Assembly (NCBI GenBank): GCA_016699795.1
Contig: CP065011.1
Location: 546,474 to 610,473, forward strand
DNA length: 64,000 nt
DNA from: Candidatus Moraniibacteriota bacterium
GTDB lineage: Bacteria; Patescibacteriota; Minisyncoccia; Moranbacterales; GCA-2747515
Reading direction: 5' to 3'
Shown here: one piece after another, positions 1 through 64,000 of the stretch
How the letters are laid out: each line of letters begins with the position of its first letter
How positions within the stretch are numbered: the first letter of the stretch is position 1
The notes under the pieces: model-generated
Seen by the model: the letters and a program-made list of their open reading frames with translations, nothing else
What the model was told of the DNA's origin: nothing
Database searches by the model: none
Position numbers and translations under genes: made by a program

Positions 1-2155
1 TGCTGGGGATTCCTCGGATAATATTCCAGGGGTTTCTGGAATCGGACCAAAAACTGCGAGTGATCTTTTGGTCCGATATGGAACTCTTGAGAATATATAC
101 GAACATCTTAATGAAATTTCTCTTACTACAAGAGAAAGACTTTCTCGAGATAAAGATATTGCATTTCAATCTAAAGATTTGGGTACGATACGAATAGACA
201 GCGTGGAAAGTGTTGATTGGGATTCTTGTAAATTTTCATTTTCTCAAATTGTACAAGAAAAAATACGTTCACATTTTATACATTTTGGTTTCTTCTCCCT
301 TATTAAAAGATTGGGAGGATCTTCACAAGATAAAGAGATAGAAAATAAAAAAACAAACGCTTCGAAAAAAATACATAAGAAAAAATTTCAAAAAATTATC
401 TGTCAAGAGGATTGGGATTCTATAGAAAAAAGTATCAGAAAAACGAAATTGTTTACTTTTGAATTTTTGTGGAAAGGAGCCTCTTCTCGTAGTGCAAACG
501 TGGAAGGTTTAGGTCTTTATACGAAAGAACTTTGTGTTTATATTCCCTGGGAGAAGGAAAATCAAGAAAAAATAGAGTCTTTATTTTTGATAAAAGATAG
601 TATTAAAATAACTTATAATTTAAAAGATGCCTTTCATATCGCTTTTTGTTTGGGTATGCAATTGCCCACAACGAATATACAGGATATTTTATTGATGGCG
701 TACGTTCTTTTTGGGGGAGGAAATCTTTCTCTTGAACATTTACTTTTATCAGAGTTAGGTCAAATGAGTGAATTCTCGCGAGCACAAGAAACTCTTTTTG
801 TTTTTGAAGAAAAAGAAAAATTAACACCAGCTCAAGAAATGATTTGTTTTAAAGCGCAAAGTGTTGCTCAACTTTATGAAGTTCTTGTAAAAAAAATACA
901 AGAAGAAAGTCAAGAAAAAAAACCAAAAGCATCTTTGGATCATGTACTTCATTTGTTAGAAACTCCACTTGCTCGAATTCTAGCAGAGATGGAACGCTCG
1001 GGTATAGGTTTTGATAAAAATGTTTTTTCGCGAGTGTCTCAAAAATTAGAAGAAGATATAGCACAAATTCGTCAAAATATTTATGATTTTACTGGTCGTG
1101 AATTTAATATTAATTCTACAAAACAACTTCGCGAAATTCTTTTTGAGTATTTATTGGTGGATACGAAAAATATAAAAAAAACCAAATCGGGATATTCTAC
1201 TGCATCGAGCGAGCTTCAGAAATTAAAGAAAAAATATCCAATAGCCTCGAAGATTGAAGAATACCGAGAATTATTTAAGTTAAAAACAACATACGTGGAT
1301 GTTTTACCTAACCTTGTGGGAAGTGATGGAAGGTTGCGGACAACATTTAATCAAGCAGTGACAGCAACAGGAAGACTTTCTTCTTCAGAGCCTAATTTAC
1401 AAAACATTCCCATACGAACAAAACTTGGTAAACTTCTCCGAACAGCTTTTGTCGCGGAAGAAGGAAAAATTTTAGTAGGAGCGGATTATTCACAGATAGA
1501 TTTACGATGCGCAGCTCATGTAAGTGAAGATAAAAAAATGATGGATGCTTTCTTAAAAGGAGAAGATATTCATACTGCTACAGCAAGTGAAGTATTTGGA
1601 GTAAGTTTAAATGAGGTTACTACAGCTATGCGTAGACAGGCAAAAGTTTTAAACTTCGGAGTTCTTTATGGTATGGGCACTTTTGGTTTTATGAATGCCG
1701 CTGGGGTTTCCCGAAAAGAGGCTCAAGAATTTATTGAGGCGTATAAGAAAAAATTTTCAGGATTAGCAAGTTATCTAGAGGATATCAAGATTCAAACAAA
1801 AGAGCGGGGTTATGTAGAAACAGAACTCGGAAGACGTCGATATGTTCCTGAAATTCGTTCGGATAACGCACAAATTGTTGCTTCTGGAGAACGTATGGCT
1901 ATTAATCTTCCTATTCAAGGACTTGCTGCTGATATTATGAAACTTGCTATGATTGCTTCCGATGAGGTTGTTCAAAAATATAAAGGGGAAATCAGAATGA
2001 TCCTTCAAATTCATGATGAACTTATTTTTGAATTACCAGAATCTTTGAAAGAAGAATTTTCTCATCAAATAAAAATAAGAATGCAGGATGTGTATCCTCT
2101 CCGTGTACCACTTGTAGTTGATATAGCTATGGGAAAAAATTGGAGTGAAATATAA
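1..2155 (+). CDS. polA: DNA polymerase I, 5'-truncated by the window edge (HhH end of the 5' nuclease domain plus the polymerase domain)
   Basis: ORF 68..2155 stays open to base 1. Family-A polymerase motifs are present: RLRTTFNQAVTATGRLSSSEPNLQNIP, DYSQIDLRC, KVLNFGVLYGM, QIHDELIFE. Confidence 0.9.
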   Translation, partial: AGDSSDNIPGVSGIGPKTASDLLVRYGTLENIYEHLNEISLTTRERLSRDKDIAFQSKDLGTIRIDSVESVDWDSCKFSFSQIVQEKIRSHFIHFGFFSLIKRLGGSSQDKEIENKKTNASKKIHKKKFQKIICQEDWDSIEKSIRKTKLFTFEFLWKGASSRSANVEGLGLYTKELCVYIPWEKENQEKIESLFLIKDSIKITYNLKDAFHIAFCLGMQLPTTNIQDILLMAYVLFGGGNLSLEHLLLSELGQMSEFSRAQETLFVFEEKEKLTPAQEMICFKAQSVAQLYEVLVKKIQEESQEKKPKASLDHVLHLLETPLARILAEMERSGIGFDKNVFSRVSQKLEEDIAQIRQNIYDFTGREFNINSTKQLREILFEYLLVDTKNIKKTKSGYSTASSELQKLKKKYPIASKIEEYRELFKLKTTYVDVLPNLVGSDGRLRTTFNQAVTATGRLSSSEPNLQNIPIRTKLGKLLRTAFVAEEGKILVGADYSQIDLRCAAHVSEDKKMMDAFLKGEDIHTATASEVFGVSLNEVTTAMRRQAKVLNFGVLYGMGTFGFMNAAGVSRKEAQEFIEAYKKKFSGLASYLEDIKIQTKERGYVETELGRRRYVPEIRSDNAQIVASGERMAINLPIQGLAADIMKLAMIASDEVVQKYKGEIRMILQIHDELIFELPESLKEEFSHQIKIRMQDVYPLRVPLVVDIAMGKNWSEI

Positions 2156-2392
2156 AAGGACTATTGCTAATTTCCATTTTCTACCGAAATTTCAAAATTT
2201 TTCACTGTAGATTTGATGAAAATTTAACAAAATATCCAGATATTTCTTATAAATTTTCATAATTTTCGCGAATTTGAAAATTTCATTTACGAAAGGAGAT
2301 TGGTAATAGTCTTATAAAAATACACACAAAAAATTTAGCTGAAAGTTTGTCTGAAAATTACTTCAATGGTATAGTAAAAAGCGTTCTATTTT

Positions 2393-3682
2393 TTGTTATT
2401 AAAAAAATTATATATGAGTATATTTGAAGGTTCAGACGCTCTTAGAAAAAAGGCTATTATTACAGGAATAGTTGTTCTTATAATTTTTATTTTGAGTTAT
2501 TTTCTTTTCTTTCGAGAGATGCTTCGAAAAAGTAGAACAGATGAAGTTCGACAAAAAGTTGAACAAAGTAGCACAAAAGAAACTGTTCGTTTAGTAGAGG
2601 GAAATCGAAGCCCGCTTTCTGGAGAAGAATGTGAAAATTGGAATAAGCGACCTGTCGCTGTTATGCAACCTTCCGATATGCAAGCTCGACCAGCCGCAGG
2701 ATTTTCTGAGGCTGATATGGTATTTGAATTACCAGCATATACCTCAAGTGTAACTCGACTTATGGGTGTTTATGTTTGTAATATTCCTAAAGAAATAGGA
2801 GCGATGCGAAGTTCTCGACATGATTATATTCACATTGCCAAAGGTTTGGATGCAATTTTTGTTCATTGGGGAGGTTCCGTTTTTGCCCTTGAAATACTTA
2901 AAAAAGGTGTTATCGATAATATTGATTGTTTAGTGTATTCGGGAAAATATTGTGATCGTTGGGACTGGGAAAATGATCCTGTTATGCGCATGGAAGACTC
3001 TGGTCATGTTAAAAGTGAGGCACTTCTTTCAGGAATTCAAGATCTTGGATATAGAAAAGATACGAATTTCGAAGGATACCCTCACCAATTAGATGCACCT
3101 CTAGAAGAAAGGCCTGAAGGAGGAAATCTTCGTGTGGCATTTGCTAATCCATATGATGTGGAATATGAATACGATAAAGAATCAAATTCATATATTCGTT
3201 TTTGGAATGAAATAGCAGATAAAGATAGAAATAATGGAAATCGCATAGCTCCAAAAAATGTTGTTGTTTTGATAGCAAAATCAGAACAAATTAATCTTTC
3301 CACAGATTATGTCGCAAGAGGTGTGGATAATCCATGGGATCTCGTTCCTGAAGATCATCGTGATGGAATAGGATCAGGAGTGGGTAGATATAATAATCTT
3401 GAGTTCGGAGATCCTTGGTTTGATACTGTGGATACAGGACAAGCATTTTATTATATGAACGGTAAAGAATTTCGAGGAACATGGAAGAAAAATAAGGAAG
3501 ATATTAACAGTAAGTTATATTTTTACGATGAGGCTGGAAAAGAAATTCCTTTTGTTGTTGGGCAGGTCTGGGTAGATGTTTTGGAGCCAGGACAAGCTCT
3601 TCGTTGGACAGTAAAATCAGAAGAAGCAAGTCCAGTACAGGAAAATACAAACGCTGAAGCAGGTTCTGGAACTACTGAATAA
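2393..3682 (+). CDS. DUF3048 (YerB-like) secreted or membrane-anchored protein
   Basis: N-terminal TM segment, then RPVAVMQPSDMQARPAAGFSEADMVFE...TRLMGVY, which resembles the DUF3048 core. Family assignment is from memory. Confidence 0.45.
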   Translation: MLLKKLYMSIFEGSDALRKKAIITGIVVLIIFILSYFLFFREMLRKSRTDEVRQKVEQSSTKETVRLVEGNRSPLSGEECENWNKRPVAVMQPSDMQARPAAGFSEADMVFELPAYTSSVTRLMGVYVCNIPKEIGAMRSSRHDYIHIAKGLDAIFVHWGGSVFALEILKKGVIDNIDCLVYSGKYCDRWDWENDPVMRMEDSGHVKSEALLSGIQDLGYRKDTNFEGYPHQLDAPLEERPEGGNLRVAFANPYDVEYEYDKESNSYIRFWNEIADKDRNNGNRIAPKNVVVLIAKSEQINLSTDYVARGVDNPWDLVPEDHRDGIGSGVGRYNNLEFGDPWFDTVDTGQAFYYMNGKEFRGTWKKNKEDINSKLYFYDEAGKEIPFVVGQVWVDVLEPGQALRWTVKSEEASPVQENTNAEAGSGTTE

Positions 3683-3691
3683 ATAATAGTT

Positions 3692-4663
3692 ATGTTAGTT
3701 TTTTTGTACGGACCAGACGCGTATCGATCCCAAGAAAAACAGCTCCTTTTCCAGGAGCGTTTTTTATCTGAAGGAGGTTCTTCTTCGGGTATTCGTCATA
3801 TTGATGTAGAAGAATGGAATGAAGAAGATGTTATTTCTAAATTCAAAACCATTCTTACAACGAGAGATCTTTTCAATGTGAAAACATGCATTTGTATTCG
3901 TGGTTTTTTTTCTCTTCCTAAAAATAATAGGGATGCTTTAGCTGATTTTTTTGCCAAAGAATATAATGATAATGAGGAAAGAATGATTATTATTCGGGAA
4001 ACCGCAGTGAATAAAGTTTTTCGTATCTTTAAAATACTTAAGAAAAAAGCTGCGCTAGCGGAAGAATTTTTTCTTCTTAAAGAAAAAGATCTCACTCTTT
4101 GGGCAAAACAATATTGTTCTAAGCAGTATCCTGATTTTCGTTTTGAAGAAGACGCACTTTTGTATATTTTAAAGCAATCAATGGGTGATCTCTTTCGTTT
4201 TATTCATGAAGTTGAAAAACTTTCTTTGATCTGTGATGAAAAGAAATATATAACAAAAGAAGATACGAATCGTTATATTGCAAGAACTCCATCATCAGCA
4301 ATTTTTGATCTTTTAGATAGTTTGGGGTCGGGTAATCGAGGATTATCTTTTGATCTTTTGAGTGAACAATATGATCAAGAGATACCACCAGAACAAATCT
4401 TTGCTATGCTTTTTTATCATGTAAATAACTGTGCAAGAATTATTTCTCTTTATGAAGAAGAGAATATTCATAACTATTATGAGATTGCAAGTAAAGCAAG
4501 AGTTCATCCTTATGTAGCACAAAAAACTATACAAGGAAGATCAAAAATATCCCTTCAGAGAGCTAAAAGTATGATACAAATTCTTGCTCGATTTGATAGG
4601 GCAATTAAGAGCGGGAAGATTCATGTGAAAGCAGCGATAGAAGAATTTATTTCTAGAGCATAA
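3692..4663 (+). CDS. holA: DNA polymerase III delta subunit-like
   Basis: Starts LVFLYGPDAY. C-terminal region GDLFRFIHEVEKLSL...AIFDLLDSLGSGNRGLSFDLL matches the delta-subunit pattern. Size (323 aa) and position next to polA also fit. Confidence 0.55.
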   Translation: MLVFLYGPDAYRSQEKQLLFQERFLSEGGSSSGIRHIDVEEWNEEDVISKFKTILTTRDLFNVKTCICIRGFFSLPKNNRDALADFFAKEYNDNEERMIIIRETAVNKVFRIFKILKKKAALAEEFFLLKEKDLTLWAKQYCSKQYPDFRFEEDALLYILKQSMGDLFRFIHEVEKLSLICDEKKYITKEDTNRYIARTPSSAIFDLLDSLGSGNRGLSFDLLSEQYDQEIPPEQIFAMLFYHVNNCARIISLYEEENIHNYYEIASKARVHPYVAQKTIQGRSKISLQRAKSMIQILARFDRAIKSGKIHVKAAIEEFISRA

Positions 4664-4693
4664 AAATGACACTCCAAATAACTATAGAAAAAG

Positions 4694-5329
4694 ATGATAA
4701 AAAATAGAAAAAAACTTTATTTTTTAATCGGGATACTCTTTGTAGTTTTTAGTGTTTTTTTTCAAAGAGAGGAGAAAATAAGTAAAGATTTTATTGGGCA
4801 ATTTACTTTACAAGAGACTTGGCTAGAAATACAAGAAATCCTCTTTTCTTTTTTGGATGAAGGAAAAATAAAGGGGGATGGTAGAGAAGAAGACACTACT
4901 TTATATAAGGTAAAAAACGTGGTGGACGGAGATACTGTAAAAGTTTTTATGAATGATAAAGTTGAAACTGTTCGGCTTATTGGAATAAATACCCCGGAAA
5001 CAGTGGATCCAAGAAAAGAAGTGGAATGCTTTGGAAAAGAAGCAAGTGAGAAAGTAAAAGAATTACTTGCGGGAAAAAGTGTTCGTCTTGAAATTGATAC
5101 CACGCAAAGTGAAAGAGATAAATACAAGAGACTTCTTCGGTATGTTTATTTGGAAGACGGAACATTACTTAACCTTTTTCTTATAAAAGAAGGATATGCT
5201 TATGAATACACATATGAGAGCAATCCTTATAAATATCAAAAAGATTTCAAAGAAGCCTCTTTATTCGCAAGAAAAGAAAAGAAGGGTTTGTGGAATGAGA
5301 ATGTATGTAATGGAGATATAAAAAAATAA
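4694..5329 (+). CDS. Thermonuclease (staphylococcal nuclease-like) with N-terminal TM anchor
   Basis: SNase motifs VVDGDTVKV, ETVRLIGINTPE, and RLLRYVYLEDGTLLNLFLIKEGYA. Confidence 0.7.
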   Translation: MIKNRKKLYFLIGILFVVFSVFFQREEKISKDFIGQFTLQETWLEIQEILFSFLDEGKIKGDGREEDTTLYKVKNVVDGDTVKVFMNDKVETVRLIGINTPETVDPRKEVECFGKEASEKVKELLAGKSVRLEIDTTQSERDKYKRLLRYVYLEDGTLLNLFLIKEGYAYEYTYESNPYKYQKDFKEASLFARKEKKGLWNENVCNGDIKK

Positions 5330-5387
5330 AATAATTTTAATTCACATTACTACCACTTTTTTTGAGAATATTTTTGTCAAGAAGGAA

Positions 5388-5420
5388 GAAAAAAAACCGC
5401 CGTATGGCGATTTTTTTAAA
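5388..5420. terminator. Putative bidirectional rho-independent terminator between the convergent nuclease gene and rpsT
   Basis: An A-run, then CGCC-gtat-GGCG hairpin, then a T-run. The stem is short (4 bp). Confidence 0.35.
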
Positions 5421-5440
5421 TTCATGTAAAAAAGAAAAAA

Positions 5441-5719
5441 CTATTTTTTTTCTGATAAAACAGCTTTTTTTACGGTAGCATTTATACGAGATTTCTTTCG
5501 AGCAGCGGTATTTTTCTTTAATACCTTTTTTGCTACAGCCTTATCTATCCCTTTTATAGCCTTTTTAAGCCATTCTTTTGCTTCTTCAAGATTTTGACCC
5601 GTTACAGCTTCTCGAGTCTTTTTGAGAGCGTTTCGAAATATACCAACAATTTTCTTATTCTTTTCCGTCTTTGCATCGGTTACACGAACATATTTCTTAG
5701 CAGATTGCTTTATAGGCAT
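5441..5719 (-). CDS. rpsT: 30S ribosomal protein S20
   Basis: 92-aa basic protein starting MPIKQSAKKYVRV, with lysine- and alanine-rich helices typical of S20. Confidence 0.6.
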   Translation of the reverse strand: MPIKQSAKKYVRVTDAKTEKNKKIVGIFRNALKKTREAVTGQNLEEAKEWLKKAIKGIDKAVAKKVLKKNTAARKKSRINATVKKAVLSEKK

Positions 5720-5861
5720 AGGATTTAAATTGAAAAATTATATACTAAAAATAAAACGACAAAGATTCGCTATGAATATTTTTAGCATAGGATTAGTTTT
5801 TTGGCAAGAGAGAGGAAAAAGTGATAGTATGAGAAAAGATTTATTGATAAAAAGCGTTTCT

Positions 5862-6440
5862 ATGATAGCTACATTGCATGGGCGAGTGGAAAGTATTCGA
5901 GGGGAGTCGGTTATTATATCCATAGGAGGTATTGGATATCGTGTTTTTGTTACTCAGTATGCTTTGGGAAAAATTTCTATGGTAGAAACAGTTTTTCTTT
6001 ATATTTATACACATGTTCGAGAAGATATATTGGCGCTTTATGGTTTTTTGGATGAAGAAGAGCTTACAATGTTTGAATTTCTTATAGGTGTTTCTGGAGT
6101 AGGACCGAAAGCGGCTCTTTCAATTTTGTCCGTTGCGGATCCAGCAACATTACAAAGTGCTGTAATTAATGAAGATGTTTCTATTCTTACTCGAGTTTCA
6201 GGTATTGGGAAAAAAATTGCAGGAAGAATTGTCTTGGACTTGAAGAGTAAGGTTGAAAAAATGGGGTTTTCAGGTGAAAAAAGAACGTCACAAGATACGG
6301 ATGCTATTGACGCGCTTATGGCAATGGGATATTCCGTTAGTGATGCTCGTGATGTTCTTAAGGATATTCCCAAAGAAATAACTGATGTTGGAGATCGGGT
6401 GAAGAGAGCGCTTAGAAATCTCGGGAATCGTAATTCATAA
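5862..6440 (+). CDS. ruvA: Holliday junction branch-migration protein RuvA
   Basis: MIATLHGRVESIRG...IGGIGYRVFV...GVSGVGPKAALSILS...VSGIGKKIAGRIVLDLK (HhH pairs). The true start is taken at the internal Met; the track ORF 5622.. would overlap rpsT. Confidence 0.9.
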   Translation: MIATLHGRVESIRGESVIISIGGIGYRVFVTQYALGKISMVETVFLYIYTHVREDILALYGFLDEEELTMFEFLIGVSGVGPKAALSILSVADPATLQSAVINEDVSILTRVSGIGKKIAGRIVLDLKSKVEKMGFSGEKRTSQDTDAIDALMAMGYSVSDARDVLKDIPKEITDVGDRVKRALRNLGNRNS

Positions 6441-6603
6441 TTTGAAATTGCGAGAAAATAAGAATATACGCATAAATGTTGAATTATTCTTAAAATAAAG
6501 TATTTTTTAAATAAAATTCTACACAGGACTAGTCTATTGGATAAAAATAGCGTGGAAAATATAGAGAGGAGCTTTAAAAAAATAATGAATCAAAATGTAG
6601 AGA

Positions 6604-7617
6604 ATGCGTGTTTTCAGGAATAATAAAAAAGATATGAATGTTGATACACAGGTTTCAAATAAAAATATAGAACAAAAATTTCTCCAATCTTTTGAATGGG
6701 AACAATTTCAACAATTACTTGGAAATGAAACTTTTCGCATTAAAGAAAATTTGTTTATAGTACAAAAATTACCTTTGGTAGGAAAATACGCATATTCTCC
6801 AAGGGGGCCTATTTTTGAAAAAGAATATATCCCGACTTTACTTGTGGAAATAAAAAGAAAAGGTTTTGGATGGATTCGCATAGAACCAGAAGATGAGAAT
6901 ACTCGAAGACTTTTTGAAAAGACTTTGCCAAAAAATATAAAAATGTATGCAGCTTCAAAAAATGTACAACCAAAAGAAATTCTGGTAATGAATATTTCTA
7001 AAACAGAGGAGATGTTACTTAGTGAAATGAAGTCTAAAACTCGATATAATATCCGACTAGCTCAAAAGAAAGGAGTGCAAATAATAGTTTCCAATGAAAA
7101 AAAATATCAAGACCGTTTCATTGAACTTGTTTATATAACAGCTAAGCGTGCTGGTATACGACCACACACAAAAGAGCATTATAGAAAAATATTTAATGTC
7201 TTTGGTGATTCAGCTATGCTATACAATGCTTTTTATGAGGGAAAAATTATAGCTTCTCATATGATGATATTTTTGAATGGTGGAGCGATCTACCTCCATG
7301 GTGGATCAGGTAATGAATATCGAAATGTGATGGCACCATTCTTGCTTCAATGGAAAGCTATGCAAGACGCTAAGGAGCGAGGATGTTTATGGTATGATTT
7401 TGGAGGAGTGTCTACGGAGTTTTCAAAAAAAGAAGTTCAAGAATCTAAAATTAAAAATCCTCAAAATTTAAATGATTGGTCTGGAATTACATTGTTCAAG
7501 CAAGGTTTTTGTTGTAAGACCGAATCAATACAATTTCCTGGGACGTATGATATTGTTTTAAGTCCTTGGAAGTATAGAGTGTATCGAATAATAAATAAAC
7601 TTCGAAAGCTCGTATGA
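6604..7617 (+). CDS. FemAB-family peptidoglycan bridge-forming aminoacyltransferase-like protein
   Basis: KYAYSPRGPIFE, SKTRYNIRLAQKKGV and GKIIASHMMIFLNGGAIYLHGGS resemble FemX/FemAB. Sits upstream of murE. Confidence 0.5.
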   Translation: MRVFRNNKKDMNVDTQVSNKNIEQKFLQSFEWEQFQQLLGNETFRIKENLFIVQKLPLVGKYAYSPRGPIFEKEYIPTLLVEIKRKGFGWIRIEPEDENTRRLFEKTLPKNIKMYAASKNVQPKEILVMNISKTEEMLLSEMKSKTRYNIRLAQKKGVQIIVSNEKKYQDRFIELVYITAKRAGIRPHTKEHYRKIFNVFGDSAMLYNAFYEGKIIASHMMIFLNGGAIYLHGGSGNEYRNVMAPFLLQWKAMQDAKERGCLWYDFGGVSTEFSKKEVQESKIKNPQNLNDWSGITLFKQGFCCKTESIQFPGTYDIVLSPWKYRVYRIINKLRKLV

Positions 7618-8906
7618 AACATTTTCTTAAAAATCTCATCCCTCAATCGATAAAAAATATATATCACCTTATTCAGGCTGGAATAGCTTCCTATTGGTAT
7701 GGTTTTCCTAGTAAAAAACTTAAAATTATTGGAATAACTGGAACGGATGGAAAAACAACAACTGCTAACATGATTGCTAAAATTTTGGAGAAATCTGGGT
7801 ATCGGGTTGCTTTAGCGTCAACTATTAATTTCCGTATAAATGGAGAAGAGGAGATAAATAAAACGAAATTTACGACACAATCATCATTTGAGGTACAAAA
7901 ATTTTTAGCACGTGCTTATGAAAAAAAATGTGAATATGTAATTATCGAGGTTTCCTCACATGCGCTTGATCAGAATCGTTTATGGGGAATTCATTTTGAT
8001 AGTGCAGTTCTTACTAATATTACTAGAGAACATCTCGATTATCACAAAACGATGCATTCTTATAGAGAGGCTAAAAAGAAGCTTTTTAAGAAGGCACATA
8101 CCATCATCCTTAATGAAACCCTTTCAGATATTGAAGATTTTTTACATGTTTTTGCTAAGAAAAAAATAACATACGGAATTAAAGTGAAAAGTCGAAAAGG
8201 AAATGAAGAATATATCCAGGCAAAAAATATACAAGACCACTTCAAGGGATCAACTTTTTTAATTAAGGAACAATTATTTACATTGCATATTCCAGGAATA
8301 TTTAATATTGAAAATGCTTTGGCAGCAATTGCTACAGCAAATGCTTTGGAGATAAATTTACAAAATTGTGCTGAGGCTCTTTCAGAAATATCGGAAATTT
8401 CTGGAAGAATGGAAATGATTTCAAATGATCGAGGTATTGTAATTCTTATTGATTATGCCGTTACCCTCGAAGCCTTGAATCAAGTGTACTCACTCATAAC
8501 AAAATCAAAAGGGTATGCAAGAATTATCTCAGTGTTTGGTGCTTGTGGAGATCGTGATCGAGGAAAACGACCCTTAATGGGATCTATTGTAGATGAATAT
8601 GCTGATATAATTATTCTTACTAATGAAGATCCCTATTGGGAAAATCCAGAACGAATTATCGATGAAATAGAAGTGGGTATACAGAAAAAAAGAAAAGGAG
8701 AAAATCTCTTTCGAATTTTTGATCGAAAAGAAGCTATTAAAAAGGCTTTAGAAATGGCAAAAAATAATGATTTTGTTGTGATTACAGGAAAAGGTGCTGA
8801 AGAAACAATGAATGTTTGTGGAAAAATGATTCCATGGAATGATAAACGTGTTGTAGAAAAAATCCTTTCCTCTCCTAAGAAACTACATAAACTTTCTTCG
8901 AAATAA
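7614..8906 (+). CDS. murE: UDP-N-acetylmuramoyl-tripeptide synthetase (Mur ligase)
   Basis: IIGITGTDGKTTTANMI P-loop and IEVSSHALDQNRL...AVLTNITREHLDYHKTMHSYREAKKKLF, the MurE signature. Confidence 0.8.
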   Translation: MKHFLKNLIPQSIKNIYHLIQAGIASYWYGFPSKKLKIIGITGTDGKTTTANMIAKILEKSGYRVALASTINFRINGEEEINKTKFTTQSSFEVQKFLARAYEKKCEYVIIEVSSHALDQNRLWGIHFDSAVLTNITREHLDYHKTMHSYREAKKKLFKKAHTIILNETLSDIEDFLHVFAKKKITYGIKVKSRKGNEEYIQAKNIQDHFKGSTFLIKEQLFTLHIPGIFNIENALAAIATANALEINLQNCAEALSEISEISGRMEMISNDRGIVILIDYAVTLEALNQVYSLITKSKGYARIISVFGACGDRDRGKRPLMGSIVDEYADIIILTNEDPYWENPERIIDEIEVGIQKKRKGENLFRIFDRKEAIKKALEMAKNNDFVVITGKGAEETMNVCGKMIPWNDKRVVEKILSSPKKLHKLSSK

Positions 8907-9003
8907 AAATTCAATTTTGATAGTGAGGGTTTCAAAATTTTTGTTCGAAAATAGAGGGTATATGTTCTCAAATGAGAATGAACCAAGTCTTTAGAATCAA
9001 TCA

Positions 9004-9453
9004 CTAAGCAAGAAGAAAAATAAAGAAGAAGGCTAGGAGTGAACCAAAAATTCCTCCAATAATAACTTCACTAATGCGATGGCCGATACGTTCTTTAAGA
9101 CGAGGGAAATGTTCTTCGTCTATATCAAGTTGGCGAATAAGCATGTTGAGATAACGCCCCTGATCACCCATATACATACGAAGACGAACAGCATCATCAA
9201 TAACAATAACAGCAAGAATGATAGAAATAGCGAAGGCGCCAGAATCCATACCAGCATACCAACCAACTGAAGTTACTAAAGAAGTTACAAATGCTGTATG
9301 AGCACTCGGCATATGTCCATGGGTGAAGGCATATTGGGGATTCCATCCATGTTTGAGTGAATAGACAATGAATTTTATAGCTTGTGTTATTGTTCCTACA
9401 GCAATGGGAATGAGAAATACAGCCCAAGAATCCAAAAGAGAGAAGAAATCCAT
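9004..9453 (-). CDS. Divergent PAP2 / DUF212 family membrane protein
   Basis: Polytopic membrane protein with GHMPSAHTAFVTSL, similar to the GMPSSHSA motif of the divergent PAP2 family. Confidence 0.45.
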   Translation of the reverse strand: MDFFSLLDSWAVFLIPIAVGTITQAIKFIVYSLKHGWNPQYAFTHGHMPSAHTAFVTSLVTSVGWYAGMDSGAFAISIILAVIVIDDAVRLRMYMGDQGRYLNMLIRQLDIDEEHFPRLKERIGHRISEVIIGGIFGSLLAFFFIFLLA

Positions 9454-9563
9454 AAAGAAAAAAAATTATTTTTTGATTATCTTTATAGTTTACAGTATTT
9501 GAAAAGTATTGTCATGAGGCAATAACTCATCTATACTTAAAAAGTAATGAGTAAAAAAAATAT

Positions 9564-10121
9564 ATGACAGGTATTATTGTTTTAGGTATCATTGGGCTTT
9601 TCGTTTTTTGGGCTGTTTTTTCTTATAATGGACTTATAGCATTTCGAAATCGTGTAGAAGAAGCATGGAGTGATATCGAGGTTCAAATGAAACGAAGATA
9701 TGATCTTATACCCAATCTAGTTAATACAGTAAAAGGGTATGCAACTCATGAAAAAGAAACTTTTGAAAATGTAACTCAAGCCAGGTCTCAGGCTATGCAA
9801 GCATCTACTCCTGAAGAGCATGCTAAAGCGGAAAATTTTCTTTCAGATACCCTCAAAAGTTTATTTGCTGTTTCAGAAAATTATCCTGATCTTAAGGCAA
9901 ATCAAAATTTTTTAGAGCTTCAAAAAGAGCTCGCGGATACTGAAAATAAAATTCAGGCATCAAGGAGATTTTATAATGGAAATGTGAGAGATTATAACAC
10001 GAAGATTGAAACGGTTCCTACAAATATTATTGCGAATATGTTTTCTTTTACAAAACGAGAATTTTTTGATCTTGGGGATGAAGAGGAAGAAGCGAAAAAA
10101 CCAGTTGAGGTAAAGTTTTAA
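9564..10121 (+). CDS. lemA: LemA family protein
   Basis: N-terminal TM helix, [25 protein letters not shown] and [20 protein letters not shown]...[12 protein letters not shown]. Confidence 0.85.
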
Positions 10122-10278
10122 GAAAATACCCAAAACAAAAAATAGTAACTCAATCTGAATAAAAAGAGGAGTTAATGAAGAGTGTATAAAGAAAAAATGA
10201 TGAAAGCTATTTTTAGCAGAAATTAATTTTGATATTATTTTTTCTAGAAGTTTTAGTTTATGATCTTGTATTTCAAGT

Positions 10279-11178
10279 ATGGCAACTCTTTATACTCAAG
10301 CAGATAAGAATGTTCGTCTTACGTGGATATATATCACAGGCTTTTTAGTTTTCGTAATCGGTGTTGGATATGTATTTTCTCAAGCGATGCAATCAAGTGG
10401 AATTTTATATTTTGCTGTTATTTTTTCTGTAGTGATGAGTTTCGGATCTTATTGGTGGAGCGACTCGATTGTTCTTTCTATGAGCGGAGCAAAAGAGGTG
10501 ACAAGAGAAAATGCTCGTGAAATATATACTATTGTGGAAAACTTGTGTATAACCGCAGGCATTCCTATTCCAAAGATATATGTAATACAAGACAGTGCTC
10601 TCAATGCTTTCGCCACAGGAAGGAATCCGGATCATAGCGCTATAGCCTTTACTACAGGGATTCTTGAGCGTCTCGAAAAACTTGAGTTGGAAGGTGTTGT
10701 GGCTCATGAACTCTCTCATATAAAAAATAAAGACATACTTTTATCTACCGTTGTTGTTATTCTTGTTGGTTTTGTAACTCTTTTGGCTGATTTTTTCGGA
10801 CGATGGGCTTTTTGGGGTGGAAATCGTCGAAATAGCGGAGGTCAAGATGGAAGAGTTCAGCTTATCTTTATGATTATAGCGATAGTTTTTTGGTTATTAG
10901 CCCCTCTTACGGCGATGTTATTGCAACTGGCCATTTCTCGAAAACGGGAGTTTCTTGCTGATGCAAGTGGAGCGCTTCTTACTCGTTATCCCGAAGGACT
11001 TGCAAGTGCTCTTGAAAAAATTTCTTCAGATCCTAAGCCTTTGGACAGAGCAAATCGAGCCACAGCACATCTTTTTATAGCGAATCCTTTTAAGGGGAGT
11101 AAAATATCAAAACTTTTTATGACGCATCCTCCAGTAGAAGACCGCATACAACAATTACGTGGAGGAAAAGATGTATAA
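10279..11178 (+). CDS. htpX: Zn-dependent M48 protease HtpX
   Basis: HELSHIKNKD HExxH motif, four TM segments, C-terminal MTHPPVEDRIQ. Confidence 0.85.
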   Translation: MATLYTQADKNVRLTWIYITGFLVFVIGVGYVFSQAMQSSGILYFAVIFSVVMSFGSYWWSDSIVLSMSGAKEVTRENAREIYTIVENLCITAGIPIPKIYVIQDSALNAFATGRNPDHSAIAFTTGILERLEKLELEGVVAHELSHIKNKDILLSTVVVILVGFVTLLADFFGRWAFWGGNRRNSGGQDGRVQLIFMIIAIVFWLLAPLTAMLLQLAISRKREFLADASGALLTRYPEGLASALEKISSDPKPLDRANRATAHLFIANPFKGSKISKLFMTHPPVEDRIQQLRGGKDV

Positions 11179-11458
11179 TAAATAGGAAAAGTTGTGCAAA
11201 GAGAGATCTAGCTTTTTTTGGTTTTTGTTAAGATTAAAAGAAGAATGAGTGTATATTCTTGGTAAAGTAAAGAAGAAATATAATTTTATTAGTTAAAATT
11301 GTAACTACTAATTAATAAAATTTTTTCAAAATATTCTGACAATCTTCAACTTTTTTCTTAATGCATCTTAGAAATTATAGAATGTCTACCGTAAAACAAA
11401 GGTGTAAATAAATTCCAAATAATTACAAAAACAAACAACGTTACAAAAACATAGTAAC

Positions 11459-11470
11459 TTGATATAATGG
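11459..11470 (+). promoter_or_regulatory. Extended -10 promoter element (TGATATAAT) upstream of the CBS gene
   Basis: acttgatataatgg lies about 55 nt upstream of the start. It is followed by a 6-bp hairpin and a GGAGGA RBS. Confidence 0.3.
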
Positions 11471-11523
11471 AATGAGGATTCCATTGGAGGAAAGGGCTTT
11501 ATGCTAATAATAAAAATCACTTT

Positions 11524-11991
11524 ATGAAAGTTCAAGATATAATGACAAGAGAAGTAGTCTCTATTTCTTCAGATACTTCAGTTTCAGAAGTAGCTACTAT
11601 AATGTCTAAGAATCGATTTCATGGAGTGCCTGTACTTGAAGAAGGAAGGCTTATCGGAATTATAACGGAAACAGATTTTTATGTGCGTGGAACTAATATT
11701 TTTCTCCCCTCTTTTATAACTTTTTTACAAGATATCGATACGGTTGGCCCCATGCATTCGAAAAAGAAGGGCTTCCTTAAACGTGTTATACAAGCAAAGG
11801 CAAAAGATATCATGACTTCACAATGTATTACTGTAGATGAAACGATGAGTCTTTCAGATCTTCTTTCCTTTTTTCAAGAAACAAATTATCACACACTTCC
11901 TGTTGTAGATAAAGATAAAAAGATGATTGGTATTGTTACACGAACGGATTTACTAAAACTTATCAGTATTCAAAAAGACGAGATTGTATGA
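11524..11991 (+). CDS. CBS-pair domain protein
   Basis: Two CBS motifs: HGVPVLEEGRLIGIITETDF and HTLPVVDKDKKMIGIVTRTDL. Confidence 0.7.
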   Translation: MKVQDIMTREVVSISSDTSVSEVATIMSKNRFHGVPVLEEGRLIGIITETDFYVRGTNIFLPSFITFLQDIDTVGPMHSKKKGFLKRVIQAKAKDIMTSQCITVDETMSLSDLLSFFQETNYHTLPVVDKDKKMIGIVTRTDLLKLISIQKDEIV

Positions 11992-13652
11992 GTAAGTTCA
12001 ATGCATTTTTAAATAAAGTGTCACAAGGACGTCTTTCTAAAAATAAAGAATTTTCTCCTGAAAGAACTATCGATCGAGATGCTATGGAAATATATTCGTG
12101 GTGGAAACATACCTACGTTTATATTCGAAAAAATAAAATACGCGCTTGGCAAGTAGTTTTTCTTTTGGCTTTTATCGCGGGAATTATCGTTACAACTTTA
12201 TGGCTTATAACGATACGAATTGAAAATAAATCCGATGCTACTGACGGGGGAAAAGAAATTTCAATGGATATCATTAAGTATAAAGGATGTATCGCTGACG
12301 GTGTCTTATCTGGATATGGAGATGATACAGATAATTCCATTCTTTTGCTTGAGAGATCTGAATGTCAGTATCTTCATAGAGCGGTGGAAACGTGGACAGC
12401 ACATCCAAATTTTACTCTTGTAGAAGAAAATTTGAAAAAGTTTAAACGAGAGGATTTTATATTTGGGATGTTTTTAGCAGAAGCGTTGGATCCGAGATTG
12501 GAATATAAAGATGATAATAAAAAATTTGTTTTTTCTAAAATGTGCAAAGAGGGAAGTGAAGGTTTCTGGGGCCCTGATACCTGTAAAGCTGATTTTTCAA
12601 AAAAAGAATATCGAAAATATCTAGATCATATAACGCAAAGAGCTATGGATTTGGGGATTCAGAGCTTTCTTTTCGGTCAAATAATGTTTCAAGATGACAA
12701 AATAAATACAGATTCTTATGCATATGATATAGTTTCAGATATGAGAGATTATGCTCAAAAAACGGGAAAAAAAATTATCATTGGAGCTCAAACAAACACA
12801 ATAACAAACGAATCTTATTTGCGGATGTTTGATTATATTGAAGGTGGTGTTGGTATTAATACTGTAGGTGATATTGAAAATGGTCCTTGTTTTTCTTTTC
12901 AGGGAAATGACCAATTTAAAAATTGGTGTTGGGCATTGCTCTGGAACGAAAGATATGCCTCTCGAGCAAATAATGTACTTTTACATTTAGATTGGCGTGG
13001 GGACAAAACAGATGATATGAGTATTTTTGCAAGGATGGATCAAAATGTAAGAAAAAAAACACTTAGAAATCTTTATAATTTTTTTCGAGAGAAGGAGATG
13101 GGATTTCTCTTACCGATGCTTGCAGTAGTCGCAAAGGATAATAATGGAGGGTGTTATGGGCCAAAAGAAAATTTTTATTCCCCGGATAATAATTTAGGCT
13201 GTCAAGATGAGAATGCTATTAATAATATTCTTGCCTTGCGTGAGGATGAAGAGTTTATTCTTGTAAACAAGGAAGTTATTCCGGAAAATAAAGAAGTTCA
13301 AACGAATGACGCCGTATTTATTTCACAGATTGTACCTCAAGAAATGATAGCGGGGCAAAAATATACTATTTCTCTTTCTTTAAAAAATTCAGGAAAAGCA
13401 TCGTGGACTAATACTGAGAAATATGCACTTGGTTCACAAAGTCCTCAAGATAATAATCTTTGGGGAGGAAGAATATTTCTTACTCCTGAAGAAGTGGTAG
13501 CTCCAGGACAAACAAAACATTTTATATTTATTGTAACAGCACCAAAAGAAAGTGGAGAGTATATGTTTCAATGGAGAATGGTACAAGAATTTAAAGAATG
13601 GTTTGGGAATTTTACAACCAAAACTCCTATTCGTGTTATAAATCTTAGTTGA
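11988..13652 (+). CDS. Hypothetical membrane-anchored extracytoplasmic protein (554 aa)
   Basis: Long ORF with typical codon usage. One TM helix near the N-terminus. Start overlaps the CBS gene stop (ATGA). Confidence 0.5.
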   Translation: MSKFNAFLNKVSQGRLSKNKEFSPERTIDRDAMEIYSWWKHTYVYIRKNKIRAWQVVFLLAFIAGIIVTTLWLITIRIENKSDATDGGKEISMDIIKYKGCIADGVLSGYGDDTDNSILLLERSECQYLHRAVETWTAHPNFTLVEENLKKFKREDFIFGMFLAEALDPRLEYKDDNKKFVFSKMCKEGSEGFWGPDTCKADFSKKEYRKYLDHITQRAMDLGIQSFLFGQIMFQDDKINTDSYAYDIVSDMRDYAQKTGKKIIIGAQTNTITNESYLRMFDYIEGGVGINTVGDIENGPCFSFQGNDQFKNWCWALLWNERYASRANNVLLHLDWRGDKTDDMSIFARMDQNVRKKTLRNLYNFFREKEMGFLLPMLAVVAKDNNGGCYGPKENFYSPDNNLGCQDENAINNILALREDEEFILVNKEVIPENKEVQTNDAVFISQIVPQEMIAGQKYTISLSLKNSGKASWTNTEKYALGSQSPQDNNLWGGRIFLTPEEVVAPGQTKHFIFIVTAPKESGEYMFQWRMVQEFKEWFGNFTTKTPIRVINLS

Positions 13653-13849
13653 AAAGAAACTTCAATAAAGATGCTGTAGGTATTTTTGGTAGATACTAAT
13701 CTTTTGCAAAAATTTTTAATACGAAAAACTTCTTGAAAAGAAGGATATTTTGAAAGTTTTTTAGAAAAATAACATTTTTAAGTGGAGAAAATTATTGACA
13801 AAGTGTCAGATAAGATATTTAAATTTCTCATAAGAAGATGGTTTGAAGG

Positions 13850-14407
13850 TTGAAAAAAAGAATATCTGGAGAGGGAAAAGGGCAAAAGAAAATTATGGAG
13901 CAATATCTTTGGACACGGCATAGTCAATTTAAGATGAAACAATACGGTTTAAGTGAACAACGAATCAAAAGAGTGATACGAAACCCTGAAAGAGTGGAAA
14001 AAGGTATTGTTCCTGGAATGATCGCATCTATGCAGATTTCTGGAACATCCAAAAATAAATACGAAGTTTGGGTTATGTATGAGGTAAAGACTTTTAATGG
14101 AAAACAGAAATCTCATAAAGAAGATTCTGGCTTTTACGGCTCAAATAATGGAAATTCAGAATTGAGTTATGGGAATTTTTATAAGAAAAATAAGGTAAAA
14201 TTTCAAACATCATCTTTTAAATCTCAGACGATGTCACCTGCTCAGAAATTTCGTTTGGAGCGACAAGAAGCTTTTTTGATAGAAAGGGATATGAGTTATA
14301 GAGGAAAAAAATTGTGCATTATTAGTACTTGGAAATATCCAGGAGAAAGTCCAAAAAGAGATCCTATTCCACAAGATATTTTGAAAGAAATTCGAAAATT
14401 TCGATGA
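13850..14407 (+). CDS. Hypothetical protein (185 aa)
   Basis: ORF with a basic N-terminus. No family recognised. Confidence 0.35.
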   Translation: MKKRISGEGKGQKKIMEQYLWTRHSQFKMKQYGLSEQRIKRVIRNPERVEKGIVPGMIASMQISGTSKNKYEVWVMYEVKTFNGKQKSHKEDSGFYGSNNGNSELSYGNFYKKNKVKFQTSSFKSQTMSPAQKFRLERQEAFLIERDMSYRGKKLCIISTWKYPGESPKRDPIPQDILKEIRKFR

Positions 14408-14425
14408 TGTGGTATACTTGAGCGT

Positions 14426-15415
14426 ATGATAACAGATTCATCACAACAACCCGAAGAAGAGAAAATCGAAATAACGTTGAGACCGAGAAATTTTGATGAG
14501 TATGTGGGTCAGGAAAAAATTAAGAAAAATCTTGCTATTGTTATTGGTGCCGCCAAAAAACGAGGAGATCCTATCGAACATACATTATTGTACGGTCCTC
14601 CAGGATTGGGAAAAACAACACTTGCTCATATTATTGCCAGAGAGATGAATGCAAATATAAAAATAACTTCAGGACCTGCTATTGAGCGAATTGGTGATCT
14701 TGGATCCATCCTCACCAATTTGAATGATGGAGACGTTCTTTTTATCGATGAAATTCACAGACTCAATAAAACGGTAGAAGAGATACTCTATCCAGCAATG
14801 GAGGATCATAAACTAGATATTATTATTGGAAAAGGACCTTCTGCTAGAACGCTTCAATTAGATCTGCCAAATTTCACAATAATCGGAGCAACTACAAGGC
14901 TAGGATCATTATCAGCACCACTTAGGGATCGCTTTGGTATTGTGCATCGATTGGAATTTTATGAAACCTATGAAGTAGAAGAAATACTTGAAAGAGCTGG
15001 GAAGATACTCGGAGTAAGAGTGGATTCTGAAGGAAAATCAATTATTGCTAAATGTTCTCGTTGTACCCCAAGAATAGCTAATAGATTGCTCAAAAGAGTT
15101 CGAGATGTGGCTCAAATAGAGGATGCTCCTATTATTACTCAAGATATTGCAAAAAGAGCCTTAGATATGTTAGAAATTGATGAAATAGGTTTAGATCCAT
15201 CAGATCGAAGAATCCTTGATGCAATTATTACAAAATTTGGAGGTGGTCCTGTGGGGGTACAAACAATAGCTGCTGCAACGTCTGAAGAGGTACAAACGAT
15301 CGAAGATGTTTATGAGCCCTATCTTATGAAGCTTGGTTTTTTGGAACGAACTTCGAGAGGGCGTATGGTTACAGAGGCTTGTCTTCTTCATTTAGGAAAA
15401 CGGGTCTTGAAATAA
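14426..15415 (+). CDS. ruvB: Holliday junction DNA helicase RuvB
   Basis: [19 protein letters not shown], Walker [16 protein letters not shown], and the C-terminal winged-helix region. Confidence 0.95.
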
Positions 15416-15442
15416 ATGGTAATTCTTTGGTAGAATTCTTAT

Positions 15443-15682
15443 ATGATACTACTTATTTCTTCTTTCTTTGTTTTTTTTCTTCTTATTGTGGGTATTTTTG
15501 CTTTATTTATCGTGTATCATTTGCGTCAATACAATACTCATAGTGGATTTGCCAATCTTCAAATTACTATCTTTCTTTTTGTTTTAGGCTTTTTGATTAT
15601 AATGAGCATACTTTCCTTTGCTGGACTTCCTTTGGATGAGTTTCTTGGAAACGGTAATGCATCAGATATTTCATTTCCTTAA
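15443..15682 (+). CDS. Small hydrophobic membrane protein (79 aa)
   Basis: Two predicted TM helices. Placed between ruvB and the next gene. Confidence 0.3.
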   Translation: MILLISSFFVFFLLIVGIFALFIVYHLRQYNTHSGFANLQITIFLFVLGFLIIMSILSFAGLPLDEFLGNGNASDISFP

Positions 15683-15691
15683 AGAAAAAAT

Positions 15692-16261
15692 ATGGTAGGA
15701 TCATATCATTTTAAAGGTCAAGAAGATGGAGAAGAAATTATCCGTGTGATTCGCCGACATTGGTTTGATATTACTATGCAGTTTCTTCCTATTATAGGAG
15801 CGATACTTGCACTTTCTGTACTTTTTCCCATACTTTCTTCAACACTTATTTTGGATATACAAGCCTCTGTTTATTGGTTTTTTGCTTCTTTTTTGGGAAT
15901 TTGTTTTTGGTTAGTTGCAAGTATTATCTGGATCGATTACTATCTGGATGTGTGGATTATGACGAATAGACGCGTAGTGAATGTTACGCAAAAAGGACTC
16001 TTTTTTCGCCACGTGAGCGATCTTCGCTACAATAAAATTCAAGACATTACAACGGAAGTGACAGGACTCATTCCTACATTTCTTAATTATGGTGATGTAT
16101 TTATTCAAACAGCGGGAACTGAGCCAAGATTTATTTTTCATAATGTGGGGAATCCTTATTTAATCAAGGATGAACTTGTAGCACTGCAAAAAAGAATGAG
16201 ACGAGGAGATATTACCGAAATGAAAAGACTGCTTCACGATGATGGAACGGCTGATATATAA
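15692..16261 (+). CDS. Membrane protein with bacterial PH-like domain (bPH_2/YdbS-like)
   Basis: EEIIRVIRRHWFDITMQ followed by two TM helices and a C-terminal globular domain. Confidence 0.4.
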   Translation: MVGSYHFKGQEDGEEIIRVIRRHWFDITMQFLPIIGAILALSVLFPILSSTLILDIQASVYWFFASFLGICFWLVASIIWIDYYLDVWIMTNRRVVNVTQKGLFFRHVSDLRYNKIQDITTEVTGLIPTFLNYGDVFIQTAGTEPRFIFHNVGNPYLIKDELVALQKRMRRGDITEMKRLLHDDGTADI

Positions 16262-18830
16262 GATGAGACGGGAGAAAAAGAGAAGGATAATTTTTGGAAT
16301 AAGTTTTCTTTGTTTTTTATTTTTGGGAAATTCTTGTGTGTATGCTGAGGAAAAAGAAATTTTTTCTCTTCGTATAAATGAAGTTCGTCTTACAGGAGGG
16401 ACGGGAAAATCAAATGAAGATTTTGTAGAAATATATAACTTTGGAAAAGAATCGATTGATTTAAAGGGGTGGTCACTGCGAAAAGAAACTTCAGGTAAAA
16501 AAGAATACTCACTTTATAGCTTTAGTTCGGAATATATTCTCAAACCAGGAGAATTTTTTCTTTGGGCAAATAAAGATAATAATTATGCAGATTCTCTTGG
16601 TGCAGATGCAAAAAATGGAAATACTCTAACGTATGAAAATAGAATCTTTCTTCAAAATAAAGAAGAAGATGAAATAGATTCTTATTTTTTTGAAAAAAGT
16701 AATCAGTACACAAGCGCCTTTGATGGGGAAAAATGGAAATGGGTTTGCAATGAAACTCCAAAGAAAGAAAATAATTTTTCTGGTTTTTTGGGTGAAAGAA
16801 CGCTTCGATTAGAAGAACTTTTACCAGATCCAGAATCAGATCAAAATGAATTTGTAGAACTGTATAATTATGGAGAAAAAGAAATTAATCTTTCAGGATG
16901 GTTTGTGAGTGATGCTGTCGAGAAAAAGGCTTTATCAGGAATTCTTGCTCCTGGTGAATATAGAGCGGATTCTTTTGGCCTTTCTCTCAATAATACAAAA
17001 GAAAAAATCTCTCTTATCGATAAATGTGAAGGATCTGTGGATACGTTTGAATACGAAGATTCTCACAAAGGAAAAAGTTGGTCTTTTGATGAAGAAAAAT
17101 GGCGAGAAACACCTTTTGTAACAAAGGGAGAAAAAAATAATTTTCCCCAAAAAATACAAGAACCAACTATTCGATTAAACGAGATAATGCCAAGTCCTTC
17201 AGAAGATCAAGAAAATAACGAATTTATTGAGATATATAATTTCGGAAAGAGTGCTGTGGATATAGGATATTGGTCATTAAAAGATGCGTCTGATACAGGA
17301 TACGTTTTTCCACGACAAACAATAATAACTCCAAACGAATATAAAGTTTTTTATAGAAAGGATTTTTCTTTTGCTTTAAATGATAGTGGAAAAGAAACAG
17401 TATATCTTTTGGATCCTGCTGATTTTGAAGTAGATTCTACTTTGTATGAAGAGACAAAAAAAGATTTCTCTTTCTCTTTCGATGAAGAAAAAAAAGAATG
17501 GAAATTAACACCTTACACAAGTCCTCACGATAAAAATATCTTTCCTCTTCATCAAAAAGACGTAAAGATTCGATTGAATGAAATTTTACCAGATCCTGAT
17601 GGGGATGAAGCAAAAAATGAATATATAGAACTCTATAATTTTGATAACAAAGAAATTGATATTTCTTATTGGGGAATTCAGGACACATCGGGTGTTGAAT
17701 ATATTTTTCCTCAAGGAACTCGTATTGCTTCGGGCGAATACTTTTCTTTTTCTAGAAATATATTTAAATTTTCCCTCAATAACACAAAAGAAAAAATTTC
17801 TCTCAAAGATGCTACTGGTTACGAAATTGATTTTGTGACATACGAAAATACCAAAAAGAATATAAGTTGGAATAGAAATGAAAAAAATGAATGGAGAAAA
17901 AGTGCACATCTTACTCCTGGAAAGAAAAATAAATTTAATAATCTTCCTAAAATTTCAGAAAAGGATATTCCAAAAAAAGGATATGTTCATATGAAAACAC
18001 TTTTTTCTGCTCATGCTAAAGATGAGGATGGAGATGAAATAAAATACCGATGGGAATTTGGAGATGGAAAAAAGAGCTATTTAGAAAATACTTCTCATAT
18101 ATATGAAAAGAAAGGAAGATACGAAGTATCTTTATATGTAAATGATGGCATAGAAGAAGTTGTTTTTTCGAAGTCCCTTGTTATTTCTAAATATCCTGAA
18201 TTTAAGGCAAAAATAGTAGCCTTTGTTCCAAATCCTGCAGGACGTGATACCGATAATGAGTGGATAGAAATTATAAATGAAGATGAAAAAACACTTGATT
18301 TGTCTTTCTGGTCTATTGCTACAGGAGCTGATGCAAAAAAACTTGTCAATCATCCCCTTCGTGATGTTGTAAAGATTGAACCTGGAAAAACAGAGAAAAT
18401 ATATCGAACGCAAAGTTCTTTTTCCTTGAGAAACTCTTCAGGAATAATTGAACTTCGTCGGCCAAATCAAACAGTTGCTCATACTGTTTCGTATGAAAAG
18501 GAGAAAATAAATGAAGGTGATACCTATCAATTTTCTTCTGGTTTATGGGGGTGGATATCGAAAGAAAAAGGAAAAGAAGTATTGTCTAAAGAAGAATCTG
18601 TCGTAGAGGAAAAAGAAGAATTTGTTTTGGGATCTTCAATTGAGAGAGAACGATATTTTTATAAAGGAATATTTATTTTGGAATACGAAAAAAGGAGACA
18701 TCTTTTGGGATATGAAGAAAAGAAATATGTAGACAAAAGAGGTGATCAATTTGTTTTTACAAGAGGTGGTCTTATAAAACAACATTCGTGGTGGACTCGA
18801 TGTCTTTGGGGGGCATGTTTGGAAGGGTAA
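16239..18830 (+). CDS. Secreted lamin-tail-domain (LTD) repeat protein with a PKD-like domain
   Basis: Five LTD units (e.g. LRINEVRLTGGTG..EDFVEIYNFGKESIDLKGWSL, IRLNEILPDPDGDEAKNEYIELYNFDNKEIDISYWGI). PKD-like YRWEFGDGKKSYLENTSHIYEKKGRYEVSLYVNDG. N-terminal signal. Confidence 0.8.
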   Translation: MMERLIYKMRREKKRRIIFGISFLCFLFLGNSCVYAEEKEIFSLRINEVRLTGGTGKSNEDFVEIYNFGKESIDLKGWSLRKETSGKKEYSLYSFSSEYILKPGEFFLWANKDNNYADSLGADAKNGNTLTYENRIFLQNKEEDEIDSYFFEKSNQYTSAFDGEKWKWVCNETPKKENNFSGFLGERTLRLEELLPDPESDQNEFVELYNYGEKEINLSGWFVSDAVEKKALSGILAPGEYRADSFGLSLNNTKEKISLIDKCEGSVDTFEYEDSHKGKSWSFDEEKWRETPFVTKGEKNNFPQKIQEPTIRLNEIMPSPSEDQENNEFIEIYNFGKSAVDIGYWSLKDASDTGYVFPRQTIITPNEYKVFYRKDFSFALNDSGKETVYLLDPADFEVDSTLYEETKKDFSFSFDEEKKEWKLTPYTSPHDKNIFPLHQKDVKIRLNEILPDPDGDEAKNEYIELYNFDNKEIDISYWGIQDTSGVEYIFPQGTRIASGEYFSFSRNIFKFSLNNTKEKISLKDATGYEIDFVTYENTKKNISWNRNEKNEWRKSAHLTPGKKNKFNNLPKISEKDIPKKGYVHMKTLFSAHAKDEDGDEIKYRWEFGDGKKSYLENTSHIYEKKGRYEVSLYVNDGIEEVVFSKSLVISKYPEFKAKIVAFVPNPAGRDTDNEWIEIINEDEKTLDLSFWSIATGADAKKLVNHPLRDVVKIEPGKTEKIYRTQSSFSLRNSSGIIELRRPNQTVAHTVSYEKEKINEGDTYQFSSGLWGWISKEKGKEVLSKEESVVEEKEEFVLGSSIERERYFYKGIFILEYEKRRHLLGYEEKKYVDKRGDQFVFTRGGLIKQHSWWTRCLWGACLEG

Positions 18831-19245
18831 TGCTTCTTGTCGAGTCACTTTCCCATACGAAAGAAAGAAAAAGAGCTTTTTTGTTCAGTACAGAAGAAAT
18901 ATTTTCTGGCCATTCGAGAAGTATGAGTGTTTCAGGTTTCTGTATTATTTCCTCCCATCCGAGATTGAGAATGTCGGACGATTGTATTCTGTACGCATCG
19001 ATATGATACAAAAAAGAAATACCATTTTTCTTTTTTGAAAGAGGATATTCTTTGATAAGGGAGAAAGTAGGGCTGGTATAGGGAGGATCAGCATTGAAAA
19101 AAGAAAGGATTCCTTGTGTGAAAGTAGTTTTTCCACTACCAAGACCTCCTTCGAGACAAAGAAGTGTTTGCCCTGAAAGTGTCCTTGAAAAGGTTTGGGC
19201 AAGATCTTTTGTTTCTTCAACGGAATTTGTTCTATAGAGTTTCAT
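18772..19245 (-). CDS. tsaE: tRNA threonylcarbamoyladenosine biosynthesis ATPase TsaE
   Basis: 157 aa, P-loop LCLEGGLGSGKTTFTQGI. Its 3' end overlaps the convergent LTD gene. Confidence 0.7.
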   Translation of the reverse strand: MKLYRTNSVEETKDLAQTFSRTLSGQTLLCLEGGLGSGKTTFTQGILSFFNADPPYTSPTFSLIKEYPLSKKKNGISFLYHIDAYRIQSSDILNLGWEEIIQKPETLILLEWPENISSVLNKKALFLSFVWESDSTRSITLPNMPPKDIESTTNVVL

Positions 19246-19612
19246 AAAAAAACTTTAGCATACTGTGAAAAAAAGAAAAAGCCTTCACAGGACTATTATT
19301 AACTCTCATTTACAGAAAGAAGATTGGCAATAAACACTTTATTTTATGGATATAAAAAAAGGATAAAAAATGAGAATAAAAATGTTTTTATATCATTTTG
19401 TGTTGTTTGACAATAAGACTCTCTTTTCGTACACTAACCCTCCGCTTGTTTATTCTCAAAAAGCTGAAAAGGAAGAAAAAAATATTTTTTTGAGATAGAA
19501 ATAAGAATGTAATTATACAATTTGAAAACTTTGTTCGAAAGGGGAAACGGAAAGATAGTGGTGGTAAAAAGGGTGTTTCTGAGTTAAGATTTTTCATTTT
19601 CTTTCTATAATT

Positions 19613-20743
19613 ATGGCACTTGATACTGATACTCAATTTTTTTCTGCTTTAGAGGGATCGAAATATCCTCTTGTTGTTCTCCCAGAAAATCCTTCGGGCG
19701 ATAGTATCTGTGCTGGACGTGCTCTTTCTTTGGTTTTAGAAAGATTAGGAAAGGAAGTTTCTCTTGTTTACTCTCAAACATTTGATTCTGCTTTTAATTT
19801 TGATTTTCTTTCTTGTCCAAAAGAAATACGACATAATCTCTTGGGTGTAAGAGATTTTGTTTTCATTTTTAATACAACAAGAAATCCTATTGGAAATGTT
19901 CGAACGGAACAAAGTGATGGAGAATTTCGTATTTATCTTACTCCACAGAAGGGATCAATTGACCCTCGAGATTTTTCTTTTATACCAACAGATATAAAAT
20001 ATGACAGGATTTTTCTTCTGGGTGTTCGGGATAAAGAATCTCTCGGAAATCTTTATGAGGAAAATGCAGATGTTTTTTTTGAAGTACCTCTTATAAATAT
20101 TGATGTTCGTTCTGATAATGAACAATATGCTCAAACGAACATTGTAGAAGTTACTTCTTCGAGTGTTTCAGAATTAATAACTAACCTTCTTTCTCGAGCA
20201 AAGAAGAATTATATTTCCGAAGAAATAGCACAATGCCTTTTGGCAGGAATTATTTGTGGAACGGAAAGTTTTCAATCAAGTGTGACGACGCCAAAATCAC
20301 TTCAATTCGCATCTTTTCTTATAGATAAAGGAGCTGATCAGCATGAGATTGTGAGAAATCTTTATAAGAAGCAATCTTTTTCTCTTCTTAAATTATTGGG
20401 AAAAGTTCTAGCCAAACTTCAATGGGAAGAGTCTTTGTCTATGATATGGGCTATGATTGAAATGAAAGACTTTTCTGAGAGTAAGGCAAGTTTTAAAGAT
20501 CTTCCTGCTATTATGGAGCGTATTCGAAGCTATACTTCGTCAGCTTCTTGTATTCTACTTTTATATGCTAATGAAGAAGGATTTTTTTCGGGAATTCTTC
20601 GGGCTAAAGATAAAAATATGTATATGAAACTCAATCTTATTATCCCGGGAGCAACCTTGGGAGACTATTATGTTTTTCACTGCAAAGAAAAATACACAGA
20701 AGAAGTGCAAAAAAATCTTTTGGAAAAGATAAAAACTCTCTAG
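19613..20743 (+). CDS. DHH/DHHA1-like (NrnA-like) protein with a degenerate DHH motif
   Basis: LVVLPENPSGDSICAGRALSLVLERLGKEV parallels the NrnA N-terminus but reads NPSGD rather than DHH. DHHA1-like GIICGTESFQSSVTTPKSLQFASFLIDKGAD. Confidence 0.4.
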   Translation: MALDTDTQFFSALEGSKYPLVVLPENPSGDSICAGRALSLVLERLGKEVSLVYSQTFDSAFNFDFLSCPKEIRHNLLGVRDFVFIFNTTRNPIGNVRTEQSDGEFRIYLTPQKGSIDPRDFSFIPTDIKYDRIFLLGVRDKESLGNLYEENADVFFEVPLINIDVRSDNEQYAQTNIVEVTSSSVSELITNLLSRAKKNYISEEIAQCLLAGIICGTESFQSSVTTPKSLQFASFLIDKGADQHEIVRNLYKKQSFSLLKLLGKVLAKLQWEESLSMIWAMIEMKDFSESKASFKDLPAIMERIRSYTSSASCILLLYANEEGFFSGILRAKDKNMYMKLNLIIPGATLGDYYVFHCKEKYTEEVQKNLLEKIKTL

Positions 20744-20900
20744 ATTTTTTCTAAGAATTTTTCATAAAAATTTATATTTTAGGGCTATTTAAAAAAGAAA
20801 AAGAGAAGAATGTAAACGAAAAAATATTCTATTTCAAAAAAATAAAAAAAGTGGTAGGATACAAGTATTCAAATATCTCTAAAAAACGAAAAAAATAGAT

Positions 20901-23900
20901 GTGAGAAAGAAGTTTAAAAAAAAATCATTTCTTCACTTCTCCCTCCCTGTATTCTCTGGGATTTTTCTTTTTCTCTTTTTTTCTTTTTCTTCTCCTACTC
21001 ATGCTTCCACTGTAACCTGGACAGGAACAACAAGCACTGCTTGGACTACAGTAACGAACTGGAATACAGGAACTGTTCCTACAAGCACAGATGATGTTGT
21101 TATAAATTACACAGGAACGAATCAACCTACACTCGATGTAAATGGTGGAACCATTACTATACAATCTCTTACTCTTGGAGGAGGAGCATCAACTTCTACT
21201 CTTACGCTTTCTTATGGATCGCCTACAAACAAATTTATTGTTACGGGGAATGTAACGATTCTTGATAAAGGGTATCTTACGCATCCCTTTAATGATTCTG
21301 TAGAAACGCATAGACTCTTTATGGATGTCGGAGGAAATCTCGATGTTCAAACCGGAGGACAGATTAATGTGGATGGGAAGGGGTATAGTGGTGGTCCAGG
21401 ATTTGGTACATATGGGGGATCTTATGGAGGACAAAGTGCTACCGGAGGAACTATGGGGATAACATATGGGTCTTACTTAAATCCTGAAAATATTGGGAGT
21501 GGAGGGACTTCTATAAGTGGAGCTGGCTCTGTCATTCTTAATGTTACCGGCTCTGTTTTTTTAAATGGCTCCATAACTACAATAGGTTCTGATAGGGGTG
21601 CTTCTGCTGGATCTGGAGGGTCTGTAAATATTTCAACAACAACTTTTTCAGGTGCGGGAGTGATAAAGGCGAATGGAGGTGGTGCTAATGGTGGAGGTGG
21701 TCGCGTTGCTGTAAAACTTACAAGTGGAAATGACTTTGGATCGGTTACAATGCAAGCATATGGAACAGCAACTGGAACTATTTATACCGAAACCGCAAGT
21801 CAAGGATCAGGAAATGGAACGGTGATTATTGATAATAATAATCGAGCATCATCTGTATTTACTGTAATTCCATCTACCCAAACATGGACCATTAAAAATC
21901 TTGTTCTAAGAAACAAAGGGCAAATTAGTGTCCCCACAGGAACGACTCTTATTCTTGACAATCCCAACTCTGTAACCGGACTTGCTGGATCATCAGCAAT
22001 AGATAGTGGCATTGCTCTTCGAGGAGGAACCTTCGATCTTCCCCAAGGATTGCTCAATATTGAAAACTGGGCACTTATTGCAGATCTTCCTCATACACTC
22101 AATGGAGATATTATCGTCAAATCCGGAGGATATATGACTCATAGTGCTAATGGAAGTACCGAACTCTATAAAATGAATCTTACGATTAATGGGAATCTCG
22201 ATGTTCAAACCGGAGGACAGATTAATGTGGATGGGAAGGGGTATAGTGGTGGTCCAGGATTTGGTACATATGGGGGATCTTATGGAGGACAAAGTGCTAC
22301 CGGAGGAACTATGGGGATAACATATGGGTCTTACTTAAATCCTGAAAATATTGGGAGTGGAGGGACTTCTATAAGTGGAGCTGGCTCTGTCATTCTTAAT
22401 GTTACCGGCTCTGTTTTTTTAAATGGCTCCATAACTACAATAGGTTCTGATAGGGGTGCTTCTGCTGGATCTGGAGGGTCTGTAAATATTTCAACAACAA
22501 CTTTTTCAGGTGCGGGAGTGATAAAGGCGAATGGAGGTGGTGCTAATGGTGGAGGTGGTCGCGTTGCTGTAAAACTTACAAGTGGAAATGACTTTGGATC
22601 GGTTACAATGCAAGCATATGGAACAGCAACTGGAACTATTTATACCGAAACCGCAAGTCAAGGATCAGGAAATGGAACGGTGATTATTGATAATAATAAT
22701 CGAGCATCATCTGTATTTACTGTAATTCCATCTACCCAAACATGGACCATTAAAAATCTTGTTCTAAGAAACAAAGGGCAAATTAGTGTTCCCACAGGAA
22801 CCACTCTTGATCTTACTAATGCAACTATTACCAATGATGGACTCGGAACAAGTGGAATCAATGTAAATGGAGGAACTCTTTTAACTCCCGAAACAGTTAC
22901 CGTAAATGGAATATTCCTAAACATTACAGCTCCACAAACTATAAATGGAAATCTTATTCTTGGTGGGGGATCTACAACATCTACACTTACTGTAAGTAAT
23001 GGTTCTCCCACAAATAAATTCACCGTTACCGGAAATGTTACTATTGCCAACAATGGTTATCTTACCCACACAGCAAACACAAATGCAGAAACCCATAGAC
23101 TCTTCATGGATGTCGGAGGAAATCTCGATGTTCAAATTGGAGGAAAGATTAATGTGGATGGGAGGGGATATGGGGCGGGGTATGGACCGGGAATTTGTAA
23201 ATACAATAATACTTTTACTGCTTCATATGGAGGAAATAATATAGTGGATTGTGGCGGATTTGTTTACGGATCTCTTTATAATCCAGTTAATTTAGGAACT
23301 GGAGGGAATAATAATTCAGGGGGGGGGATCTATTGTTTTGAATGTTGCTGAATCAGTAATTATTTCTGGCTCAGTAACAGCAAATTCTGGATCTTCAAGT
23401 AATACAGGCACAGGAGGATCTATTAATATAATTACTGGAAGCATAAGTGGTTCAGGATCTTTAAAGGCAAATATGATTTCTAATGCTGGCGGAAGCAGTG
23501 GTGGTCGCATCGCCGTTAAACTTACTTCAGGAAATGATTTTGGGTCGATTGTAATGCAGGTATTTGGAGGACCCTCAGGATGTGGAGCTTTTCCTTGTGG
23601 AACCGCAGCAGCCGGCACTATCTACACTGAAACTGCCTCTCAAGGCCCCAACAATGGCACCCTCACCATAGACAATAACAATCAAACAGCTACCGTCCAA
23701 ACCCTCATCCCCCAAGACAACTTCACCAACAACTCCCTCTCCCTTGGAAACATCATTGTAAAAAACAAAGGACTTCTTGCCATTCCTACAGGAACCACTC
23801 TTAACACTACAGGAGACATAACCATAGGAACTCTTAACTCTTCTACTGACACCTCACACATAGTAGCCAATGGAACAGGAACTCTCATTTCTACCAATCT

Positions 23901-26900
23901 CACTATTCATGGAGTAAGTGGTACAGGAGCATCCATAAACACCAACACGAAAGGTTACACTCCTACTCTTGGAACAGGAGCAGGAACAACAGGCTCTCTT
24001 GGATATGGATCAGGAGGAACATATGGAGGAAGAGGAGGAAATAGTAGTGATGGAGCAACTTCCCCTAACACCTATGGAAATGACTTTGTTCCCGAAGATC
24101 TTGGAAGTGGAGGAGGAAAGTCTACAGGAGGAACAGGAGGAGGAGATATACGAATCAGAACGAATAACAATCTCAACCTCTATGGAACCATATCCAGTAA
24201 CGGTAGCGCTGGACTCACCAATGGTGGAGGAGGATCAGGAGGATCTATAAACATACTCTATGCAAAAAACTTCACCATAAACGGTGGAAAGCTTCAAGCC
24301 AATGGTGGGGCGGGACAAGGTGGTGGAGGAGGAGGGGGAGGAGGAAGAATCGCCTATGCCTATGAAAACAAAACATTTACCAATCAAACGATTCAAACAC
24401 TCGGAGGAACAAAAGGAGCTACCGCACCTGCAACTGATGGAAGCGCAGGTTCACTTAAATCTGGATACCTTGCTGGTTCTCTTATCTCTTCAGCATTTGA
24501 TTCCAGTAGTGATGCTAATGTCATGGGAACAATAGAATGGAAAGAAAATGAAATACTCCCAACAGGTTCTTCAGTAACTCTTTCTCTCAAAACTGCAGGA
24601 ACGAAAGGAAATCTTTCTTCTTCCCCCTGGATACAAATAGCACAATCTACTCCCTCTTCTCTTACTACACATTGTACAAAAAACAATACAACGGTAAGTT
24701 GCACAGCCAGTGCTATCCCTCAAGATATGAAAGATATCTTTGAAGATCGCTTCTTTCAATACAAAGTAGATCTTTCTTCTCCTGACCTTCTTTCTCAACC
24801 TCAAGTCGATGATGTAAAAGTAGGCTATGTTGTGAATGCTTTCCCTATGATTCAAAATGTAACCACTACTCCCAATACTGATAAAACAGTAACTATCACG
24901 TACGAAACAAAAGATGAAGATACCAATACCGGAACCAATACTCCAGGAATAGTTACTCCGAGCTTTGAATACTACAATGGAAGTAGTTGGATCAATATCG
25001 CTTCCAATACTCTAGCTCCCGAAGATATACAAAACAAAACAGTGAATCAAGATACGTACACAACACACAGTGCTACCTGGACTCCTTCTCTCGTAAGTGA
25101 ATCTTTCTATCTTACCAATGCAAAAATCCGTGTAACCGTAAGTGACAATGAAGGAGCGAATAATATCGCACGAGCTGAATCAAATACCTTTACCCTCGAT
25201 ACAAAAACTCCCACCAATCCCTCCCTCCTTGTTGATGCTTCCACTCAAGACCTCACCATTCCCTCCACCACATCTGTTCTTACTCTTGGAGTCAGTGATG
25301 ACTCTCCAACACAGATGAAGATTTCTCTTGACGAAAACCTTACCAACTCTCCTTGGGAACCTTTTAATGCAACGGTAACAATAAAACTCGAAACTGATCC
25401 CGACATTGTCTATACTCGCTTCAAAGATCAATACGGGAATGAAACACAAACCATACACACAACTACTCCAGAAACTCCTACACGAGTCATTTCTCAAGAT
25501 ACGAGTAATATGCTTCTTACCCCTCCAGAATACCGAGCCTTCGTAGGATTCAAAACAATAGAAGAACCTCCAACAGGATTCGGAAACTACAAACTCTATA
25601 GAAGTGATGACGCTACTACCTATACGCTTCAAAATATCATAACCTCAAGAACAACAAACTTCCTTACTGATGCTACCCCACAACCAGACATTCTCTACAC
25701 CTACAAAGCAAAGACAACAGACACACCAGGAAATGTTTCTTTCTTCTCACAAACCGTTACGATGAAAGCAAATGGTATTCAAGACTTCGGAGAAGGTGGA
25801 GGAGGATCAGATCAAACCCCTCCTGTTCTACAAAACGTAACCGTAGAATCTAAAGACACCACAACCGTAACTATCACATGGGAAACAGATGAACTCTCTG
25901 ACTCTCGTGTAGAATATGCAACCACTCCCAACACCTATACCAAACAAACAGGAGTCTCTACCTATGCTGACACCCAAGCACAATCAGGACTTCATAGAGT
26001 CACTCTTACCAACCTCACACCAAACACTCCCTACTTCTTTAGAGTTGCCTCTACTGATCCTCAAGGCAATACCGGAGTCAATGACAATAATGGCAATGGA
26101 TATGAAGTCACAACGAATCCTGGACCTTCTATCAGTGGTGTAGCGGTATCAAGTGCTTCTAACACACAAGCAACCATATTCTGGAATACGAATGTCCCTG
26201 CAGACTCTGTACTCCATTACAGTGAAAACAAGAATGGATCTCTTATCGATCCTATCACTCTCTCCGGATCAAGTGTTCTTACAAAAAATCATCAAGTAAC
26301 CTTAGATGCTCTTACTCAAGGAACCACCTACTATTTCTACGTTACCTCCACCGACTCACAAGGAAACATTGCCAATGACAATAATGGAGGAAACTATTTT
26401 CAATTCTCTACAACACTCGACGAAACACCTCCTACCATAACGAATCTTCAAACATCTCTTATCTCAAATGACAAAGCAGTTATTACAGCAAACACAGATG
26501 AAGAAGCATCCTTCCTCCTTCAGTACAGAAAAAAAGGAAGCCTTACCTTCACACAAACAGAACAAGGAACAACATACGATAGATCTCACTACAGGGTACT
26601 CGATACTCTTACTCCTGATACAGAGTATGAATATCAAGTGAGTGTTAAAGATATCAATCAAAACGAATCACAGAGTGATATACAAACAATGAAAACAACC
26701 TTAGATCCAGAATACAATCATGCACCTCTTTCAAAGATTCATACTATCAGTGATCCTCCTAAAGTACTCACTGATCAAAAAGCAGTCATAACCTTCCAGA
26801 CGGATCAAGCAGCAAACTGCATCCTTGAATATGGAACCCAATCAAGAAACTACCAAGAAGTTCCTCAAACAGAAGCGACAGGAATCTATGACACACTCCA

Positions 26901-28257
26901 TTCCCTGCATCTTGGAGGACTCATCTTTAACACAACCTACTTCTACAAACTTCTTTGTGAAGATAATCTTGGAACCCTCATAGAGAGTGAAGAAAAAAGC
27001 TTCACAACAAAACTCAAACAAGTAGACAGTGGAAGTGAACAAGCAGAATCTACTCCTCCCTCTATCTCAGGAGTCAAAGTCAAAGACATTACAGGAGAGA
27101 GTGCAGTCGTCAGTTGGGAGACGGATGAAGTTTCAAACTCACAGGTGAGGTATGGGACGACGAAGGAATTCGGGTCTGGGTCAATAGACGACACAGTCAA
27201 CTCCTCCCTCCAAAACTACACCACCTCCCACTCCGTAACTCTCCGAGGCCTCATCCCATCTACCAAATACTACTACTCCGCCCTCTCTCTCGACACCGCC
27301 GGAAACATAGGCACCTCCTCCCAACAAACCTTCCAAACGCAATCTCCTTCTTCCATCTCTTCCATTAAAGCTTCTTCCAAACAAATAGGGGAAACAACTA
27401 TCACATGGAAAACTTCCACTCCCACTACCTCTATTGTTGAATATGGAAACACAGAAAACTATGGACAAACAAGAAAAAGTGAAGAACTCAAAAAAGATCA
27501 TGAAATTATCATAAACAATCTTTTAGAAAACTCTACCTACCACTTCCGAGTAAAAGGAGAAGATGAATCAAAAAATCTCTTCTCTTCTTCCGACTCTACC
27601 TTTGAACCAAAGTCTCCACCACAAATCAAAGAAATCAAGATAGAAGTTCTTTCAGACAGAGAAGCAAAAGTAAACTTCCTTACTGATACTCTTACCGACT
27701 CTCTTGTAACCTACAAAAACAAAAACAAAGAAGAAGATCAAAAGAGTGAAGGAAATCCCTCCCTCCTCCAAACTCACTCCCTCACCCTCAAAGAACTCAC
27801 TCCTGGAGAAAACTACGTTCTTACTGTACGAGTCAGAGATGATATGGGAAATGAAACTCTCTCTGATGAGATAGAATTCACTATGCAAAAAGATGAAACT
27901 TCTCCTACAGTAGAAAGAGTCTCTACCGACTCCGCTCTTTCACAAAACGGAAAAGTACAAATGATTATTAACTGGCAAACAGATGAAGATGCTTCTTCCT
28001 CCCTCATCTACAAAGAAGGAAGAGCAGGAGAAGAAAAAACAGTGAATGTAAGTTCTTCCCCAACAAAGAATCACATCATTGTACTCACCTCTTGGAAACC
28101 AGGAACTCTCTACTCTTACAAAGTCATAGTAAAAGATCTGAGTGGGAATGAAACCATAACCAAAGACTACATCACCCTTACACCACAAACAAAAGAATCT
28201 GTTGTAGAACTCATCATAAAGAACTTCAAAGAAATCTTTGCTTGGACGGGAGGGTAG
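20901..28257 (+). CDS. Giant secreted surface protein (~2450 aa if joined) split into ORFs 20901..23351 and 23338..28257 by a frameshift at a G9 tract. It has a signal peptide, a thrice-repeated Gly-rich beta-helix-like module and about eight FN3/purple-acid-phosphatase-N-like domains.
   Basis: The module continues across the frame break: ..NLGTGGNNNSGGG|SIVLNVAESVI.. parallels the earlier ..NIGSGGTSISGAGSVILNVTGSVF.. FN3-like units have the form TITWETDELSDSRVEYATT...HRVTLTNLTPNTPYFFRVAS. Confidence 0.75.
21333..22798 (+). repeat. Exact in-frame tandem duplication, period 858 bp (286 codons). About 605 bp is 100% identical between the copies. A diverged third copy begins near 23090.
   Basis: aatctcgatgttcaaaccggaggacagattaatgtggatgggaaggggtatagtgg... 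recurs at 21335 and 22193. Protein segment NLDVQTGGQINVDGKGY...KNLVLRNKGQISVPTGTTL is duplicated. Confidence 0.9.
23319..23327 (+). repeat. Homopolymeric G9 tract at the frame break of the giant gene
   Basis: ttcagggggggggatc. With G8 (or G11) the two ORFs fuse in frame. Confidence 0.85.
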
Positions 28258-28462
28258 GAGGGGAGAGAATGAATCCTTTCTCTCTTGTTTCCCTTGTGAA
28301 GGTGGGGGTCTATTTGATCCATTAGAACTTGAGGATTTCTTATTTTTTTAGAAACCGTATAGAAACTTTATCGTTTTATAAAAATGAGATATACTTTAGG
28401 AAGAAAGAAATACTTTTCTTGCAGGTTAGGTTATTTTTTCAAAAAAATAGAATATAAAGCGT

Positions 28463-31400
28463 ATGGTTCAAGTTATTCGCGGACAGGCAAAAGATGATAC
28501 ACGACAAGAGCGAACATTCCTTGCTAAAAAGGTCATGGAAAAGATGCGGAGTCGGAGCGAAGAAGAGCAAGCCTCTTTATTAGCTCAAAGTCTAGGTTTT
28601 CCTTATGTGGACCTTAATATTATACCAATCAATACCGACTATGTCCGACTTATGTCTGTAAAGATGGCGTTGGAAAATGAAACGGGAATATTTTTGCGAA
28701 GAGCTCATGTAATTTATGCTGTTTTGACGAGACTAGATAATGAAAATGCAAAAAAAGTTGTTCAAGAAATAGCTGATGAGAATGGATGGACAGTTTTGTG
28801 GCATATTGTATCAAAAACTTCCCTCATACGTTTACATGAGCGATATAAGAAATTCTCTTTTTTTGAGAGCATTGACAACATGAAGCTCGATCTTTCTGCT
28901 GATGATTTTTCTGCATTGCAAAAAAAGTTTTCTGATATACTGGCACTCAAAAAAAATATCCTTAGCATGACAACAACGCAAACACTTTCTCTTGTGGTTG
29001 CAAGTGCTGTTTCTCTGAGGGCAAGTGATATTCATTTTGAGCCCCAAGATGAAGGTGTTCGTATGCGTTATCGTTTGGATGGTGTCTTACAAGATATTGG
29101 AATACTTCCATTTGAATCATATAAATACATTGTTTCTCGTATAAAGATGATGGGAAACATGAAATTAAATATTCGAAAAAGTTCTCAAGACGGACACTTT
29201 TCCTTCGAAGTAAATAATCAAGAAACAGGCATTACAAAACATCGTATTGATATTCGAGCAAGTTTATTACCGAGTCGATTTGGAGAAACGTTGGTAATGC
29301 GTATTTTGGATCAGAAGGGTGTTTTTTTGGATATAGCAGAATTGGGTCTTCGTGGTTATGCTTTTGAGCAACTACAAGAACAGATGAAAAGAACGAGTGG
29401 AATGGTTATAACGACAGGGCCAACCGGATCAGGAAAAACAACACTTCTTTATAGTATTCTCAAACAACTCAATGAACCGGGGGTAAAAATAATAACCATA
29501 GAAGATCCTGTGGAATATGAAGTAAAAAACATATCCCAAACGAACGTTTCCAAAGAAGATGGCTATACTTTTTCAACAGGATTACGCTCTATCGTTCGTC
29601 AAGATCCTGATATTATTCTTGTTGGAGAAATCCGTGATGATGATACTGCAAATATTGCTATTCAAGCAGCTCTTACAGGACACTTTGTTCTTTCTACTTT
29701 GCATACAAATAGTGCTGCGGGTTCTATACCAAGACTTATTAATCTTGGTGTAAAACCATCACTCATACCATCTTCTGTAAATGCTTTTATAGCACAACGT
29801 TTGGTTAGAAAATTATGTTTAGACTGTAGGGAATCATATGCTCCTGCGGAGAAAACAAAAGAAATGATTACAAAAATCATCGCTCTTATCTCACCAAAAG
29901 CTAGTGTGGCAATCCCAGCGTCATTGGAAGTCCTCTATAGACCAAAAGGTTGTTTGAAATGTAATTATACTGGATATAAAGGAAGAATAGGAATTTTTGA
30001 AATACTTTTTGTAACAGAGGGTATTGTGCAAAAAATAGAGGAATTAGCTTCAGAAATGGAAATTACAACAGCTGCTATTGAGGATGGAATGATTACTATG
30101 ACGCAAGATGGTATTCTTAAGGCTGTTGAGGGTATTACTTCTATGGAAGAAGTGTGGAGAGTGGGAGGACAATTTCAGTTTCTTGAAGATGTATATGAAA
30201 AATTAATGATGAGTTATCTTAACCGAGCTCTTTATATACCCTACACAATGCACAAAGAGATTCAGGATGCCGTTAGTACAGTTTCAAGCTTTCAGTCACA
30301 TATAGAAACCGCCCCTTCAGAAGAATTTTTTCAGAGAATTGTTTCGTATGCAGTATCTCTTGGAGCAGAAGATATTCATGTTGAACCAGAAGAGGCTGAT
30401 GTAAATATTCGTTTTCGTATAGATGGTGTATTGCAATCGGTGGCACATCTTCCTATGAGTCATTACCCAGTTTTTTTGGGTAAAATAAAACTTCTTTCTG
30501 GTATAAAAACAGAGGAACTCGCAGGACTTCGTGATAGTCGGTTTACTATAAAAAGGGAATTGGAAAATTCTTTGGATACGGAGTCAATCGATGTTCGTGT
30601 CTCAATTATTTTGGGAGGCTATGGAGAAACCGCCGTGCTTCGTCTTCTTAATATCGGAGCTCAAGCGAAGGATCTTTTTTCTTTGGGTATGAGAAAAGAA
30701 ACTCAACAAAAACTTGAAGAAGCAATGAAGACTCCCAATGGTGTTATCCTTACTACAGGACCAACGGGGTCGGGTAAGTCAACAACGCTTTATAGTATTC
30801 TTTCCAAACTCAATGAACCACATAGAAAAATCATGACTGTGGAAGATCCTATTGAATATAGAATAAGTGGAGTACTTCAAACACAAACAGATGAATCAAA
30901 AGGGTATAGCTTTTCTGTAGCACTTCGAGCACTTCTTCGTCAAAATCCCGATATCATTCTTGTAGGAGAAATTCGTGATGGAGAAACGGCAACTATGGCG
31001 GTACAATCTTCACTTACGGGTCATTTAGTTTTTTCAACATTGCACACAAATGATGCTCCCTCAGCTATACAACGATTATTGAATATGGGAGTTTCCCCTC
31101 AAGACATTGTTGGTGCTATTAATTTCGTTATGGCTCAAAGACTTGTGAGGACGTTGTGTGAATGTAAGCGACAAAGAGAAGCGACAGAGGAGGAGCAACG
31201 AGATATGTACGCTTTTTATTCGCAGTATGCAAAAGTTATAAACTTAAAAACAATGCCAGATTTTTCTCATGTATACGAACCTGTTGGATGTAAAAAATGT
31301 CGAGGAATCGGCTATTCCGGAATGGCTATGATTAGTGAAGGATTCGATATGAAAGACGAAGCCTTCCGAGATATTATTATGAGAGGAGGATCGATTTATG

Positions 31401-31516
31401 AAATTCGTCGAATCGCTATTGAAAATGGAATGATACCAATGGTGGTTGATGGTATTGATAAGGCTATTTCTGGAGTAACAAGTTTGGAAGATGTTCGTCG
31501 TGTGACGGAATTATAA
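28463..31516 (+). CDS. pilB: Tandem-fused double type II/IV secretion ATPase (two complete PilB/GspE modules in one 1017-aa chain)
   Basis: Module 1 has a GspE_N domain, GPTGSGKTT, IITIEDPVEYEV, DPDIILVGEIRD, TGHFVLSTLHTNSA, and CxxC...CxxC. Module 2 has GPTGSGKST, IMTVEDPIEYRI, DPDIILVGEIRD, TGHLVFSTLHTNDA, and CEC...CKKC. Confidence 0.85.
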   Translation: MVQVIRGQAKDDTRQERTFLAKKVMEKMRSRSEEEQASLLAQSLGFPYVDLNIIPINTDYVRLMSVKMALENETGIFLRRAHVIYAVLTRLDNENAKKVVQEIADENGWTVLWHIVSKTSLIRLHERYKKFSFFESIDNMKLDLSADDFSALQKKFSDILALKKNILSMTTTQTLSLVVASAVSLRASDIHFEPQDEGVRMRYRLDGVLQDIGILPFESYKYIVSRIKMMGNMKLNIRKSSQDGHFSFEVNNQETGITKHRIDIRASLLPSRFGETLVMRILDQKGVFLDIAELGLRGYAFEQLQEQMKRTSGMVITTGPTGSGKTTLLYSILKQLNEPGVKIITIEDPVEYEVKNISQTNVSKEDGYTFSTGLRSIVRQDPDIILVGEIRDDDTANIAIQAALTGHFVLSTLHTNSAAGSIPRLINLGVKPSLIPSSVNAFIAQRLVRKLCLDCRESYAPAEKTKEMITKIIALISPKASVAIPASLEVLYRPKGCLKCNYTGYKGRIGIFEILFVTEGIVQKIEELASEMEITTAAIEDGMITMTQDGILKAVEGITSMEEVWRVGGQFQFLEDVYEKLMMSYLNRALYIPYTMHKEIQDAVSTVSSFQSHIETAPSEEFFQRIVSYAVSLGAEDIHVEPEEADVNIRFRIDGVLQSVAHLPMSHYPVFLGKIKLLSGIKTEELAGLRDSRFTIKRELENSLDTESIDVRVSIILGGYGETAVLRLLNIGAQAKDLFSLGMRKETQQKLEEAMKTPNGVILTTGPTGSGKSTTLYSILSKLNEPHRKIMTVEDPIEYRISGVLQTQTDESKGYSFSVALRALLRQNPDIILVGEIRDGETATMAVQSSLTGHLVFSTLHTNDAPSAIQRLLNMGVSPQDIVGAINFVMAQRLVRTLCECKRQREATEEEQRDMYAFYSQYAKVINLKTMPDFSHVYEPVGCKKCRGIGYSGMAMISEGFDMKDEAFRDIIMRGGSIYEIRRIAIENGMIPMVVDGIDKAISGVTSLEDVRRVTEL

Positions 31517-31526
31517 AAACAAAAAG

Positions 31527-31552
31527 CATCCGTATGATATATACGGATGCTC
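31527..31552 (+). terminator. Perfect 10-bp hairpin (GCATCCGTAT-gata-ATACGGATGC) after pilB. No clear T-tract follows.
   Basis: aaagcatccgtatgatatatacggatgctctgg lies 11 nt after the stop. Confidence 0.4.
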
Positions 31553-31841
31553 TGGAAGATTTCCTCATGTGAGAATCCGCGGAAGATCTCCCCCATCTAT
31601 CGACAAAGGAGTTAAGAACAGTTCTCAGGTTTGGCCCAGCTCAGCACCAAGCCGACCTTGAAAGAAAAGTTCCCACCTGAGGAGAAAAGATAGAACTCCC
31701 CAGGGATCCGCGGATTTCCGCATAAGGAAATGAAAAAGGAACAATTTAATGTAGCATATACCCAAAGAGTTGTCAAGACCCTATTGATTTTTTTAGAAAA
31801 GAAGATAAAACTTTAAAGAAATAGAAAGGAGGTGTATTTTT

Positions 31842-32234
31842 ATGGATCAAGAAACTGATAAAAAACAAGAAAATAGCGAGAATATTCAAGAGGCTGAAAT
31901 TGTTTCCGAAAAGAAAGAAAGAACGTTTCAGGGTAATAGCTCACAAAATAATAATCTTATAGCTGCATTGGCATATATCATCTTTTTTATTCCTATTTTA
32001 GTTGCTAAAGAAGATAAATTTGCAATGTATCATGCTAATCAAGGACTCCTTCTTCTTTTGATGGCAATAGGAATTAATGTGGTGGGTACAATTATCCCCA
32101 TTTTCGGATGGTTCCTCATTCTTCCTCTTGGAAATATTTTCGTGCTCGTTCTTACTATTATAGGATTTCTTAGTGCGTATAAAGGAGAAAAGAAACCTCT
32201 TCCACTTATTGGGGGATATACTATTCTCGAATAA
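31842..32234 (+). CDS. Small integral membrane protein (DUF4870-like)
   Basis: 130 aa. Acidic N-terminus followed by three TM helices (ALAYIIFFIPIL..., LLLLLMAIGINVVG..., FVLVLTIIGFLSAY). Confidence 0.35.
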   Translation: MDQETDKKQENSENIQEAEIVSEKKERTFQGNSSQNNNLIAALAYIIFFIPILVAKEDKFAMYHANQGLLLLLMAIGINVVGTIIPIFGWFLILPLGNIFVLVLTIIGFLSAYKGEKKPLPLIGGYTILE

Positions 32235-32249
32235 AAGTTTTCTGTAAGC

Positions 32250-32280
32250 AAAAAGTCCGCTCGAAATAGCGGACTTTTTG
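32250..32280 (+). terminator. Rho-independent terminator
   Basis: aaaAGTCCGCTcgaaatAGCGGACTttttgttttt: 8-bp GC-rich stem plus a T-tract. Confidence 0.75.
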
Positions 32281-32303
32281 TTTTTATGGTATTATAAAAA
32301 CCT

Positions 32304-33710
32304 ATGAAACAAACAAAAATTGTGGCCACAATAGGCCCTTCCTCAATGAGTGTTGAAATATTATCTGAAATAATAAACGCAGGTGTAAATGTCTGTCGTC
32401 TTAATTTTTCTCATTCCGAACATCCTTGGCATGCTGAATGTATTGCAAATATTCGAGAAGCATCGAAACAAACAGGAAAAACTATTGCTATCCTTGCTGA
32501 TTTACAAGGGCCAAGAATACGGACCTTTATTCGAGAAGATATTCCTCTTTCTATAGGAGATGAGGCGCTTCTTGTGGAAAAAGCTATTGTAGAAGAAGGT
32601 GGGGATGGAATTGGAATAGATCAACCTCATATTCTTGAACAACTCAAAGAAGGAAAACAAATACTTATTGAAGATGGAAAAATTATTTTAGAAAGTATTC
32701 AAAAAGAAAATGGAAACTTGCGATGCAAGGTGACTATGGGAGGTGTGGTAAAAAATCATAAGGGAATGAACTTTCCTGGAGCACAGCTCAAGCTTCCTGT
32801 ACTTACACCCAAAGATGAGAAAGATATTCGTTTTTCTTTGGAATATGATGTGGATTATATAGCGCTTTCTTTTGTAGGACGAGGAGAAGATATTATTACT
32901 CTTCGTAATCTTATGAAACAAATTTCCCCAGAGAAGAAACAATATCCCATGATTGTTCCTAAAATTGAGAGGCAAGATGCTATCGAAAATCTGGATGATA
33001 TTATTCGAGAAGCTGATGCTGTTATGGTTGCACGAGGAGATTTGGGTATCGAGGTTGAAGAAAGTCGTGTAGTAATACTACAAAAAGAAATTATTGAAAA
33101 ATGTTTATTTCAGGTAAAGCCTGTTATTGTGGCGACGCAAATGCTGGAAAGTATGATGGAAAATCCCCGTCCTACAAGAGCTGAAGTGAGTGATGTCTCT
33201 AATGCTGTTATCGATCATGCGGATGCAACAATGCTTTCGGGAGAAACTGCTGGAGGAAAATATCCTGTAGAAGTGGTGAAAATGATGACGGATATAATAA
33301 AAAATACTGAAGAATCACCATTTGATGATGTGTGCGATACTCTCGAAATGCGACTTAAAAGTAAATATGCTTTTATGGTTCGGGGAGTGTATGAATTTGC
33401 TAGGTCAAATAATGTAGACGCAATTCTTGCTACGAGTGCAACGGGATATACCGCGCGTTTATTGTCTCATTTTCGACCTAAAACATCGATTTATATAGCA
33501 ACGGAAAATCCTATAACGCATAGGCAATTATCATTGGTTTGGGGTGTGAAATCCTTTCTTTTTGAAGGAGAATCTAATGAAGATGTTCTTATAGAACTTC
33601 TGGTGCAAAAATTAAAACAAGAAGGAAATATTGTTTCTGGGAATGAAGTAGTAACTGTTTTTCATGCTACTGTTAAGCTTCAGCGAGTTAAAGAAGAAAA
33701 GAAATCTTGA
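32304..33710 (+). CDS. pyk: Pyruvate kinase
   Basis: MKQTKIVATIGPSS, NFSHSEHP, MVARGDLGIE, and a C-terminal allosteric domain. Confidence 0.9.
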   Translation: MKQTKIVATIGPSSMSVEILSEIINAGVNVCRLNFSHSEHPWHAECIANIREASKQTGKTIAILADLQGPRIRTFIREDIPLSIGDEALLVEKAIVEEGGDGIGIDQPHILEQLKEGKQILIEDGKIILESIQKENGNLRCKVTMGGVVKNHKGMNFPGAQLKLPVLTPKDEKDIRFSLEYDVDYIALSFVGRGEDIITLRNLMKQISPEKKQYPMIVPKIERQDAIENLDDIIREADAVMVARGDLGIEVEESRVVILQKEIIEKCLFQVKPVIVATQMLESMMENPRPTRAEVSDVSNAVIDHADATMLSGETAGGKYPVEVVKMMTDIIKNTEESPFDDVCDTLEMRLKSKYAFMVRGVYEFARSNNVDAILATSATGYTARLLSHFRPKTSIYIATENPITHRQLSLVWGVKSFLFEGESNEDVLIELLVQKLKQEGNIVSGNEVVTVFHATVKLQRVKEEKKS

Positions 33711-33756
33711 TTTTTTCTTTCTTTTTGAGGTATAGTTTAACGGTAAAGAAAGATAC

Positions 33757-33843
33757 GGAAGCGTGGCCGAGTGGTCGAAGGCGCTTGCTTGGAGTGCAAG
33801 TGTGCGGGAAACCGCACCGGGGGTTCGAATCCCTCCGCTTCCG
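33757..33843 (+). tRNA. tRNA-Ser (anticodon GGA), long variable arm; CCA not encoded
   Basis: GGAAGCG acceptor stem. D-arm GCCGAGTGGTcGAAGGC. Anticodon stem-loop CTTGC-TTGGAGT-GCAAG. Variable arm TGTGCGGGAAACCGCACC. T-arm GGGGGTTCGAATCCCTC. 3' acceptor CGCTTCC. Confidence 0.85.
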
Positions 33844-34227
33844 CAGTGAATGAAGTGAACGAGGAAAGCGAGCAGGCAAAGAGTTTTGCCTACGTGAGGA
33901 TGAGAAGGGACGTACGAAGCGACACGGTCGCCGAATGTCCCCGGCCCAAAGGGGAATCCCTCCGCTTCCGCAAAAATTACTTTTTTAGACTTTATAGTCT
34001 GAAAAAAGGAGTTTCTATAGCAGATACCTGAGGATTCGAACGGGTAGGAGCGAGTGATGAACCGAAACTTGAGAGGTGAATCAAACGAGCGTCGACAAAC
34101 GCGAATGTATGAGCGTTTGGCGCCACCCCGGACAACGAGTCGTCGTTTCGATGATGAGGCGAAAATCCCTCCGCTTGGGCAGGTGAATGAAGTGAACGAG
34201 GAAAGCGAGTAGGCAAAAAGTTTTGCC
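33826..34227 (+). repeat. Direct repeats of the tRNA-Ser 3' end and its 45-nt downstream segment (att-like scars)
   Basis: aatccctccgcttccgca at 33826-33843 and again at 33955-33972; a 13-nt version at 34164-34176. The 45-nt downstream segment gtgaatgaagtgaacgaggaaagcgag[c/t]aggcaaa[g/a]agttttgcc occurs at 33846-33890 and 34183-34227. Confidence 0.7.
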
Positions 34228-34295
34228 TTTTTTGAAGAACTTTAGAATAAATAACTGGTATGTTTTTCTTATGAAATTTAATAAAAACAGCCGAG

Positions 34296-34330
34296 CGTGC
34301 ATGACGATCGGCTGAGGGTTGTGATTTAGA
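34296..34330 (-). terminator. Rho-independent terminator for the minus-strand gene 34385..35002
   Basis: On the minus strand: CAGCCGAtcgtcatgcacgcTCGGCTG followed by TTTTTATT. Confidence 0.5.
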
Positions 34331-34384
34331 TGGGATTAGATGTTGGCGAGTTTCTCTTCGACCCCCTTTTCTTTTAAAAGGAGA

Positions 34385-35002
34385 TCAGCATGAATTCCCC
34401 AGCGTTTCCACGTATTGTGGGCGGTGAGAGAAAGTGCTGTTATTAAAATCGCGAGCATGGTTCCATCGACTGGTTGCACTATGTGCATAAGAAGAAATAA
34501 ACCAAATCATGAACACAAAAGGAATTTTGATGATTATTTCAAATACTCTATCTCGCGCTGTTTCGAGTTCGAGAAAAGAAAAATCATAACCAAAGTAACG
34601 AAGAGCAAGGCTGAACATGAACATCAAGAAAATTGATATCAATTCTACTGGAGCAGGAGCGAGCCCTTGATTTTCCAGTGTGAGGGTAAAAAAACCAGTC
34701 TGGTTTTCTTTTTCGTAATTTGGCTTTACGAGATAGTGCAATCGAAAAATCGAAAGTCCCTTTGCGGGGCAGATGGAAACCAAGTCGCCAGTTGTTTCAT
34801 GGGGCACAAGAGCTGAAAGTGCACATCTTGAATCTATTTCCGGTGGTGTGGCAAAAATCCATTGGTCCTTTTGGCACGTTATGGAACTTTCTTTGAAAAC
34901 AAGCGTTCCGTCACATACCGGGGGAGCAAAGGAAGCATGCGCTATAGAAATAGCCGAAAGAAAAAGAACAAGAAAAATAAACAGTTTATGAGAAACTTTC
35001 AT
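34385..35002 (-). CDS. Hypothetical secreted/membrane protein (205 aa)
   Basis: Signal peptide MKVSHKLFIFLVLFLSAISIAHA. Cys-rich ectodomain and a C-terminal hydrophobic region. Confidence 0.4.
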   Translation of the reverse strand: MKVSHKLFIFLVLFLSAISIAHASFAPPVCDGTLVFKESSITCQKDQWIFATPPEIDSRCALSALVPHETTGDLVSICPAKGLSIFRLHYLVKPNYEKENQTGFFTLTLENQGLAPAPVELISIFLMFMFSLALRYFGYDFSFLELETARDRVFEIIIKIPFVFMIWFISSYAHSATSRWNHARDFNNSTFSHRPQYVETLGNSC

Positions 35003-35300
35003 CGAATTTACTCCTCTTCGTTTGAAGAAAAATTGTTAAAGAAAAATCCACCTTCTGATGGACGAATCAAAAGTACTTTATATTTTACGTTTTGTCTATA
35101 CTTATTTTCTCTGAGTATGTGTGTCGACATACGTACGTCTGATGTTGTATAAATCTCCCTTTTTATTTATACTGAAAATGTTTTTTGGTATTATAGGAGT
35201 AAAGAGAAATTTTTAAATTCTTAATGAAGGAGGGAAAGAAATTATTTCTTTTATTTTTTAAAAAAGTAGGCATAAAAGGAATGATTCTTTAATAAAAAAT

Positions 35301-35867
35301 ATGAACAAAGCTTTTATTATTTTAGGAGGAATTATTTTGCTTGTAGGGATTTATGTTTGGACAACCTATAACAAACTTATTTCGGCTAATGAAGCAATTG
35401 ATAGTCAGTGGGCTCAGGTAGAGACTCAGTATCAACGTCGTTTTGATTTGATACCGAATTTAGTAGGGTCAGTAAAAGGTGTAATGGCACAAGAACAAAA
35501 AATATTTGGGGATTTGGCTGATGCTCGATCACGATATGCTAATGCAAGTGAAACGAGCCAAAAGGCTGAAGCAGCAACGCAAGTTGAAGGCGCATTATCT
35601 CGATTATTGGTTATTATGGAAAATTATCCTGAGCTCAAATCATCAGAAAATGTACAAACTCTCATGGCCCAGCTTGAAGGAACTGAAAATAGAATAAGTG
35701 TAGAAAGAAAAAGGTATAATGACGTAGTGCAAAGTTTTAATGTCACCATTAAAAGATTTCCAGCTAATATGATCGCTCATCAACTTGGCTATTCGGAAAG
35801 AAATTATTTCGAAGCTGAGACTGGAACTGAAAAAGCACCCACAGTCGATTTATTACAAGATAAATAA
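35301..35867 (+). CDS. lemA: LemA family protein (second paralog)
   Basis: QRRFDLIPNLVGSVKGVMAQEQKIF and MENYPELKSSENVQTLMAQLEGTENRISVERKRYND. Confidence 0.85.
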   Translation: MNKAFIILGGIILLVGIYVWTTYNKLISANEAIDSQWAQVETQYQRRFDLIPNLVGSVKGVMAQEQKIFGDLADARSRYANASETSQKAEAATQVEGALSRLLVIMENYPELKSSENVQTLMAQLEGTENRISVERKRYNDVVQSFNVTIKRFPANMIAHQLGYSERNYFEAETGTEKAPTVDLLQDK

Positions 35868-36748
35868 TGAAGATAAACTTTATAAAAATAGTATTTTTTT
35901 TGGTAGGTTTTTTTGTATGTGTACAAAGTGGAAATGCTTATACTAACCCGGGTCAACCTAAGGGTTTTGTTAATGATTATGTTGGTATATTTACCGAAGA
36001 ACAGACACAAATACTTGAGAATAAACTTGTACAATTTGAAAAAAATTCAAGGAAGGAAATTGCTGTAGTTATCGTGAATACATTAGAGGGAGACACGGTT
36101 GAAAACTTTGCAGAGAAATTATTCAAAGAATGGGGAATTGGAAAGAAAAATGAAGATAATGGAGTTTTAATTTTAGTTGCTAAAGAGGATCGAGAAATGA
36201 GGATAGAGGTTGGATATGGATTGGAGGGTGATCTTACAGATGCTCAATCCTATTGGATAATTAATGAAATAATGAAACCGGCATTTCAGAATAACGACTT
36301 CTATAAGGGCTTAGATGAAGCTACAAATAAAATAATTAAAGCCGCAAATAGCGAAGAGATTCCAAGTCTTGAGGTGGATCAAAAACAAGATGATACTCTT
36401 GGTGGAGAAACAATTCTCGGTTTTATTTTTTTTGGTTTTATGTGGCTGTCTGCTATTTTGGGAAGAAGTAAATCGTGGTGGCTTGGTGGGATGTTGGGAG
36501 GAATACTTGGGGTGGTGATAGGGGTAATAAAAGGCTTTCTTTATTTTGGGTTTATTTCATTAAGTATTTTAATTTCACTGGGATTATTATTTGATTATAT
36601 AGTTTCCAAAAAATATAGCGAAGGAAAGGATCGAGGAAATGTTCCCTGGTGGATCGGCGGAGATTCTTGGGGAAGCGGAAAAGGTGGTGGCTTTGGTGGA
36701 TTTGGCGGTGGGATGTCTGGCGGTGGTGGGAGTAGTGGCCGATGGTAA
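35867..36748 (+). CDS. TPM-domain (TLP18.3/Psb32/MOLO-1 phosphatase-like) membrane protein with a Gly-rich C-terminus
   Basis: GFVNDYVGIFTEEQTQILENKL..EIAVVIVNTLEGDTVENFAEKLFKEWGIG..GVLILVAKEDREMRIEVGYGLEG. LemA-TPM pairing is a known conserved arrangement. Confidence 0.75.
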   Translation: MKINFIKIVFFLVGFFVCVQSGNAYTNPGQPKGFVNDYVGIFTEEQTQILENKLVQFEKNSRKEIAVVIVNTLEGDTVENFAEKLFKEWGIGKKNEDNGVLILVAKEDREMRIEVGYGLEGDLTDAQSYWIINEIMKPAFQNNDFYKGLDEATNKIIKAANSEEIPSLEVDQKQDDTLGGETILGFIFFGFMWLSAILGRSKSWWLGGMLGGILGVVIGVIKGFLYFGFISLSILISLGLLFDYIVSKKYSEGKDRGNVPWWIGGDSWGSGKGGGFGGFGGGMSGGGGSSGRW

Positions 36749-36857
36749 TACAATTTTTTCTTAGAAATAAAGAAAAAAATATTACATTTTGCAAATTTAA
36801 TATTTATGGTATTTTCAGTAAGGGAATAACGAGTTCTTTTTTTAGGAGGAAGCTATC

Positions 36858-37238
36858 ATGATCAAAACTCCAGACGTTTACTTTTTCTTTTTCAGAGGAA
36901 TTCTTTGGACTGGATTTTCTGAAAATATGATGCGTAAAGTATATTCTGTGAAAAAAGGGGATTTCGTTTGTTTTGAAGATGGAGAGGTAAGATGTCTTCG
37001 TTGTGGAGGAGAATTTATTTTGAAAACGGATATTAATCTTCCTAAATTTTTATTTTCTTGGGATACAGATTGTTTAGAGGAGAAGCCTTATTGTGCGCGA
37101 CAAAGAAGCTTCTATTCAACATTAATCTGTCGAAATTGTGACAGACGTCCTTATGTGGAGCACCACGCAAATATTTTATTCGTTGAACAAGAGAATAAGC
37201 AAAATAATAACGTTCATCTTTTACAGAAGATGAGTTAA
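36858..37238 (+). CDS. Hypothetical Cys-rich (zinc-ribbon-like) protein
   Basis: CLRCGG...C and CRNCDRRPY motifs. 126 aa. Confidence 0.3.
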   Translation: MIKTPDVYFFFFRGILWTGFSENMMRKVYSVKKGDFVCFEDGEVRCLRCGGEFILKTDINLPKFLFSWDTDCLEEKPYCARQRSFYSTLICRNCDRRPYVEHHANILFVEQENKQNNNVHLLQKMS

Positions 37239-37406
37239 CTTTTTTCAAAAAGAGTATCTCTGAGATACTCTTTTTTCTAAATAAAATAAACAATTTCTCA
37301 AACTAAATTTAGAATGAAATAATGAGAGAAATTTAAGAATGTTACATTTTCTTTTATTGCTTGTAGTTGTTAGAGTAAGCTCTCTAGGATAGTTTTTGAT
37401 TTACAA

Positions 37407-39242
37407 ATGAACGAAATAGAAGAAATTAAATCAAAAGTCAATATTGTAGACTTTATTGGAGAATATGTCCGATTAGTAAGATCGGGCTCAGGGTATAAGG
37501 GATTATGCCCTTTTCATAATGAAAAAACACCATCTTTTACTGTTTCCGAAGAACGACAGGGTTTTCATTGTTTTGGATGCCAAAAGGGTGGAGATATATT
37601 TACTTTTCTTATGGAAATGGAGGGTTTAGATTTTCGAGATGCTCTAGAGATGCTTGCCGAACGTACAGGTACAGAATTGAGAAAAAAAGAAAATTCTTTT
37701 GTAGCTATTTCTTCGGAACGATCCGTGGATCCTAAAAGATTATTTCTTCTTTTGGATTTTGCAACAGCTTTTTATGAAAAACAACTTTATGAGGGACAAG
37801 GAAAATTTCATGCCAGAGGCTATCTTTCGGAACGGGGAATGTCTGAAGAAATACTAAAGAAATTTAGAATAGGATTTGCCCCTGCTGGTTGGAATAATAT
37901 TGAGAATTTTCTTGTTTCGCGAGGTTTTAGCTTGGAGGAAATAGAAGAATCGGGCTTGCTTATAAAAAAAGAAGAAAATGTGGGAAGATCTTCAATTCGA
38001 AGATATGACAGATTTCGTGAACGAATTATGTTTCCCATTATGGATTCATTAGGAAGGATTATTGGATATAGTGGACGAGTCCTTCCTGATTCGGATGATC
38101 AAGGTGCTAAATATATTAATACACCAGAAACCCTTATTTATCATAAAAGTAAAGCGGTATACGGCTTGTTTCAGTCCAAAGAAGCAATTAAACAAAAAAA
38201 GAATGTTATCGTAGTAGAAGGAAATATGGATGTTTTAGCTATGCATAAATCTGGATTCGAAAATACAATTGCTGTAAGTGGCACAGCATTAACGAATGAA
38301 CATTTAAATATTTTGAAACGTTATGCTCGAGAAATTTATTTTTTCTTTGATATGGATGATGCTGGCCAAGAAGCATCGAGAAAAAGTGTAGAAATGGCTA
38401 ATCAACTAGATATCCCTTCTTGTGTTATTGCTATTTCCGGAGGTAAGGATGCTGCTGATATGGCTATTGAACACACAAAAGAATTATCTCAATTTATTGC
38501 AGGAGCTGTGCCTTCTATGGAATATTTTCTAAATAGCTGGTCTTTGAAAGAAAATATGAACGATGCTCAGGGAAAGAGACGATTTGCAGAAAAAGCTCTT
38601 TCTATGATTTTTACTATGCAAAATGAAATAGAAATTTCTCATTGGATGTCACGACTTTCCGATCGTTTAGGGGTTGAAATAAATGCGCTTTACGCTATGC
38701 TTAAAAAAAGACAAAAAGACGAACGAGTGTACGGGAAGAAGGAAGAAAAAAATTTTAGTGATGAGTCGCGGAGTTTCGGAAGTCGAAGTAGAACGGATAT
38801 ACTGGGAGAAAAAATAGCATCATTTCTTTTTTTTCATAAAAAATTGTGGGAGAAATATGCTCAAGAATTTGAAGAAAAAACAAATCGTATGAAAAATATA
38901 GCTCCAGGAACTTTTCTCTTCGAAGTTCTTTTTCGAGCCCGGGATTCTCTTTATGATTTTGATTCTTTTCGACTTATTATTCCGGACACTATTCGAAAAA
39001 TGGCTGAAAAAGCTCAACATGATATGGAGGTTCAAATAGGACAAACAGGAAATATTTCCCAGACAGATGCTCAAAAAGAAATAGAATATATTTTGGAAGA
39101 AATTCAGAAAGAATATTTGAAACAACAGTCCAAGCGAGTACAAGAACGATTGAGTGAAGCGGAAAAGTCTGGAAATTTTCAGGAAATTGCTCAACTGGGA
39201 AAGGAAATGACCAATCTTATGATGCAGATTCATAAGAAATAA
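37407..39242 (+). CDS. dnaG: DNA primase
   Basis: CHC2 zinc finger CPFHNEKTPSFTVSEERQGFHCFGCQKGGD. TOPRIM region VIVVEGNMDVLAMHKSGFENTIAVSGTAL. Confidence 0.9.
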   Translation: MNEIEEIKSKVNIVDFIGEYVRLVRSGSGYKGLCPFHNEKTPSFTVSEERQGFHCFGCQKGGDIFTFLMEMEGLDFRDALEMLAERTGTELRKKENSFVAISSERSVDPKRLFLLLDFATAFYEKQLYEGQGKFHARGYLSERGMSEEILKKFRIGFAPAGWNNIENFLVSRGFSLEEIEESGLLIKKEENVGRSSIRRYDRFRERIMFPIMDSLGRIIGYSGRVLPDSDDQGAKYINTPETLIYHKSKAVYGLFQSKEAIKQKKNVIVVEGNMDVLAMHKSGFENTIAVSGTALTNEHLNILKRYAREIYFFFDMDDAGQEASRKSVEMANQLDIPSCVIAISGGKDAADMAIEHTKELSQFIAGAVPSMEYFLNSWSLKENMNDAQGKRRFAEKALSMIFTMQNEIEISHWMSRLSDRLGVEINALYAMLKKRQKDERVYGKKEEKNFSDESRSFGSRSRTDILGEKIASFLFFHKKLWEKYAQEFEEKTNRMKNIAPGTFLFEVLFRARDSLYDFDSFRLIIPDTIRKMAEKAQHDMEVQIGQTGNISQTDAQKEIEYILEEIQKEYLKQQSKRVQERLSEAEKSGNFQEIAQLGKEMTNLMMQIHKK

Positions 39243-39335
39243 ATTTTTTAAAAAGAAGTAAAGTTATATAATTATTTATTTAAACAGAATGCCATACACG
39301 TTAGAAAATAATGTGTACAGTATGCTTTTCGTATT

Positions 39336-40805
39336 ATGGTGGAGAAAAAAATCTTAAAGAAAGAAGTTCGTAGTCGAAAAAATACTTCTACTGAAAAGAA
39401 AAAACCTCAAGAATTAAAAGCTAAGAAGGAGATAATAAGAAAGAAAGGTGCTTCGGAGGTAAAAAATTTGAATAAAACGGATTTGCATATTCGAACTATG
39501 AAAAAAGATATAAAGAATGTGAATCTAAAAACAGTTTTGAAGGAGAAGAAAATTATTATAAAAAAGGAATCAAAGAAGGATATTTTGAGAAGATCAGCGG
39601 AAGAATCTTTGAGAAAAAAAGAACTTGCCTCAAAAAAGAAATATGATTTAAATATTTCTCTTGAGGTTTCTATGGGGGATGAATTTAGTGAAAAATTAAT
39701 ACAAGGCGCCATTGACGAGCTTTTTGCAAAGGGAAAACAACGTGGCTTTGTTACAGAAGACGAAATCATTCATGTTATGCCGGATATGGAGGATACCGTG
39801 GATGATGTTGAAAATTTATATGAAAAATTTGAAACAGCAGGTATTCGAGTTTTAAATTCAGACGAGCTTTTACGAATGGATGCCCCCCTGAAAGATAAAA
39901 AATCAACAAATAGTAAAGAGGCTGTATCTCGAACTGATTATCTTGTGCATCCTCGAGAGGGTGAAGAAGATGGAAATAGTTCGGATCTCGTTCAGATGTA
40001 TCTTCGAGAAATTGGAAGGGTAAAACTTCTTACTTTCGAAGATGAAATTCATCTTGCTAAACAAATTGAAAAAGGAGATCCTATATCAAAACAAAGACTT
40101 ACTGAGGCAAACCTTCGACTTGTGGTGAGTGTTGCTAAGAAATATGTAGGACGATCAAAAAGTTTATCACTTCTTGATCTTATCCAAGAAGGAAATATTG
40201 GATTGTTTCGTGCTGTGGAAAAATTTGATTATCGTAAAGGATATAAATTTTCGACATATGCAACATGGTGGATCCGTCAAGCGATAACAAGAGCACTTGC
40301 TGATCAGTCTCGAACTATACGAATTCCTGTGCATATGGTAGAAACAATCAATAAATATATGCAGATAAATCGTAGGCTCGTTCAGGAACTTGGAAGAGAT
40401 CCTCTTGCTGAAGAAATAGCTGCAGAAATGGATGTAGAAGTGGAAAAAATTCGTTATATTCAGAAAATTTCTCAAGAGACGGTTTCTTTGGAAACATCTG
40501 TGGGAGAAAGTGATGATGATAGTGTTTTGGGGGATTTTATCGAAGACACAGAAACCCTCATGCCTCATCAAGTAGCTTCTCAAAAACTTCTTAAAAAACA
40601 TATCGATGAAGTTCTTGCTGATTTATCACCAAGAGAACAGAAAATTCTTACGATTCGTTTTGGTTTAGAGGACGGAGTAACGCATACTCTCGAAGAAGTA
40701 GGTCAAGAATTCGGAGTAACTCGAGAACGTATTCGACAGATTGAAGCAAAGGCTTTAGAGAAGATTCGAGAGAATGATCGATCTAAAAAACTTAGGCACT
40801 ATTGA
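39336..40805 (+). CDS. rpoD: RNA polymerase sigma-70 factor
   Basis: Region 2 [41 protein letters not shown]. Region 4 [24 protein letters not shown]. Basic N-terminal extension. Confidence 0.9.
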
Positions 40806-40906
40806 TTTCCTTTTCTTTTTTTGGTAACGTGGGAGATGTTGGTTTATGAAAGGACCAGCATCTCCTGAAAAAGTTTCAGAAAAGAAAAAAAGAGATAAGA
40901 AATAAA

Positions 40907-40950
40907 ATTCCGGGATGGCGCTCCGCCAGCTGGCGGAGGTAGCGCAGTTG
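40907..40950 (+). other. Degenerate copy of the tRNA-Asn 5' half carrying a 16-bp palindromic insertion (TCCGCCAGCTGGCGGA) in the D-loop
   Basis: tccgggatggcgc[tccgccagctggcgga]ggtagcgcag versus the tRNA's tccgggatggcgcagcggtagcgcagg. The remainder of the tRNA is absent. Confidence 0.5.
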
Positions 40951-40966
40951 GTTTGATACATATCTT

Positions 40967-41209
40967 CATGTATACAGTGTACGTGATTTACAACAAACAG
41001 TGTGATAAGATATATATCGGGCAAACAAAGAATCTTAAGAAAAGATTACAGTTTCATAATGAAAAAGTATTCAAAGGATATACTGCTTGATTTGAAGGAG
41101 TGTGGGTTGTAATCTATTCTGAAGAATATAAGAGTCGAAAAGAAGTATTAGTAAGAGAAAAACAACTCAAAAGTTATCAGGGTAGAAAGTTTATTAAAAA
41201 ATACTATAT
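40967..41209 (+). pseudogene. GIY-YIG nuclease family gene interrupted by an in-frame TGA
   Basis: MYTVYVIYNKQCDKIYIGQTKNLKKRLQFHNEKVFKGYTA*FEGVWVVIYSEEYKSREVLVREKQLKSYQGRKFIKKYY. Homologues carry Arg at the stop position (a one-step change from CGA/AGA to TGA). The reading frame runs into the tRNA. Confidence 0.55.
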
Positions 41210-41283
41210 TCCGGGATGGCGCAGCGGTAGCGCAGGTGACTGTTAATCACTTGGTCGTCGGTTCGAATCCGACTCCCGGAGCA
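41210..41283 (+). tRNA. tRNA-Asn (anticodon GTT)
   Basis: TCCGGGA acceptor. D-arm GCGCagcggtaGCGC. Anticodon stem-loop GGTGA-CTGTTAA-TCACT. T-arm GTCGGTTCGAATCCGAC. 3' acceptor TCCCGGA followed by G and CA. Confidence 0.85.
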
Positions 41284-42874
41284 GAACTGGAGAACTAGAG
41301 TATAAAAGCTCTAGTTTTTCTTTATCTTCGGGCAAATTCGTAGGTTCGAACTGCTTGAATATCGTCTTTATCTCAGAAGAGATTTTTTCAAGGCCGACTA
41401 ACTTATTATTGGCTTCAATATTGAGTTTTTTCTCAGAAAGTGAGAGGTTCGAACCAATTGCCTTGAATATCTCTTTTCGCTTTTCTTCGTCGCCATCCTT
41501 GAATTTTTCTAGTGCATCTTGGGCGAATGCAAGCCATTCCTTGGCTTCTTCAAGTTGGTCTATCCAGTTGGTTGAATTGCTCTCAGAAGCGTCCAAACTT
41601 GCTCTAAGGCGTGATTTTTCTTGGGATATGGTATCTTTCTTGGTAATGAACTCACCTTCGCTTAGCTCGCCATTTATTCGCATATCTAGGAGTCTATCTA
41701 GCTTTTTGTCACAAGCTTCGAATTCTTTTTTGTGATCCTCGAGTGCTTGTTTCTTTTCTTCGATTTCATCCCTATTTTCTTCCATCAGTTTTTTGATTGC
41801 CCATTCCAAGAAAGTTGGATGAATCTTTATTTTCTTGAGAATTTTTATAATTTCTTCTTCAAACTTCTTTTCTTCGACCACTTTTTGATCACATTTTGGA
41901 TCTAGTCGATGACTGCAATGATAGTAGATGTAATAATGGGTGTTTCCATTCTGACATTTTTTAATTTTGTGTTCAGCTACAACTGATGCTCCGCATATTC
42001 CGCATCGTGTTGCTCCAGTATATTTGAAACTATATTTTCTTGGCCTAGTCGTTCCTCGTCGGCCGAGAATCATTTGAGTCTTTTCAAATTCCGCTTGAGA
42101 GATCATTGGCTCATGCTTTCCTTTATGCCATTGTCCGCTATCAGATGGGAATTCATACCAGCCATAGTAGAATGGGTTATTCATCATTGCATACCATGAG
42201 CTGATGGAAACTTTTTGACCATGCTTGTTTGTAAATTTCCAATCGCTAGTTCCTTTTCTATATGCCTCCGGGGGAGTGAGCTTTCCTGAAGCTACCATCT
42301 TCAGCATTTTTTGAATCGTTTCAAATCTTTCAGGGTCTTTTTCAATTTCTTTTTCACCTTTTAGTTTGATGGGATTGTGTTTGTATCCGAGTGGCGACCC
42401 ATTAGGATACCAACCTCGCTCTGCTTTGTTTCGTAGCCCTCGCTTTGTGTCAGTGCTTAAGTCTCGAATGAATTGATTTGCCATTCCTTGCTCTACAGCC
42501 ATCACCAGAACATTATCTTCAGGGTAATAACTTCTTCCGAATGTAAAAATATGTTTTATCATCTTACCCTGTAGCATCCAACTTATCGTACCGCTATCTA
42601 CAGGATTTCTAGACAGGCGATTAAGTTTCCAACAAAGTATTCCATCAGCTTCACCCCGTTTTATTTTTTCAAACATTTCGTTAAAAACTATCCTCCCAGG
42701 CTCTTTGGCTGATTTGGATTCATGCATAATTTCAGATATATTCAACCCGTTTTCTTCTGCGAGTCTTTTTAACTCTTCTATTTGTGAGTCGATTGATGCC
42801 ATTTGTCGATCCTCACTTTCGGATGATTTTCTGGCATAGAGGATGTATTTATTTGCCTTCACTTCTTGGTTCAT
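41243..42874 (-). CDS. Large serine recombinase (integrase)
   Basis: N-terminal resolvase domain YILYARKSSESEDRQMASIDSQ (catalytic Ser). Recombinase domain. Zinc-ribbon CGICGASVVAEHKIKKCQNGNTHYYIYYHCSH. Coiled-coil. 543 aa. Confidence 0.85.
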   Translation of the reverse strand: MNQEVKANKYILYARKSSESEDRQMASIDSQIEELKRLAEENGLNISEIMHESKSAKEPGRIVFNEMFEKIKRGEADGILCWKLNRLSRNPVDSGTISWMLQGKMIKHIFTFGRSYYPEDNVLVMAVEQGMANQFIRDLSTDTKRGLRNKAERGWYPNGSPLGYKHNPIKLKGEKEIEKDPERFETIQKMLKMVASGKLTPPEAYRKGTSDWKFTNKHGQKVSISSWYAMMNNPFYYGWYEFPSDSGQWHKGKHEPMISQAEFEKTQMILGRRGTTRPRKYSFKYTGATRCGICGASVVAEHKIKKCQNGNTHYYIYYHCSHRLDPKCDQKVVEEKKFEEEIIKILKKIKIHPTFLEWAIKKLMEENRDEIEEKKQALEDHKKEFEACDKKLDRLLDMRINGELSEGEFITKKDTISQEKSRLRASLDASESNSTNWIDQLEEAKEWLAFAQDALEKFKDGDEEKRKEIFKAIGSNLSLSEKKLNIEANNKLVGLEKISSEIKTIFKQFEPTNLPEDKEKLELLYSSSPVLLRESDSNRRPSD

Positions 42875-42950
42875 TGTTTTTATATTAATTGATTAGTTTC
42901 TTCAACAAACATCATACTCTAAAACGTTACTAAAGCTAGTGGATAAAAAG

Positions 42951-43409
42951 CTACATTTCGTACCAGTTAACATCCTCATTAGCGTTGCTTTTGCTGTCCT
43001 TCTTTTCTTCTTTTTCCTCTTCATCGTCATCAAACATGTCCATTATGAGGCTTGGCTTTTTAATTTCAAGCTCTTTTTTCTCTTTGAATCGTTCAGGTTC
43101 CATCCTTTCAAGCCACCATGCTCCAGCCTTCCAATCTTTCAACATTCCTACTTTTATGCTCTTGTGAGCGAGCTTATGGGTTTCTAATTTAGCAGTCTCT
43201 AATCGTTCGCAAAACCCGCAAAACCTTTTTTTATGTCTTATGATTGTGTCCTCACTTATACCCACATAAACACATGCTTTTGATTGGCTCATGCCGTCAG
43301 ACAGAAGGTTTATAAGGATAGTTTCTTTATCTTTCGTAATTGCAAAAGGACGACCGTTTTTACTGCCTTTGATTTTTTTGTTTGATTTAACCTTTAATTG
43401 TTTCGTCAT
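42951..43409 (-). CDS. Helix-turn-helix DNA-binding protein (excisionase/regulator or terminase-small-like)
   Basis: HTH-like ILINLLSDGMSQSKACVYVGISEDTIIRH. Acidic C-terminus. Confidence 0.4.
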   Translation of the reverse strand: MTKQLKVKSNKKIKGSKNGRPFAITKDKETILINLLSDGMSQSKACVYVGISEDTIIRHKKRFCGFCERLETAKLETHKLAHKSIKVGMLKDWKAGAWWLERMEPERFKEKKELEIKKPSLIMDMFDDDEEEKEEKKDSKSNANEDVNWYEM

Positions 43410-44037
43410 GTTTTTGTTTGTTTCTTTTATGCCAGTTCAAGAGTGTTGAGATACAGAGAAGCCATTTGCGATTTAATTTTCGCATCATATTACTAGAATA
43501 TTGGACTTTTCTTAGGATCCTTTCTTTCTTCTTTTATGCCGTGTTCTGTCGGATGAGGTTTTGATCAGAATATTATTCACTTTGATTCTGATAGAAGTTT
43601 CTTATGTTGCCTCGGAGATTTGGCCTTGGGGTTTAATGTGATGTTCTGCAAGGAGACTTCGTTTTGCAAAACGCCCAATGCTTCTTTTGAGTCGCCCTTG
43701 TTGACTACGACTATGACCTAAGATTTGCGGTGTGGTTACCGGCACTATCCTGCCCAATATTTTTTCAATTATGTAGCGTAGGGTTTTATAAGGATCACAT
43801 TGGATCAGTTTAATCCCGACCTACGCATTTTTTTCGCTTGGTTTATATACTGCAGTTAACAAATCCAACAAAGATTGAGCACATTCAATAGCCTGTTCGT
43901 CGCTTATTTCTTCGCCGAACTCTCGTAGATGCATCTTTTTCAATTGTTGGATTTCTTCTTTTGATAACATAAAAACCATACATTATTTGTATGGTAATTA
44001 TAAAAGTTATTATTTTTACTGAGTTACGCTAAGTGGA

Positions 44038-44793
44038 CTACTTAATGTAACGCTTCAATCTGTGCTTGTTTGTTTTGAATTTTGAGATTGCTTTTTCAGG
44101 ATCCTTGTCTATTTTATCTTGATATTTTTCATCATCATCGTGTATTCTGTATAAAATATCGAGGTAATTTTCAGTTTCGTACTCATTTGTGTTTCCATCG
44201 AGGGATGTTCTTTTTGTTATCTTTGAAGCTTTAATTTGTTCCTCGATGTTTTTAAAAAATGTCTTTGAAATTCTTCGCCTAGGTGATTCACTATTATCTA
44301 ATCTACTTGAAATGATTGGCCAGCTATTTCTTAGATCGTTTAGAGTGGCATTTTTATCAAGACGCAGAACAACATCTCCCTTGTCGGATTCTATTTTGAT
44401 GCTAGTTGTTTCGGGTGGGCAATAATAACCACAGGCTATAAAATTCAACACTGGAATTTCCCATGTTTTTGACAGGTTGAATTTAGAGAAGAATCCATTG
44501 AACCATGTCATGAATTCAATATCCTCATCTTTTATAATTTTTTCACCAAGCGTTGCTCCATATTCATGTGCAAGTTTATGATTTTTAAAACTTTTGATCG
44601 AAAAAATATCACCAACCATTTCGTCGGTTAGTTTAAGTTTAATGTGCCATTCAAGTATTTCTTCAAAAAACCTTGTATTTTCATACATCTTTTCCATGAA
44701 AATCTGGTGGTTTTTGAAGAAATTTCTCTCAAAATAGCCTAATTTAGTATGAGCCCTTCCTGTTTTACTCATAATTTCATTGTAGTCTCTCAT
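44038..44793 (-). CDS. Hypothetical protein (251 aa), element cargo
   Basis: Intact ORF. No family recognised. Confidence 0.4.
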   Translation of the reverse strand: MRDYNEIMSKTGRAHTKLGYFERNFFKNHQIFMEKMYENTRFFEEILEWHIKLKLTDEMVGDIFSIKSFKNHKLAHEYGATLGEKIIKDEDIEFMTWFNGFFSKFNLSKTWEIPVLNFIACGYYCPPETTSIKIESDKGDVVLRLDKNATLNDLRNSWPIISSRLDNSESPRRRISKTFFKNIEEQIKASKITKRTSLDGNTNEYETENYLDILYRIHDDDEKYQDKIDKDPEKAISKFKTNKHRLKRYIK

Positions 44794-45024
44794 TCAAACC
44801 AAGTAAATGGTTGTATTTAAAGCAATTTGATGGTATTTTATATGTGATACCACAAGTTAATAAATACTGAGGCAAAACCCTGGGTTTTTTGTCCTATCAC
44901 GCCCTTTAGCGGGCGGCTCGATGCACATGATAGGACACCTCGGTGTTTCTTGACTTGTGGTATCCGTCGGGTCGTCCACTCAAGCGGAACCACTCGGCGA
45001 CTTAATTATTAAGTCGTTTTTATT

Positions 45025-45345
45025 ATGGAAAATCATCAAGAGGAGCCACAAGCAAAAAGCAATTCAAATCTTGAACAAAAATGGTGGTTCAGAATTGCGA
45101 AAGTGGCATATATTTTTTTGTACTTGTTTTTTGCAATATTAATTATCGCTTCAGGAGTGGATAATTTTTATAGTTATGACACTGTTATGAAATCGAATAG
45201 TTATACTCCAGGATTCGCATTTCTCAATATGCTAATAGTTATTGCTATTGGTTTTATCATAACTAAAATCACAAAGATAACATTTTTTTACATATTTCTT
45301 GCACAAAAGCCTAATTGGAAAAAAGAATTAACTAAGATATTTTAA
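45025..45345 (+). CDS. Hypothetical membrane protein (106 aa)
   Basis: Two TM helices. Confidence 0.3.
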   Translation: MENHQEEPQAKSNSNLEQKWWFRIAKVAYIFLYLFFAILIIASGVDNFYSYDTVMKSNSYTPGFAFLNMLIVIAIGFIITKITKITFFYIFLAQKPNWKKELTKIF

Positions 45346-45352
45346 TAGCCCA

Positions 45353-45796
45353 ATGAATAAAAATATTAAAATTATTACATCTATAACACTCATAGTCATC
45401 GTGCTCGGTGGTGTTTATATGTTTGGGGAACACAGAGGCAAGAGCAATTCGCAATCACTTGATAAGCAACAGCTTGAAAATCTGATGCGAAGTATTGATG
45501 AGCAATCATCTAAAATTGATAACTTGCAAGAAGAAAGTGTTGCGACAAAAAAGAGTAACTCTGTTATTGATACTCAGGCAATAATAAAGTCGTCTATGGA
45601 AAAGAGTGACCGTGAAGAACAGGCAAAATGCCAGCAAGAGTTAAGTGAATACAGTGCTTGCTTAAGTGAATATAATTCTAAGATGGCAGAATATAATTCA
45701 TGTCTGACTGAAAGTTCTGACCCAAGCTCTTGGCGTTATAAATCCTATTGCTCAAAACCTTCAAATTATTGTTTCAAGCCAGTTTGTGCTTATTAA
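45353..45796 (+). CDS. Hypothetical secreted protein with a Cys-rich C-terminus
   Basis: N-terminal TM/signal, coiled-coil, C-terminal CQQELSEYSACLSEYN...CSKPSNYCFKPVCAY. Confidence 0.35.
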   Translation: MNKNIKIITSITLIVIVLGGVYMFGEHRGKSNSQSLDKQQLENLMRSIDEQSSKIDNLQEESVATKKSNSVIDTQAIIKSSMEKSDREEQAKCQQELSEYSACLSEYNSKMAEYNSCLTESSDPSSWRYKSYCSKPSNYCFKPVCAY

Positions 45797-45856
45797 ATTG
45801 CCTACAGTAAGACTTGCTGGTTTACACAATTTACGGAAATATGCTATCCTATAAAC

Positions 45857-47845
45857 ATGAACGATGCATATTTTGGAAATAAAAAGATTTGTATAACGCA
45901 AAGACGTTATCTTGGCTCTAAAACTAAGCTACTATCATTTATAGATAGTATACTTGAAGGTGAGAATATAGAGTTTAATTCTTTCGCTGATATTTTTGCT
46001 GGAACTGGCACTGTTGCCAATCATTTTTATAATCGCTCTAAAATTATAGTGAATGATATTTTAGATTCAAATTCTCATGTCTACACAGCGTTTTTTGGTA
46101 AGGACATAATCAGGGAACAAAAACTGAAAGAACGACTAAAACATTATAATGACATTGAAATCAAAGAATATGATGAAAATTATTTTTCAAAAAACTTTTC
46201 AAACACTTATTTTGACGCAGAAAACGCTAAAAAAATAGGAATTATTAGGGATGATATTGAAAAATTATTTGAAGAAAAAATAATTACCAGTAGAGAAAAA
46301 TCTTATTTACTGACATCTTTGATTTACGCACTTGATAGAATTGCCAACACGGTTGGCCATTACGACGCATACAGAAAAATTGATATTCCAAATAAAAAAC
46401 TATTCTTGCTACCCCTTGATATAGCAAACTCTCGCTACTCTGCCAAAATCTACAAAGATGACGCTAATGAGTTGGTAAAAAAAATAAAAGCAGATGTTGT
46501 TTATATTGACCCGCCGTATAATTCTAGGCAGTATTCAGATTCTTATCACTTATTAGAAAATATCGCTACTTGGAAAAAGGAGACAGTTTTTGGTGTTGCC
46601 AAAAAAATTGACCGCTCTCACATCAAAAGCGAGTACAACATGAAATCTGCAGGCGTTGCCTTTGGCGATTTAATAGATAATATTAATGCGAAATATATCC
46701 TTGTTTCTTATAATGATATGGGGACTTCGGGTAATGCTCGTTCACAATCACGTATCAGTGACCATGAGATTTTGTCGTCGTTAAAACGGCGAGGTGAGGT
46801 AAAAGTCTTTGAAACCAACTTCAAACAATTCACTACTGGAAAATCGAGCAAGGATGATCTAAAAGAACGCATATTTTTGTGTAAGGTAGACATTGTCTCA
46901 AGAAACAATAAGGCGATAATTGCCTCAAAAAATAATCCTGTTCAAGCTGGCTTTGTAAAATCACCCCTTAACTACACTGGCGGAAAACATAAACTTTTAC
47001 CGCAAATAACAAAGTTATTTCCAGTTGGTATAAAAACTTTTTATGATGTATTTTCTGGCGGTGCGAATGTTGGAATTAACTCTACGGCTAAAAATATAAT
47101 CTGTATTGAAAAAAATCGTTATGTAGTAAGTCTGTTGAAGTTAATACAAAATGATAATTTTGAAGATTTGAATCAAAAAGTGATTGACATTATAGATAAA
47201 TTTGGTTTAAGCCAGAGCTATATAAAGGGCTACGACCATTATAATGTGGATAGTTCATCGGGTCTTGGTCAATACAATAAAGACGCTTTTCTAAATCTTC
47301 GCAGTGAGTTTAATAAAGAAAAAACAAGAATTGATTTATTGTTGGTGCTTGTTTTGTATTCTTTCAATAACCAAATTAGATTTAATTCAAATGGCGATTT
47401 TAATTTACCAGTTGGAAAACGGGATTATAATGGTAGTTCGAGGAGAAATGTTGCGTCTTTCAGCCAAGTATCAAACGAGAAAAAAATAGCATTTAAAAAT
47501 TGTGATTTTCGTGATGTTGAAAAAATGTCATTAATGAAAGATGATTTTGTGTATTTAGATCCACCATATTTGCTGGGTCTTGCTAGTTATAATGAAAAGG
47601 GAGGCTGGACAGAAAAAGATGAGAAAGACTTATATATACTCTTGACCAGACTCGATAAGAAAGGAATTAGATTTGCTTTATCAAATGTTTTAGAGCATAA
47701 AGGCAAAACTAATACAATTATGAAAAACTGGGCAAAAAAGCATAGTTACAAGATTCATAAACTAAACTATGACTACAAAAACTCAAATTATCACTCTACT
47801 GCAAAAAATAATAAAACCGTAGAGGTGCTTATTACAAATTACTGA
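45857..47845 (+). CDS. Fused tandem N6-adenine DNA methyltransferase (two D12-class/Dam-like domains), type IIS-style M subunit
   Basis: Domain 1: YLGSKTKLL, FAGTGTVA, VVYIDPPYNS. Domain 2: NYTGGKHKLL, FSGGANVG, FVYLDPPYLLG. Same architecture as M.AlwI/M.PleI/M.MlyI. Confidence 0.85.
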   Translation: MNDAYFGNKKICITQRRYLGSKTKLLSFIDSILEGENIEFNSFADIFAGTGTVANHFYNRSKIIVNDILDSNSHVYTAFFGKDIIREQKLKERLKHYNDIEIKEYDENYFSKNFSNTYFDAENAKKIGIIRDDIEKLFEEKIITSREKSYLLTSLIYALDRIANTVGHYDAYRKIDIPNKKLFLLPLDIANSRYSAKIYKDDANELVKKIKADVVYIDPPYNSRQYSDSYHLLENIATWKKETVFGVAKKIDRSHIKSEYNMKSAGVAFGDLIDNINAKYILVSYNDMGTSGNARSQSRISDHEILSSLKRRGEVKVFETNFKQFTTGKSSKDDLKERIFLCKVDIVSRNNKAIIASKNNPVQAGFVKSPLNYTGGKHKLLPQITKLFPVGIKTFYDVFSGGANVGINSTAKNIICIEKNRYVVSLLKLIQNDNFEDLNQKVIDIIDKFGLSQSYIKGYDHYNVDSSSGLGQYNKDAFLNLRSEFNKEKTRIDLLLVLVLYSFNNQIRFNSNGDFNLPVGKRDYNGSSRRNVASFSQVSNEKKIAFKNCDFRDVEKMSLMKDDFVYLDPPYLLGLASYNEKGGWTEKDEKDLYILLTRLDKKGIRFALSNVLEHKGKTNTIMKNWAKKHSYKIHKLNYDYKNSNYHSTAKNNKTVEVLITNY

Positions 47846-47848
47846 TTT

Positions 47849-49681
47849 TTGTGGCATACTGAAATTATGTTAAAAGCGTGGTCAATTACAACAACAGTTA
47901 GAAACCCGGAGCGTCTTCGTGATTTTTTGGTTGCTTTAAAGCCCCTTGAAAATAAAACTTGGGACAATGCTAATCAGGAAAATTATCAAAAACTTTTAAT
48001 CAAGAACCGTCTATATGGTTTTGGTAATGCACAATTTTATAATGGATTGACTGCAGATATTGTAAAGATGATAAATGATACCGACAGTGAAATTAATGAC
48101 AACACGGTAGATGAAATCATAAGATTGAAGAATTATACGGAATTTGCAATGCGTGGTCGTCAATCAATAAATCCTCTTACAAAATTTGGATTTGTAATTA
48201 TAGATAATGGCATAGTTAAAATAACAGAGCTTGGAAAGAAACTTATAGCTAGTGAAAAAGACGCTGGTGATGTGTTTCTGAAGTCGTTTATAAAATGGCA
48301 AATACCAAACCCAGCTAGTAACGATTTTCCAGATGATGGCGATTATGATGTCGTGCCTTTCGTTGCAACTCTTAAATTGATAAGCGAAGTTAATAGAATT
48401 GAAGCAGGGAAAGGAAATAATGCAGTTGGAATTAGTAAACGAGAGTTTTCATTATTTGTTCCATCATTGGTTAAGTATGCGGATATTGAAAAATATGCAG
48501 AGGAAATTGTTAAATTACGAACCCTGCAAAAAGGAAAAAAGAAGCAAGAACGAAAAGAGATTCGAGATAATTATCGTAAACAATTCGCAACCAACTTTTT
48601 GGGCACGAGTAAACAGACTGCGATCGATAAACTACTCCAAAATCTGAGGGATTATGGGGATAATGCAATTAGGTATTTCCGTCTAACAAAGTTTATCCGT
48701 ATTCGTGGCAATGGTTTTTATATTGATTTGGAGCCAAATCGTCGCATTGAGATCGAAGCTTTATTTGAAAGTGAATTTTATAAGCCAAAACATTTTGCAG
48801 ATAGAAATGAATATGTTTCCTATATGTCTGATGACAACTTGCCTGTATTGCCTTGGCAGACAAAAGATAAATTATCTAAAATTGCTAGCGATGTCTATAA
48901 GGATGTAATTGAATTGCAGAGCAATCTTGGTTTGGCGGTTGAAAGCAAGAAAGAGATATCGGCAATGTCTGAAAATGATCTAGTATTGTATGTTAATGAT
49001 TTGCGAGAAACTCGTAAGGAATTGCAAGAAAAGGACAATCATATCAAATCTCAACCAGTTTCATCAATCACTCAATATATTGAGCAACTAGAAGGAATTT
49101 TTGAATTTGAAAACCGTGCTTTAATGCTTGAATATCTCTCAACAATGGGACTTCACGCACTCAATGACGCAAAGGAAATTAAACCTAATTATCCAGTTGG
49201 AGATGATAACGAGCCGACATCAACTGCTCCTGGCGGTATGGCAGACATTGAATGTTTTTATGACAACTTTAATATGATCTGTGAAGTTACGATGTTGAAT
49301 GGCCGTGACCAATGGTTTAATGAAGGACAACCAGTTATGCGACATTTGCGTGATTTTGAAAACTCACACGACAATGCTTATTGTATTTTCATTGCACCAA
49401 AAATTCATACTGATAGTGCTGAAACTTTCCATATTGCTAACACAGTTGGATATAAGGGTAGCAAGCAAAAAATTGCACCGCTCACGATAAAACAATTTGT
49501 TGAATTATTAAAAACACTCAAAAAAATACGTGAGGCAAATAAAAATTTCACGCACAACAGTTTGAAAATTTTAATTAACGATATTGCTGATAGTGCCAAC
49601 AGTATTAGTAATTCTGATGATTGGGTTGCAAATACACAGAATATCGTCAATTCTTGGGCTATTAGTTTAGTAAGTGCGTAG
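47849..49681 (+). CDS. Putative type IIS restriction endonuclease (AlwI/PleI/MlyI/N.BstNBI-like), assigned by context and size
   Basis: 610-aa ORF starting 4 nt after the tandem methyltransferase. Size matches that REase family. No motif verified from memory. Confidence 0.45.
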   Translation: MWHTEIMLKAWSITTTVRNPERLRDFLVALKPLENKTWDNANQENYQKLLIKNRLYGFGNAQFYNGLTADIVKMINDTDSEINDNTVDEIIRLKNYTEFAMRGRQSINPLTKFGFVIIDNGIVKITELGKKLIASEKDAGDVFLKSFIKWQIPNPASNDFPDDGDYDVVPFVATLKLISEVNRIEAGKGNNAVGISKREFSLFVPSLVKYADIEKYAEEIVKLRTLQKGKKKQERKEIRDNYRKQFATNFLGTSKQTAIDKLLQNLRDYGDNAIRYFRLTKFIRIRGNGFYIDLEPNRRIEIEALFESEFYKPKHFADRNEYVSYMSDDNLPVLPWQTKDKLSKIASDVYKDVIELQSNLGLAVESKKEISAMSENDLVLYVNDLRETRKELQEKDNHIKSQPVSSITQYIEQLEGIFEFENRALMLEYLSTMGLHALNDAKEIKPNYPVGDDNEPTSTAPGGMADIECFYDNFNMICEVTMLNGRDQWFNEGQPVMRHLRDFENSHDNAYCIFIAPKIHTDSAETFHIANTVGYKGSKQKIAPLTIKQFVELLKTLKKIREANKNFTHNSLKILINDIADSANSISNSDDWVANTQNIVNSWAISLVSA

Positions 49682-49791
49682 CTCTTCCAAATTTTCCTAC
49701 AAGTAATGCTCCTTGCGGAAGCATTATCTATATGATTTATAGATAAAAAATTTTCGTTATTTTAGATTAATAACTCTCCTTAACTCTCTTT

Positions 49792-51360
49792 TTGTGCTAT
49801 TTTTTATATATGGTACAGAAAAGAGAAAATATCTTCGAAGTATATAAGCCTCTAAGGAACCACTTGAGAAAGTGTGAACTTGCTAATTCCTTGGAGGTAA
49901 TAAGAGCATATGCTCAAAATTTGCAATTTGGTAATAATAACTTTCCGCCTTATGTAGAAGTTTTAAATGAATTTTTGCAAAAGGATCATATTCAGAAAAC
50001 AAGATGGGTTTCCGAATGGAATCTGGAAATTCTAGCTAAAGAAGTAATAATAAATTCACCTATAAATGAGTGGAACGCAAAAACATTTAGACGGTGGTCG
50101 TATTTTATTGGTGCTGTTAATAAGCTTAAAGATATAGAAGGTAAAATTGCTACTGATCACATAGATGTATCAAATGTGCTTCGAGAATTAGAAAGAATGG
50201 CTCATGGTCAATTTGGCTGGCAAATCGGTCGCCCAAGTGCGGAGCTAATGGCAAGGTATTATAGAATTTATAGCACGTCCGAAATGGATACCTTAATAAG
50301 AGGTGCTATTGGATTAACAACAAAAGAGCTTTATTTTATGGGAGTTGCACTTACAGGATCATTTTTAACGCATTTTGCTTTGCATTATCCTCCTAAAATT
50401 GAAATTCCTGGATTAACTCAAGAAGCTATGGATAAATTTCTAAAGCATTTTTCATCCGATATTACTACTTTGAAAGAAAAATTAATATGCGAACAAAACA
50501 TAAATGAAAATTATTTTTACGCCTTTTCTTCCTTGAGAGGATATCCAATTATAAAGATGGATTTTGAAGGCAGATTTTGCTTAACTTGTCCCATTCCTAC
50601 GCTTTTATTCTGGAGAATCACTAGTGGATTATATTACGAAGTGGTCGATCAAAAAGGTTTTGACAATGCATTCGGAGCTTCATTTCAAAAGTATATTGGT
50701 GATTGTATTTCTGCTTCAATTACTAATGAGAATATAACGGCATTACCTGAGGAAAAAATTAGAGAAGGAAAAAATGAAAAAGATACGGTGGATTGGATAA
50801 TCGATGATGGTAAATCTGCTATTTTTATTGAGTGCAAGGCAAAGAGAATGACAATGCCTTCAAAGACTGAGTTGGTTATAAGTGATGCTTTCAGGAGGGA
50901 TGTCGAGAAAATGGCTGGTTTTGTTGTTCAGGTTTATAAAACCATAAAAGACTACCGAGCTGGAAAATATCTATCATATAGTTATGATGAAAAGAGGAAA
51001 GTATATCCGCTCGTGGTAACTCTCGAAGACTGGCACTTGTTCGGGGATAATGATTTATTGAAAGCCAAGATTGAAGAAAAATTAAAGGCGGAAAATATAT
51101 CACTGGATTGGTTGTCTAGTATGCCTTATACGATATGCTCGGCTCAAGAATTTGAAGAAATGATTCAGATTATTCAATTTAAGGGCATAGATGGAGTTGT
51201 TGGTAAAAAATCGAAAGATCCTGAAAAAGTTAAATGGGCAATGGCAAGTTTTCTGTCTTCTGAATATCCAGATGAGCATAAAAATACTAAAGCTTTATTT
51301 TTGAAAGACTTCAATTCTATTTTTCCAGATGAGATAGTCAAAAAAATAAAGATCAAATAA
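49792..51360 (+). CDS. Hypothetical protein with a PD-(D/E)xK-like nuclease motif (operon gene A)
   Basis: GASFQKYIGD...VDWIIDDGKSAIFIECKAKRMT (D..D...ExK spacing). Confidence 0.4.
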   Translation: MCYFLYMVQKRENIFEVYKPLRNHLRKCELANSLEVIRAYAQNLQFGNNNFPPYVEVLNEFLQKDHIQKTRWVSEWNLEILAKEVIINSPINEWNAKTFRRWSYFIGAVNKLKDIEGKIATDHIDVSNVLRELERMAHGQFGWQIGRPSAELMARYYRIYSTSEMDTLIRGAIGLTTKELYFMGVALTGSFLTHFALHYPPKIEIPGLTQEAMDKFLKHFSSDITTLKEKLICEQNINENYFYAFSSLRGYPIIKMDFEGRFCLTCPIPTLLFWRITSGLYYEVVDQKGFDNAFGASFQKYIGDCISASITNENITALPEEKIREGKNEKDTVDWIIDDGKSAIFIECKAKRMTMPSKTELVISDAFRRDVEKMAGFVVQVYKTIKDYRAGKYLSYSYDEKRKVYPLVVTLEDWHLFGDNDLLKAKIEEKLKAENISLDWLSSMPYTICSAQEFEEMIQIIQFKGIDGVVGKKSKDPEKVKWAMASFLSSEYPDEHKNTKALFLKDFNSIFPDEIVKKIKIK

Positions 51361-51364
51361 AATT

Positions 51365-52372
51365 ATGACATTGATTCTAGGTGTCCACATGGCCACAAAA
51401 ACATTTTTAATATCAGATACTAGACTTACTAAGCAAATGAGCGATGGCAGTTTTAAGTATGAAGATACTATCAATAAATCTTTTTCTTTGAACAAAAGAA
51501 TGAGTGGGATAGCGGCAGGACATGTTCAGCTTGCCGCTTTTGTGTTGAAGAAATTGAGGGAAAAAATTTCAGATGATTCTTTTATGATGGACTTAGAAAA
51601 AACAATCAATGAAAATGCAAACGATATCATTAAGGATTTTGTAAATACAACAATGATGACTAATCAGTTTACGGCAATGATATTCGCAGGATTTGATCGT
51701 GGTAGGGGGAAGAAAATAGGGGCAGCCATGCTTGGAAATGTAATGTCTGCAGAGTTAGCCTCTAGGGGAAATGGTTCGAGAATGAATCAGGCCGTTCATG
51801 CTAAAATTAAAGATGCATTAGCAGAAAATCTGATAAAAAGGGGTACGCTTGGAAAGGACTCCTTTATTGATGTAGATTTACCAAATTCAAGAATGCTTTC
51901 CCTGAAAATTGGAACTCGTCAATATGCCAATGGAAACTTCTATGAATTAAAAGAAATTGAATGCTATAACTATGTTTCTTTCTATCCTGATCAAGAATTC
52001 AAGAGCGTTATTTTGCCAAATACCTTGTTAACAAGTATTGAATTTCCTGAATTTGAGACTGTTTCCCCAAAAGAAGATGCTTTTGTTTATAGTGACTCAA
52101 TCAAGCTTATCAATTTTGTAAGGAAGGTTGTTAGGGAAAATAACTTTGTAAATGTTGGCGGCAATATCTTTCCTTTAATAGTTTTGCCTGAAGGGAGTAT
52201 ATTTCCTACGGGAGATATTGCAGTAATGGAAGATGGGAGACCCAAGATTATTGGGGGAATTCATTCTATCGATAATGTTTTATGCTATACATTGCCTGAT
52301 GGCACAAAAGGTCAATTTCAAACTATTGAGGGCTTGGGCGAAAATCCTTCAGTTACTCAATTACAAATATGA
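51365..52372 (+). CDS. Proteasome beta/HslV-like N-terminal nucleophile hydrolase homologue with a ~140-aa C-terminal extension (operon gene B)
   Basis: After Met removal, TLILGVHMATKTFLISDTRLT aligns with archaeal beta TTTVGITLKDAVIMATERRVT (Thr1, Gly5, Asp/Glu17, Arg19, Thr21). Also SGIAAGHVQLAAFVLKKL versus GMTIAGLVGDAQVLVRYM, and MIFAGFDRG versus LLVGGID. Confidence 0.45.
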   Translation: MTLILGVHMATKTFLISDTRLTKQMSDGSFKYEDTINKSFSLNKRMSGIAAGHVQLAAFVLKKLREKISDDSFMMDLEKTINENANDIIKDFVNTTMMTNQFTAMIFAGFDRGRGKKIGAAMLGNVMSAELASRGNGSRMNQAVHAKIKDALAENLIKRGTLGKDSFIDVDLPNSRMLSLKIGTRQYANGNFYELKEIECYNYVSFYPDQEFKSVILPNTLLTSIEFPEFETVSPKEDAFVYSDSIKLINFVRKVVRENNFVNVGGNIFPLIVLPEGSIFPTGDIAVMEDGRPKIIGGIHSIDNVLCYTLPDGTKGQFQTIEGLGENPSVTQLQI

Positions 52373-52929
52373 ACAATGACGATTTGAAAAAAATAAAGAA
52401 GTACATTGGAGTTGCTGAAAAAATAAGGAATTCAAACTTCATCAAAAATACAAAGCAGGTTAGTTTTAAGATGAATATCGAAATAGACAAGCCTGTTCGT
52501 TTTGAATCCACTGGATTTGATGAAGACCTGCTCAAATCAGCCTTGATGGATTTTAGAAAAATATACATGAAAAAAGACAGCACTAATTTTTTTCGTATAT
52601 ATAACTTGATATACAAAAATACCGATGATATTGCGATTAAGAACAATATAGAGAAGTGTAGAGAGATTTATGCGAAAATACTTAGTAGACCGACATCCAT
52701 AGGAATATACATAAACAAAGAGCTTCAAAATGTCGAAAAGATTATAGATGATTGGCTATACGGATACTATTTTCATGAAGATGATGAGAGAGAAGAAAAA
52801 ATGCAGGCCATAATGATAGGGCAACTATTTCATAGAGCATCATTCGTAACTTCCATTATAGATCTGATGAAAATTGCTATTGTTATGTCTAATAATGCAA
52901 AAAAGATTATATCGGAGTATGAGAGTTGA
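52369..52929 (+). CDS. Hypothetical protein (operon gene C, 186 aa)
   Basis: Start overlaps gene B stop (ATGA). No family recognised. Confidence 0.35.
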   Translation: MNNDDLKKIKKYIGVAEKIRNSNFIKNTKQVSFKMNIEIDKPVRFESTGFDEDLLKSALMDFRKIYMKKDSTNFFRIYNLIYKNTDDIAIKNNIEKCREIYAKILSRPTSIGIYINKELQNVEKIIDDWLYGYYFHEDDEREEKMQAIMIGQLFHRASFVTSIIDLMKIAIVMSNNAKKIISEYES

Positions 52930-52945
52930 CCTTTATTCGACTTGG

Positions 52946-53521
52946 TTAGCTTTTGTAAGGAGTGCTTTTGGGCAGTAGTAAATCATTTTTTTCAAAAAAA
53001 TCTTTCCATACATACATGCACCCTTGCACAACTCCTTTCAGGTCGTATTGATTACCTTTAAAGGTTACTAGATAATTACCCATAAATATCCCTTCCTCTT
53101 CTTTTAAATGTAGCGTTTCTTTTCTTTCTTGAGCCTCTTTAAGTTCTTTTGTAGATGCCTTAAAAATAGAACCCCCATAAGGCACTATTTTTGTGTCAGG
53201 ATCATTTGGCTTGTATTTTAATACTGCATGCTTTGATTTATTGCATAAATCACGACACATCTGGAATTGCACAGGAGAATCATGATTTTCGAAAGTTGGA
53301 AGTTTATCCTTTATGAGTTTATCAACCTTGCCATCTTCTTGAACCCACTCTCTGAGGTGATAGCAAGTTAGGAGGAAATCATAAACATCATCTAATCTCT
53401 CCTGAGAACTTTTTGAAAAAGTAGTACTTTCAAAATCGGCTATGATCTTGTCATGAACTCGCTCCATACGCCTGTATTGACTTTCAAGGCTTTCTGAATA
53501 ATCTTCTCTTGATTTTGTCAT
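52946..53521 (-). CDS. Hypothetical protein (191 aa), convergent on the operon
   Basis: Intact ORF. No family recognised. Confidence 0.35.
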   Translation of the reverse strand: MTKSREDYSESLESQYRRMERVHDKIIADFESTTFSKSSQERLDDVYDFLLTCYHLREWVQEDGKVDKLIKDKLPTFENHDSPVQFQMCRDLCNKSKHAVLKYKPNDPDTKIVPYGGSIFKASTKELKEAQERKETLHLKEEEGIFMGNYLVTFKGNQYDLKGVVQGCMYVWKDFFEKNDLLLPKSTPYKS

Positions 53522-53699
53522 AAGATTAGGGTTAATAATTATATTATCAATTATAGCATTTTATGCCTAATGGGTTCGTATCATTTTCAACTCGTGGAGC
53601 CATCTTTCGCCAAGGCTACAGAATGGCATGCCACAATGGTAAACTATTTATGTAACTATTGGTCTTAAACTATGCTATGCACACTACACCTATATCCTC

Positions 53700-53972
53700 T
53701 TGAGTTCAAAATCTCATATTTTTTATTTTGGCTCAACAAATAATCTCAAAGAAAGAATAATTTCGCACAATACAGGAAAAGTAAAATCAACAAAGCCACA
53801 TCTACCGTGGAAGATTGTTTGGTATGGAGTATTTTCTACAGAGAAAGAAGTAAGAGATTTTGAACTCTATCTCAAAACGGGTTTAGGTAAGGCCTTTGCG
53901 TATAAACGACTTATTTCTGTAGCTTTGGCGAAAGATTTTTTAGGGGGTCGTAATGGTATTACGAAACTTTAG
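53700..53972 (+). CDS. GIY-YIG nuclease family protein (small, intact)
   Basis: HIFYFGSTNNLKERIISHNTGKV...LPWKIVWYGVFSTEKEVRDFELYLKTGLGK. TTG start. Ends 9 nt before the distal direct repeat. Confidence 0.65.
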   Translation: MSSKSHIFYFGSTNNLKERIISHNTGKVKSTKPHLPWKIVWYGVFSTEKEVRDFELYLKTGLGKAFAYKRLISVALAKDFLGGRNGITKL

Positions 53973-54078
53973 TGAAGTATACCGACTCCCGGAGCACATG
54001 TAAAAAGAGCTTTTTAAGGCTATTTTATGCTATTATATTTATTTTGATTATTTAATAATCTTACTAAAATAAATTTCT

Positions 54079-54435
54079 ATGAATAATATTCCACAAATTG
54101 AAATGTGGGGAGGATGTGATGGTGACAAAAAAGGCATCGAAATAAAAGGCAATGGTTGTAATTTATATGGAGGTAGTGTTAATGTTAATATTCATGGCGT
54201 TAAAATGAGTGGCGTTGGGATAAAGAATGATGAAGGATCAACCGCAATTATTAGTGATATTGAAACAGATTCCCAAATAATCAATATGGGAGGAAGCTTT
54301 CTTAATCTTGAAAGAGCTAAAATTTTTATTAAGAGTGAAAAAATAAAATTACTGGATAATGTTTTTGTGCGAGCAATTAGCTTACTTTCTTCTGTAGCTG
54401 GTTTAGTTACTTTTATCTATTGGCTTTTTGCTTAG
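54079..54435 (+). CDS. Hypothetical tail-anchored protein (118 aa)
   Basis: Gly-rich soluble region, C-terminal TM helix LLSSVAGLVTFIYWLFA. Confidence 0.3.
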   Translation: MNNIPQIEMWGGCDGDKKGIEIKGNGCNLYGGSVNVNIHGVKMSGVGIKNDEGSTAIISDIETDSQIINMGGSFLNLERAKIFIKSEKIKLLDNVFVRAISLLSSVAGLVTFIYWLFA

Positions 54436-54579
54436 TTTTTGAAATTAGTTTTAACTTCCTCCAGACATCGGAGCCAATATTTTTTAAGGGCTTATTCAAA
54501 ACTATTTTTTATGCCTGAGTAGGTAGGATAGTAGAACTTTTTGTGATAAAATAAAATTATAAAAATAACATTCAAAAAA

Positions 54580-55317
54580 GTGAAACAAAATAAAAAAGGC
54601 AACATCGCTGTGATAACAATTATTATTGTGATTGTGGCAATTACGGCAGGAACTATCGGCTGGTTGTTTGCGAAAAGAACACAAACACCAATAATGCAAA
54701 ATCAAGCAAAAGAAGAAAATCTACCTCTTACACAACAGGATAAAAGTTTGAAATATGACATTCATTTTCCAGACCGATATTCGGGAACAGGATGCTATAA
54801 AAAAGAAGCTGATGGAACCGAGAATCAATATGAATTTAGGGAAGACTTTAATATCGATGCTCCGACAACGACAGTCAAATATTCGAATACTGAAAAAGGA
54901 ATTTCTTTTGATATTCCATTTAATCCAAACTGGGGGAATGAAGATTGTAAAGTAAAACCATATATTGAATTTACGCACTCTTCCGGCGACATTTCGATTG
55001 AATTTAGCAAGCCGACGGCGCCGGTGGGAAGGGAGTTCGGCCTAATAATATCAAAATATAGACCAGCGGAAGATATAATTACTGCTGAACAGAAAGATGT
55101 TTACCCAAATCCTAATCCTCGGAAAAAAACTATCGGAGATAAAAATATGATAGTTTATGATGACTACGGAATGATCCAAGTAACACATTACGAAGTTATT
55201 GGAAAAAAGTATAACTACATATTTAGTTATAGCAACTACGATTCTTCTCTCAATGATAGTCTCATAAAATCACTAGAGAGTATAATTGCTGACATGGAAA
55301 TAAAGAATGTTGAATAG
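54580..55317 (+). CDS. Hypothetical secreted/anchored protein (245 aa)
   Basis: N-terminal TM/signal (IAVITIIIVIVAITAGTIGWLFA). Confidence 0.35.
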   Translation: MKQNKKGNIAVITIIIVIVAITAGTIGWLFAKRTQTPIMQNQAKEENLPLTQQDKSLKYDIHFPDRYSGTGCYKKEADGTENQYEFREDFNIDAPTTTVKYSNTEKGISFDIPFNPNWGNEDCKVKPYIEFTHSSGDISIEFSKPTAPVGREFGLIISKYRPAEDIITAEQKDVYPNPNPRKKTIGDKNMIVYDDYGMIQVTHYEVIGKKYNYIFSYSNYDSSLNDSLIKSLESIIADMEIKNVE

Positions 55318-55554
55318 CACAGTATGGCAACTACGTGATCATCAAGCAGGTTCTAATGGCGTCCCAGTCCGCGGAGCTCTTAAAAAAAATCGCTTACCCA
55401 AGATTTTTTTTGGTATCAAAAAATGGGATGGGAACTGGAAATTAGAATTGGAGACGATAGAGATGCAAGAGATAATATAATTCTCACAAAAAACCACGTA
55501 CAATAAGAAAATTTTTTTAATAGACAGAGGATATCAATTTCTAACCTTAAAGAT

Positions 55555-56025
55555 GTGGACATTCAAATAAAAGTTGGAATTATAGTAATAAACGAGCGGG
55601 GGGACATTCTCCTTATTAAAGAAAAGTTGGAAAAGAACTCAATCTCTCTTTGGAATATTGTTAAAGGGTCCTACCAAGGGGGGGAGACCATTATGCAAGC
55701 AGCAATAAGAGAATGTATGGAGGAGGCTTCTGCAAACGTGAAGCTCCTATCTTCTTTGGGGACGTATGTTGCTGAAGAGCAAGGTAAGATTAGGGCGCAA
55801 TTTAATTTCTTGGCTCGAGCTAATTCTGATATCATTGCTCTGGCGTTGGAAAAAGATCAACAGTCGAGAGGTGAGGCGATTGAAGACACTTGTTGGTTCA
55901 CGAGGGAAAATGTGGGAAAGATTGGAAAAGAAGAGTTCGCTTCATTAAGGGCATACCAACTTATTCAAGACTGGTTGTCTGGAAAAGAGTTCCCTATCGA
56001 TTCTATTCAGCAGGTTTCCATGTAG
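55555..56025 (+). CDS. NUDIX hydrolase
   Basis: Nudix box GGETIMQAAIRECMEEASANV. Confidence 0.7.
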   Translation: MDIQIKVGIIVINERGDILLIKEKLEKNSISLWNIVKGSYQGGETIMQAAIRECMEEASANVKLLSSLGTYVAEEQGKIRAQFNFLARANSDIIALALEKDQQSRGEAIEDTCWFTRENVGKIGKEEFASLRAYQLIQDWLSGKEFPIDSIQQVSM

Positions 56026-56256
56026 AAAGGAAGAATAAGTAAAAGAAAAAGAGTCGTGCTAACTCTTTTTAATTATGTCTCCCGATACTAGGGATGACTT
56101 ATATTTAGTATGAGCGTTTCGTGAAATCTTTTTACATCTATTTTCAGTGACAGGAGTCGAAGTTTATGTCCTTTAGGGTAAATCCTGCCGCCGGAGCCAA
56201 CAAAAAACGAGGCTGTAAAAAGCCTTGTTTTTTGTTACCCGGGATAGGATTCGAAC

Positions 56257-56637
56257 ATGATTATCTACAAAGCACACGCGGTGAAAATTGACATGGCAAG
56301 ACAATGGCGTTACTGTAATTGCGAGCCTATAAACTCTTATGGAGGAGTTACCATGCGTACGTTCTTTTCTCGATATACAATTGGATTATTGGTCGGAACT
56401 ATTCTCGGGCTTGCTTATCCGGCGTCGGCATCGGTATGGAGTTTTTTCATCCTTCTGGGAGTTCTTGTGGTGAATGAACTCATGGGTAGGTGGGGCTTCG
56501 GGCAACACTGGAATGGATATCGACTCTCTTCGTATGCGCTTCATTTTGGGTTTTTGGCATGTATCTGGCTGGGTATCCAATTCGGAAGTGGAAATATCGG
56601 TACCTTCCTTGTTTTCGTCGGCGAAAAAATTAGTTAG
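56257..56637 (+). CDS. Small membrane protein (probable start near 56353), locally GC-richer
   Basis: MRTFFSRYTIGLLVGTILGLAY... has three TM helices. Followed by its own hairpin terminator (~56645-56690). Confidence 0.3.
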   Translation: MIIYKAHAVKIDMARQWRYCNCEPINSYGGVTMRTFFSRYTIGLLVGTILGLAYPASASVWSFFILLGVLVVNELMGRWGFGQHWNGYRLSSYALHFGFLACIWLGIQFGSGNIGTFLVFVGEKIS

Positions 56638-56814
56638 ACTTAAACCCCTACCTGCAGAAACCTGCTTCGGTGGGTTTTTGCTTTTTAAGGACATATAGTG
56701 AAAAGTGGGGTGTAATAAACTCTACATACCTTCAATCTGAAATAGTAGAACTTTGAGGTTTTATCCTCCTGTACAGAGGTTCTAATAGTGTTCAGCAGGC
56801 GGAGCCACAAATAA

Positions 56815-56850
56815 AACGACGTCCTTGAAGGACGTCTTTTTTATTTTTTC
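56815..56850 (+). terminator. Orphan rho-independent terminator (GACGTCCTT-ga-AGGACGTC plus T-tract)
   Basis: aaaacGACGTCCTTgaAGGACGTCttttttatttttt. No protein-coding ORF ends in front of it. Confidence 0.5.
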
Positions 56851-57390
56851 TTTGAAAATGGTTTTCAAATAGAAAAAAGTCGCGAAAACACTTGTTTTAT
56901 TTTACTTCGAGGACTAATTAAAAATAGATAATGATAAAAATGGATATGAGAAACTTACTCTAATATAATAAGAAAAGCGACGTGGTATGCTATACCAAAT
57001 CGCTTTTAGAAATCTTGAGGGTACTTATTTATTACTTCCTAATAGTGGCGAATTTCGTTCCTACTTTTTTCAGAAGTTTTTTATACCATTTCATTTTTGT
57101 CTTTTTTGGCATGTCTTGTGAGACTATTATTTCAACACTTGTTTCAAGTGCATCTTTCATCATTCCTGACACCACAACGCTTTCATAATGATTGAGCATT
57201 TGTTCTCGTTTCCTACTCATTTTACCTATCTCGATTACTGAACCTTTTCAGATTTTAGCATAGAAGTTGTGCTAGTCAATGTATCGTACTCTAAATTTTT
57301 TTGCTGTAATGTTACTAAGGTAACAGTAAGAGGTGACATCATTTACAACAATCCTTAAAATGTAACCTTGGCTACGCAATAGTACATGAA

Positions 57391-57813
57391 TTGACGTTAA
57401 ATGAAGGGTATATTAGGATTGAATTGGTTCTTAATGATAGGCTAAATGAAAATCATCTGGAGGTTGACGTGACAACACTTATTCATAACTCAACACTTTT
57501 TCAGAGTAGACAAGATGTACTGGAGATACTAGATAAACTCTGGCCAGGACTTCCTGATAAAAAAAGAATGATAGCTTCTATTTGTCAACTCAGTGCTCCT
57601 GAAGATATCACTGAAGAAGATCTTATAAGAGGAGCTGAGTCTATAGAGTTTTCTTATCGGCCATATAATACGTACGATGATGATTGCTATTGGCTTGCGC
57701 AAAGCCCTTTCAATAAGAAATGGTATTTATTTGTAGCTTGCTTTGTGTGTAGTTATCTTCCAAGTAGGCCTGCTTATGAAGAAGAGGAATACCCAATGTG
57801 GTTTGATAAATAA
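57391..57813 (+). CDS. Hypothetical protein (140 aa)
   Basis: Intact ORF. Followed by the hairpin AAAGAGCTtgacGAGCTCTTTTTT at ~57833-57858. Confidence 0.35.
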   Translation: MTLNEGYIRIELVLNDRLNENHLEVDVTTLIHNSTLFQSRQDVLEILDKLWPGLPDKKRMIASICQLSAPEDITEEDLIRGAESIEFSYRPYNTYDDDCYWLAQSPFNKKWYLFVACFVCSYLPSRPAYEEEEYPMWFDK

Positions 57814-58318
57814 AAAGAAATGATTTTAAATAAAAGAGCTTGACGAGCTCTTTTTTCTTTGAACTCATTTATAAATCAAGGTATTACTATGACGGGAGAT
57901 GTTTAATGAAAGATTGAAAGTGACGATGAAATAAATAGGAAAGTCTGCTATAGATTTCACTATTTTTATTTTGAAAAAGAATTTTTTATTTTAAATATTT
58001 TTGTTTTTAGTTCCAAGATAAACATGAATCAAAATTTTTGCTTAGACGTTTATACTTACATTGCGTTCTAAGAATTCATAGAGTATCATTACTACTATAA
58101 CCTAAAAAACACACAACTATGTTTTCAAAAAAAACAAAAAAAAACAAAAAAAAGATTCTAAAATACAAATCATTTCTCTTCTTCTTGTCATAAGCTTTTT
58201 TCTTGGAAGTATTCTTCTTATTCAAAAAACAACAACATCGAATATCTTCTCAGGAATTTCTTTTGATTTACCATTTTCAGATGCTGCTACTCCAACAATA
58301 AAACTTTCAAATGGTGAT

Positions 58319-60142
58319 ATGGAGCGAGTTGTAAATGGTAAGCCTAAGGATTGGGATTCTGGTGGACAGGCTGGAATTTCCGGTCTCACCTTGGCGAGTA
58401 TGCAAGCCCCAATGAGTAGTACGGGTTCTAAGAATGGTTCTTACTATTTGCGTGCAATGAATGCAATCGGAAAAGACGGTGCGTGGATGTGGATTACAAA
58501 TTCAGAACGCATAAACACGCAAGGAGCTACAGAGATACGAGTTAATGGTTTCGTCCGTAGTAGCGGTATAGACCTAATTATTTTTGGTATTAAAGAACAG
58601 GATGCGAATGGAAATGAAATTCAAAGTCCGACTGGACCTGCAATGAGAACTCCTTCATGGGCATGGCATGAATACACAGCCAATGCAGGAAGTCATTGGT
58701 TCAAACTTCATCCGAATACACGAACAATTTCATTTTATCTTCTTGCAAAGCCCTATACTTCAGTTCAGACATATCTTGACCTCGATCAAATTTCACTGGA
58801 GGCTAAGGGAGGCGTGACGGGACAACAAACTCTTACTGTAGCAAAAGCTGGTACTGGAGCAGGAACAATAGTATCAAATCCTTCTGGAATTAATTGTGGT
58901 ACAACATGTTCAAAAACATTACCTCAAAATACAAAGGTTACACTCACAGCTTCACCTCAAAGCGGAAATACTTTTGAAGGATGGGCAGGAGACTGTAGAG
59001 GAGCAAGTAAGACGTGTTCTGTATCTCTTACACGAGCTCGTAATGTAACGGCTACGTTTAAGGGTTCGAACACGGGAGGCTCTATCACCGTCTCTCCGGC
59101 TACCATTGTTTCGAATAATTCTTCCGTAATGCAAGGCATACTTTATAATACACAACTTGATGCTCCACTTGTTATGGTTCCTGGGGGTATCTATTGGTAT
59201 GCATCAAATTTTGTTTGTTCTGGAGGTATAAAACATGCTCAACTTAAGGGATCTTTGGATAATCCTTATGCGACACCAACCTGGTTTAAAGATACGTGTC
59301 AGAGAAATTCTAGCTATTTTTGTACTAACGCAACTTCGGTAGGAGCTAACCTTTTCACAACATTCAATCCGAGTTTGACGGATGTTGTGAATTTATGGTT
59401 GATGGGTGTGTATCAAATTCAAGGTGCTGAACTTTTGGGAATAGTGCATGAAGAAAATGTAGGCACCTTTACTCCTGGAGTTGGTTTAACTCGGATTGGT
59501 TTAGCGTGGTCGAATGATAGTGGAAATACCTGGAAATATTTAGGTCGAATAGTATCTCGTAACAATGATGTTAGTGGTGATAATATTCAAGGAGCTCCTT
59601 ATATAGTAAAAGATGGGTATTTATATGTATATTTTCATGACTACCCAGGTTTTATTGCAGTGGCAAGAGCAAATTTAAGTAGTGTTATATCTTCAGCTAG
59701 AGCAGGGCATGTCGGATCGAATATATGGAAAAAATATTATAATGGCACATGGACGCAACCGGGTTTGGGTGGATTAAGTAGCCAATTAGGACTTCAAGGA
59801 ATTTCCCATACTCAGATGGTGTACAGCACAGTGAAAAACAAATATTACATGGTTACAACTAAACTTTCATATTCTGGTGGTAATACAAATGTCAATCTTT
59901 ATGAATCTACTGATGGCGTAAGTTGGAAACAATCAGCTAAAATTGCTGATGAACCCGCAAGTCAACAAGGAACTAATGGTGGTTATCAGTATTGTTCTAT
60001 TGCAAGTACTCAAGGAACAGCGAATCATTCCGTGGGATCTGAATTTTATGTCTATTGTATGAAATTTTATTCAGGTGTAGTGGGTGTTTGTGGTTCTAAA
60101 AATCAACAAAATTTGCATCGTTGGAAAATTACTTTACAATAG
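58319..60142 (+). CDS. Secreted protein with a divergent InlB B-repeat domain plus a large C-terminal domain (paralog 1). The likely N-terminal signal anchor is encoded upstream from ~58154 without an in-frame canonical start.
   Basis: LTVAKAGTGAGTIVSNPSGINCGTTCSKTLPQNTKVTLTASPQSGNTFEGWAGDCRGASKTCSVSLTRARNVTATF. The upstream in-frame sequence encodes KIQIISLLLVISFFLGSILLI. Confidence 0.6.
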   Translation: MERVVNGKPKDWDSGGQAGISGLTLASMQAPMSSTGSKNGSYYLRAMNAIGKDGAWMWITNSERINTQGATEIRVNGFVRSSGIDLIIFGIKEQDANGNEIQSPTGPAMRTPSWAWHEYTANAGSHWFKLHPNTRTISFYLLAKPYTSVQTYLDLDQISLEAKGGVTGQQTLTVAKAGTGAGTIVSNPSGINCGTTCSKTLPQNTKVTLTASPQSGNTFEGWAGDCRGASKTCSVSLTRARNVTATFKGSNTGGSITVSPATIVSNNSSVMQGILYNTQLDAPLVMVPGGIYWYASNFVCSGGIKHAQLKGSLDNPYATPTWFKDTCQRNSSYFCTNATSVGANLFTTFNPSLTDVVNLWLMGVYQIQGAELLGIVHEENVGTFTPGVGLTRIGLAWSNDSGNTWKYLGRIVSRNNDVSGDNIQGAPYIVKDGYLYVYFHDYPGFIAVARANLSSVISSARAGHVGSNIWKKYYNGTWTQPGLGGLSSQLGLQGISHTQMVYSTVKNKYYMVTTKLSYSGGNTNVNLYESTDGVSWKQSAKIADEPASQQGTNGGYQYCSIASTQGTANHSVGSEFYVYCMKFYSGVVGVCGSKNQQNLHRWKITLQ

Positions 60143-60359
60143 AGAAAAATTATAAAGTCTTGACCATCCTAAATAAAAGAGTATCATTACTACTATAACT
60201 TAAAAAAACATACAACTATGTTTTCAAAAAAAAAAAAAAAAAAAAAAAAAAGATTCTAAAATACAAATCATTTCTCTTCTTCTTGTCATAAGCTTTTTTC
60301 TTGGAAGTATTCTTCTTATTCAAAAAAAAGCAACAACGGAGAGCTTCTCAAGAATCTCT

Positions 60360-61232
60360 ATGGACTTACCATTTTCAGATGCTGCAAATATCGATTTGCC
60401 ACCTTCAGATGCTACAGATGTTGATTTACTATCTTCAGATGCCGAAGATGTTGATCTACTATCTTCAGATACTGCTGAAGTTGCACTTAAAACTCTTATC
60501 GTGGCCAAGGTGGGTGCTGGAGCGGGAAAGATAATATCAAATCCTTCGGGAATTAATTGTGGCACAACCTGTTCTAAGGCCTATGCGAACGGTACCAGAG
60601 TTACTTTAACAGTAACACCTGCTCAGGGCAGTACCTTTGCGGGTTGGGGTGGTGCTTGTTCCGGTACGGGTACGTGTAGAGTTTTGATGGACGCTGGAAA
60701 AAAAGTAACGGCGAGATTTAATACAAAAATACAAACAGAAACCCTCAAAGTATCCAAAACCGGCTCAGGAACGGTAACATCAGAACCTGCTGGTATTAAT
60801 TGTGGTGCCACCTGTTCTAAAGATTATGAGAAAGGAATCAAAGTTATTCTGACAGCGGTCCCTGCACAGGGAAATAGCTTTGGTAGTTGGAGTGGTGGAC
60901 CTTGTCTTTCTGCTTATTCGTACAAGTGTACGGTTTCAATGGATTTTGCAAGAAATGTGACAGCGAATTTTATTACAGGAACCACACAAACACTCACCGT
61001 ATCTAAAGCTGGTACTGGGTCAGGAACAGTAACATCATATCCTGCTGGTATTGACTGTGGTTCGGCTTGCACTAAATCCTACACGAATCAAACCGCTGTT
61101 TCTTTGAAAGTAATCCCTGCGGCAGGTAGTGTCTTTGCGGGTTGGAGTGGGAATTGTTCTGGTTTGTATTCATGTGCGTTTCAAATGAATGCTCCGAAAA
61201 ATGTGACGGCAACATTCAATAAAATTCAATAA
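60360..61232 (+). CDS. Secreted protein with three divergent InlB B-repeat domains (paralog 2). Same leader arrangement; the signal-anchor coding region begins ~60252.
   Basis: Three copies of [LTVSK]AGTGxGTVTSxPAGIxCGxxCxKxYxxxTxVxLxxxPAxGSxFAGWSGxC...NVTAxF. Acidic DxxDVDLLSSDA repeats at the N-terminus. Confidence 0.6.
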   Translation: MDLPFSDAANIDLPPSDATDVDLLSSDAEDVDLLSSDTAEVALKTLIVAKVGAGAGKIISNPSGINCGTTCSKAYANGTRVTLTVTPAQGSTFAGWGGACSGTGTCRVLMDAGKKVTARFNTKIQTETLKVSKTGSGTVTSEPAGINCGATCSKDYEKGIKVILTAVPAQGNSFGSWSGGPCLSAYSYKCTVSMDFARNVTANFITGTTQTLTVSKAGTGSGTVTSYPAGIDCGSACTKSYTNQTAVSLKVIPAAGSVFAGWSGNCSGLYSCAFQMNAPKNVTATFNKIQ

Positions 61233-61569
61233 AAGTATATAAATAGAAATCCTCATTGTAGCCAAAGCTGGTACTGAGTCATGAATGGTGTGATGTTAGA
61301 TTTGTTGCTAATAGTATTTGAGGCACGCCCATCTATTCCGAAGCTTGCCTAGGTGAAATGGAGAAATTTTCATAAATATTGAGGCATTTCATGCTATTTC
61401 ATAGTTCTAAAAGGGGTTACCTTGAGTTTTTACGGTTCCGCAAAGAGATTTCGTCGTGCCCAATTCTTGGAATAAATAGAGCTTACATACAAGTATTTTG
61501 TATAATTTTTTGTGTTATAAAATATTCTGTTTGATTGTATTAATCTTGTAATTTTAAATATATAAAAAT

Positions 61570-61950
61570 ATGGAAAAGTATGTAGACGGATTCGTGCTTG
61601 TAGTTTCAAAAGATAAATCTGAGGAATACAAGAAAATGGCAGAGGGTGGCCGTGATATGTGGATGAAATTTGGCGCTCTTTCATATTATGAATGTCGGGG
61701 GGAAGATCTTATTTCACAGGAAGAGGGAGATGAAAAAGCTCGCGCATTTACTGAGATGACTGGAGCAAAAAGTGATGAGATGGTTTGGTTTTCATTTATA
61801 GTTTTTAAATCTAAAAAACATCGAGACGAAGTTAACGCTAAGGTGATGGAGGAAATGAGTAAACAGATGGAAGGAAATAAAGATATAGCAATGCCTTTTG
61901 ATATGAAACGAATGGCTTATGGGGGCTTTCAAGTAGAAATAGAAGGTTAG
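61570..61950 (+). CDS. DUF1428 family protein
   Basis: MEKYVDGFVLVVSKDKSEEYKKMAEGG...ALSYYECRGEDL matches the DUF1428 N-terminus (assignment from memory). GC-richer than its surroundings. Confidence 0.5.
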   Translation: MEKYVDGFVLVVSKDKSEEYKKMAEGGRDMWMKFGALSYYECRGEDLISQEEGDEKARAFTEMTGAKSDEMVWFSFIVFKSKKHRDEVNAKVMEEMSKQMEGNKDIAMPFDMKRMAYGGFQVEIEG

Positions 61951-62042
61951 AAAATGAATTTAGAATCATAAAATTACTTTCAGCAAAATGGGGACAGTCT
62001 TGATGTAATTTTTTTAAAATACTTTTTTGAAATGTAGTGAGT

Positions 62043-62181
62043 GAGGATGCTTCTCAAAATCATAGAGTAAATGGATCTTTCTATGCGTACTGTGCGAAAT
62101 TTAAAACAAGCACTACTAACATAGGTAGTTCACAAAGAAATTCTCAAGCACTACATCGTTGGAAGATAACTTTACAATAGA
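62043..62181 (+). pseudogene. 3'-terminal remnant of a third InlB-B-repeat-family paralog
   Basis: Encodes ..NGSFYAYCAKFKTSTTNIGSSQRNSQALHRWKITLQ*, versus the paralog-1 C-terminus ..GSEFYVYCMKFYSGVVGVCGSKNQQNLHRWKITLQ*. Confidence 0.6.
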
Positions 62182-62335
62182 GAAAGATTTTCAGATATAA
62201 TTTTGAGGTTTTTTGGAAAATTTCTTTGAATAAAAACGTGTAGACGTGCGTAATGCTATACTTTTTAAGGGATATTTGAACACTAAGAAAGACTTAAAGT
62301 TTTATGTTTTTACTCTATTGAGAGTGTGAAAACAT

Positions 62336-62563
62336 TTAAAACTTATTTATTTTTTTAGCAAGAAGTATTGCTAGGGGACAATAGCCAGTGAGAGAGAAAA
62401 ATATAAGCATACCACCTACAAACAAAGCTCCATAATGATAATGGGGATGTACAAAAAATCCTAAAAGGGAAAATATAACAATAAATATTCCTGCGAGAAG
62501 AAAGACTAAACGTTCAATTTCCCATTTTGATGTATCAAGGTGGTAGATTTTTTTCTGAGACAT
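62336..62563 (-). CDS. DUF2892 (YgaP-like) small membrane protein
   Basis: 75 aa, two TM helices, and the SLTGYCPLAILL motif. Confidence 0.5.
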   Translation of the reverse strand: MSQKKIYHLDTSKWEIERLVFLLAGIFIVIFSLLGFFVHPHYHYGALFVGGMLIFFSLTGYCPLAILLAKKINKF

Positions 62564-62587
62564 ATATTTTTTCAGTAAGATGAATTA

Positions 62588-64000
62588 TTATTTCCAATAT
62601 TTTCTTTGAAAGATAAAATAGAGAAGAGGAAAAATGATAAGAGTGAGAAATGTTGATGCAGAGAGTCCAAAAATAAGTGCCCAAGCCAAACCTTCCCAAA
62701 CAGGATCACTTACAATGGTAAAAGATCCGAATATTGCCGTGAGAGAGGTGAGTAAAATGGGAAGTAAACGAATACGCCCAGTTTCTACAAGGGCTTCTTG
62801 TAAGGTTTTTCCAGCATGCTTCATAGGTTCAAGATATTCAAGGAATATGATGGCATTTTTTACTGAAAGACCTGACAGTGCAATAACACCGATCATAGAA
62901 GTGGCGTTGAAATACGTTCCTTTAAAGAAATGAAGAAAAGCAAATCCCGGAAGTATTCCAAGAAGTCCGAGAGGTATACTTGTCATAATAAGAATGGGTA
63001 TAAGGAGCGATTGTGTTCGTGTTGCTAGGACAAAGAAAATAAGAAATAAGACGAGACCCATAACAATACCAAGATCACGAAAGACTTGTATGGTTAACTT
63101 CCATTCCCCATCTATTTCAATTTGATACTGTTTATGGGTAATTTGATCTTCATATGTTACTTGAAGTGGTGACCATGAAATAACCTTTCCATTTTTAGTG
63201 GGAAGTTCATAGTGAAGAAGTTCTGGAAAGAGGTCAAGAACTGCATAAACAATGCTTCGATCTCCCATTTCAGCAGAAATAAAAGTGGTTTTTATACGAT
63301 CATCAGAAAGAATAGTTTTTTCCAGGGGTTCATTTGTTTTTTCTAGAACTTCGGTGAGAGAAATGATTTCCCCAGATTTACTTTGAAGTTTTATAAGGTT
63401 AAGATCTTGATTCTCATTTCTATATTCTTCGGCAAATCTAATTATGATATTTTCTTGTTCTGCTTTTTTGAAAATATCTTGATCCGTTTCATGATAAAAC
63501 CCTATAGAAGAACCAGAAAATGCTACTTGAAGGGCTTGTGTTATATCTTTTGGATTAATGCCAAGTAATTGTGCTTTTTCATACTGGATGCGATACGTGT
63601 TATAAATACCCCGTTCAGGAATGGAAGTGTCTTGATCCACAATGCCATCAATTTGGGTAATTTTTCCAAATAGATCCCTTGCGATAGCTTCTCGAATGGT
63701 ATCATCTTCACCTTTTATTTTTAAAAGGAAAGTAGAAAGAACTGGTGGTCCCGGAGGATCCTCGATGATACGAAGTGTGGCATTTGGATATTCCTTTTTT
63801 AAAGGATTAAAATTATTTCGAATACGAAAGGCAATTGTTTCAGATGTATCTTTTCTTGTATGGGGAGGGGTAAGATTTATTTTGAGCGTTGCTTGATTTT
63901 CATAAATTCGTCCAGAACTTCCTTTAAAGAGACCATTAAAATCAATAACTTGAGATGTTCCAATAAAGCTTTCTACAGAGAGAATTTCTGATTCTTTTAA
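62588..64000 (-). CDS. RND/AcrB-family efflux transporter permease, C-terminal part. The gene continues beyond the window end.
   Basis: LIPILIMTSIPLGLLGILPGFAFLHF...SMIGVIALSGLSVKNAIIFLEYLE. The minus-strand frame stays open from 63640 to base 64000 (periplasmic-domain sequence). Confidence 0.7.
   Translation of the reverse strand, partial: LKESEILSVESFIGTSQVIDFNGLFKGSSGRIYENQATLKINLTPPHTRKDTSETIAFRIRNNFNPLKKEYPNATLRIIEDPPGPPVLSTFLLKIKGEDDTIREAIARDLFGKITQIDGIVDQDTSIPERGIYNTYRIQYEKAQLLGINPKDITQALQVAFSGSSIGFYHETDQDIFKKAEQENIIIRFAEEYRNENQDLNLIKLQSKSGEIISLTEVLEKTNEPLEKTILSDDRIKTTFISAEMGDRSIVYAVLDLFPELLHYELPTKNGKVISWSPLQVTYEDQITHKQYQIEIDGEWKLTIQVFRDLGIVMGLVLFLIFFVLATRTQSLLIPILIMTSIPLGLLGILPGFAFLHFFKGTYFNATSMIGVIALSGLSVKNAIIFLEYLEPMKHAGKTLQEALVETGRIRLLPILLTSLTAIFGSFTIVSDPVWEGLAWALIFGLSASTFLTLIIFPLLYFIFQRKYWK

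Follow-up and report, generated by a model that had tools for sequence, protein, structure and literature searches.

A nine-guanine tract divides a giant surface-protein gene in a 'Candidatus Moranbacteria' genome: candidate slipped-strand switch or homopolymer error

Two adjacent open reading frames in the genome of a 'Candidatus Moranbacteria' bacterium, a complete MAG formed by a single contig of 1,186,598 bp (1.19 Mb), meet at a run of nine guanines. Do they represent one gene and, if so, is the tract that divides it a slipped-strand phase-variation switch, an assembly error, or a lesion of another kind? The locus was analysed within a 64-kb stretch of this genome (hereafter the window), and the features discussed below are collected in Table 1.

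Table 1. Features of the split gene and out-of-frame A-rich tracts elsewhere in the window (window positions; a slash in the signal peptide marks the predicted cleavage site).
Feature	Position	Strand	Remarks
ORF1	20901..23351	+	816 aa, GTG start; NCBI QQS61821.1 / IPN70_02795, 'hypothetical protein'
Predicted Sec signal peptide MRKKFKKKSFLHFSLPVFSGIFLFLFFSFSSPTHA/ST	20901..21005	+	by inspection
Perfect internal duplication, copy 1	21335..21931	+	~597 nt; modules 1 and 2, period 858 nt
Perfect internal duplication, copy 2	22193..22789	+	~597 nt
Shared cassette	23118..27135	+	aa 740-2078 (1,339 aa) of the repaired protein, 100% protein identity to P0144 + P0143
G9 homopolymer GGGGGGGGG	23319..23327	+	codons 806-808 of the repaired ORF
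ORF2	23338..28257	+	1,639 aa, TTG start; NCBI QQS61822.1 / IPN70_02800, 'fibronectin type III domain-containing protein'
FN3 / purple-acid-phosphatase-N-like beta-sandwich array	25834..28254	+	7 Pur_ac_phosph_N + 3 fn3 stretches
A8-C-A9-C-A8	58127..58153		follows the start codon of an InlB-repeat surface-protein gene, out of frame
A26	60226..60251		follows the start codon of another InlB-repeat surface-protein gene, out of frame

The two ORFs are one gene, broken by a one-nucleotide frame offset at the G9 tract. Relative to ORF1, ORF2 lies in the +1 frame, which is open from position 23296. Deletion of one G in silico (G8) produced a single ORF of 2,451 aa with the junction ...NNNSGGGSIVLNV..., while a G11 tract gave a single ORF of 2,452 aa and a G5 tract one of 2,450 aa (2,451 codons including the stop). 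In the G8 state the junction reads TCA GGG GGG GGA TCT (S-G-G-G-S), that is, the conserved GGG motif before the beta-strand SIVLNV. In the G9 state the frame shifts, a TGA stop is reached 8 codons after the tract, and ORF1 terminates with the out-of-frame tail IYCFECC, so that the product ends mid-domain, inside the third Gly-rich module. The repaired junction GGGSIVLNV corresponds to the module motif G[AG]G[AS][VI]xLxV and matched column for column in all 11 of the other module copies compared, which come from the window gene and four of the five intact paralogs. All five of these paralogs are in frame at the equivalent position, and the four aligned at module level read through it without a break. 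The 4.9-kb frame downstream of the tract carries no further lesion, and there is no second lesion across 7.3 kb. An earlier note on this DNA had already joined the two ORFs, with a G9 at exactly this position, a repeated module running on across the break, and a single ORF restored by G8 or G11; all of this was confirmed on the sequence. The tract lies about one-third of the way into the 2,451-codon gene, rather than near its 5' end. Re-initiation at the TTG of ORF2 was set aside as a functional route to the downstream part, ORF2 having no signal peptide.

The same note had called the product a surface protein, and the predicted architecture agrees: a Sec-type signal peptide, Gly-rich modules that resemble a beta-solenoid, and an array of FN3/Pur_ac_phosph_N-like domains. 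ORF1 encodes the signal peptide, two identical Gly-rich modules of about 286 aa and the start of a third. Its signal-peptide region contains an in-frame A9 (20916-20924), and the cleavage motif, ...PTHA/STVTWTG or ...NSHA/STVTWTG, also occurs in the paralogous proteins P0001, P0002, P0004, P0142 and P0144; the N-terminus of P0003 differs. The remainder of module 3 is encoded by ORF2, followed by a fourth, divergent Gly-rich module and the FN3-type array, most blocks of which are identical in all six paralogs. The module at the junction was modelled as all-beta and solenoid-like (AF2 pTM 0.71). A Foldseek search of this model against the PDB returned no significant match, with weak beta-helix or autotransporter-like matches at E>0.1, so that 'beta-solenoid' describes only the secondary structure of the model. 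Taken as a whole, the repaired gene product is probably surface-exposed and adhesin-like.

By sequence similarity, the split gene is assigned to a Moraniibacteriota family of giant FN3 surface-protein paralogs. At least seven mosaic paralogs of this family are present in the genome, where they jointly make up about 4% of the sequence; five of them (P0001-P0004 and P0142) are intact, each a complete gene that has its own start and signal peptide. The repaired protein shares 84-96% identity with its six same-genome paralogs (84% over 100% of the length with P0001, rising to 95.6% over the C-terminal 1,646 aa) and 33-43% with proteins from other Moraniibacteriota MAGs, the architecture being alike in both sets (matches P0001-P0007 and P0142). 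Blocks of 100% identity are shared among the paralogs in differing combinations. Such mosaic block sharing is a hallmark of surface-variation families, and its pervasiveness here is consistent with gene conversion. Gene conversion from silent cassettes, of the pilE/pilS, vlsE or MgPa type, was set aside, as the copies are complete genes and not partial donors.

The gene in the window is one of only two interrupted members among the seven. The other is annotated as P0144 (IPN70_03675, 800 aa without stops) and P0143 (QQS60964.1); the former ends in ...NNNSGGGIYCFECC and the latter begins with MNVAESVIISG. Because its cassette and out-of-frame tail equal those of the window gene at the protein level, this second paralog also carries G9. 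The cassette that the two broken copies share spans the G tract, and sequence specific to either locus is found no nearer than 201 nt upstream of the tract. Neither copy has lost its start or signal peptide, and in both the N-terminal modules that are specific to the locus and precede the tract are intact (816 and 800 aa).

Comparative material was sought in several collections. A protein-guided scan of GTDB species genomes yielded no relative. Nor did exact-flank DNA patterns, with the tract length free to range from 6 to 12, match anything in JGI metagenomes or GTDB genomes, and the repaired G8 protein was absent, by exact look-up, from a collection of 15 billion sequences. In a junction-centred search with 220 aa of protein (Logan, ENA and JGI), the best matches reached at most 51% identity. 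Two sequences from that search, L001 and L002, come from high-GC organisms, each contain a single module and are uninformative on the tract.

The G9 tract is the sole G/C run longer than 7 nt in the 64 kb, where base composition predicts 0.02-0.09 runs of at least nine Gs. The gene contains 302 Gly codons, however, and synonymous-codon shuffles produced a G run of at least 8 in 29% of cases and of at least 9 in 4%, although 11 of the 12 Gly runs of three or more residues in the gene are encoded with G runs of at most 5. Given codon usage the tract is not significantly over-represented, and its existence by itself is no evidence of selection. In a window-wide scan, it was the only homopolymer flanked by long ORFs (at least 150 aa) in different frames. 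Frame breaks occur at three of the four window homopolymers of at least 9 nt, all in surface proteins with a predicted signal peptide or signal anchor, and at none of 64 shorter in-ORF tracts (47 tracts of 7 nt, among them the G7 at 55678-55684, 15 tracts of 8 nt, a G6 and a C6). At these shorter tracts the assembly looks accurate, and polishing clearly worked over the window. The sharp threshold at 9 nt fits the steep length dependence of slippage combined with the tolerance of surface genes to interruption, and suits less well an error in an Illumina-polished consensus, expected to remain rare at 9 nt.

We favour the view that G9 is a genuine slippage-prone tract acting as a slipped-strand contingency switch, with two paralogs currently OFF, although we give it slightly less than an even chance. 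Phase variation at G9, which the note had proposed with a homopolymer sequencing error as its alternative, is plausible; the second broken paralog and the two genes out of frame at poly-A tracts were unknown to the note. Coding poly-G tracts of 8 or more are hypermutable in every bacterium in which they were tested (Campylobacter, Neisseria, Haemophilus, Helicobacter), and a real G9 would therefore be switchable in practice. Under this reading we infer that G9 is no assembly error, that tract length is variable within the population, and that the ON form is both produced and of consequence. G8 (or G11) would be the ON state, yielding a 2,451-aa secreted adhesin-like protein with a signal peptide, three or four Gly-rich modules and the FN3-type array. 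In the G9 state, translation would stop 8 codons past the tract, partway through the third solenoid module, and the FN3-bearing 1,639 aa would not be exported, because ORF2 has no signal peptide, leaving the copy OFF; replication slippage of plus or minus one G would turn the gene back ON. As the G9-bearing cassette sits in two of seven mosaic paralogs, the switch would silence one particular module variant within a family that may also be diversified by recombination between paralogs. A broader version, which we hold only tentatively and consider less probable than the switch at G9 itself, is that this ultra-small CPR/Patescibacteria bacterium runs a multi-locus contingency system, in which the G9 cassette in two of seven adhesin genes and the poly-A switches A26 and A8-C-A9-C-A8 in two InlB-repeat genes would generate stochastic surface variation, presumably serving host attachment or phage evasion.

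The main rival to a real switch is a homopolymer error, which we regard as a serious possibility but rank below it. The true tract would then be G8 (or G11) and the gene intact, a systematic long-read miscall having outlived short-read polishing and recurred at both loci. The IPN70_ locus tags and QQS accessions follow what we take to be the style of the Danish activated-sludge CMAG set, and the source assembly was probably made from Nanopore R9.4.1 reads with Illumina polishing. The methods of that set comprised Nanopore assembly with CANU/Flye, Racon, two rounds of medaka v0.6.5 and one Illumina Racon round (PMC8012365), and among the entries considered Illumina coverage is typically only about 7-30x, a point for an error if this is indeed the source study. 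In R9.4.1 assemblies, the class to which this genome probably belongs, leftover indels cluster in homopolymers and split genes (PMC9262707). The rate of three breaks per 64 kb, all at the longest homopolymers, is compatible with leftover indels, and the breaks include A26, which no platform sizes reliably. Since the tract region is duplicated at two loci, short reads would multi-map without assignment to a locus. A context-dependent basecalling error would moreover recur alike at the two loci, which share one sequence context; equal tract length is thus a prediction of systematic error, and is not particularly predicted by independent fast switching. Weighing against an error, all 64 in-ORF tracts of 6-8 nt are in frame, and a 9-nt run is normally well within the accuracy of an Illumina consensus. 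R9.4.1 basecalls, moreover, usually make long homopolymers too short, and the tract in this assembly exceeds the nearest in-frame length by one G.

Two further readings accept the tract as real without a switch. A fixed frameshift, in which duplication or gene conversion placed a dead G9 cassette in two paralogs and no adaptive switching takes place, seems to us unlikely; it would imply that ORF2 looks intact only through continual homogenisation against the five intact paralogs. It would account for the identical cassette with an identical G9 at two loci, for the family-wide block identity (gene conversion would propagate the lesion while hiding decay) and for the absence of any statistical sign of selection on the tract in the synonymous shuffles, while five intact paralogs make the loss of two copies cheap. 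However, G9 runs are intrinsically unstable, so that ON revertants must arise whether selected or not, and the locus-specific upstream modules remain intact, with no second lesion in 7.3 kb. Programmed recoding, in which G9 is itself the functional state and RNA-polymerase or +1 ribosomal slippage sets a fixed ratio of the 816-aa to the full-length product, is the least probable. GGG_GGG_GGG would permit perfect tRNA-Gly re-pairing in the +1 frame, long A runs put two further genes of the window out of frame, and transcriptional slippage at such runs is well documented (dnaX in Thermus, endosymbiont poly(A) rescue). Efficient transcriptional slippage is, however, documented mainly for A/T runs, and the truncated product stops mid-domain and is not sensible as a second product. 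The out-of-frame layout is indeed kept in two paralogs, but besides the window gene it is found in a single paralog that shares the 100%-identical 1,339-aa cassette, the five others being in frame, and recent gene conversion (4 kb identical) would explain this two-copy conservation equally well.

Were the tract an artefact, QQS61821/QQS61822 and IPN70_03675/QQS60964 would be mis-annotated halves of one gene per locus, QQS60828 and QQS60829, both truncated at the N-terminus, would fall into the same category, and caution would be called for in mining long-read MAGs for 'novel' proteins. In that respect the locus resembles the residual indels described for R9.4.1 data (PMC9262707), with a gene split into adjacent ORFs exactly at a homopolymer in a circular MAG probably derived from R9.4.1 reads and polished with Illumina; under weak polishing, however, such errors usually hit 6-8-nt runs too, and here none of the 64 in-ORF runs is affected.

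If instead the tract is real and variable, as we favour, it would give the Candidate Phyla Radiation (CPR) a first concrete case of phase variation by a classical contingency locus, and one superimposed on a family of giant surface proteins that recombines. The slipped-strand mechanism is already known; its setting in this lineage would be new. Attachment to other cells is the presumed lifestyle of CPR organisms, and to our knowledge almost nothing is known of how they vary or regulate their surfaces; our literature search on phase variation in CPR/Patescibacteria found no paper linking the two. The closest parallels are the poly-G loci of Campylobacter jejuni, together with the poly-G/C loci of Neisseria, Haemophilus and Helicobacter, which are established contingency loci. 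As in C. jejuni, an intragenic G8-G11 run occurs in a small low-GC genome, slippage by one nucleotide toggles between full-length and truncated products (here in silico), the targets are surface structures, and several loci occur per genome. The tracts of those organisms, whose heterogeneity was demonstrated experimentally whereas the present one is known from assembled sequence, usually lie near the 5' end of genes of about 1 kb, often encoding glycosyltransferases, and Campylobacter poly-G is strongly over-represented; here the tract falls at codons 806-808 of 2,451 in a multi-module adhesin-like protein, within a cassette common to two paralogs, and is compatible with codon usage. The vlp, vsa, vsp and MgPa families of Mycoplasma offer a second comparison. 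They also belong to host-dependent bacteria with reduced, AT-rich genomes, and combine multi-paralog surface proteins made of conserved and variable blocks with homopolymer switches (poly-A in their case) and recombination between paralogs. The Mycoplasma switches, however, act mostly through promoters or site-specific inversion on lipoproteins of modest size, whereas the tracts described here lie in the coding sequence of giant proteins; and, unlike the silent cassettes of Mycoplasma, five of the seven copies are complete genes.

The nine consecutive G's claimed in the earlier note are present in the window sequence (G9, positions 23319-23327), and the frame of ORF2, the C-terminal part of the split gene, is open already from 23296, upstream of the tract. 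Removing one G in silico (G8) yields a single uninterrupted ORF of 2,451 aa, and G11 and G5 are likewise in frame (2,452 and 2,450 aa); together with the positions of ORF2 and of ORF1, the N-terminal part (Table), these lengths bear out the proposed one-nucleotide offset and its restoration by G8 or G11. No G/C run in the 64 kb other than G9 exceeds 7 nt, and base composition predicts 0.02-0.09 G runs of at least 9. Apart from G9, a homopolymer scan of the window (every A/T run of at least 7 and every G/C run of at least 5) recovered no site with at least 150 aa open on both sides in different frames. Nevertheless, the tract is not statistically over-represented given synonymous-codon shuffles of the split gene (302 Gly), 29% of which contain a G run of at least 8. 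Eleven of its 12 stretches of three or more Gly, including one of nine Gly, use G runs of at most 5.

After repair to G8, the junction reads ...LGTGGNNNSGGGSIVLNVAESVIISGS... The three Gly codons of the tract sit on a conserved motif, G-[AG]-G-[AS]-[VI]-x-L-x-V, in an alignment of 12 copies of the ~286-aa Gly-rich module cut from the split gene and four paralogs. The motif is uninterrupted in 11/11 other copies, and the alignment confirms that the two ORFs are one gene whose repeat module continues across the break. Modelled with AlphaFold from a 7-sequence alignment (pTM 0.71, mean pLDDT 63), the junction module comes out as all-beta, its strands short and regular. Because the strand directly after the tract, SIVLNV, falls within the confident parts of this model, the frame break would lie inside a folded domain. 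No PDB entry matched the model significantly in a Foldseek search; the hits were weak and of beta-helix and autotransporter-like type. The C-terminal third carries seven Pur_ac_phosph_N-type and three fn3 stretches (Pfam), and by inspection the N-terminus resembles a Sec signal peptide, MRKKFKKKSFLHF...SSPTHA-ST.

Table. Split gene, companion tracts and intact paralogs
Feature	Window position	Strand	Description
ORF1	20901..23351	+	816 aa
ORF2	23338..28257	+	1,639 aa; frame +1 nt relative to ORF1
A9 run	20916-20924		codons 6-8 (F-K-K-K) of the split gene's signal peptide; in frame
Perfect direct duplication, ~597 nt	21335-21931 and 22193-22789		858-nt period; modules 1 and 2 identical
Gene A	58119-60142	+	ATG 58119; A8-C-A9-C-A8 (27 nt) at 58127-58153
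Gene B	60218-61232	+	start 60218; A26 at 60226-60251
Intact paralogs			P0001 = QQS61440, P0002 = QQS61592, P0003 = QQS61126
Intact paralogs			P0004 = QQS60985, P0142 = QQS61620

Five paralogs of the repaired protein, 2,140-2,628 aa long, are encoded intact in the same genome. At 90% identity, ORF2 also clusters with P0143 (QQS60964.1), of exactly 1,639 aa, whose N-terminus, MNVAESVIISGS..., is the same artificial start right after the tract. Its upstream partner, P0144 (IPN70_03675, 800 aa), differs from the window gene in modules 1 and 2 and ends in ...NPVNLGTGGNNNSGGGIYCFECC, an out-of-frame tail identical to that of ORF1. As this tail needs exactly nine G's, the same G9 also interrupts a second locus, which the locus tags place ~176 genes away. 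At the protein level, residues 740-2078 of the repaired protein are identical between the two broken loci, a 1,339-aa cassette that starts 201 nt before the tract and extends ~3.8 kb beyond it.

Block-by-block comparison showed that the seven family genes are mosaics, in which 100%-identical 40-aa windows are common in differing combinations. P0144 shares its signal peptide with P0142 and its second module with the modules of P0001, a few discrete patches are variable (repaired-protein residues ~1201-1440 and ~2041-2160), and among the seven genes the G-tract module is confined to the two broken copies. These mosaic blocks suggest ongoing gene conversion or module shuffling in a surface-protein family of seven members (~2,100-2,600 aa) that occupies roughly 4% of the 1.19-Mb genome (seven genes of ~7 kb). 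P0001 has a perfect internal module duplication analogous to that of the split gene; both reflect either recent tandem module duplication or long-read assembly collapse/expansion.

Genes A and B, adjacent paralogs, code for InlB-B-repeat (Flg_new_2) proteins whose signal anchors are identical (DSKIQIISLLLVISFFLGSILLI). Each opens with a conserved ATGTTTTCA that leads into a long A tract, and the ATG of neither is in frame with the gene body. Gene A is brought into frame by +1 or -2 nt, giving MFSKKTKKNKKKDSKIQIISLLL..., and gene B by -1 or +2 nt, A25 or A28 giving MFSK(8)DSKIQIISLLL... and three Flg_new_2 repeats. No other in-frame start precedes the signal anchor in either gene (startless leaders of 71 and 52 codons, respectively), and the GenBank products are N-terminally truncated (QQS60828.1 from Met 58319 and QQS60829.1 from Met 60360). 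The gene A tract looks like that of gene B broken up by two C's, and, regardless of its exact length, a run like A26 within the 5' end of a coding sequence is hypermutable and liable to slippage during transcription. Three of the four tracts of at least 9 nt in the window lie at frame breaks, the sole in-frame one being the A9 of the ORF1 signal peptide; among shorter tracts well within ORFs, 64 of 64 keep the frame (47 tracts of 7 nt and 15 of 8 nt, plus a G6 and a C6).

GenBank presents the halves as two separate proteins without a pseudogene label, ORF1 as a hypothetical protein (QQS61821.1, IPN70_02795) and ORF2 as a fibronectin type III domain-containing protein (QQS61822.1). The genome is a single MAG contig of 1,186,598 bp (locus tags IPN70_); its accession style and closed ~1.2-Mb contig suggest that it may come from a Danish activated-sludge study. 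The circular Patescibacteria MAGs of that study were assembled from Nanopore reads with CANU or Flye and polished with Racon, medaka v0.6.5 (twice) and finally one Illumina Racon round; for similar circular Moranbacterales genomes among those listed in its supplement, Illumina coverage is typically ~7-30x (PMC8012365). In R9.4.1 assemblies, the errors that characteristically remain are homopolymer indels that split genes (PMC9262707).

Breaks at the longest tracts are predicted both by a real contingency system and by residual sequencing error. From the sequence, we consider it nearly an even chance that G9 is real and slippage-prone and now holds two of the seven paralogs OFF, making this a candidate member of the phase-variable genes, a class defined by demonstrated length variation. 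The mechanism would be a classical poly-G contingency switch, with the Campylobacter jejuni poly-G loci as its closest analogues; for the family architecture, the closest would be the Mycoplasma families of variable surface proteins. A residual homopolymer error at G9 is a less probable but substantial alternative: the probable platform is liable to errors at homopolymers, Illumina coverage may have been modest, and the tract segment is present at two loci, so that short reads would map to both and a miscall caused by sequence context would be repeated unchanged. Moreover, A26 is beyond reliable sizing on any platform, and three breaks in 64 kb are within the residual indel rates reported for such assemblies. 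However, polishing evidently succeeded at 64 of 64 shorter runs inside ORFs, and 9 nt are normally resolvable by Illumina consensus. The assembly also stands one G above the nearest in-frame length, whereas homopolymer runs in R9.4.1 basecalls tend to come out short. Further points for a real tract are that 3/3 affected genes encode predicted exported proteins, that the mosaic family is of a type typical of variable surface antigens, and that a second lesion is absent over 7.3 kb. A fixed dead cassette spread by gene conversion appears unlikely, and programmed recoding at G9 very improbable.

Our literature search found no paper linking phase variation with CPR/Patescibacteria. What is new in the putative switch is its lineage and context, not its classical mechanism: a tract-bearing cassette that two genes of a recombining giant-adhesin family have in common, accompanied by poly-A tracts in further surface genes.

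Directly downstream of the giant gene, 28463-31516 (+) encodes 1,017 aa that include two stretches of T2SSE (type II/IV secretion / pilus ATPase). The product (QQS61823.1, named TadA in GenBank) looks like a tandem-domain pilus ATPase adjoining the giant surface protein. Two genes upstream, 16239-18830 (+) encodes 863 aa with five lamin-tail domains (LTD) and a PKD domain, probably another surface protein. G+C is 41-42% across 22000-28000 versus 32-35% in the flanks, and GC skew is negative (-0.15 to -0.27) over the C-terminal two-thirds of the giant gene, with neighbours on the same strand; both probably reflect the codon and amino-acid composition of a Thr/Ser/Gly/Asn-rich protein.

What the first reader, a model, noticed from the sequence alone, without database searches (positions are those of the whole stretch)
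28463..31516. Single-chain tandem fusion of two complete PilB/GspE secretion ATPase modules
One 1017-aa ORF contains two full N2-plus-ATPase modules. Each has intact Walker A (GPTGSGKTT / GPTGSGKST), Asp box, Walker B (DPDIILVGEIRD in both), His box and a Cys4-type zinc motif. Only module 1 has the GspE_N domain. Canonical PilB is a homo-hexamer of ~570-aa chains. A covalently linked dimer implies a trimer-of-dimers motor with potentially asymmetric subunits. No pilC/pilM/pilin genes are adjacent.
Basis: seen in the sequence. Interest (0 to 1): 0.7.

Follow-up and report, generated by a model that had tools for sequence, protein, structure and literature searches.

The report
Tandem double PilB pilus-motor ATPase
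This is a real, widely conserved gene of tiny Patescibacteria (mainly Moranbacteria) that joins two complete, apparently active PilB-type pilus-motor ATPases in one chain; it sits beside a normal pilus system rather than replacing it, and could serve as a natural covalently linked motor for testing how these rings work.

Summary
Window 28463-31516 (+) is one uninterrupted 1017-aa ORF with an N1 domain, then N2D+ATPase module 1, a 57-aa linker and N2D+ATPase module 2.

The fusion is not an artefact:
- An 88%-identical 1017-aa orthologue lies on 20 independently assembled contigs.
- More than 120 protein clusters have the same length.
- 72 of 80 species-representative genomes, mostly Ca. Moraniibacteriota/Parcubacteria, carry one ORF with two Walker A motifs.

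Every catalytic or nucleotide-sensing residue mapped from Geobacter PilB, and all four zinc cysteines, is invariant in both modules (86/86). The one exception is the R257 equivalent, which is lost in module 1 only.

New facts:
- It is an extra paralogue. A complete Moraniibacteriota genome holds both the tandem gene and a canonical pilM-pilB-pilT-pilC-pilin-pilD operon about 400 kb away.
- An NrnA-like DHH phosphoesterase gene lies directly upstream in most relatives. In this window a 7.6-kb insertion separates the two.
- A conserved ~110-nt structured RNA candidate follows the gene.
- One three-module variant exists.

The trimer-of-dimers ring is plausible but untested. I found no paper describing this architecture. 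Verdict: new variant of a known kind, of moderately high interest.

The parts
28463..31516 (+). Tandem PilB-type ATPase gene (1017 aa plus stop)
   Evidence: Uninterrupted ORF. Two T2SSE domains. Orthologues of 1005-1030 aa in more than 120 clusters.
28547..28852 (+). N1 domain (aa ~29-130), divergent GspE_N/MshEN type, present once
   Evidence: Weak Pfam MshEN hit, aa 44-129, 13.9 bits. Aligned to PilB N1 in TIGR02538 and to Geobacter PilB 6olj. Mean pairwise identity among orthologues is 38%.
28991..29332 (+). Module 1 N2D (aa 177-290), with arginines R265 and R280 (equivalent to Geobacter R271 and R286)
   Evidence: The R257 equivalent is H245 here, and H/T/S in 82 of 86 orthologues.
29333..30163 (+). 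Module 1 ATPase CTD (aa 291-567): Walker A 29417-29440, Asp box, Walker B, His box, Cys452/455/497/500
   Evidence: All invariant in 86 of 86 sequences.
30164..30334 (+). Inter-module linker (aa 568-624) with a conserved helix (F573, L574, Y578)
   Evidence: L574 and Y578 are invariant and F573 is nearly invariant in alignment A1. AF2 predicts helices 571-586, 594-603 and 607-616. The rest is poorly conserved, 39% identity.
30335..30673 (+). Module 2 N2D (aa 625-737) with R693, R712 and R727, all invariant
30674..31513 (+). Module 2 ATPase CTD (aa 738-1017): Walker A 30758-30781, Asp box, Walker B, His box, Cys899/901/943/946
19613..20743 (+). NrnA-like DHH/DHHA1 phosphoesterase gene, the conserved upstream partner of the tandem gene in relatives
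   Evidence: Pfam DHH. Profile matches NrnA, Rv2837c and TM1595 structures. Directly upstream on the same strand in 62 loci, and present in 69 of 72 loci with enough upstream DNA.
20901..28257 (+). Window-specific ~7.6-kb insertion between the DHH gene and the tandem gene: an 816-aa secreted protein and a 1639-aa fn3-rich protein
   Evidence: GC 41% against 34%, with reversed GC skew. Domains. Signal-peptide-like N-terminus. Absent at this position in the 88%-identical relative and in most loci.
31523..31553 (.). 13-bp hairpin just after the stop codon, terminator-like
   Evidence: The scan reports the hairpin on the minus strand, where it is followed by a T run. It is listed here only as a stem-loop next to the stop codon.
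31613..31702 (+). Conserved ~110-nt structured RNA candidate downstream of the tandem gene
   Evidence: nhmmer E=2.4e-11. Present in 73 of 84 loci, median 164 nt after the stop. Covarying helices. No Rfam match.

Best explanation
The gene encodes a genuine, selectively maintained tandem duplication of a PilB/GspE-type type-IV-filament assembly ATPase. The layout is N1D, then [N2D-CTD] module 1, a structured linker, and [N2D-CTD] module 2. Shown: both modules keep every residue needed for ATP binding, Mg2+ coordination, catalysis, gamma-phosphate sensing, the pore and zinc binding. Both modules evolve at similar rates. The architecture is conserved across Moranbacteria and other Parcubacteria, and it coexists with a canonical T4P operon that has its own PilB. 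Inferred: three chains assemble into one six-module ring, a trimer of covalent dimers, in which module 1 and module 2 alternate. Such a ring would carry only three N1 domains and would have built-in three-fold rather than six-fold symmetry. The ring would dock on a PilC-type platform encoded elsewhere and act as a second, specialised filament-assembly motor. In the Moranbacteria clade the two site types differ, because the R257-equivalent arginine is lost in module 1 only.
For: - Real and conserved. That is 20 contigs of the 88% orthologue, more than 120 clusters, about 14 clusters at 50% identity, and 72 of 80 species genomes with a two-Walker-A ORF.
- Family assignment: Geobacter PilB, 328 bits; TM-score 0.85-0.90 normalised to the target, for one module against PilB/PilF.
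- Both modules intact. I mapped residues to Geobacter metallireducens PilB from the alignment, using the roles described in McCallum et al. (10.1101/082750). T327, K331, E357, E395, T411, H413, H420, R271, R286, R455 and the four Cys are 86/86 in both modules. The pore E400 equivalent is acidic (E or D) in all 86.
- Similar constraint: CTD pairwise identity is 0.715 for module 1 and 0.668 for module 2.
- Asymmetry: the R257 equivalent is R in 86/86 module 2 but H/T/S in 82/86 module 1. Canonical Moranbacteria PilB has QDGR in 117 of 120.
- Divisors of six: a diverged 3-module orthologue (1460 aa) sits at the syntenic locus.
- Three-fold partner: the platform protein PulF is proposed to be a trimer that fits the ATPase hexamer (PMC10790770).
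- Extra paralogue: genome CP064989.1 carries the tandem gene at 635-658 kb and a pilM-pilB-RR-pilT-pilC-pilin-pilD operon at 236-258 kb. L084 carries both within 9 kb.
Against: - There is no direct evidence on oligomeric state. The AF2 monomer has pTM 0.59, so the relative placement of the modules is not confident.
- A stacked double ring fits the same sequence data.
- No pilC, pilM or pilin gene is a conserved neighbour in 84 loci. A canonical PilB already exists in the same genomes, so a role in pilus assembly is not required by the data.
- Each module alone scores well below the NCBIfam PilB/GspE equivalog cut-offs (439 and 388 against 676 bits).
- The R257 asymmetry is confined to one subfamily.
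- The 3-module form is a single sequence from one contig.
Confidence: 0.5

Rival explanations
1. Six chains form a two-tier machine: a ring of six module-1 units stacked on a ring of six module-2 units, as in type II AAA+ proteins such as ClpB or p97. That gives 12 active sites and six N1 domains.
For: Both modules are complete and conserved. The linker is 57 aa with predicted helices and could also connect two tiers. The N-terminally extended PilF of Thermus has a solved structure as a single large 913-residue chain (6f8l).
Against: In PilT-like ATPases the main ring contact is N2D of one chain on the CTD of its neighbour, 'beads on a string'. That arrangement accommodates covalent linkage within one ring naturally. 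The copy numbers seen are 2 and 3, both divisors of 6. No known member of this superfamily forms stacked rings (my knowledge, not tested).
Confidence: 0.22
2. The tandem ATPase does not drive pilus assembly. It works with the conserved NrnA-like DHH phosphoesterase, and possibly the downstream RNA element, in a nucleic-acid or nucleotide-related process such as DNA or oligonucleotide uptake and processing, or a (di)nucleotide-controlled switch.
For: The DHH gene is directly upstream on the same strand in 62 loci, and present in 69 of 72 loci that can be assessed. It matches NrnA, CnpB and pGpG/pApA phosphodiesterases. A conserved ~110-nt element lies downstream in 73 of 84 loci. Neighbours include polA, ruvB, ruvC and tsaE. 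A canonical PilB exists for the pilus proper.
Against: The whole region is syntenic housekeeping DNA, so adjacency may reflect conserved gene order rather than function (RuvB in 65, bPH_2 in 60 and TsaE in 53 of 84 loci). In this window the DHH gene is separated from the tandem gene by a 7.6-kb insertion, with no sign of decay of either gene. The protein keeps PilB/GspE-specific features: the N1 domain, the Zn tetracysteine and the acidic pore residue.
Confidence: 0.18
3. The fusion is an artefact: two adjacent pilB genes joined by a sequencing or assembly error or a recent frameshift, or a decaying duplicate.
For: A few genomes show the gene split into two ORFs (L010, L035, L043).
Against: The same reading frame and length recur in 20 contigs of the nearest relative, in more than 120 clusters and in 72 of 80 species genomes. 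The linker contains invariant residues. Both modules are under strong constraint.
Confidence: 0.02

Closest known systems
Canonical PilB (type IVa pilus extension ATPase), e.g. Geobacter metallireducens PilB (PDB 5TSG/5TSH/6OLJ)
   Same: Same domain types (N1D, N2D, CTD), about 41-42% identity per module, and the same Walker A/B, Asp box, His box, N2D arginines, acidic pore residue and tetracysteine Zn site.
   Different: There are two N2D-CTD modules in one chain with a single N1D, 1017 aa against about 560. The gene is not in a pil operon. It coexists with a canonical PilB in the same genome. Each module is below the NCBIfam equivalog cut-off.
GspE/EpsE type II secretion ATPase (PDB 1P9R, 4KSR, 4PHT)
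   Same: Comparable scores and the same fold and Zn motif.
   Different: No T2SS genes are nearby. Patescibacteria lack an outer membrane (my knowledge). The gene is a tandem duplication.
Thermus thermophilus PilF
   Same: It is another PilB-type ATPase enlarged by internal duplication. The solved PilF chain (6f8l) is 913 residues and matches the query over its ATPase core only.
   Different: PilF multiplies the N-terminal GSPII domains and has one ATPase module (my knowledge for the domain count). Here the ATPase module itself is duplicated.
Alternating or covalently linked ring ATPases: F1/V1 A3B3 hetero-hexamers, and engineered single-chain ClpX pseudohexamers
   Same: Conceptual analogue only. 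A six-site ring is built from two non-identical, duplicated module types, or from covalently linked subunits.
   Different: These proteins are not family members. In F1/V1 one module type is catalytically dead, whereas here both appear active. ClpX linkage is man-made. This comparison rests on my knowledge and was not tested.

Membership tests
PilB/GspE-type T4F assembly ATPase (Pfam T2SSE PF00437; PilT-like ASCE secretion ATPases) | CTD with Walker A, Asp box, atypical Walker B and His box | tested here: met
   Present and invariant in both modules. T2SSE scores 710 bits in two stretches.
PilB/GspE-type T4F assembly ATPase | N2D carrying the arginines that sense the nucleotide (Geobacter R271, R286; also R257) | tested here: met
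   R265/R280 and R712/R727 are invariant. The R257 equivalent is kept in module 2 only in the Moranbacteria clade.
PilB/GspE-type T4F assembly ATPase | Tetracysteine zinc-binding motif in the CTD, which separates extension/secretion ATPases from PilT | tested here: met
   C452/C455/C497/C500 and C899/C901/C943/C946 are invariant in 86 of 86. The first pair of module 2 is CxC in this clade and CxxC in others.
PilB/GspE-type T4F assembly ATPase | N-terminal N1 (GspE_N/MshEN) domain | tested here: met
   Present once, before module 1. It is weak in Pfam (13.9 bits) but aligned by TIGR02538 and by PDB PilB, and it is called in relatives. Absent before module 2.
NCBIfam TIGR02538 type IV-A PilB / TIGR02533 GspE (equivalogs) | Score above the curated cut-off for one PilB-length unit | tested here: not met
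   Module 1 half scores 438.8 and module 2 half 388.2 against a cut-off of 675.65. Only the summed two-module score (816.7) passes. It is therefore a divergent relative and not an equivalog.
Type IV pilus / T2SS gene system | Genomic association with pilC/gspF, pilM and pilins | tested here: not met
   None in the 64-kb window. None among the conserved neighbours in 84 loci. The canonical operon is elsewhere.
PilB/GspE-type T4F assembly ATPase | Hexameric ring, ATPase activity, interaction with the platform protein | not testable with these tools
   Only a monomer model was available (pLDDT 81.5, pTM 0.59).
PilT/PilU retraction ATPase (TIGR01420) | About 350 aa, no N1D, no Zn motif, score above cut-off | tested here: not met
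   The halves score 182 and 165 against a cut-off of 319. The Zn motif and N1D are present.

The most novel reading that the evidence does not exclude
The tandem PilB is a natural covalent pseudo-hexamer with hard-wired three-fold symmetry. It would be matched to a trimeric PilC-type platform and would form, with the NrnA-like phosphoesterase and the conserved downstream RNA, a previously unrecognised Patescibacteria module. That module would be distinct from the canonical pilus, for example a dedicated nucleic-acid uptake or host-interaction filament motor.
Probability: 0.15. Interest if true: 0.85.

Novelty: new variant of a known kind. Interest (0 to 1): 0.62.

Why it matters
How ATP hydrolysis is coordinated around PilB/GspE rings is unresolved. 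So is the symmetry match to the platform protein: C2 against C3 states, and a dimeric against a trimeric PilC/GspF.

A natural single chain with two active but distinguishable modules allows mutation of every second site only. For other ring ATPases that experiment needed engineered covalent constructs.

If the protein forms a single ring of three chains, that ring has three N1 domains and three-fold symmetry. This speaks directly to the trimeric-platform model.

Biologically, many Moranbacteria and other Parcubacteria, which are thought to depend on pili for their host-attached lifestyle, keep a second and very unusual filament motor in addition to the canonical one. It has a conserved phosphoesterase partner and an adjacent conserved RNA.

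Tried and rejected
- A prepilin-motif scan of all six frames of the window found nothing.
- The first neighbour-joining run with Biopython's distance calculator timed out. I redid it with a numpy distance matrix. Deep nodes have weak support, so I use only the well-supported pairs.
I replaced it with the closer set A3.
- I first read the NJ pairing of module 1 with module 2 in P0128 and P0130 (bootstrap 99-100) as independent fusions. P0130 lies at the syntenic polA-tsaE locus, so intragenic gene conversion or re-duplication is more likely, at least for that one.
- I considered using the chimeric middle module of the 3-module protein as evidence for heterotypic N2D:CTD packing. I dropped the idea because the crossover maps to the Walker B region inside the CTD, not to the N2D/CTD boundary.
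- I looked for a c-di-GMP-binding MshEN motif in the N1 domain by eye and saw none. No claim is made.
- P0136 (1047 aa) at first looked like another tandem PilB with a dead first module. It also carries T2SSF hits and comes from a different kind of genome, so it is not part of this family.
- Seven literature searches found no description of a tandem PilB/GspE. Subscription-only papers are not covered.
- Rfam gave no match for the downstream RNA element.
Full report
**1. The observation**

Window 28463-31516 (+) is a single ATG-initiated ORF of 1017 codons with no internal stop. The opposite strand is full of stops. Pfam finds two T2SSE stretches, 710 bits in total.

Scanned separately, aa 1-576 aligns to positions 21-561 of the 564-position PilB model TIGR02538. 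Residues 577-1017 align to positions 161-563. Module 1 is therefore a full PilB including the N1 domain. Module 2 is a PilB lacking N1.

Walker A sits at aa 319 and 766. Walker B is DPDIILVGEIRD in module 1 and NPDIILVGEIRD in module 2. The Asp box, His box and four cysteines occur in both. The modules are 41% identical to each other. The closest solved structures are Geobacter PilB (328 bits). The AF2 model (pLDDT 81.5, pTM 0.59) superposes one module on PilB/PilF with TM-scores of 0.85-0.90 normalised to the target.

**2. It is not an artefact**

- The nearest orthologue (P0001, 88% identity, also 1017 aa) is on 20 contigs from different assemblies, in the same gene order.
- The 120 best clusters in the 5.8-billion-protein search are all 1005-1055 aa with 95-100% coverage, apart from one of 1460 aa. 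Where named, they are Moranbacteria, Moraniibacteriota, Parcubacteria or Patescibacteria.
- At 50% clustering there are about 14 full-length tandem clusters, down to 38% identity. One includes Ca. Paceibacterota.
- A scan of GTDB species genomes with a junction-specific alignment returned 80 loci, from 496 confirmed candidates. In 72 of the 80, a single stop-to-stop ORF holds two Walker A motifs. The rest are cut by contig ends or split.

**3. Both modules look functional**

I mapped the functional residues of G. metallireducens PilB through the alignment. The chain index is offset by 20, which I checked on Walker A T327. The residue roles come from McCallum et al. (10.1101/082750).

| Role (Geobacter residues) | Module 1 | Module 2 |
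|---|---|---|
| Walker A T327, K331 | 86/86 | T 85/86, K 86/86 |
| Asp-box E357, Walker B E395 | 86/86 | 86/86 |
| T411, His-box H413 and H420 | 86/86 | 86/86 |
| R271, R286, R455 | 86/86 | 86/86 |
| Four Zn cysteines | 86/86 | 86/86 |
| Pore E400 | E/D in all | E/D in all |
| R257 equivalent | H/T/S in 82/86 | R in 86/86 |

Orthologue-to-orthologue identity is similar for the two CTDs (0.715 and 0.668) and the two N2Ds (0.616 and 0.639). The N1 domain (0.38) and the linker (0.39) are looser.

The R257-equivalent arginine salt-bridges the Asp-box Glu at the open ATP-analogue interface. The canonical PilB of the same lineage has QDGR in 117 of 120 sequences. The loss in module 1 is restricted to the Moranbacteria subfamily, because other tandem subfamilies keep R in both modules. 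The 57-aa linker contains an invariant L574 and Y578 and a nearly invariant F573, in a predicted helix.

**4. Evolution**

In the main family, module 1s group together near stand-alone PilBs and module 2s group separately. This is consistent with an old duplication, although deep bootstrap values are low.

In P0128 and P0130 the two modules are each other's closest relatives (55% and 74% identity, bootstrap 99-100). P0130 lies at the syntenic polA-tsaE locus. Gene conversion or re-duplication is therefore the likelier reading for it.

One orthologue at the syntenic position (P0002, 1460 aa) has three modules with three Walker A motifs. Its middle module is module-2-like up to about the Walker B motif and module-1-like after it. 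That is the expected product of unequal crossing-over at the near-identical Walker B segment. The three modules are only 42-57% identical, so this is not a recent misassembly. It is still a single sequence.

**5. Context**

No pilC, pilM or pilin gene occurs in the window. I clustered all ORFs from 84 loci. The conserved neighbours are:

| Neighbour | Loci (of 84) |
|---|---|
| ~375-aa DHH protein | 73 |
| RuvB | 65 |
| bPH_2 protein | 60 |
| TsaE | 53 |
| LTD/PKD surface protein | 36 |

PolA, YebC, RuvC and ATP-grasp genes also recur. No T2SSF, PilM or pilin family appears among the conserved neighbours.

The DHH protein is directly upstream on the same strand in 62 loci. It is present in 69 of the 72 loci that have enough upstream DNA. 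Its profile matches NrnA, Rv2837c and TM1595-type nanoRNase/dinucleotide phosphodiesterases.

In this window the DHH gene (19613-20743) is separated from the tandem gene by two large ORFs (20901-28257) encoding a secreted protein and an fn3-rich protein. Their GC content is higher and their GC skew is reversed. They are absent in the 88% relative, so this is a local insertion.

**6. It is an extra paralogue**

Locus L084 (Ca. Moraniibacteriota) carries a canonical operon 3-9 kb downstream of the tandem gene. It holds pilB (578 aa, MshEN+T2SSE), a response regulator, pilT, pilC and three prepilins.

The complete genome CP064989.1 carries the tandem gene (P0047) at 635-658 kb. It also carries pilM, two small ORFs, pilB (P0314, 556 aa), a response regulator, pilT, pilC, a pilin, pilD and further pilins at 236-258 kb. 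Both tandem modules are only 38-43% identical to that canonical PilB. Whether the window's own genome has such an operon cannot be told from 64 kb.

**7. Mechanism**

PilT-like ATPases are rings of six 'packing units', each made of the N2D of one chain and the CTD of its neighbour, joined like beads on a string. A covalent link from the CTD of module 1 to the N2D of module 2 fits that topology. Three chains would give six modules with module 1 and module 2 alternating, three N1 domains and intrinsic three-fold symmetry. The three-module variant would give a ring from two chains.

This agrees with the trimeric platform model for PulF (PMC10790770). It would place module 1 opposite module 2 in any C2-type state. 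All of this is inference. A stacked double ring of six chains is the main structural rival, and neither could be tested here.

As for function, the PilB-specific features argue for a filament-assembly motor. These are the N1 domain, the Zn site and the acidic pore residue. The existence of a canonical PilB, the lack of pil neighbours and the conserved DHH partner leave a different role open.

**8. Comparison and novelty**

It works like, and is homologous to, PilB/GspE. It meets the motif and domain criteria. It fails the NCBIfam equivalog thresholds per module and the operon-context criterion. So it is a divergent PilB-family paralogue with a new architecture.

Public records name these proteins only as 'GspE/PulE family protein' or 'PilB'. 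Seven full-text searches found no description of a tandem PilB/GspE. I rate it a new variant of a known kind, with interest 0.62.

**9. Side finding**

A ~110-nt element lies on the same strand just downstream of the tandem gene. In the window it is at 31613-31702, and the median distance from the stop codon is 164 nt. It is conserved in 73 of 84 loci. It shows compensatory changes in at least two helices, folds better than shuffles (z=-3.2) and has no Rfam match.

Noticed in passing
window 31613-31702 (+); also e.g. L085:3618-3728, L013:11599-11709, L001:14645-14750: A conserved ~110-nt non-coding element lies just downstream of the tandem pilB on the same strand, in 73 of 84 related loci. 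It has covarying helices and a conserved AGCCGAAACC loop, and it has no Rfam match. It is a candidate new structured RNA of Moranbacteria.
   Followed up: partly
window 19613-20743 (+) and the equivalent gene in L001, L004-L085: An NrnA-like DHH/DHHA1 phosphoesterase of about 375 aa lies directly upstream of the tandem pilB in most relatives. In the consensus the position of the classic DHH motif reads D-x-H-S, and that His is less than 90% conserved, so the motif may be degenerate. It may be a functional partner, or the adjacency may be only synteny.
   Followed up: partly
window 20901-28257 (+): A ~7.6-kb insertion holds an 816-aa signal-peptide protein with no Pfam match and a 1639-aa protein with seven Pur_ac_phosph_N/fn3-like repeats. 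Its GC is 41% against 34% with reversed GC skew, and it is absent at this site in the 88%-identical relative.
   Followed up: partly
L004:10001-14383 (protein P0002): A three-module (1460 aa, three Walker A) version of the gene sits at the syntenic locus. Its middle module is a chimera that switches from module-2-like to module-1-like at about Walker B. It is a single sequence from one 77-kb contig.
   Followed up: yes
L087:8001-11144 (protein P0136): In a non-Patescibacteria-like context (ECF sigma factor, sulfatase, BatA/VWA genes), a 1047-aa protein combines T2SSF (PilC-type) hits with two T2SSE regions. The first region has a Walker A Lys-to-Thr change and a degenerate Asp box. It may be a platform-ATPase fusion with a dead module.
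   Followed up: no
L084:14473-20455 (-) and L086:7351-18491 (+): The canonical Moranbacteria T4P operons include a stand-alone response-regulator receiver gene between pilB and pilT.
   Followed up: no
window 45857-49681 (+): A restriction-modification pair: a D12-class N6-adenine methyltransferase (662 aa, two MTase stretches) followed by an AlwI-family endonuclease (610 aa).
   Followed up: no
window 41243-43409 (-): A large serine recombinase (543 aa) lies next to a small HTH protein, in a stretch with inverted GC and AT skew. It may be the edge of a mobile element.
   Followed up: no
window 51365-52372 (+): A 335-aa ORF has a weak proteasome-subunit match (PF00227, E=4e-7), flanked by ORFs with no family match.
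   Followed up: no
window 33757-33844 (+): tRNA-Ser (GGA). The 86-aa ORF listed at 33771-34031 overlaps it and is probably spurious.
   Followed up: yes
window 62588-63640 (-): A 350-aa ORF matches only the C-terminal third of AcrB-type RND transporters (model positions 718-1020). It may be a truncated gene or a pseudogene.
   Followed up: no

Follow-up and report, generated by a model that had tools for sequence, protein, structure and literature searches.

A probable large serine recombinase island at a tRNA-Asn 3′ end in Candidatus Moraniibacteriota, beside a separate GIY-YIG mini-element

In a 64,000-nucleotide stretch of a Candidatus Moraniibacteriota genome (contig CP065011.1, positions 546,474 to 610,473 of the forward strand; hereafter the window), a large serine recombinase (LSR) gene runs into a tRNA-Asn gene, and an exact copy of the tRNA 3′ end lies 12.7 kb downstream. 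Does this repeat mark the two ends of the element that the recombinase inserted? The first-pass annotation took it to do so and drew one island from 41284 to 53996. We consider it probable, with good confidence, that an LSR has instead integrated a 12,318-bp island at tRNA-Asn as the newest member of a stack of insertions, and that the 15-bp repeat comes from an older GIY-YIG element.

The recombinase and its tRNA target

The target gene, tRNA-Asn (GTT), lies at 41210-41282 on the plus strand (ARAGORN; Rfam tRNA, 69 bits) and is host-encoded throughout, as far as the discriminator base plus C. The LSR gene (41243-42874, minus strand) encodes 543 amino acids with the Pfam domains Resolvase (1e-19), Recombinase and Zn_ribbon_recom, and thus shows the N-terminal catalytic and C-terminal recombinase/zinc-ribbon domains of a large serine recombinase. 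PDB matches to its N-terminus are LSR catalytic domains, and residues 217-436 resemble the C-terminal domain of A118 integrase (PDB, E ~5e-8). The open reading frame is intact and keeps its catalytic residues. Among 30 sequences, R15 and S17 of the catalytic motif YARKSS are invariant, as are the zinc-ribbon cysteines C291, C294, C320 and C328. All NCBIfam matches fall far below the cut-off, and the sequence similarity to known LSRs is distant. The family has at least 2690 homologues; it is absent from the searched literature, and one match was found among 2.9 million viral contigs in IMG/VR.

The last 13 codons of the LSR gene are the reverse complement of the tRNA, with the stop codon coming from the anticodon loop, and the last ~30 codons read across a hairpin, the att core and the tRNA. 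In a 98%-identical relative the LSR frame terminates 34 codons sooner, and in relatives that are in the attP state it continues into another tail. These comparisons suggest that the tRNA-encoded C-terminus is passive read-through, so that the earlier observation of a C-terminus encoded by the tRNA complement is correct as anatomy but does not describe a functional feature. The hairpin, which with its T-run forms a terminator-like, island-borne P′ arm directly 3′ of the tRNA (41289-41320, plus strand; terminator scan, 13 pairs), overprints the LSR codons DKEKLELLYSS. Such a hairpin is found across the family, with a mean stem of 9.6 bp as against 6.0 in shuffles and a mean MFE z of -3.0; the stems vary in sequence from locus to locus with their complementarity kept. 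Further inside the gene are a T-loop-like motif, GTTCGAACC (41343-41351), which codes for FEP about 62 nt from the core and is conserved at the nucleotide level, and a second motif, GGTTCGAACC (41446-41455), which codes for GSNL. The form GG[T/C]TCGAACCTC is present in 52 of 69 relatives, although their protein identity spans 41-98%.

We surveyed relatives of the LSR at 80 genome loci, mostly from CPR, 66 of which have enough flanking sequence to be informative. At 53 of these 66 the LSR gene abuts a tRNA 3′ end, mostly of tRNA-Asn, also of tRNA-His, tRNA-Gln and others. Among all 80 loci, an intact convergent tRNA overlaps the LSR gene end at 40, an intron-containing tRNA lies there at 13, and an attP-type arm is present at seven; another 14 contigs break at the LSR gene end or within ~90 nt of it, several of them within tRNA-like sequence. 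The four closest relatives (83-98% identity) are all located at a tRNA-Asn 3′ end in differing host contexts: the tRNA-Asn genes differ in sequence, two of them holding a group I intron, the flanking genes differ entirely and the cargo differs in part. The chromosomal site itself, DnaG-RpoD-tRNA-Asn, is conserved with variable occupancy. It carries the present island in the window; in L088 there is a different LSR island, equipped with a type I RM system, and in L086 and L087 there is no LSR. Such results support the mobile LSR island that had been proposed at this tRNA, and they indicate that the LSR family as a whole targets tRNAs. Ghinet et al. 2011 (PMC3218068) call the integration of elements into tRNA genes through serine recombinases rare, and the remark in the first-pass annotation that this is a less usual arrangement is borne out, in the sense of rare but reported.

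Island boundaries and the 15-bp repeat

On the left, the putative attL is made of a B arm (41260-41277, plus strand), composed of the T-arm GGTTCGAATCC and the 3′ strand of the acceptor stem and assigned from the sequence and its spacing relative to the P arm, followed by the core GGAGC (41278-41282, plus strand) as aligned among the window, L001, L003 and L004. The GGTTCG of the B arm begins 18 nt ahead of the core. Identity among related islands stops at ..CTGCTCCG, and the bases beyond belong to host-specific acceptor and T-stems; crossover would therefore take place in or next to the attL GGAGC. On the right, the attR P arm AATGGGTTCGTATCATTTTCAACTCGT (53569-53595, plus strand; 30/33 identical to L004 173-205) leads into a second GGAGC (53596-53600, plus strand), the right end of the island. 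When window 53569-53600 is aligned with positions 173-205 of L004, an 83%-identical relative, identity begins exactly at GCTCC, and the flanks are unrelated, being the native terminator in L004 and the left repeat of a GIY-YIG element in the window. GGAGC is the sole sequence common to both junctions, as expected of a serine recombinase, and it answers the earlier call for a core sequence. The island thus spans 41283-53600 (12,318 bp), and its right end is placed at 53600, where the arm shared with L004 stops, and not at 53996.

The T-loop-like GGTTCG of the P arm begins 23 nt ahead of the core, 5 more than in the tRNA. In serine integrases, the ZD motif is shifted by 5 bp in attP relative to attB (PMC3783163). 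A short common core with a motif ~5 bp nearer the centre in attB is what our comparison finds, and the spacing of the P arm and the tRNA T-loop would correspond to this published attP/attB signature. Fourteen other attR/attP candidates have the form GCTCC, 15 nt, GTT[C/A]GAACC with terminator hairpins flanking, as against a 10-nt spacing in real tRNAs. Within the clade of the window the P arm has one supporting relative, L004, and its fit to the consensus of distant clades is moderate (by eye, ~18/27 relative to the L026 site). In the P′ half-site, a mirrored T-loop motif is not clearly seen.

The 15-bp sequence CCGACTCCCGGAGCA is present in two exact copies, at 41269-41283 and 53982-53996. 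Two matches did not arise in any of 100 shuffles, so the repeat described by the first-pass annotation is real and not a chance match. What it bounds is a different matter. The segment just upstream of the second copy, 53601-53981 (plus strand), aligns with 18 canonical GIY-YIG units and appears to be a separate, older mini-element. It begins with the left inverted repeat ATCTTTCGCCAAGGCTACAGAA from 53602 and ends with ..GTGAAGTATA. Its gene has the canonical ATG at 53677 followed by a +2 frameshift, and the open reading frame from the TTG at 53700 to 53972 is without the first GIY strand; the catalytic domain is recognised by Pfam (GIY-YIG, 1.8e-12). From 53600 onwards the window aligns to canonical tRNA-to-GIY units exactly at the tRNA 3′ end ('GGAGCC ATCTTTCGCCAAGGCTAC..'), and upstream of GGAGC, at attR, the tRNA is absent in the window, unlike in the canonical units.

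In these units the right end is marked by '..GAAGTATA', after which the final ~15 nt of the tRNA are repeated. Among 57 metagenome units with an upstream tRNA, there are 45 in which '..GAAGGATA' is followed by an exact repeat, 12-17 nt long, of the tRNA 3′ end. The 39 cleanest units have a median length of 348 bp and imperfect inverted-repeat ends; a gap of 0-1 nt separates the upstream repeat copy from the left inverted repeat in 33 of the 39. The same architecture occurs at dozens of loci without a recombinase, where the gap between the tRNA and the GIY gene is just 49-100 bp, and at five tRNA species in CPR metagenomes; the element is absent from the searched literature. These comparisons argue that the 15-nt copy at 53982-53996 (plus strand) is the duplication flanking the GIY-YIG element and not the att core of the LSR island, and it is for this reason too that the island ends at 53600. 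At two other loci, L019 and L082, tRNA-end copies of 21 and 16 nt lie ~170-190 nt past attR-like sites with no GIY gene between, so that other small elements must be assumed there.

The neighbourhood bears traces of further insertions. Upstream of the tRNA are a decayed copy of its 5′ part (40909-40945, plus strand) and a second type of GIY-YIG gene, which is frameshifted (40953-41207, plus strand). Downstream, 53997-56805 (plus strand) probably holds the remnants of two earlier LSR islands. Two scars, at 55350-55377 and at 56779-56805, resemble a P arm and include a GGAGC core, and a hairpin follows each of them. The loose P-arm regular expression that finds them is estimated to match by chance ~2 times per 64 kb, so the two scars rest on their extra similarity to the P arms of L015 and L026; the region also has a tblastn match to the tail of P0019 (E 7e-8). 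A strong intrinsic terminator at 56818-56836 (plus strand; terminator scan) probably belonged to tRNA-Asn originally, and host DNA probably begins with it.

Proposed order of insertion and alternative explanations

These observations are best explained by two successive insertions. A GIY-YIG element of ~380 bp with inverted-repeat ends would have inserted flush behind the tRNA, duplicating its last ~15 nt, and the LSR island would have inserted later, between the tRNA and that element. The LSR would recombine the attP of the circular element, predicted as ..GGGTTCGTATCATTTTCAACTCGTGGAGCAGAACTGGAGAACTAGAG.., with an attB formed by the tRNA-Asn 3′ end. We place the exchange within GGAGC or beside it; this core is made up of the three final acceptor-stem bases, the discriminator and one further base, and with this exchange point the mature tRNA would stay host-encoded. 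The encoded CCA and the terminator alone would be replaced, the island bringing a new hairpin and T-run. In this scheme the zinc-ribbon domain of the LSR may read the T-loop GGTTCGAA, which starts at a distance from the core of 18 nt in the tRNA and of 23 nt in the P arm, and the 5-bp offset between attB and attP would set directionality, as in serine integrases. Since the T-loop is universal, sub-lineages could have switched among targets (Asn, His, Gln, Trp, Lys, Ser, Met, Ile).

A single island of 12.7 kb (41284-53996) that has the 15-bp repeat as its att core, substitutes for the final 15 nt of the tRNA and counts the GIY-YIG gene among its cargo is in our judgement very unlikely. The repeat is exact, non-random and begins at a structural boundary of the tRNA, and identities of 15-18 bp occur in the serine recombinase systems SCCmec and SPbeta, which this explanation can claim for itself. 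But the GIY gene shows an equal repeat architecture in recombinase-free loci, and the window follows the tRNA-to-GIY units from 53600 on. L004 has the arm up to GGAGC and lacks both the GIY gene and any long repeat. Moreover, L001, whose island is 98% identical, differs from the window at 5/8 bases just inside CGGAGCA, so that this segment is host-derived and not part of the island. The GIY units, the L004 arm and the L001 differences together largely refute a 15-bp att core. It is also very unlikely that the LSR has been inherited vertically with its neighbours as one fixed block, domesticated or dead and not recently mobile. Such a block would fit the searches of metagenome and viral collections, which returned neither an empty site nor a circular junction (attP) for the exact island, and no strict same-species empty site was found; the two checks that had been suggested are thus negative for this island. 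The GC content of the island (0.31-0.40) is the same as that of its flanks (0.32-0.41), although atypical composition is not required of a genomic island, and the downstream scars indicate that such islands decay in place. Against a fixed block, LSRs of 83-98% identity sit at differing tRNA-Asn genes with differing flanks and partly differing cargo, the DnaG-RpoD-tRNA-Asn locus has another island in L088 and none in L086, many contigs end at the LSR-tRNA junction, and the intact LSR with its catalytic residues may still be active.

Highly improbable, finally, is another route of integration, by a lost tyrosine integrase or GIY-YIG-driven homing, with the LSR as a passenger such as a resolvase or invertase. 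Tyrosine integrases classically target tRNA 3′ ends, and two kinds of GIY-YIG element lie at the tRNA-Asn of the window, both of which would suit such a route. Yet Pfam and NCBIfam find no tyrosine recombinase domain in any island ORF, the 3′ end of the LSR gene itself forms the tRNA junction at the 53 loci counted above, a core as short as GGAGC and a motif offset of 5 bp are serine integrase features, and the LSR has a full integrase-type C-terminal domain.

Known systems, wider readings and cargo

The LSR of the window shares with phage LSRs (A118/LI, Bxb1, phiC31, SPbeta) the order of resolvase, recombinase and zinc ribbon (the last with a coiled coil that is putative in the present LSR), a short junction core, a motif 5 bp farther out in attP and an integrase beside attP, at a distant sequence similarity (the PDB match given above). 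Phage LSRs target a protein-coding gene, whereas this one targets a tRNA gene 3′ end; also unlike in phage LSRs, attP lies inside the 3′ end of the integrase ORF, and the island is non-viral, with no phage genes and the single IMG/VR match. Serine recombinases that enter a tRNA gene are known from Mycobacterium AICEs (tRNA-Leu) and phage phiRSM1 (tRNA-Ser 3′ end), which belong to other phyla than this CPR island, the likeness being one of enzyme class and target type. Unlike the island, the AICEs are conjugative, replicative elements, and the phiRSM recombinase is small and resolvase-like whereas that of the window is large; by comparison with both, the present family has thousands of members and several tRNA species as targets. 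Islands of tyrosine integrases (Islander/TIGER) are similar in their tRNA 3′ ends, defence cargo, successive insertions and functional tRNA, but they have a long identity block in the gene, in contrast to the present island, whose 5-bp core lies right where the tRNA ends and which replaces terminator and encoded CCA alone. The GIY-YIG mini-element can be compared, by gene type and position, with T4 SegB, a free-standing GIY-YIG homing endonuclease gene in a tRNA gene cluster (PMC2330249). Both have a small GIY-YIG gene beside tRNA genes, a placement that leaves the target tRNA intact; unlike SegB, the mini-element is ~0.35 kb long, has imperfect terminal inverted repeats and a 12-17-nt tRNA-end duplication, and occurs at five tRNA species.

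A wider reading, to which we give a little less than even confidence, is that two undescribed entities meet here, a very large CPR serine-integrase family with T-loop recognition and a class of ~0.35-kb, tRNA-specific GIY-YIG elements. If the former holds, the T-loop would be the zinc-ribbon motif and the acceptor end the crossover point, the eight tRNA species named above would form a naturally retargetable set, and the 3′ coding region of the integrase would have both attP and a replacement tRNA terminator overprinted on it. If the latter holds, a nuclease-driven element with inverted-repeat ends and a ~15-nt target duplication would act as a miniature tRNA-specific transposon, with a mirror-image type in which the 5′ part of the tRNA is duplicated. 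For the insertion of large DNA, serine integrases are leading tools, and the natural choice of target sites limits their use. Thousands of tRNA-end integrases would offer many landing sites and a natural retargeting experiment, since attB and attP could be read directly from genomes. In CPR, the findings show tRNA 3′ ends to be hot spots of defence-island build-up, and LSR islands, GIY-YIG mini-elements and group I introns, three kinds of selfish element, compete for one gene of ~75 bp. As a caution, an exact tRNA-end direct repeat beside an integrase may not be the att site of that integrase.

The cargo of the LSR island is probably defence-related. An HTH protein adjoins the LSR (42951-43409, minus strand; weak Pfam HTH matches), in a region whose DNA is conserved in L001, L003 and L051, and is a candidate regulator or directionality factor; Pfam and NCBIfam recognise no directionality factor as such. 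It is followed by a 251-aa gene (44038-44793, minus strand) with no Pfam, PADLOC or NCBIfam match and by two small ORFs of 106 and 147 aa (45025-45796, plus strand), a region with homologues in related islands. A three-gene operon (49792-52929, plus strand), probably defence cargo, encodes a 522-aa GapS1-like protein (NCBIfam GapS1 1.6e-26, below the family cut-off), a 335-aa protein with a proteasome-beta/Ntn-like N-terminus (Pfam Proteasome 4e-7) and a 186-aa protein, and a 191-aa gene (52946-53521, minus strand) is the last of the island. Pfam, NCBIfam and PADLOC find no phage structural, packaging or lysis genes in the island, so it does not resemble a prophage. From the cargo first listed, the HTH gene and the type IIS RM system are retained and the GIY-YIG gene is removed, as it would belong to the separate older element. 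The RM system pairs a fused double D12-class N6-adenine methyltransferase (45857-47845, plus strand; Pfam MethyltransfD12 1e-60 in two stretches; PADLOC MTase_II 2e-170) with an adjacent AlwI-family type IIS or nicking restriction endonuclease (47849-49681, plus strand; Pfam RE_AlwI 8e-90; PADLOC REase_II 3e-127). It resembles the AlwI and N.BstNBI type of system in its RE_AlwI protein and fused double methyltransferase, and differs in that it rides as island cargo.

Serine recombinases at the 3′ ends of tRNA genes

The large serine recombinase (LSR) gene at 41243–42874 (minus strand) encodes a protein of 543 aa, in which a domain search identified Resolvase, Recombinase and Zn_ribbon_recom domains. 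Its residues 217–436 match the C-terminal domain of A118 integrase, and R15, S17 and four cysteines are invariant in the family alignment. By its sequence and its att sites, the protein can be classed as a large serine integrase whose chemistry and directionality are putative. The gene abuts tRNA-Asn(GTT) at 41210–41282 (ARAGORN, in agreement with Rfam), which lies downstream of the host genes DnaG and RpoD. By best database hits, this host belongs to Candidatus Moranbacteria/Moraniibacteriota (CPR). As the first-pass annotation had noticed, the C-terminus of the LSR is encoded by the tRNA complement: the last 13 codons are the tRNA-Asn reverse complement. The family consensus C-terminus, '..SP.LLR..DSN..P.D*', likewise reads as the tRNA in reverse. 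We regard the tail as read-through without a functional role, because one 98%-identical relative stops 34 codons earlier and relatives in the attP state have other tails (e.g., 'LLRRLDDVRT..').

More than 2,690 LSR homologues were found at E ≤ 1e-10. The four nearest relatives (83–98% identical) lie in unlike gene neighbourhoods, every one of which ends at the 3′ end of tRNA-Asn. In two of the four, the tRNA is interrupted by a group I intron and was for that reason missed by ARAGORN. A family scan with one genome per species gave at least 569 relatives, from which 80 loci were fetched. An intact convergent tRNA overlaps the 3′ end of the LSR gene in 40 of the 80 loci (22 Asn, 7 His, 6 Gln, and one each of Trp, Lys, Ser, Met and Ile), and in a further 13 the tRNA contains an intron and its 3′ half is Asn-like. 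Fourteen contigs end at, or no more than about 90 nt from, the end of the LSR gene, several of them broken within tRNA-like sequence; seven loci carry an attP-type arm different from a tRNA, and six are truncated or unclear. The LSR gene thus abuts a tRNA in 53 of the 66 informative loci. The tRNA-Asn genes of many CPR genomes, among them L003 (11626–11831), L004 (8525–8770) and 13 of the 80 LSR loci, are split within the anticodon loop by a group I intron (Rfam, 61–80 bits), so that standard tRNA scans miss them.

Only one LSR relative was found in the 2.9 million contigs of a viral collection, and the island contains no recognisable phage genes. These elements are islands and not prophages. 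Integration of serine recombinases into tRNA genes has been called rare, in line with the first-pass remark that it is less usual, and the cases cited are phage phiRSM1 (tRNA-Ser) and eight Mycobacterium AICEs (tRNA-Leu) (Ghinet et al. 2011, PMC3218068). The principle is already known. A literature search returned no account of this LSR family, its size, its tRNA range or its att logic, an absence that is no proof of novelty. The interest lies less in this one island than in the family-wide rule of tRNA-end targeting and in a GIY-YIG mini-element nested at the locus.

The 15-bp repeat and the GIY-YIG mini-element

The first-pass annotation had delimited the island at 41284–53996 by an exact 15-bp direct repeat of the tRNA 3′ end. 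The repeat is real: the 15-mer CCGACTCCCGGAGCA occurs exactly twice, at 41269–41283 and 53982–53996, and two matches were obtained in 0 of 100 shuffles. Its role as an island end did not survive comparison with other genomes. A metagenome search with the 90-aa GIY-YIG protein encoded next to the second copy gave 152 relatives, and 80 loci were retained (L091–L170). A complete same-strand tRNA (Gln, Ser, Asn, Met or Tyr) lies no more than 260 nt upstream of the GIY gene in 57 loci, typically at 49–100 nt and in 54 of the 57 at 49–157 nt. After the GIY open reading frame, 45 of the 57 loci show a conserved '..GCGAAGGATA' and then a 12–17-nt exact copy of the 3′ end of the upstream tRNA, beginning at the first C of the T-stem 3′ strand. 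The sequence following the tRNA (ATCCTTCGCYAARGCTACGGAA) and that preceding the tRNA copy are imperfect inverted repeats. The 39 cleanest units have a median length of 348 bp (range 329–482); the gap between the upstream repeat copy and the left inverted repeat is 0–1 nt in 33 of these units.

The window carries the same arrangement. In front of its second repeat copy stands 'tagtgaagtata', as at the junction in the GIY units, and its alignment with canonical units begins at 'GGAGCC ATCTTTCGCCAAGGCTACAGAATGGCATGCC' (53596) and extends through the GIY gene. The window differs from these units only in the 12.3 kb that lie between the tRNA and the left end of the GIY element (53601–53981), which are contiguous in the units. 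By this comparison the 15-bp repeat belongs to the GIY element, which is separate from the LSR island; the earlier observation is confirmed as a whole, and its interpretation is supported only in part. In the GIY copy of the window, the canonical ATG (53677) is followed by a +2 frameshift, as a result of which the open reading frame runs from a TTG at 53700 and lacks the first GIY strand. This agrees with an old insertion. Among the precedents retrieved, the closest are GIY-YIG homing endonucleases encoded by free-standing genes (for example, T4 SegB in a tRNA cluster), together with the homing endonucleases of CPR rRNA insertions. Unlike any precedent found, the GIY element combines inverted-repeat ends with a ~15-nt tRNA-end duplication; a literature search retrieved no GIY-YIG element with both features, which again does not prove novelty.

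Upstream repeats of at least 10 bp in relatives were also considered as attR, and those in L019 (3772–3960) and L082 (1196–1390) were re-read as tRNA-end fragments. These copies, of 21 and 16 nt, lie ~170–190 nt past an attR-like site with no open reading frame or GIY gene between, and may be small non-autonomous relatives of the GIY element. A second GIY-YIG type, a mirror image of the 3′-end element, is located directly upstream of tRNA-Asn after a copy of the tRNA 5′ part (window 40909–41207; L053 11560–12100; L008 6785–7024; L084 2215–2442). The 5′ copy is exact over 36 nt in L053, and is decayed in the window, with an inserted 18-nt palindrome. In L008 and L084, the homologues lie within or adjoin the tRNA-Asn group I intron region. 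A decayed group I intron at 40909–41207 was rejected: it gives no Rfam intron signal, and the duplicated stretch in L053 derives from the tRNA 5′ part and precedes a complete tRNA.

Island boundaries and att sites

On the left side, the sequence shared by the window, L001, L003 and L004 stops at ..CTGCTCCG, beyond which are host-specific acceptor and T-stem bases that pair with each host's own 5′ strands. At the right, GGAGC (53596–53600) is preceded by AATGGGTTCGTATCATTTTCAACTCGT, without a tRNA. A 32-nt block including this core is 30/33 identical to L004 173–205, from a locus whose LSR is 83% identical. The identity starts exactly at GCTCC, and past the shared block the sequence continues into a terminator hairpin in L004 and into the GIY left repeat in the window. 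From the arm identity with L004 and the left-junction identity, both of which end at the core, the LSR island is placed at 41283–53600 (12,318 bp), and sequence comparison determines GGAGC, the only sequence common to both junctions, as the core that the first-pass annotation had left to be defined.

With these boundaries, the attP junction would read ..TTCAACTCGTGGAGCAGAACTGGAG.., the restored attB with the GIY element ..CCGACTCCCGGAGCCATCTTTCGCC.., and the GIY-free tRNA end ..GGTTCGAATCCGACTCCCGGAGCACATGTAAAAAG... The right-end arms of L001/L006, L051 and L007 are predicted as ..GGGTTCG.ATCA.TTTCAACTCGT|GGAGC, followed by host-specific sequence. Recombination across the 15-bp repeat, as first proposed, would instead give ..GTGAAGTATACCGACTCCCGGAGCAGAACTGG.. 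and has the exactness of the repeat in its favour. A model with the crossover at the inner edge of the repeat, and with the island bearing the last 15 nt of the tRNA, was rejected in view of the GIY units and the L004 arm. Scans bearing on the two further checks suggested at first pass returned nothing: viral contigs scanned with the island right end, left arm and predicted attP, and metagenome contigs scanned with the empty-site junction, gave no match, and neither a same-species empty site nor a circular junction was found in the contigs searched.

Fourteen further attR/attP candidates in relatives share one order on the recombinase-sense strand, namely terminator hairpin, GCTCC, 15 nt and GTT[C/A]GAACC; in real tRNAs, GCTCC is followed by 10 nt and then ATTCGAACC. 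In the window, the distance from the start of GGTTCG to the core is 18 nt in the tRNA versus 23 nt in the P arm. The zinc-ribbon domain (ZD) motif occupies positions 16–24 of attP half-sites and lies 5 bp nearer the centre in attB (Rutherford et al. 2013, PMC3783163). With GGTTCGAAT at B-arm positions 19–11, the central dinucleotide falls inside GGAG, consistent with the shared core. We take the T-loop to be the likely ZD motif, which would account for sub-lineages switching tRNA species. No clear mirror motif was found in the P′ arm.

The P′ arm contains a hairpin with a T-run directly after the tRNA (41289–41320). Across the family, this hairpin has a mean stem of 9.6 bp versus 6.0 in shuffles and a mean MFE z of −3.0, and its stems vary between loci but remain complementary. 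RNAalifold predicted no consensus structure from an ungapped alignment because the stem registers vary between loci, and per-sequence hairpin statistics were used in its place. The hairpin probably replaces the tRNA terminator displaced by integration.

Within the LSR gene, the 12-mer GGTTCGAACCTC is kept at the nucleotide level. GG[T/C]TCGAACCTC, encoding 'GSNL', was found at 52 of the 69 loci; the Ser codon is TCG in 64 of these 69 and the Asn codon AAC in 65, in genomes that are AT-rich. The 12-mer occurs a second time as 'RFEP/RLEP', ~62 nt from the core. Synonymous-site conservation of GGTTCGAACC(TC) is seen at two spots in the 3′ part of the gene (window 41343–41351 and 41446–41455, and the same positions in L006–L085). 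The internal 12-mer is identical to the proposed ZD motif of the att arms, yet too distant from the core for a standard half-site; it may serve in accessory binding or in autoregulation, or it may be a relic.

Cargo and history of the locus

The genes of the island region include an HTH gene, a fused double D12 methyltransferase, an AlwI-family endonuclease and the GIY-YIG gene. The HTH, type IIS restriction-modification (RM) and GIY-YIG genes listed at first pass are thus all present, except that the last is part of the separate element. Three genes form an operon at 49792–52929. Their products are a GapS1-like protein of 522 aa, a protein of 335 aa whose N-terminus is proteasome-beta/Ntn-like, and one of 186 aa of unknown type. 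The first matches the antiphage GapS1 family at 1.6e-26, below threshold, and PADLOC recognised nothing besides the RM system among the remaining cargo genes. The operon may be an undescribed defence system. Defence-type cargo in relatives includes an RM system, an M78 peptidase, a type I RM system with Abi, and an AAA ATPase with an S8 peptidase.

A further pair of P-arm-like scars, each with a GGAGC core, lies downstream of the 15-nt tRNA fragment, at 55350–55377 and 56779–56805. The former shares its first 14 nt with a site in L026 and has a flank like that of a site in L015; the latter is supported by tblastn, which matched it to the tail of P0019, an LSR relative in the attP state (E 7e-8). 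A hairpin follows each scar, and a strong terminator (56818–56836) follows the last. These features suggest that 53997–56805, with a NUDIX gene in it, is what is left of older islands, and that the host sequence restarts at the terminator. In the most economical order, two older LSR islands would have integrated and decayed, the GIY element would then have inserted, and the present island would have integrated last, at the regenerated tRNA end.

In L088 (related host, RpoD 87% identical), the LSR at this DnaG–RpoD–tRNA-Asn locus is another one, only 27% identical, yet it shares the FEP motif and the same tRNA read-through tail; its island (11528–21452) carries the type I RM system and Abi gene. 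The best database matches to RpoD were P0121, 100% identical over its full length, and P0122, 100% identical over 77% of the query, and exact-protein look-ups of RpoD, a 118-aa open reading frame, P0121 and P0122 returned no record. L086 and L087 lack an LSR at this locus: a terminator comes straight after tRNA-Asn, and there is an attR-like scar 7.3 kb downstream. In L086, an ISL3 transposase gene (11859–12974) comes right after the terminator of the unoccupied tRNA-Asn, and with its scar at 18931–18957 this site may be a decayed island and not a truly empty one.

What the first reader, a model, noticed from the sequence alone, without database searches (positions are those of the whole stretch)
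49792..53521. Uncharacterised operon (PD-(D/E)xK-like protein + proteasome/HslV-like Ntn hydrolase + small protein) next to the RM system: candidate novel defence system
Three tightly packed genes (4-nt gap, then a 4-nt ATGA overlap) sit immediately downstream of the RM module inside the mobile island. Gene A (522 aa) has a D...IIDD...ECK arrangement typical of PD-(D/E)xK nucleases. Gene B (335 aa) aligns residue-by-residue from memory with the mature proteasome beta-subunit N-terminus. Thr becomes residue 1 after Met removal, with Gly5, Asp17, Arg19 and Thr21 in register, a GxxxAG helix and a GFD/GGID motif. That would make it a propeptide-less HslV/Anbu-like threonine protease with a unique ~140-aa C-terminal extension, and no AAA+ partner is present. 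Gene C (186 aa) and the convergent 191-aa gene have no recognisable family. A nuclease plus a self-compartmentalising protease in a defence-island context is not a described system that I recognise.
Basis: inference. Interest (0 to 1): 0.85.

Follow-up and report, generated by a model that had tools for sequence, protein, structure and literature searches.

The report
GAPS1-like nuclease beside orphan proteasome-like hydrolase
The end of a mobile island in a Patescibacteria genome carries separable defence-type modules: a restriction system, a distant relative of the known single-gene anti-phage nuclease GAPS1, and a rare proteasome-fold hydrolase of unknown function, so this is probably not one new three-gene system.

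Summary
The four ORFs and their tight junctions are real.

- **Gene A** is not an orphan. It is a distant member of the GapS1/GAPS1 anti-phage PD-(D/E)xK family: NCBIfam NF047931 E 1.6e-26 but below the curated cut-off, invariant D334/E347/K349, and the same D-to-K spacing as the GAPS1 residues whose mutation abolishes defence. Its wider family is stand-alone.
- **Comparative genomics does not support an obligate A+B+C system.**
  - 77 of 79 A-family loci lack B, and nearly all B-family loci lack A and C.
  - One relative has B-C-D without A, with the breakpoint at A's stop codon.
  - A and B are adjacent in two independent lineages, but both are common cargo of the same serine-recombinase island type.
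- B-family genes often sit beside defence genes (Gabija, PDC-S05, HNH, HEPN-like).

Verdict: a modular defence island. Gene B is a plausible but untested new defence-linked or mobile-element protease.

The parts
41210..41282 (+). tRNA-Asn (GTT). It is the likely integration site of the island, and its 3' part is overlapped by the recombinase gene on the other strand.
   Evidence: ARAGORN; Rfam RF00005, 69.4 bits
41243..42874 (-). Large serine recombinase (543 aa), the island's integrase.
   Evidence: Pfam Resolvase, Recombinase and Zn_ribbon_recom. Homologues lie within 5 kb of other A-family and B-family genes.
45857..47845 (+). Fused double D12-class N6-adenine methyltransferase (662 aa), the RM methylase.
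   Evidence: Pfam PF02086, two stretches, E 1.2e-60; PADLOC MTase_II, 566 bits
47849..49681 (+). AlwI-family type IIS / nicking-type restriction endonuclease (610 aa).
   Evidence: Pfam PF09491, E 7.9e-90; PADLOC REase_II, 423 bits. Absent from the related islands L006 and L008.
49792..51360 (+). Gene A, a distant GAPS1/GapS1-family PD-(D/E)xK protein. It is 522 aa from the TTG start; the more likely start is the ATG at 49810, giving 516 aa. Active-site residues are D334, E347 and K349.
   Evidence: NCBIfam NF047931, E 1.6e-26, 93.2 bits, curated cut-off 320. 28 of 29 family members hit the same model. Invariant residues. At least 288 homologous clusters.
51365..52372 (+). Gene B, a propeptide-less proteasome-fold Ntn hydrolase (335 aa). 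The nucleophile is T2, with D18, K38 and G52. There is an ~80-90-aa insertion at about residues 160-238 and a ~45-aa C-terminal beta extension.
52369..52929 (+). Gene C (186 aa), start overlaps the end of B (ATGA). No recognisable family. It accompanies B only in the close clade.
52946..53521 (-). Gene D (191 aa), convergent with C. It is conserved together with B-C in L001-L004 and L008. No robust family assignment.
53522..53602 (.). End of the DNA block shared with related islands, i.e. the likely right edge of the conserved cargo block.
   Evidence: blastn: homology with L001 ends at 53602 and with L008 at 53522

Best explanation
The region is the far end of a ~12-kb island in a Candidatus Moraniibacteriota genome. 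The island carries a large serine recombinase and sits at tRNA-Asn. Its cargo is a stack of separable modules rather than one three-gene machine.

1. **RM module.** A type IIS AlwI-family restriction-modification pair.
2. **Gene A.** A distant member of the GAPS1 family. By homology (inferred) it is a single-protein sensor-effector whose PD-(D/E)xK phosphodiesterase (D334/E347/K349) is switched on by a phage component and arrests growth.
3. **The B-C-D block.** Gene B is an ATP-independent Ser/Thr N-terminal-nucleophile hydrolase with a proteasome fold. Methionine removal would expose Thr1 (inferred from the known preference of methionine aminopeptidase for small second residues). Asp17, Lys33 and Gly47 equivalents complete the catalytic core. 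The large insertion between helices H3 and H4 and the C-terminal beta extension probably prevent a classical double-ring assembly, so I propose a substrate-specific peptidase or transpeptidase, as connectase is.
4. **Genes C and D.** C's start overlaps B's end, so it is most likely B's stoichiometric regulator or substrate. D is a further partner of unknown role.

Shown here: the folds, the conserved residues, the modular synteny, and the recurrent location beside serine recombinases and defence genes.

Inferred: every biochemical activity, and any role of B-C-D in defence.
For: Gene A:
- GapS1 HMM hit at E 1.6e-26, covering model positions 63-430 of 455; 28 of 29 relatives hit it too.
- Invariant D334/E347/K349. 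The D-to-K spacing is 15 residues, as for GAPS1 D313/K328, whose alanine substitutions abolish defence (bioRxiv 10.1101/2023.03.28.534373).
- No conserved partner in 79 genomic loci.

Gene B:
- Pfam Proteasome above the gathering score.
- Profile-versus-PDB alignment in register with catalytic beta2 subunits.
- Ser/Thr at position 2 in 52/52, D18 52/52, K38 52/52, G52 51/52.

Modularity:
- Shared DNA with L001 covers RM through D. With L006 it starts ~100 nt upstream of A and has no RM. With L008 it starts at A's stop codon and covers only B-C-D (tblastn).
- 13 metagenomic B-family loci have no A, C or D. Five further contexts also lack them.

Island and defence context of the B family:
- Serine recombinases in L031, L093, L094, L097 and L098.
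- Gabija in L098 and PDC-S05 in L097; HNH in L011; Hypoth_Ymh and HEPN in L009/L010.
- No relatives on IMG/VR contigs or in GenBank phage or plasmid records.
Against: - The 4-nt A-B gap and the B/C overlap imply co-transcription in this lineage. No promoter or terminator signal above chance separates A from B.
- A-B-C moves as one block between two different islands (window and L006).
- A very divergent B-like gene lies head-to-head with a 40%-identical A homologue in L031. This second adjacency is hard to put down to pure chance.
- The Ser129 equivalent of the proteasome catalytic pentad is not conserved, so the chemistry may differ from that of a classical proteasome.
- Some distant B-family members lie among housekeeping genes.
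- No experiment supports any activity.
Confidence: 0.55

Rival explanations
1. Integrated A+B+C system. The GAPS1-like nuclease and the proteasome-like hydrolase work together. For example, B might process or activate A, remove an inhibitory partner such as C on infection, or degrade the phage trigger.
For: - 4-nt gap and ATGA overlap.
- The A-B-C block is conserved at 74-77% amino-acid identity in a different island that lacks the RM.
- Independent A-B adjacency in L031, in a different orientation and with highly diverged copies.
Against: - Only 2 of 79 A-family genomic loci carry B. A has no conserved partner.
- GAPS1 and its 24-29%-identical homologues defend as single genes.
- L008 keeps B-C-D without A, with the breakpoint exactly at A's stop codon.
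- About 18 other B-family contexts lack A.
- A and B are both frequent cargo of the same serine-recombinase island type, which raises the odds of chance adjacency.
Confidence: 0.22
2. B-C-D is a mobile-element maintenance or regulatory module, not host defence. For example, B could be an anti-repressor-type protease acting on a small XRE-family repressor to control island excision, analogous to ImmA/ImmR of ICEBs1 (analogy from my own knowledge). It could also be part of the island backbone.
For: - B-C-D is the constant part of three related islands, while the RM and A come and go.
- B-family genes repeatedly lie 1-4 kb from large serine recombinases.
- A small XRE-type HTH gene is next to B in L031, L093, L097 and L104, directly upstream on the same strand in L093 and L097. 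Another lies near B in L114.
Against: - No XRE gene lies next to B in the window.
- Most B-family loci have no adjacent HTH gene.
- The same small HTH family is also the commonest neighbour of stand-alone A genes, so it may simply be an island feature.
- Several B-family members have no recombinase nearby.
Confidence: 0.15
3. Gene B is a housekeeping proteostasis protease of Patescibacteria (an HslV or Anbu substitute) that only happens to lie in the island.
For: - Complete proteasome fold with a conserved catalytic core.
- A few distant family members sit beside trigger factor, H+-PPase or Lon.
Against: - The family is very rare and patchy: 9 clusters at close range and ~150 at 50% clustering among 1.8 billion representatives.
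- It lies on a mobile island that differs between near-identical relatives.
- No unfoldase partner is present.
Confidence: 0.05

Closest known systems
GAPS1 (GapS1), the GMT-island single-protein anti-phage system of Vibrio parahaemolyticus and its homologues (Mahata et al., bioRxiv 10.1101/2023.03.28.534373; NCBIfam NF047931)
   Same: - Gene A matches the family HMM over ~80% of its length (E 1.6e-26).
- The PD-(D/E)xK domain lies towards the C-terminus.
- The D-to-K spacing of 15 residues is identical.
- The size is ~500 aa.
- The wider A family is stand-alone and sits on mobile elements and plasmids.
   Different: - The score of 93 bits is far below the curated family cut-off of 320, so A belongs to a separate, deeply diverged branch found in Patescibacteria, Nitrospirota, Alphaproteobacteria and Betaproteobacteria and other groups.
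- Here it is tightly followed by B and C.
- Trigger, target and phenotype are untested.
Proteasome beta subunits and their prokaryotic homologues (HslV, Anbu, BPH, connectase, and the 22 families of Fuchs, Alva & Lupas 2021, PMC8665760, especially the 'PMI' families with an H3/H4 insertion)
   Same: - Nucleophile at residue 1, with Asp17, Lys33 and Gly47 equivalents.
- No propeptide, as in most of the non-proteasome homologues.
- No AAA+ partner, as Fuchs et al. report for their new families.
- An insertion between H3 and H4, as in PMI-2 to PMI-6.
   Different: - The Ser129 equivalent is not conserved.
- An ~80-90-aa insertion plus a C-terminal beta extension makes a 335-aa subunit.
- It lacks the Anbu operon partners and HslU.
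- It lacks connectase's S3/S4 helical insertion.
- Its recurrent placement in serine-recombinase and defence islands is not reported in that paper, which found no informative gene context.
Protease-containing defence systems in general, such as caspase-like, Lon-like or trypsin-like proteases that activate effectors (from my own knowledge)
   Same: A protease gene sits next to a nuclease-type effector in a defence island.
   Different: - I know of no described system that uses a proteasome-fold threonine/serine Ntn hydrolase, and none turned up in the searched literature.
- No obligatory partner is conserved.
AlwI-type type IIS restriction-modification systems
   Same: An upstream pair: an AlwI-family endonuclease and a fused two-domain D12 methyltransferase.
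   Different: It is a separate module and is absent from related islands that keep A-B-C or B-C-D.

Membership tests
GapS1/GAPS1 (NCBIfam NF047931) | Score at or above the curated family cut-off (320 bits) | tested here: not met
   93.2 bits, E 1.6e-26, model positions 63-430 of 455. A is homologous but falls outside the curated subfamily.
GapS1/GAPS1 (NCBIfam NF047931) | Conserved PD-(D/E)xK active site (GAPS1 D313 and K328 are essential) | tested here: met
   D334, E347 and K349 are invariant in 29 family members. The D-to-K spacing is 15 residues, as in GAPS1.
GapS1/GAPS1 (NCBIfam NF047931) | Acts as a single-gene system with no conserved partner | tested here: met
   In 79 A-family loci the largest neighbour cluster covers 5 loci and is a small HTH gene. 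Only 12 of 73 loci have a same-strand gene within 30 nt downstream, and these differ from one another. In the window itself, A is followed by B after 4 nt.
GapS1/GAPS1 (NCBIfam NF047931) | Anti-phage activity triggered by a capsid protein and causing dormancy | not testable with these tools
   Needs phage challenge experiments.
Proteasome-like T1 Ntn hydrolases (Pfam PF00227) | Pfam gathering score | tested here: met
   30.2 bits against 22.4. 27 of 52 family members hit PF00227 at E<=0.01.
Proteasome-like T1 Ntn hydrolases (Pfam PF00227) | Four-layer alpha-beta-beta-alpha Ntn fold | tested here: met
   [not shown]
Proteasome-like T1 Ntn hydrolases (Pfam PF00227) | N-terminal Thr/Ser nucleophile with Asp17, Lys33 and the Gly47 oxyanion hole | tested here: met
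   Position 2 is S (31) or T (21) in 52/52. D18 52/52, K38 52/52, G52 51/52. The register is confirmed against yeast beta2. Removal of the initiator Met is not testable here.
Proteasome-like T1 Ntn hydrolases (Pfam PF00227) | Ser129 / Asp166 / Ser169 (the rest of the catalytic pentad) | tested here: not met
   The Ser129 equivalent is N136 here and varies or is gapped across the family. A G265-G266 pair, invariant or nearly so, follows helix H4 like proteasome G170-G171, but clear D166 and S169 equivalents were not identified.
Proteasome-like T1 Ntn hydrolases (Pfam PF00227) | Ring or double-ring self-compartmentalised assembly | not tested
   No multimer modelling was available. The H3/H4 insertion lies where ring-ring contacts form (PMC8665760).
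HslV | Adjacent HslU AAA+ unfoldase and a compact ~175-aa subunit | tested here: not met
   [not shown]
Anbu | Anbu operon context and a long C-terminal coiled-coil helix H5 | tested here: not met
   The neighbours are an RM pair, a GAPS1-like gene and unknown genes. The C-terminus is predicted as beta strands. The operon composition is from my own knowledge.
PMI families of Fuchs et al. 2021 | Insertion between helices H3 and H4 | tested here: met
   The secondary-structure order is H146-159, then strands and a short helix, then H239-259 followed by the conserved 'VGG' and a strand. Foldseek alignments span ~290 columns for ~195-aa targets. Placing the insertion between H3 and H4 is my inference.
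PMI families of Fuchs et al. 2021 | Sequence clustering with a published PMI cluster (e.g. WP_137109689.1, OGZ26396.1) | not testable with these tools
   The paper gives accession numbers, but the sequences could not be fetched.
Connectase | Two-helix insertion between S3 and S4 that covers the active site; methanogen MtrA context | tested here: not met
   [not shown]

The most novel reading that the evidence does not exclude
The gene B family is a new kind of prokaryotic immune or conflict module built on a proteasome-fold Ser/Thr N-terminal-nucleophile hydrolase. It would be carried on serine-recombinase islands of Patescibacteria and able to pair with varied partners: a GAPS1-like nuclease, Schlafen/AlbA_2, SEC-C, HEPN-like or HNH genes, or gene C. 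That would be the first link between the proteasome fold and anti-phage defence in bacteria.
Probability: 0.22. Interest if true: 0.8.

Novelty: new variant of a known kind. Interest (0 to 1): 0.5.

Why it matters
- Few defence systems are known in Patescibacteria (stated in PMC12366544). This island shows that they carry a diverged branch of the GAPS1 family on tRNA-integrated serine-recombinase islands.
- Fuchs et al. catalogued 22 proteasome-like families and found no informative gene context for them (PMC8665760). For this family there is now a reproducible context: mobile islands, defence genes, and several different tightly linked partners. It also has a confident structural model.
- That makes a concrete experiment possible: expression with phage challenge, plus a Thr1-to-Ala mutant. 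If the family proves to be defensive, it would add a new protease class to bacterial immunity.

Tried and rejected
- **AF2 on the first 10-sequence alignment** gave pLDDT 53 and was discarded. The 52-sequence alignment fixed this.
- **The indexed homologue search** found only 9 relatives of B. The exhaustive profile search showed ~150 clusters, so 'almost unique' was an artefact of search sensitivity.
- **Metagenome scans with broad alignments** failed twice for lack of a conserved stretch. A motif-sharing subset worked.
- **The afdb50 fold library** was unavailable.
- **The 282-aa neighbour of the divergent C relative in L012** is not related to B (hhalign probability 0.3%).
- **C and D versus the HEPN-like genes next to other B-family members:** no similarity.
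- **Gene D versus T7 gene 1.2 protein (dGTPase inhibitor):** weak collinear hits (Pfam E 0.056; PDB E 0.5-0.7). The hit disappears with a 3-sequence profile and the 'HD' of the motif is not conserved. I treat it as probably chance.
- **C and A profiles versus PDB sequences:** nothing significant.
- **PADLOC 2023 and PHROGs:** no hits for A-D.
- **Direct repeats marking island ends:** none found. This is expected for serine recombinases (my own knowledge).
- **Promoter and terminator scans:** nothing above the shuffled expectation.
- **Source names and accessions for B-family proteins:** none recorded.
- **Literature searches** for proteasome-like proteins in defence found nothing relevant. One search was uninformative.


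Full report
**1. What is there**

- A: 49792-51360 (+)
- B: 51365-52372 (+)
- C: 52369-52929 (+)
- D: 52946-53521 (-)

The junctions read directly from the sequence. A's TAA stop is followed by AATT and then B's ATG. B and C overlap in ATGA. C and D converge with 16 nt between them. Relatives call gene A from the ATG at 49810, giving 516 aa.

The window comes from a 1.19-Mb contig of a Candidatus Moraniibacteriota (Patescibacteria) genome. This is the source's name for a protein identical to gene C.

Upstream of gene A lie, in order:
- tRNA-Asn
- a large serine recombinase whose 3' end overlaps that tRNA
- an HTH gene and several small genes
- a fused double D12 methyltransferase
- an AlwI-family endonuclease

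**2. Gene A**

Pfam, PADLOC (2023) and PHROGs give nothing for gene A. NCBIfam gives 'antiphage_GapS1' (NF047931) at E 1.6e-26 and 93 bits. The match covers model positions 63-430 of 455, but the score is well below the curated cut-off of 320.

The family is large, with at least 288 clusters of ~510 aa. It is found in Patescibacteria, Nitrospirota, Alphaproteobacteria, Betaproteobacteria, Bacteroidota and one Woesearchaeota MAG, and on proteobacterial plasmids, where it is annotated as hypothetical. 28 of 29 sampled members hit the same model.

D334, E347 and K349 are invariant. The D-to-K distance of 15 residues equals that of GAPS1 D313/K328. Alanine substitutions at those GAPS1 positions abolish defence. 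GAPS1 is a single protein triggered by the T7 capsid protein, and it causes dormancy. Homologues with only 24-29% identity to it still defend (bioRxiv 10.1101/2023.03.28.534373).

In 79 genomic loci the A family has no conserved neighbour. Gene A is therefore best read as a deeply diverged, stand-alone GAPS1-type gene.

**3. Gene B**

Sequence evidence:
- Pfam Proteasome is matched above the gathering score: 30.2 against 22.4 bits, residues 4-143.
- The indexed search found only 9 relatives. The exhaustive profile search found 152 representatives at 50% clustering. Nearly all are 310-350 aa, and many match over their full length.
- In a 52-member alignment, position 2 is always Ser (31) or Thr (21). 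D18, R20, K38 and G266 are invariant, and G52 and G265 are each present in 51 of 52.
- A family profile aligns to yeast beta2 in exact register. The nucleophile corresponds to Thr1, D18 to D17, K38 to K33 and G52 to G47.

Structural evidence:
- With the deep alignment, AF2 gives pLDDT 92.8 and pTM 0.91.
- Foldseek aligns ~195-residue beta subunits across ~290 query columns. The fold therefore spans roughly residues 1-290 with a large internal insertion.

From the secondary-structure order I place the insertion between H3 and H4, at about residues 160-238. The order is H146-159, then strands and a short helix, then H239-259, then the conserved 'VGG' and a strand. A ~45-residue beta extension follows at the C-terminus. 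This placement is my inference.

The Ser129 equivalent (N136) is not conserved.

Fuchs, Alva & Lupas (PMC8665760) describe 'PMI' homologues with an H3/H4 insertion. They argue that such insertions could prevent double-ring assembly, and they found no informative gene context for their new families. I could not test whether B falls in one of their clusters.

**4. Genes C and D**

Gene C has 8 relatives and no family or PDB match.

Gene D has no robust match. A weak collinear similarity to T7 gene 1.2 protein disappeared when I used a small profile.

**5. Do the genes belong together?**

Within the close clade:
- L001-L004 (~91% DNA identity) share RM, A, B, C and D.
- L005/L006/L013 carry A-B-C at 74-77% amino-acid identity. 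The RM is absent and the recombinase differs.
- L008 carries B-C-D at 73-75% with no trace of A.
- blastn places the L008 breakpoint at 51358, which is A's stop codon. The L006 breakpoint is ~100 nt upstream of A. The shared block ends just beyond D.

B-C-D is therefore the constant unit, and A and the RM are separable.

Beyond that clade:
- B at 53% identity follows an HNH gene (L011).
- B at 33% identity lies between a Hypoth_Ymh gene and a HEPN gene (L009/L010).
- 13 metagenomic loci and 5 further look-ups contain no A, C or D.
- C at 42% identity occurs without B.
- Of 79 A-family genome loci, only L013 and L031 contain a B-family gene.

L031 is the interesting exception. It is from a Microgenomates MAG, and a very divergent B-like gene lies head-to-head with a 40%-identical A homologue.

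However, homologues of the window's serine recombinase lie within 5 kb of seven stand-alone A loci and of several B loci. Both families are therefore cargo of the same island type, which makes repeated adjacency less surprising.

**6. Context of the B family**

- Large serine recombinases: L031, L093, L094, L097, L098
- Small XRE-type HTH genes: L031, L093, L097, L104, L114
- Gabija (GajA and GajB) in L098, and the candidate system PDC-S05 in L097
- HEPN-like genes and EMARD_N in L106-L109
- A Schlafen/AlbA_2 gene 2 nt upstream in L114, and a SEC-C-motif gene 14 nt upstream in L111
- No relatives on IMG/VR contigs or in GenBank phage or plasmid records
- Some distant members sit among housekeeping genes

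**7. Interpretation**

The best-supported reading, at about 0.55, is a modular island. It contains an RM pair, a stand-alone GAPS1-like nuclease, and a B-C-D block. The core of that block is a catalytically competent but atypical proteasome-fold hydrolase. That hydrolase probably does not stack into double rings and probably acts on a specific substrate.

Rivals:
- an integrated A+B+C system (about 0.22)
- a mobile-element regulatory or backbone module (about 0.15)
- a housekeeping protease (about 0.05)

Nothing in the searched literature links proteasome-like proteins to phage defence.

**8. Verdict**

Gene A is a new, distant member of a known family. Gene B belongs to an uncharacterised proteasome-homologue family. 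Its association with islands and defence genes is new as far as I could find, but its function is untested. I score interest at 0.5.

Noticed in passing
window 52946-53521 (-), gene D: Residues ~20-96 give weak, collinear hits to T7 gene 1.2 protein, an inhibitor of host dGTPase. Pfam PF10922 scores E 0.056 and PDB 7u65_G scores E 0.53. There is a local motif match: TFENHDSPVQFQMCRDLCNK against TFYHHDEDVLFNMCTDWLNH. The hit disappears with a 3-sequence profile, so it is probably chance.
   Followed up: partly
L106-L109 (B homologue P0158) and L012 (C homologue P0137): An EMARD_N (PF13910) protein of ~590-630 aa and a 238-aa HEPN/DUF4145-like protein lie next to a B-family gene in one set of contigs. 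A similar pair lies ~1 kb from a stand-alone gene C relative in another contig. BLAST similarity between the two versions is marginal. This may be a further recurring conflict module.
   Followed up: partly
L098 3802-6430: A complete Gabija pair (GajA 699 bits, GajB 400 bits in PADLOC) lies directly upstream of a recombinase fragment and a B-family gene on a metagenomic contig.
   Followed up: partly
L114 4694-6969; L111 5195-7017: B-family genes are preceded at 2 nt by a 434-aa Schlafen/AlbA_2 gene (L114) and at 14 nt by a 263-aa SEC-C-motif gene (L111). A 798-aa SEC-C protein also lies 3 kb away in L114. These are different tightly linked partners for the same hydrolase family.
   Followed up: no
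L008 3453-3926: A SocA_Panacea-domain gene (antitoxin-type domain) lies divergent from gene D's orthologue in the island that lacks A and the RM.
   Followed up: no
window 41210-41282 / 41243-42874: The 3' end of the serine recombinase gene overlaps the 3' part of tRNA-Asn on the opposite strand. No direct repeat marks the other island end. The right edge is inferred only from where synteny ends, at ~53600.
   Followed up: partly
window 20901-31516: This stretch has higher G+C (0.40-0.43 against ~0.33) and a GC-skew reversal at 25-28 kb. It encodes an 816-aa protein with no Pfam match and a 1639-aa protein with fn3 and purple-acid-phosphatase-N repeats. It also encodes a 1017-aa protein with two T2SSE (type II/IV secretion ATPase) stretches, apparently a tandem fusion. 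There is no rRNA.
   Followed up: partly
window 53700-53972: A stand-alone 90-aa GIY-YIG domain gene lies just beyond the end of the block shared with related islands.
   Followed up: no
window 39336-40805: A sigma-70-like ORF (conserved RpoD-type motifs visible in the translation) has a ~200-residue Lys/Glu-rich N-terminal extension. It lies just upstream of the tRNA-Asn integration site.
   Followed up: no
L014, L015, L017, L021, L030, L050, L070: Stand-alone A-family (GAPS1-like) genes in several Patescibacteria genomes lie within 5 kb of homologues of the window's large serine recombinase (25-44% identity). This suggests a widespread island family that carries defence cargo in this phylum.
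   Followed up: partly
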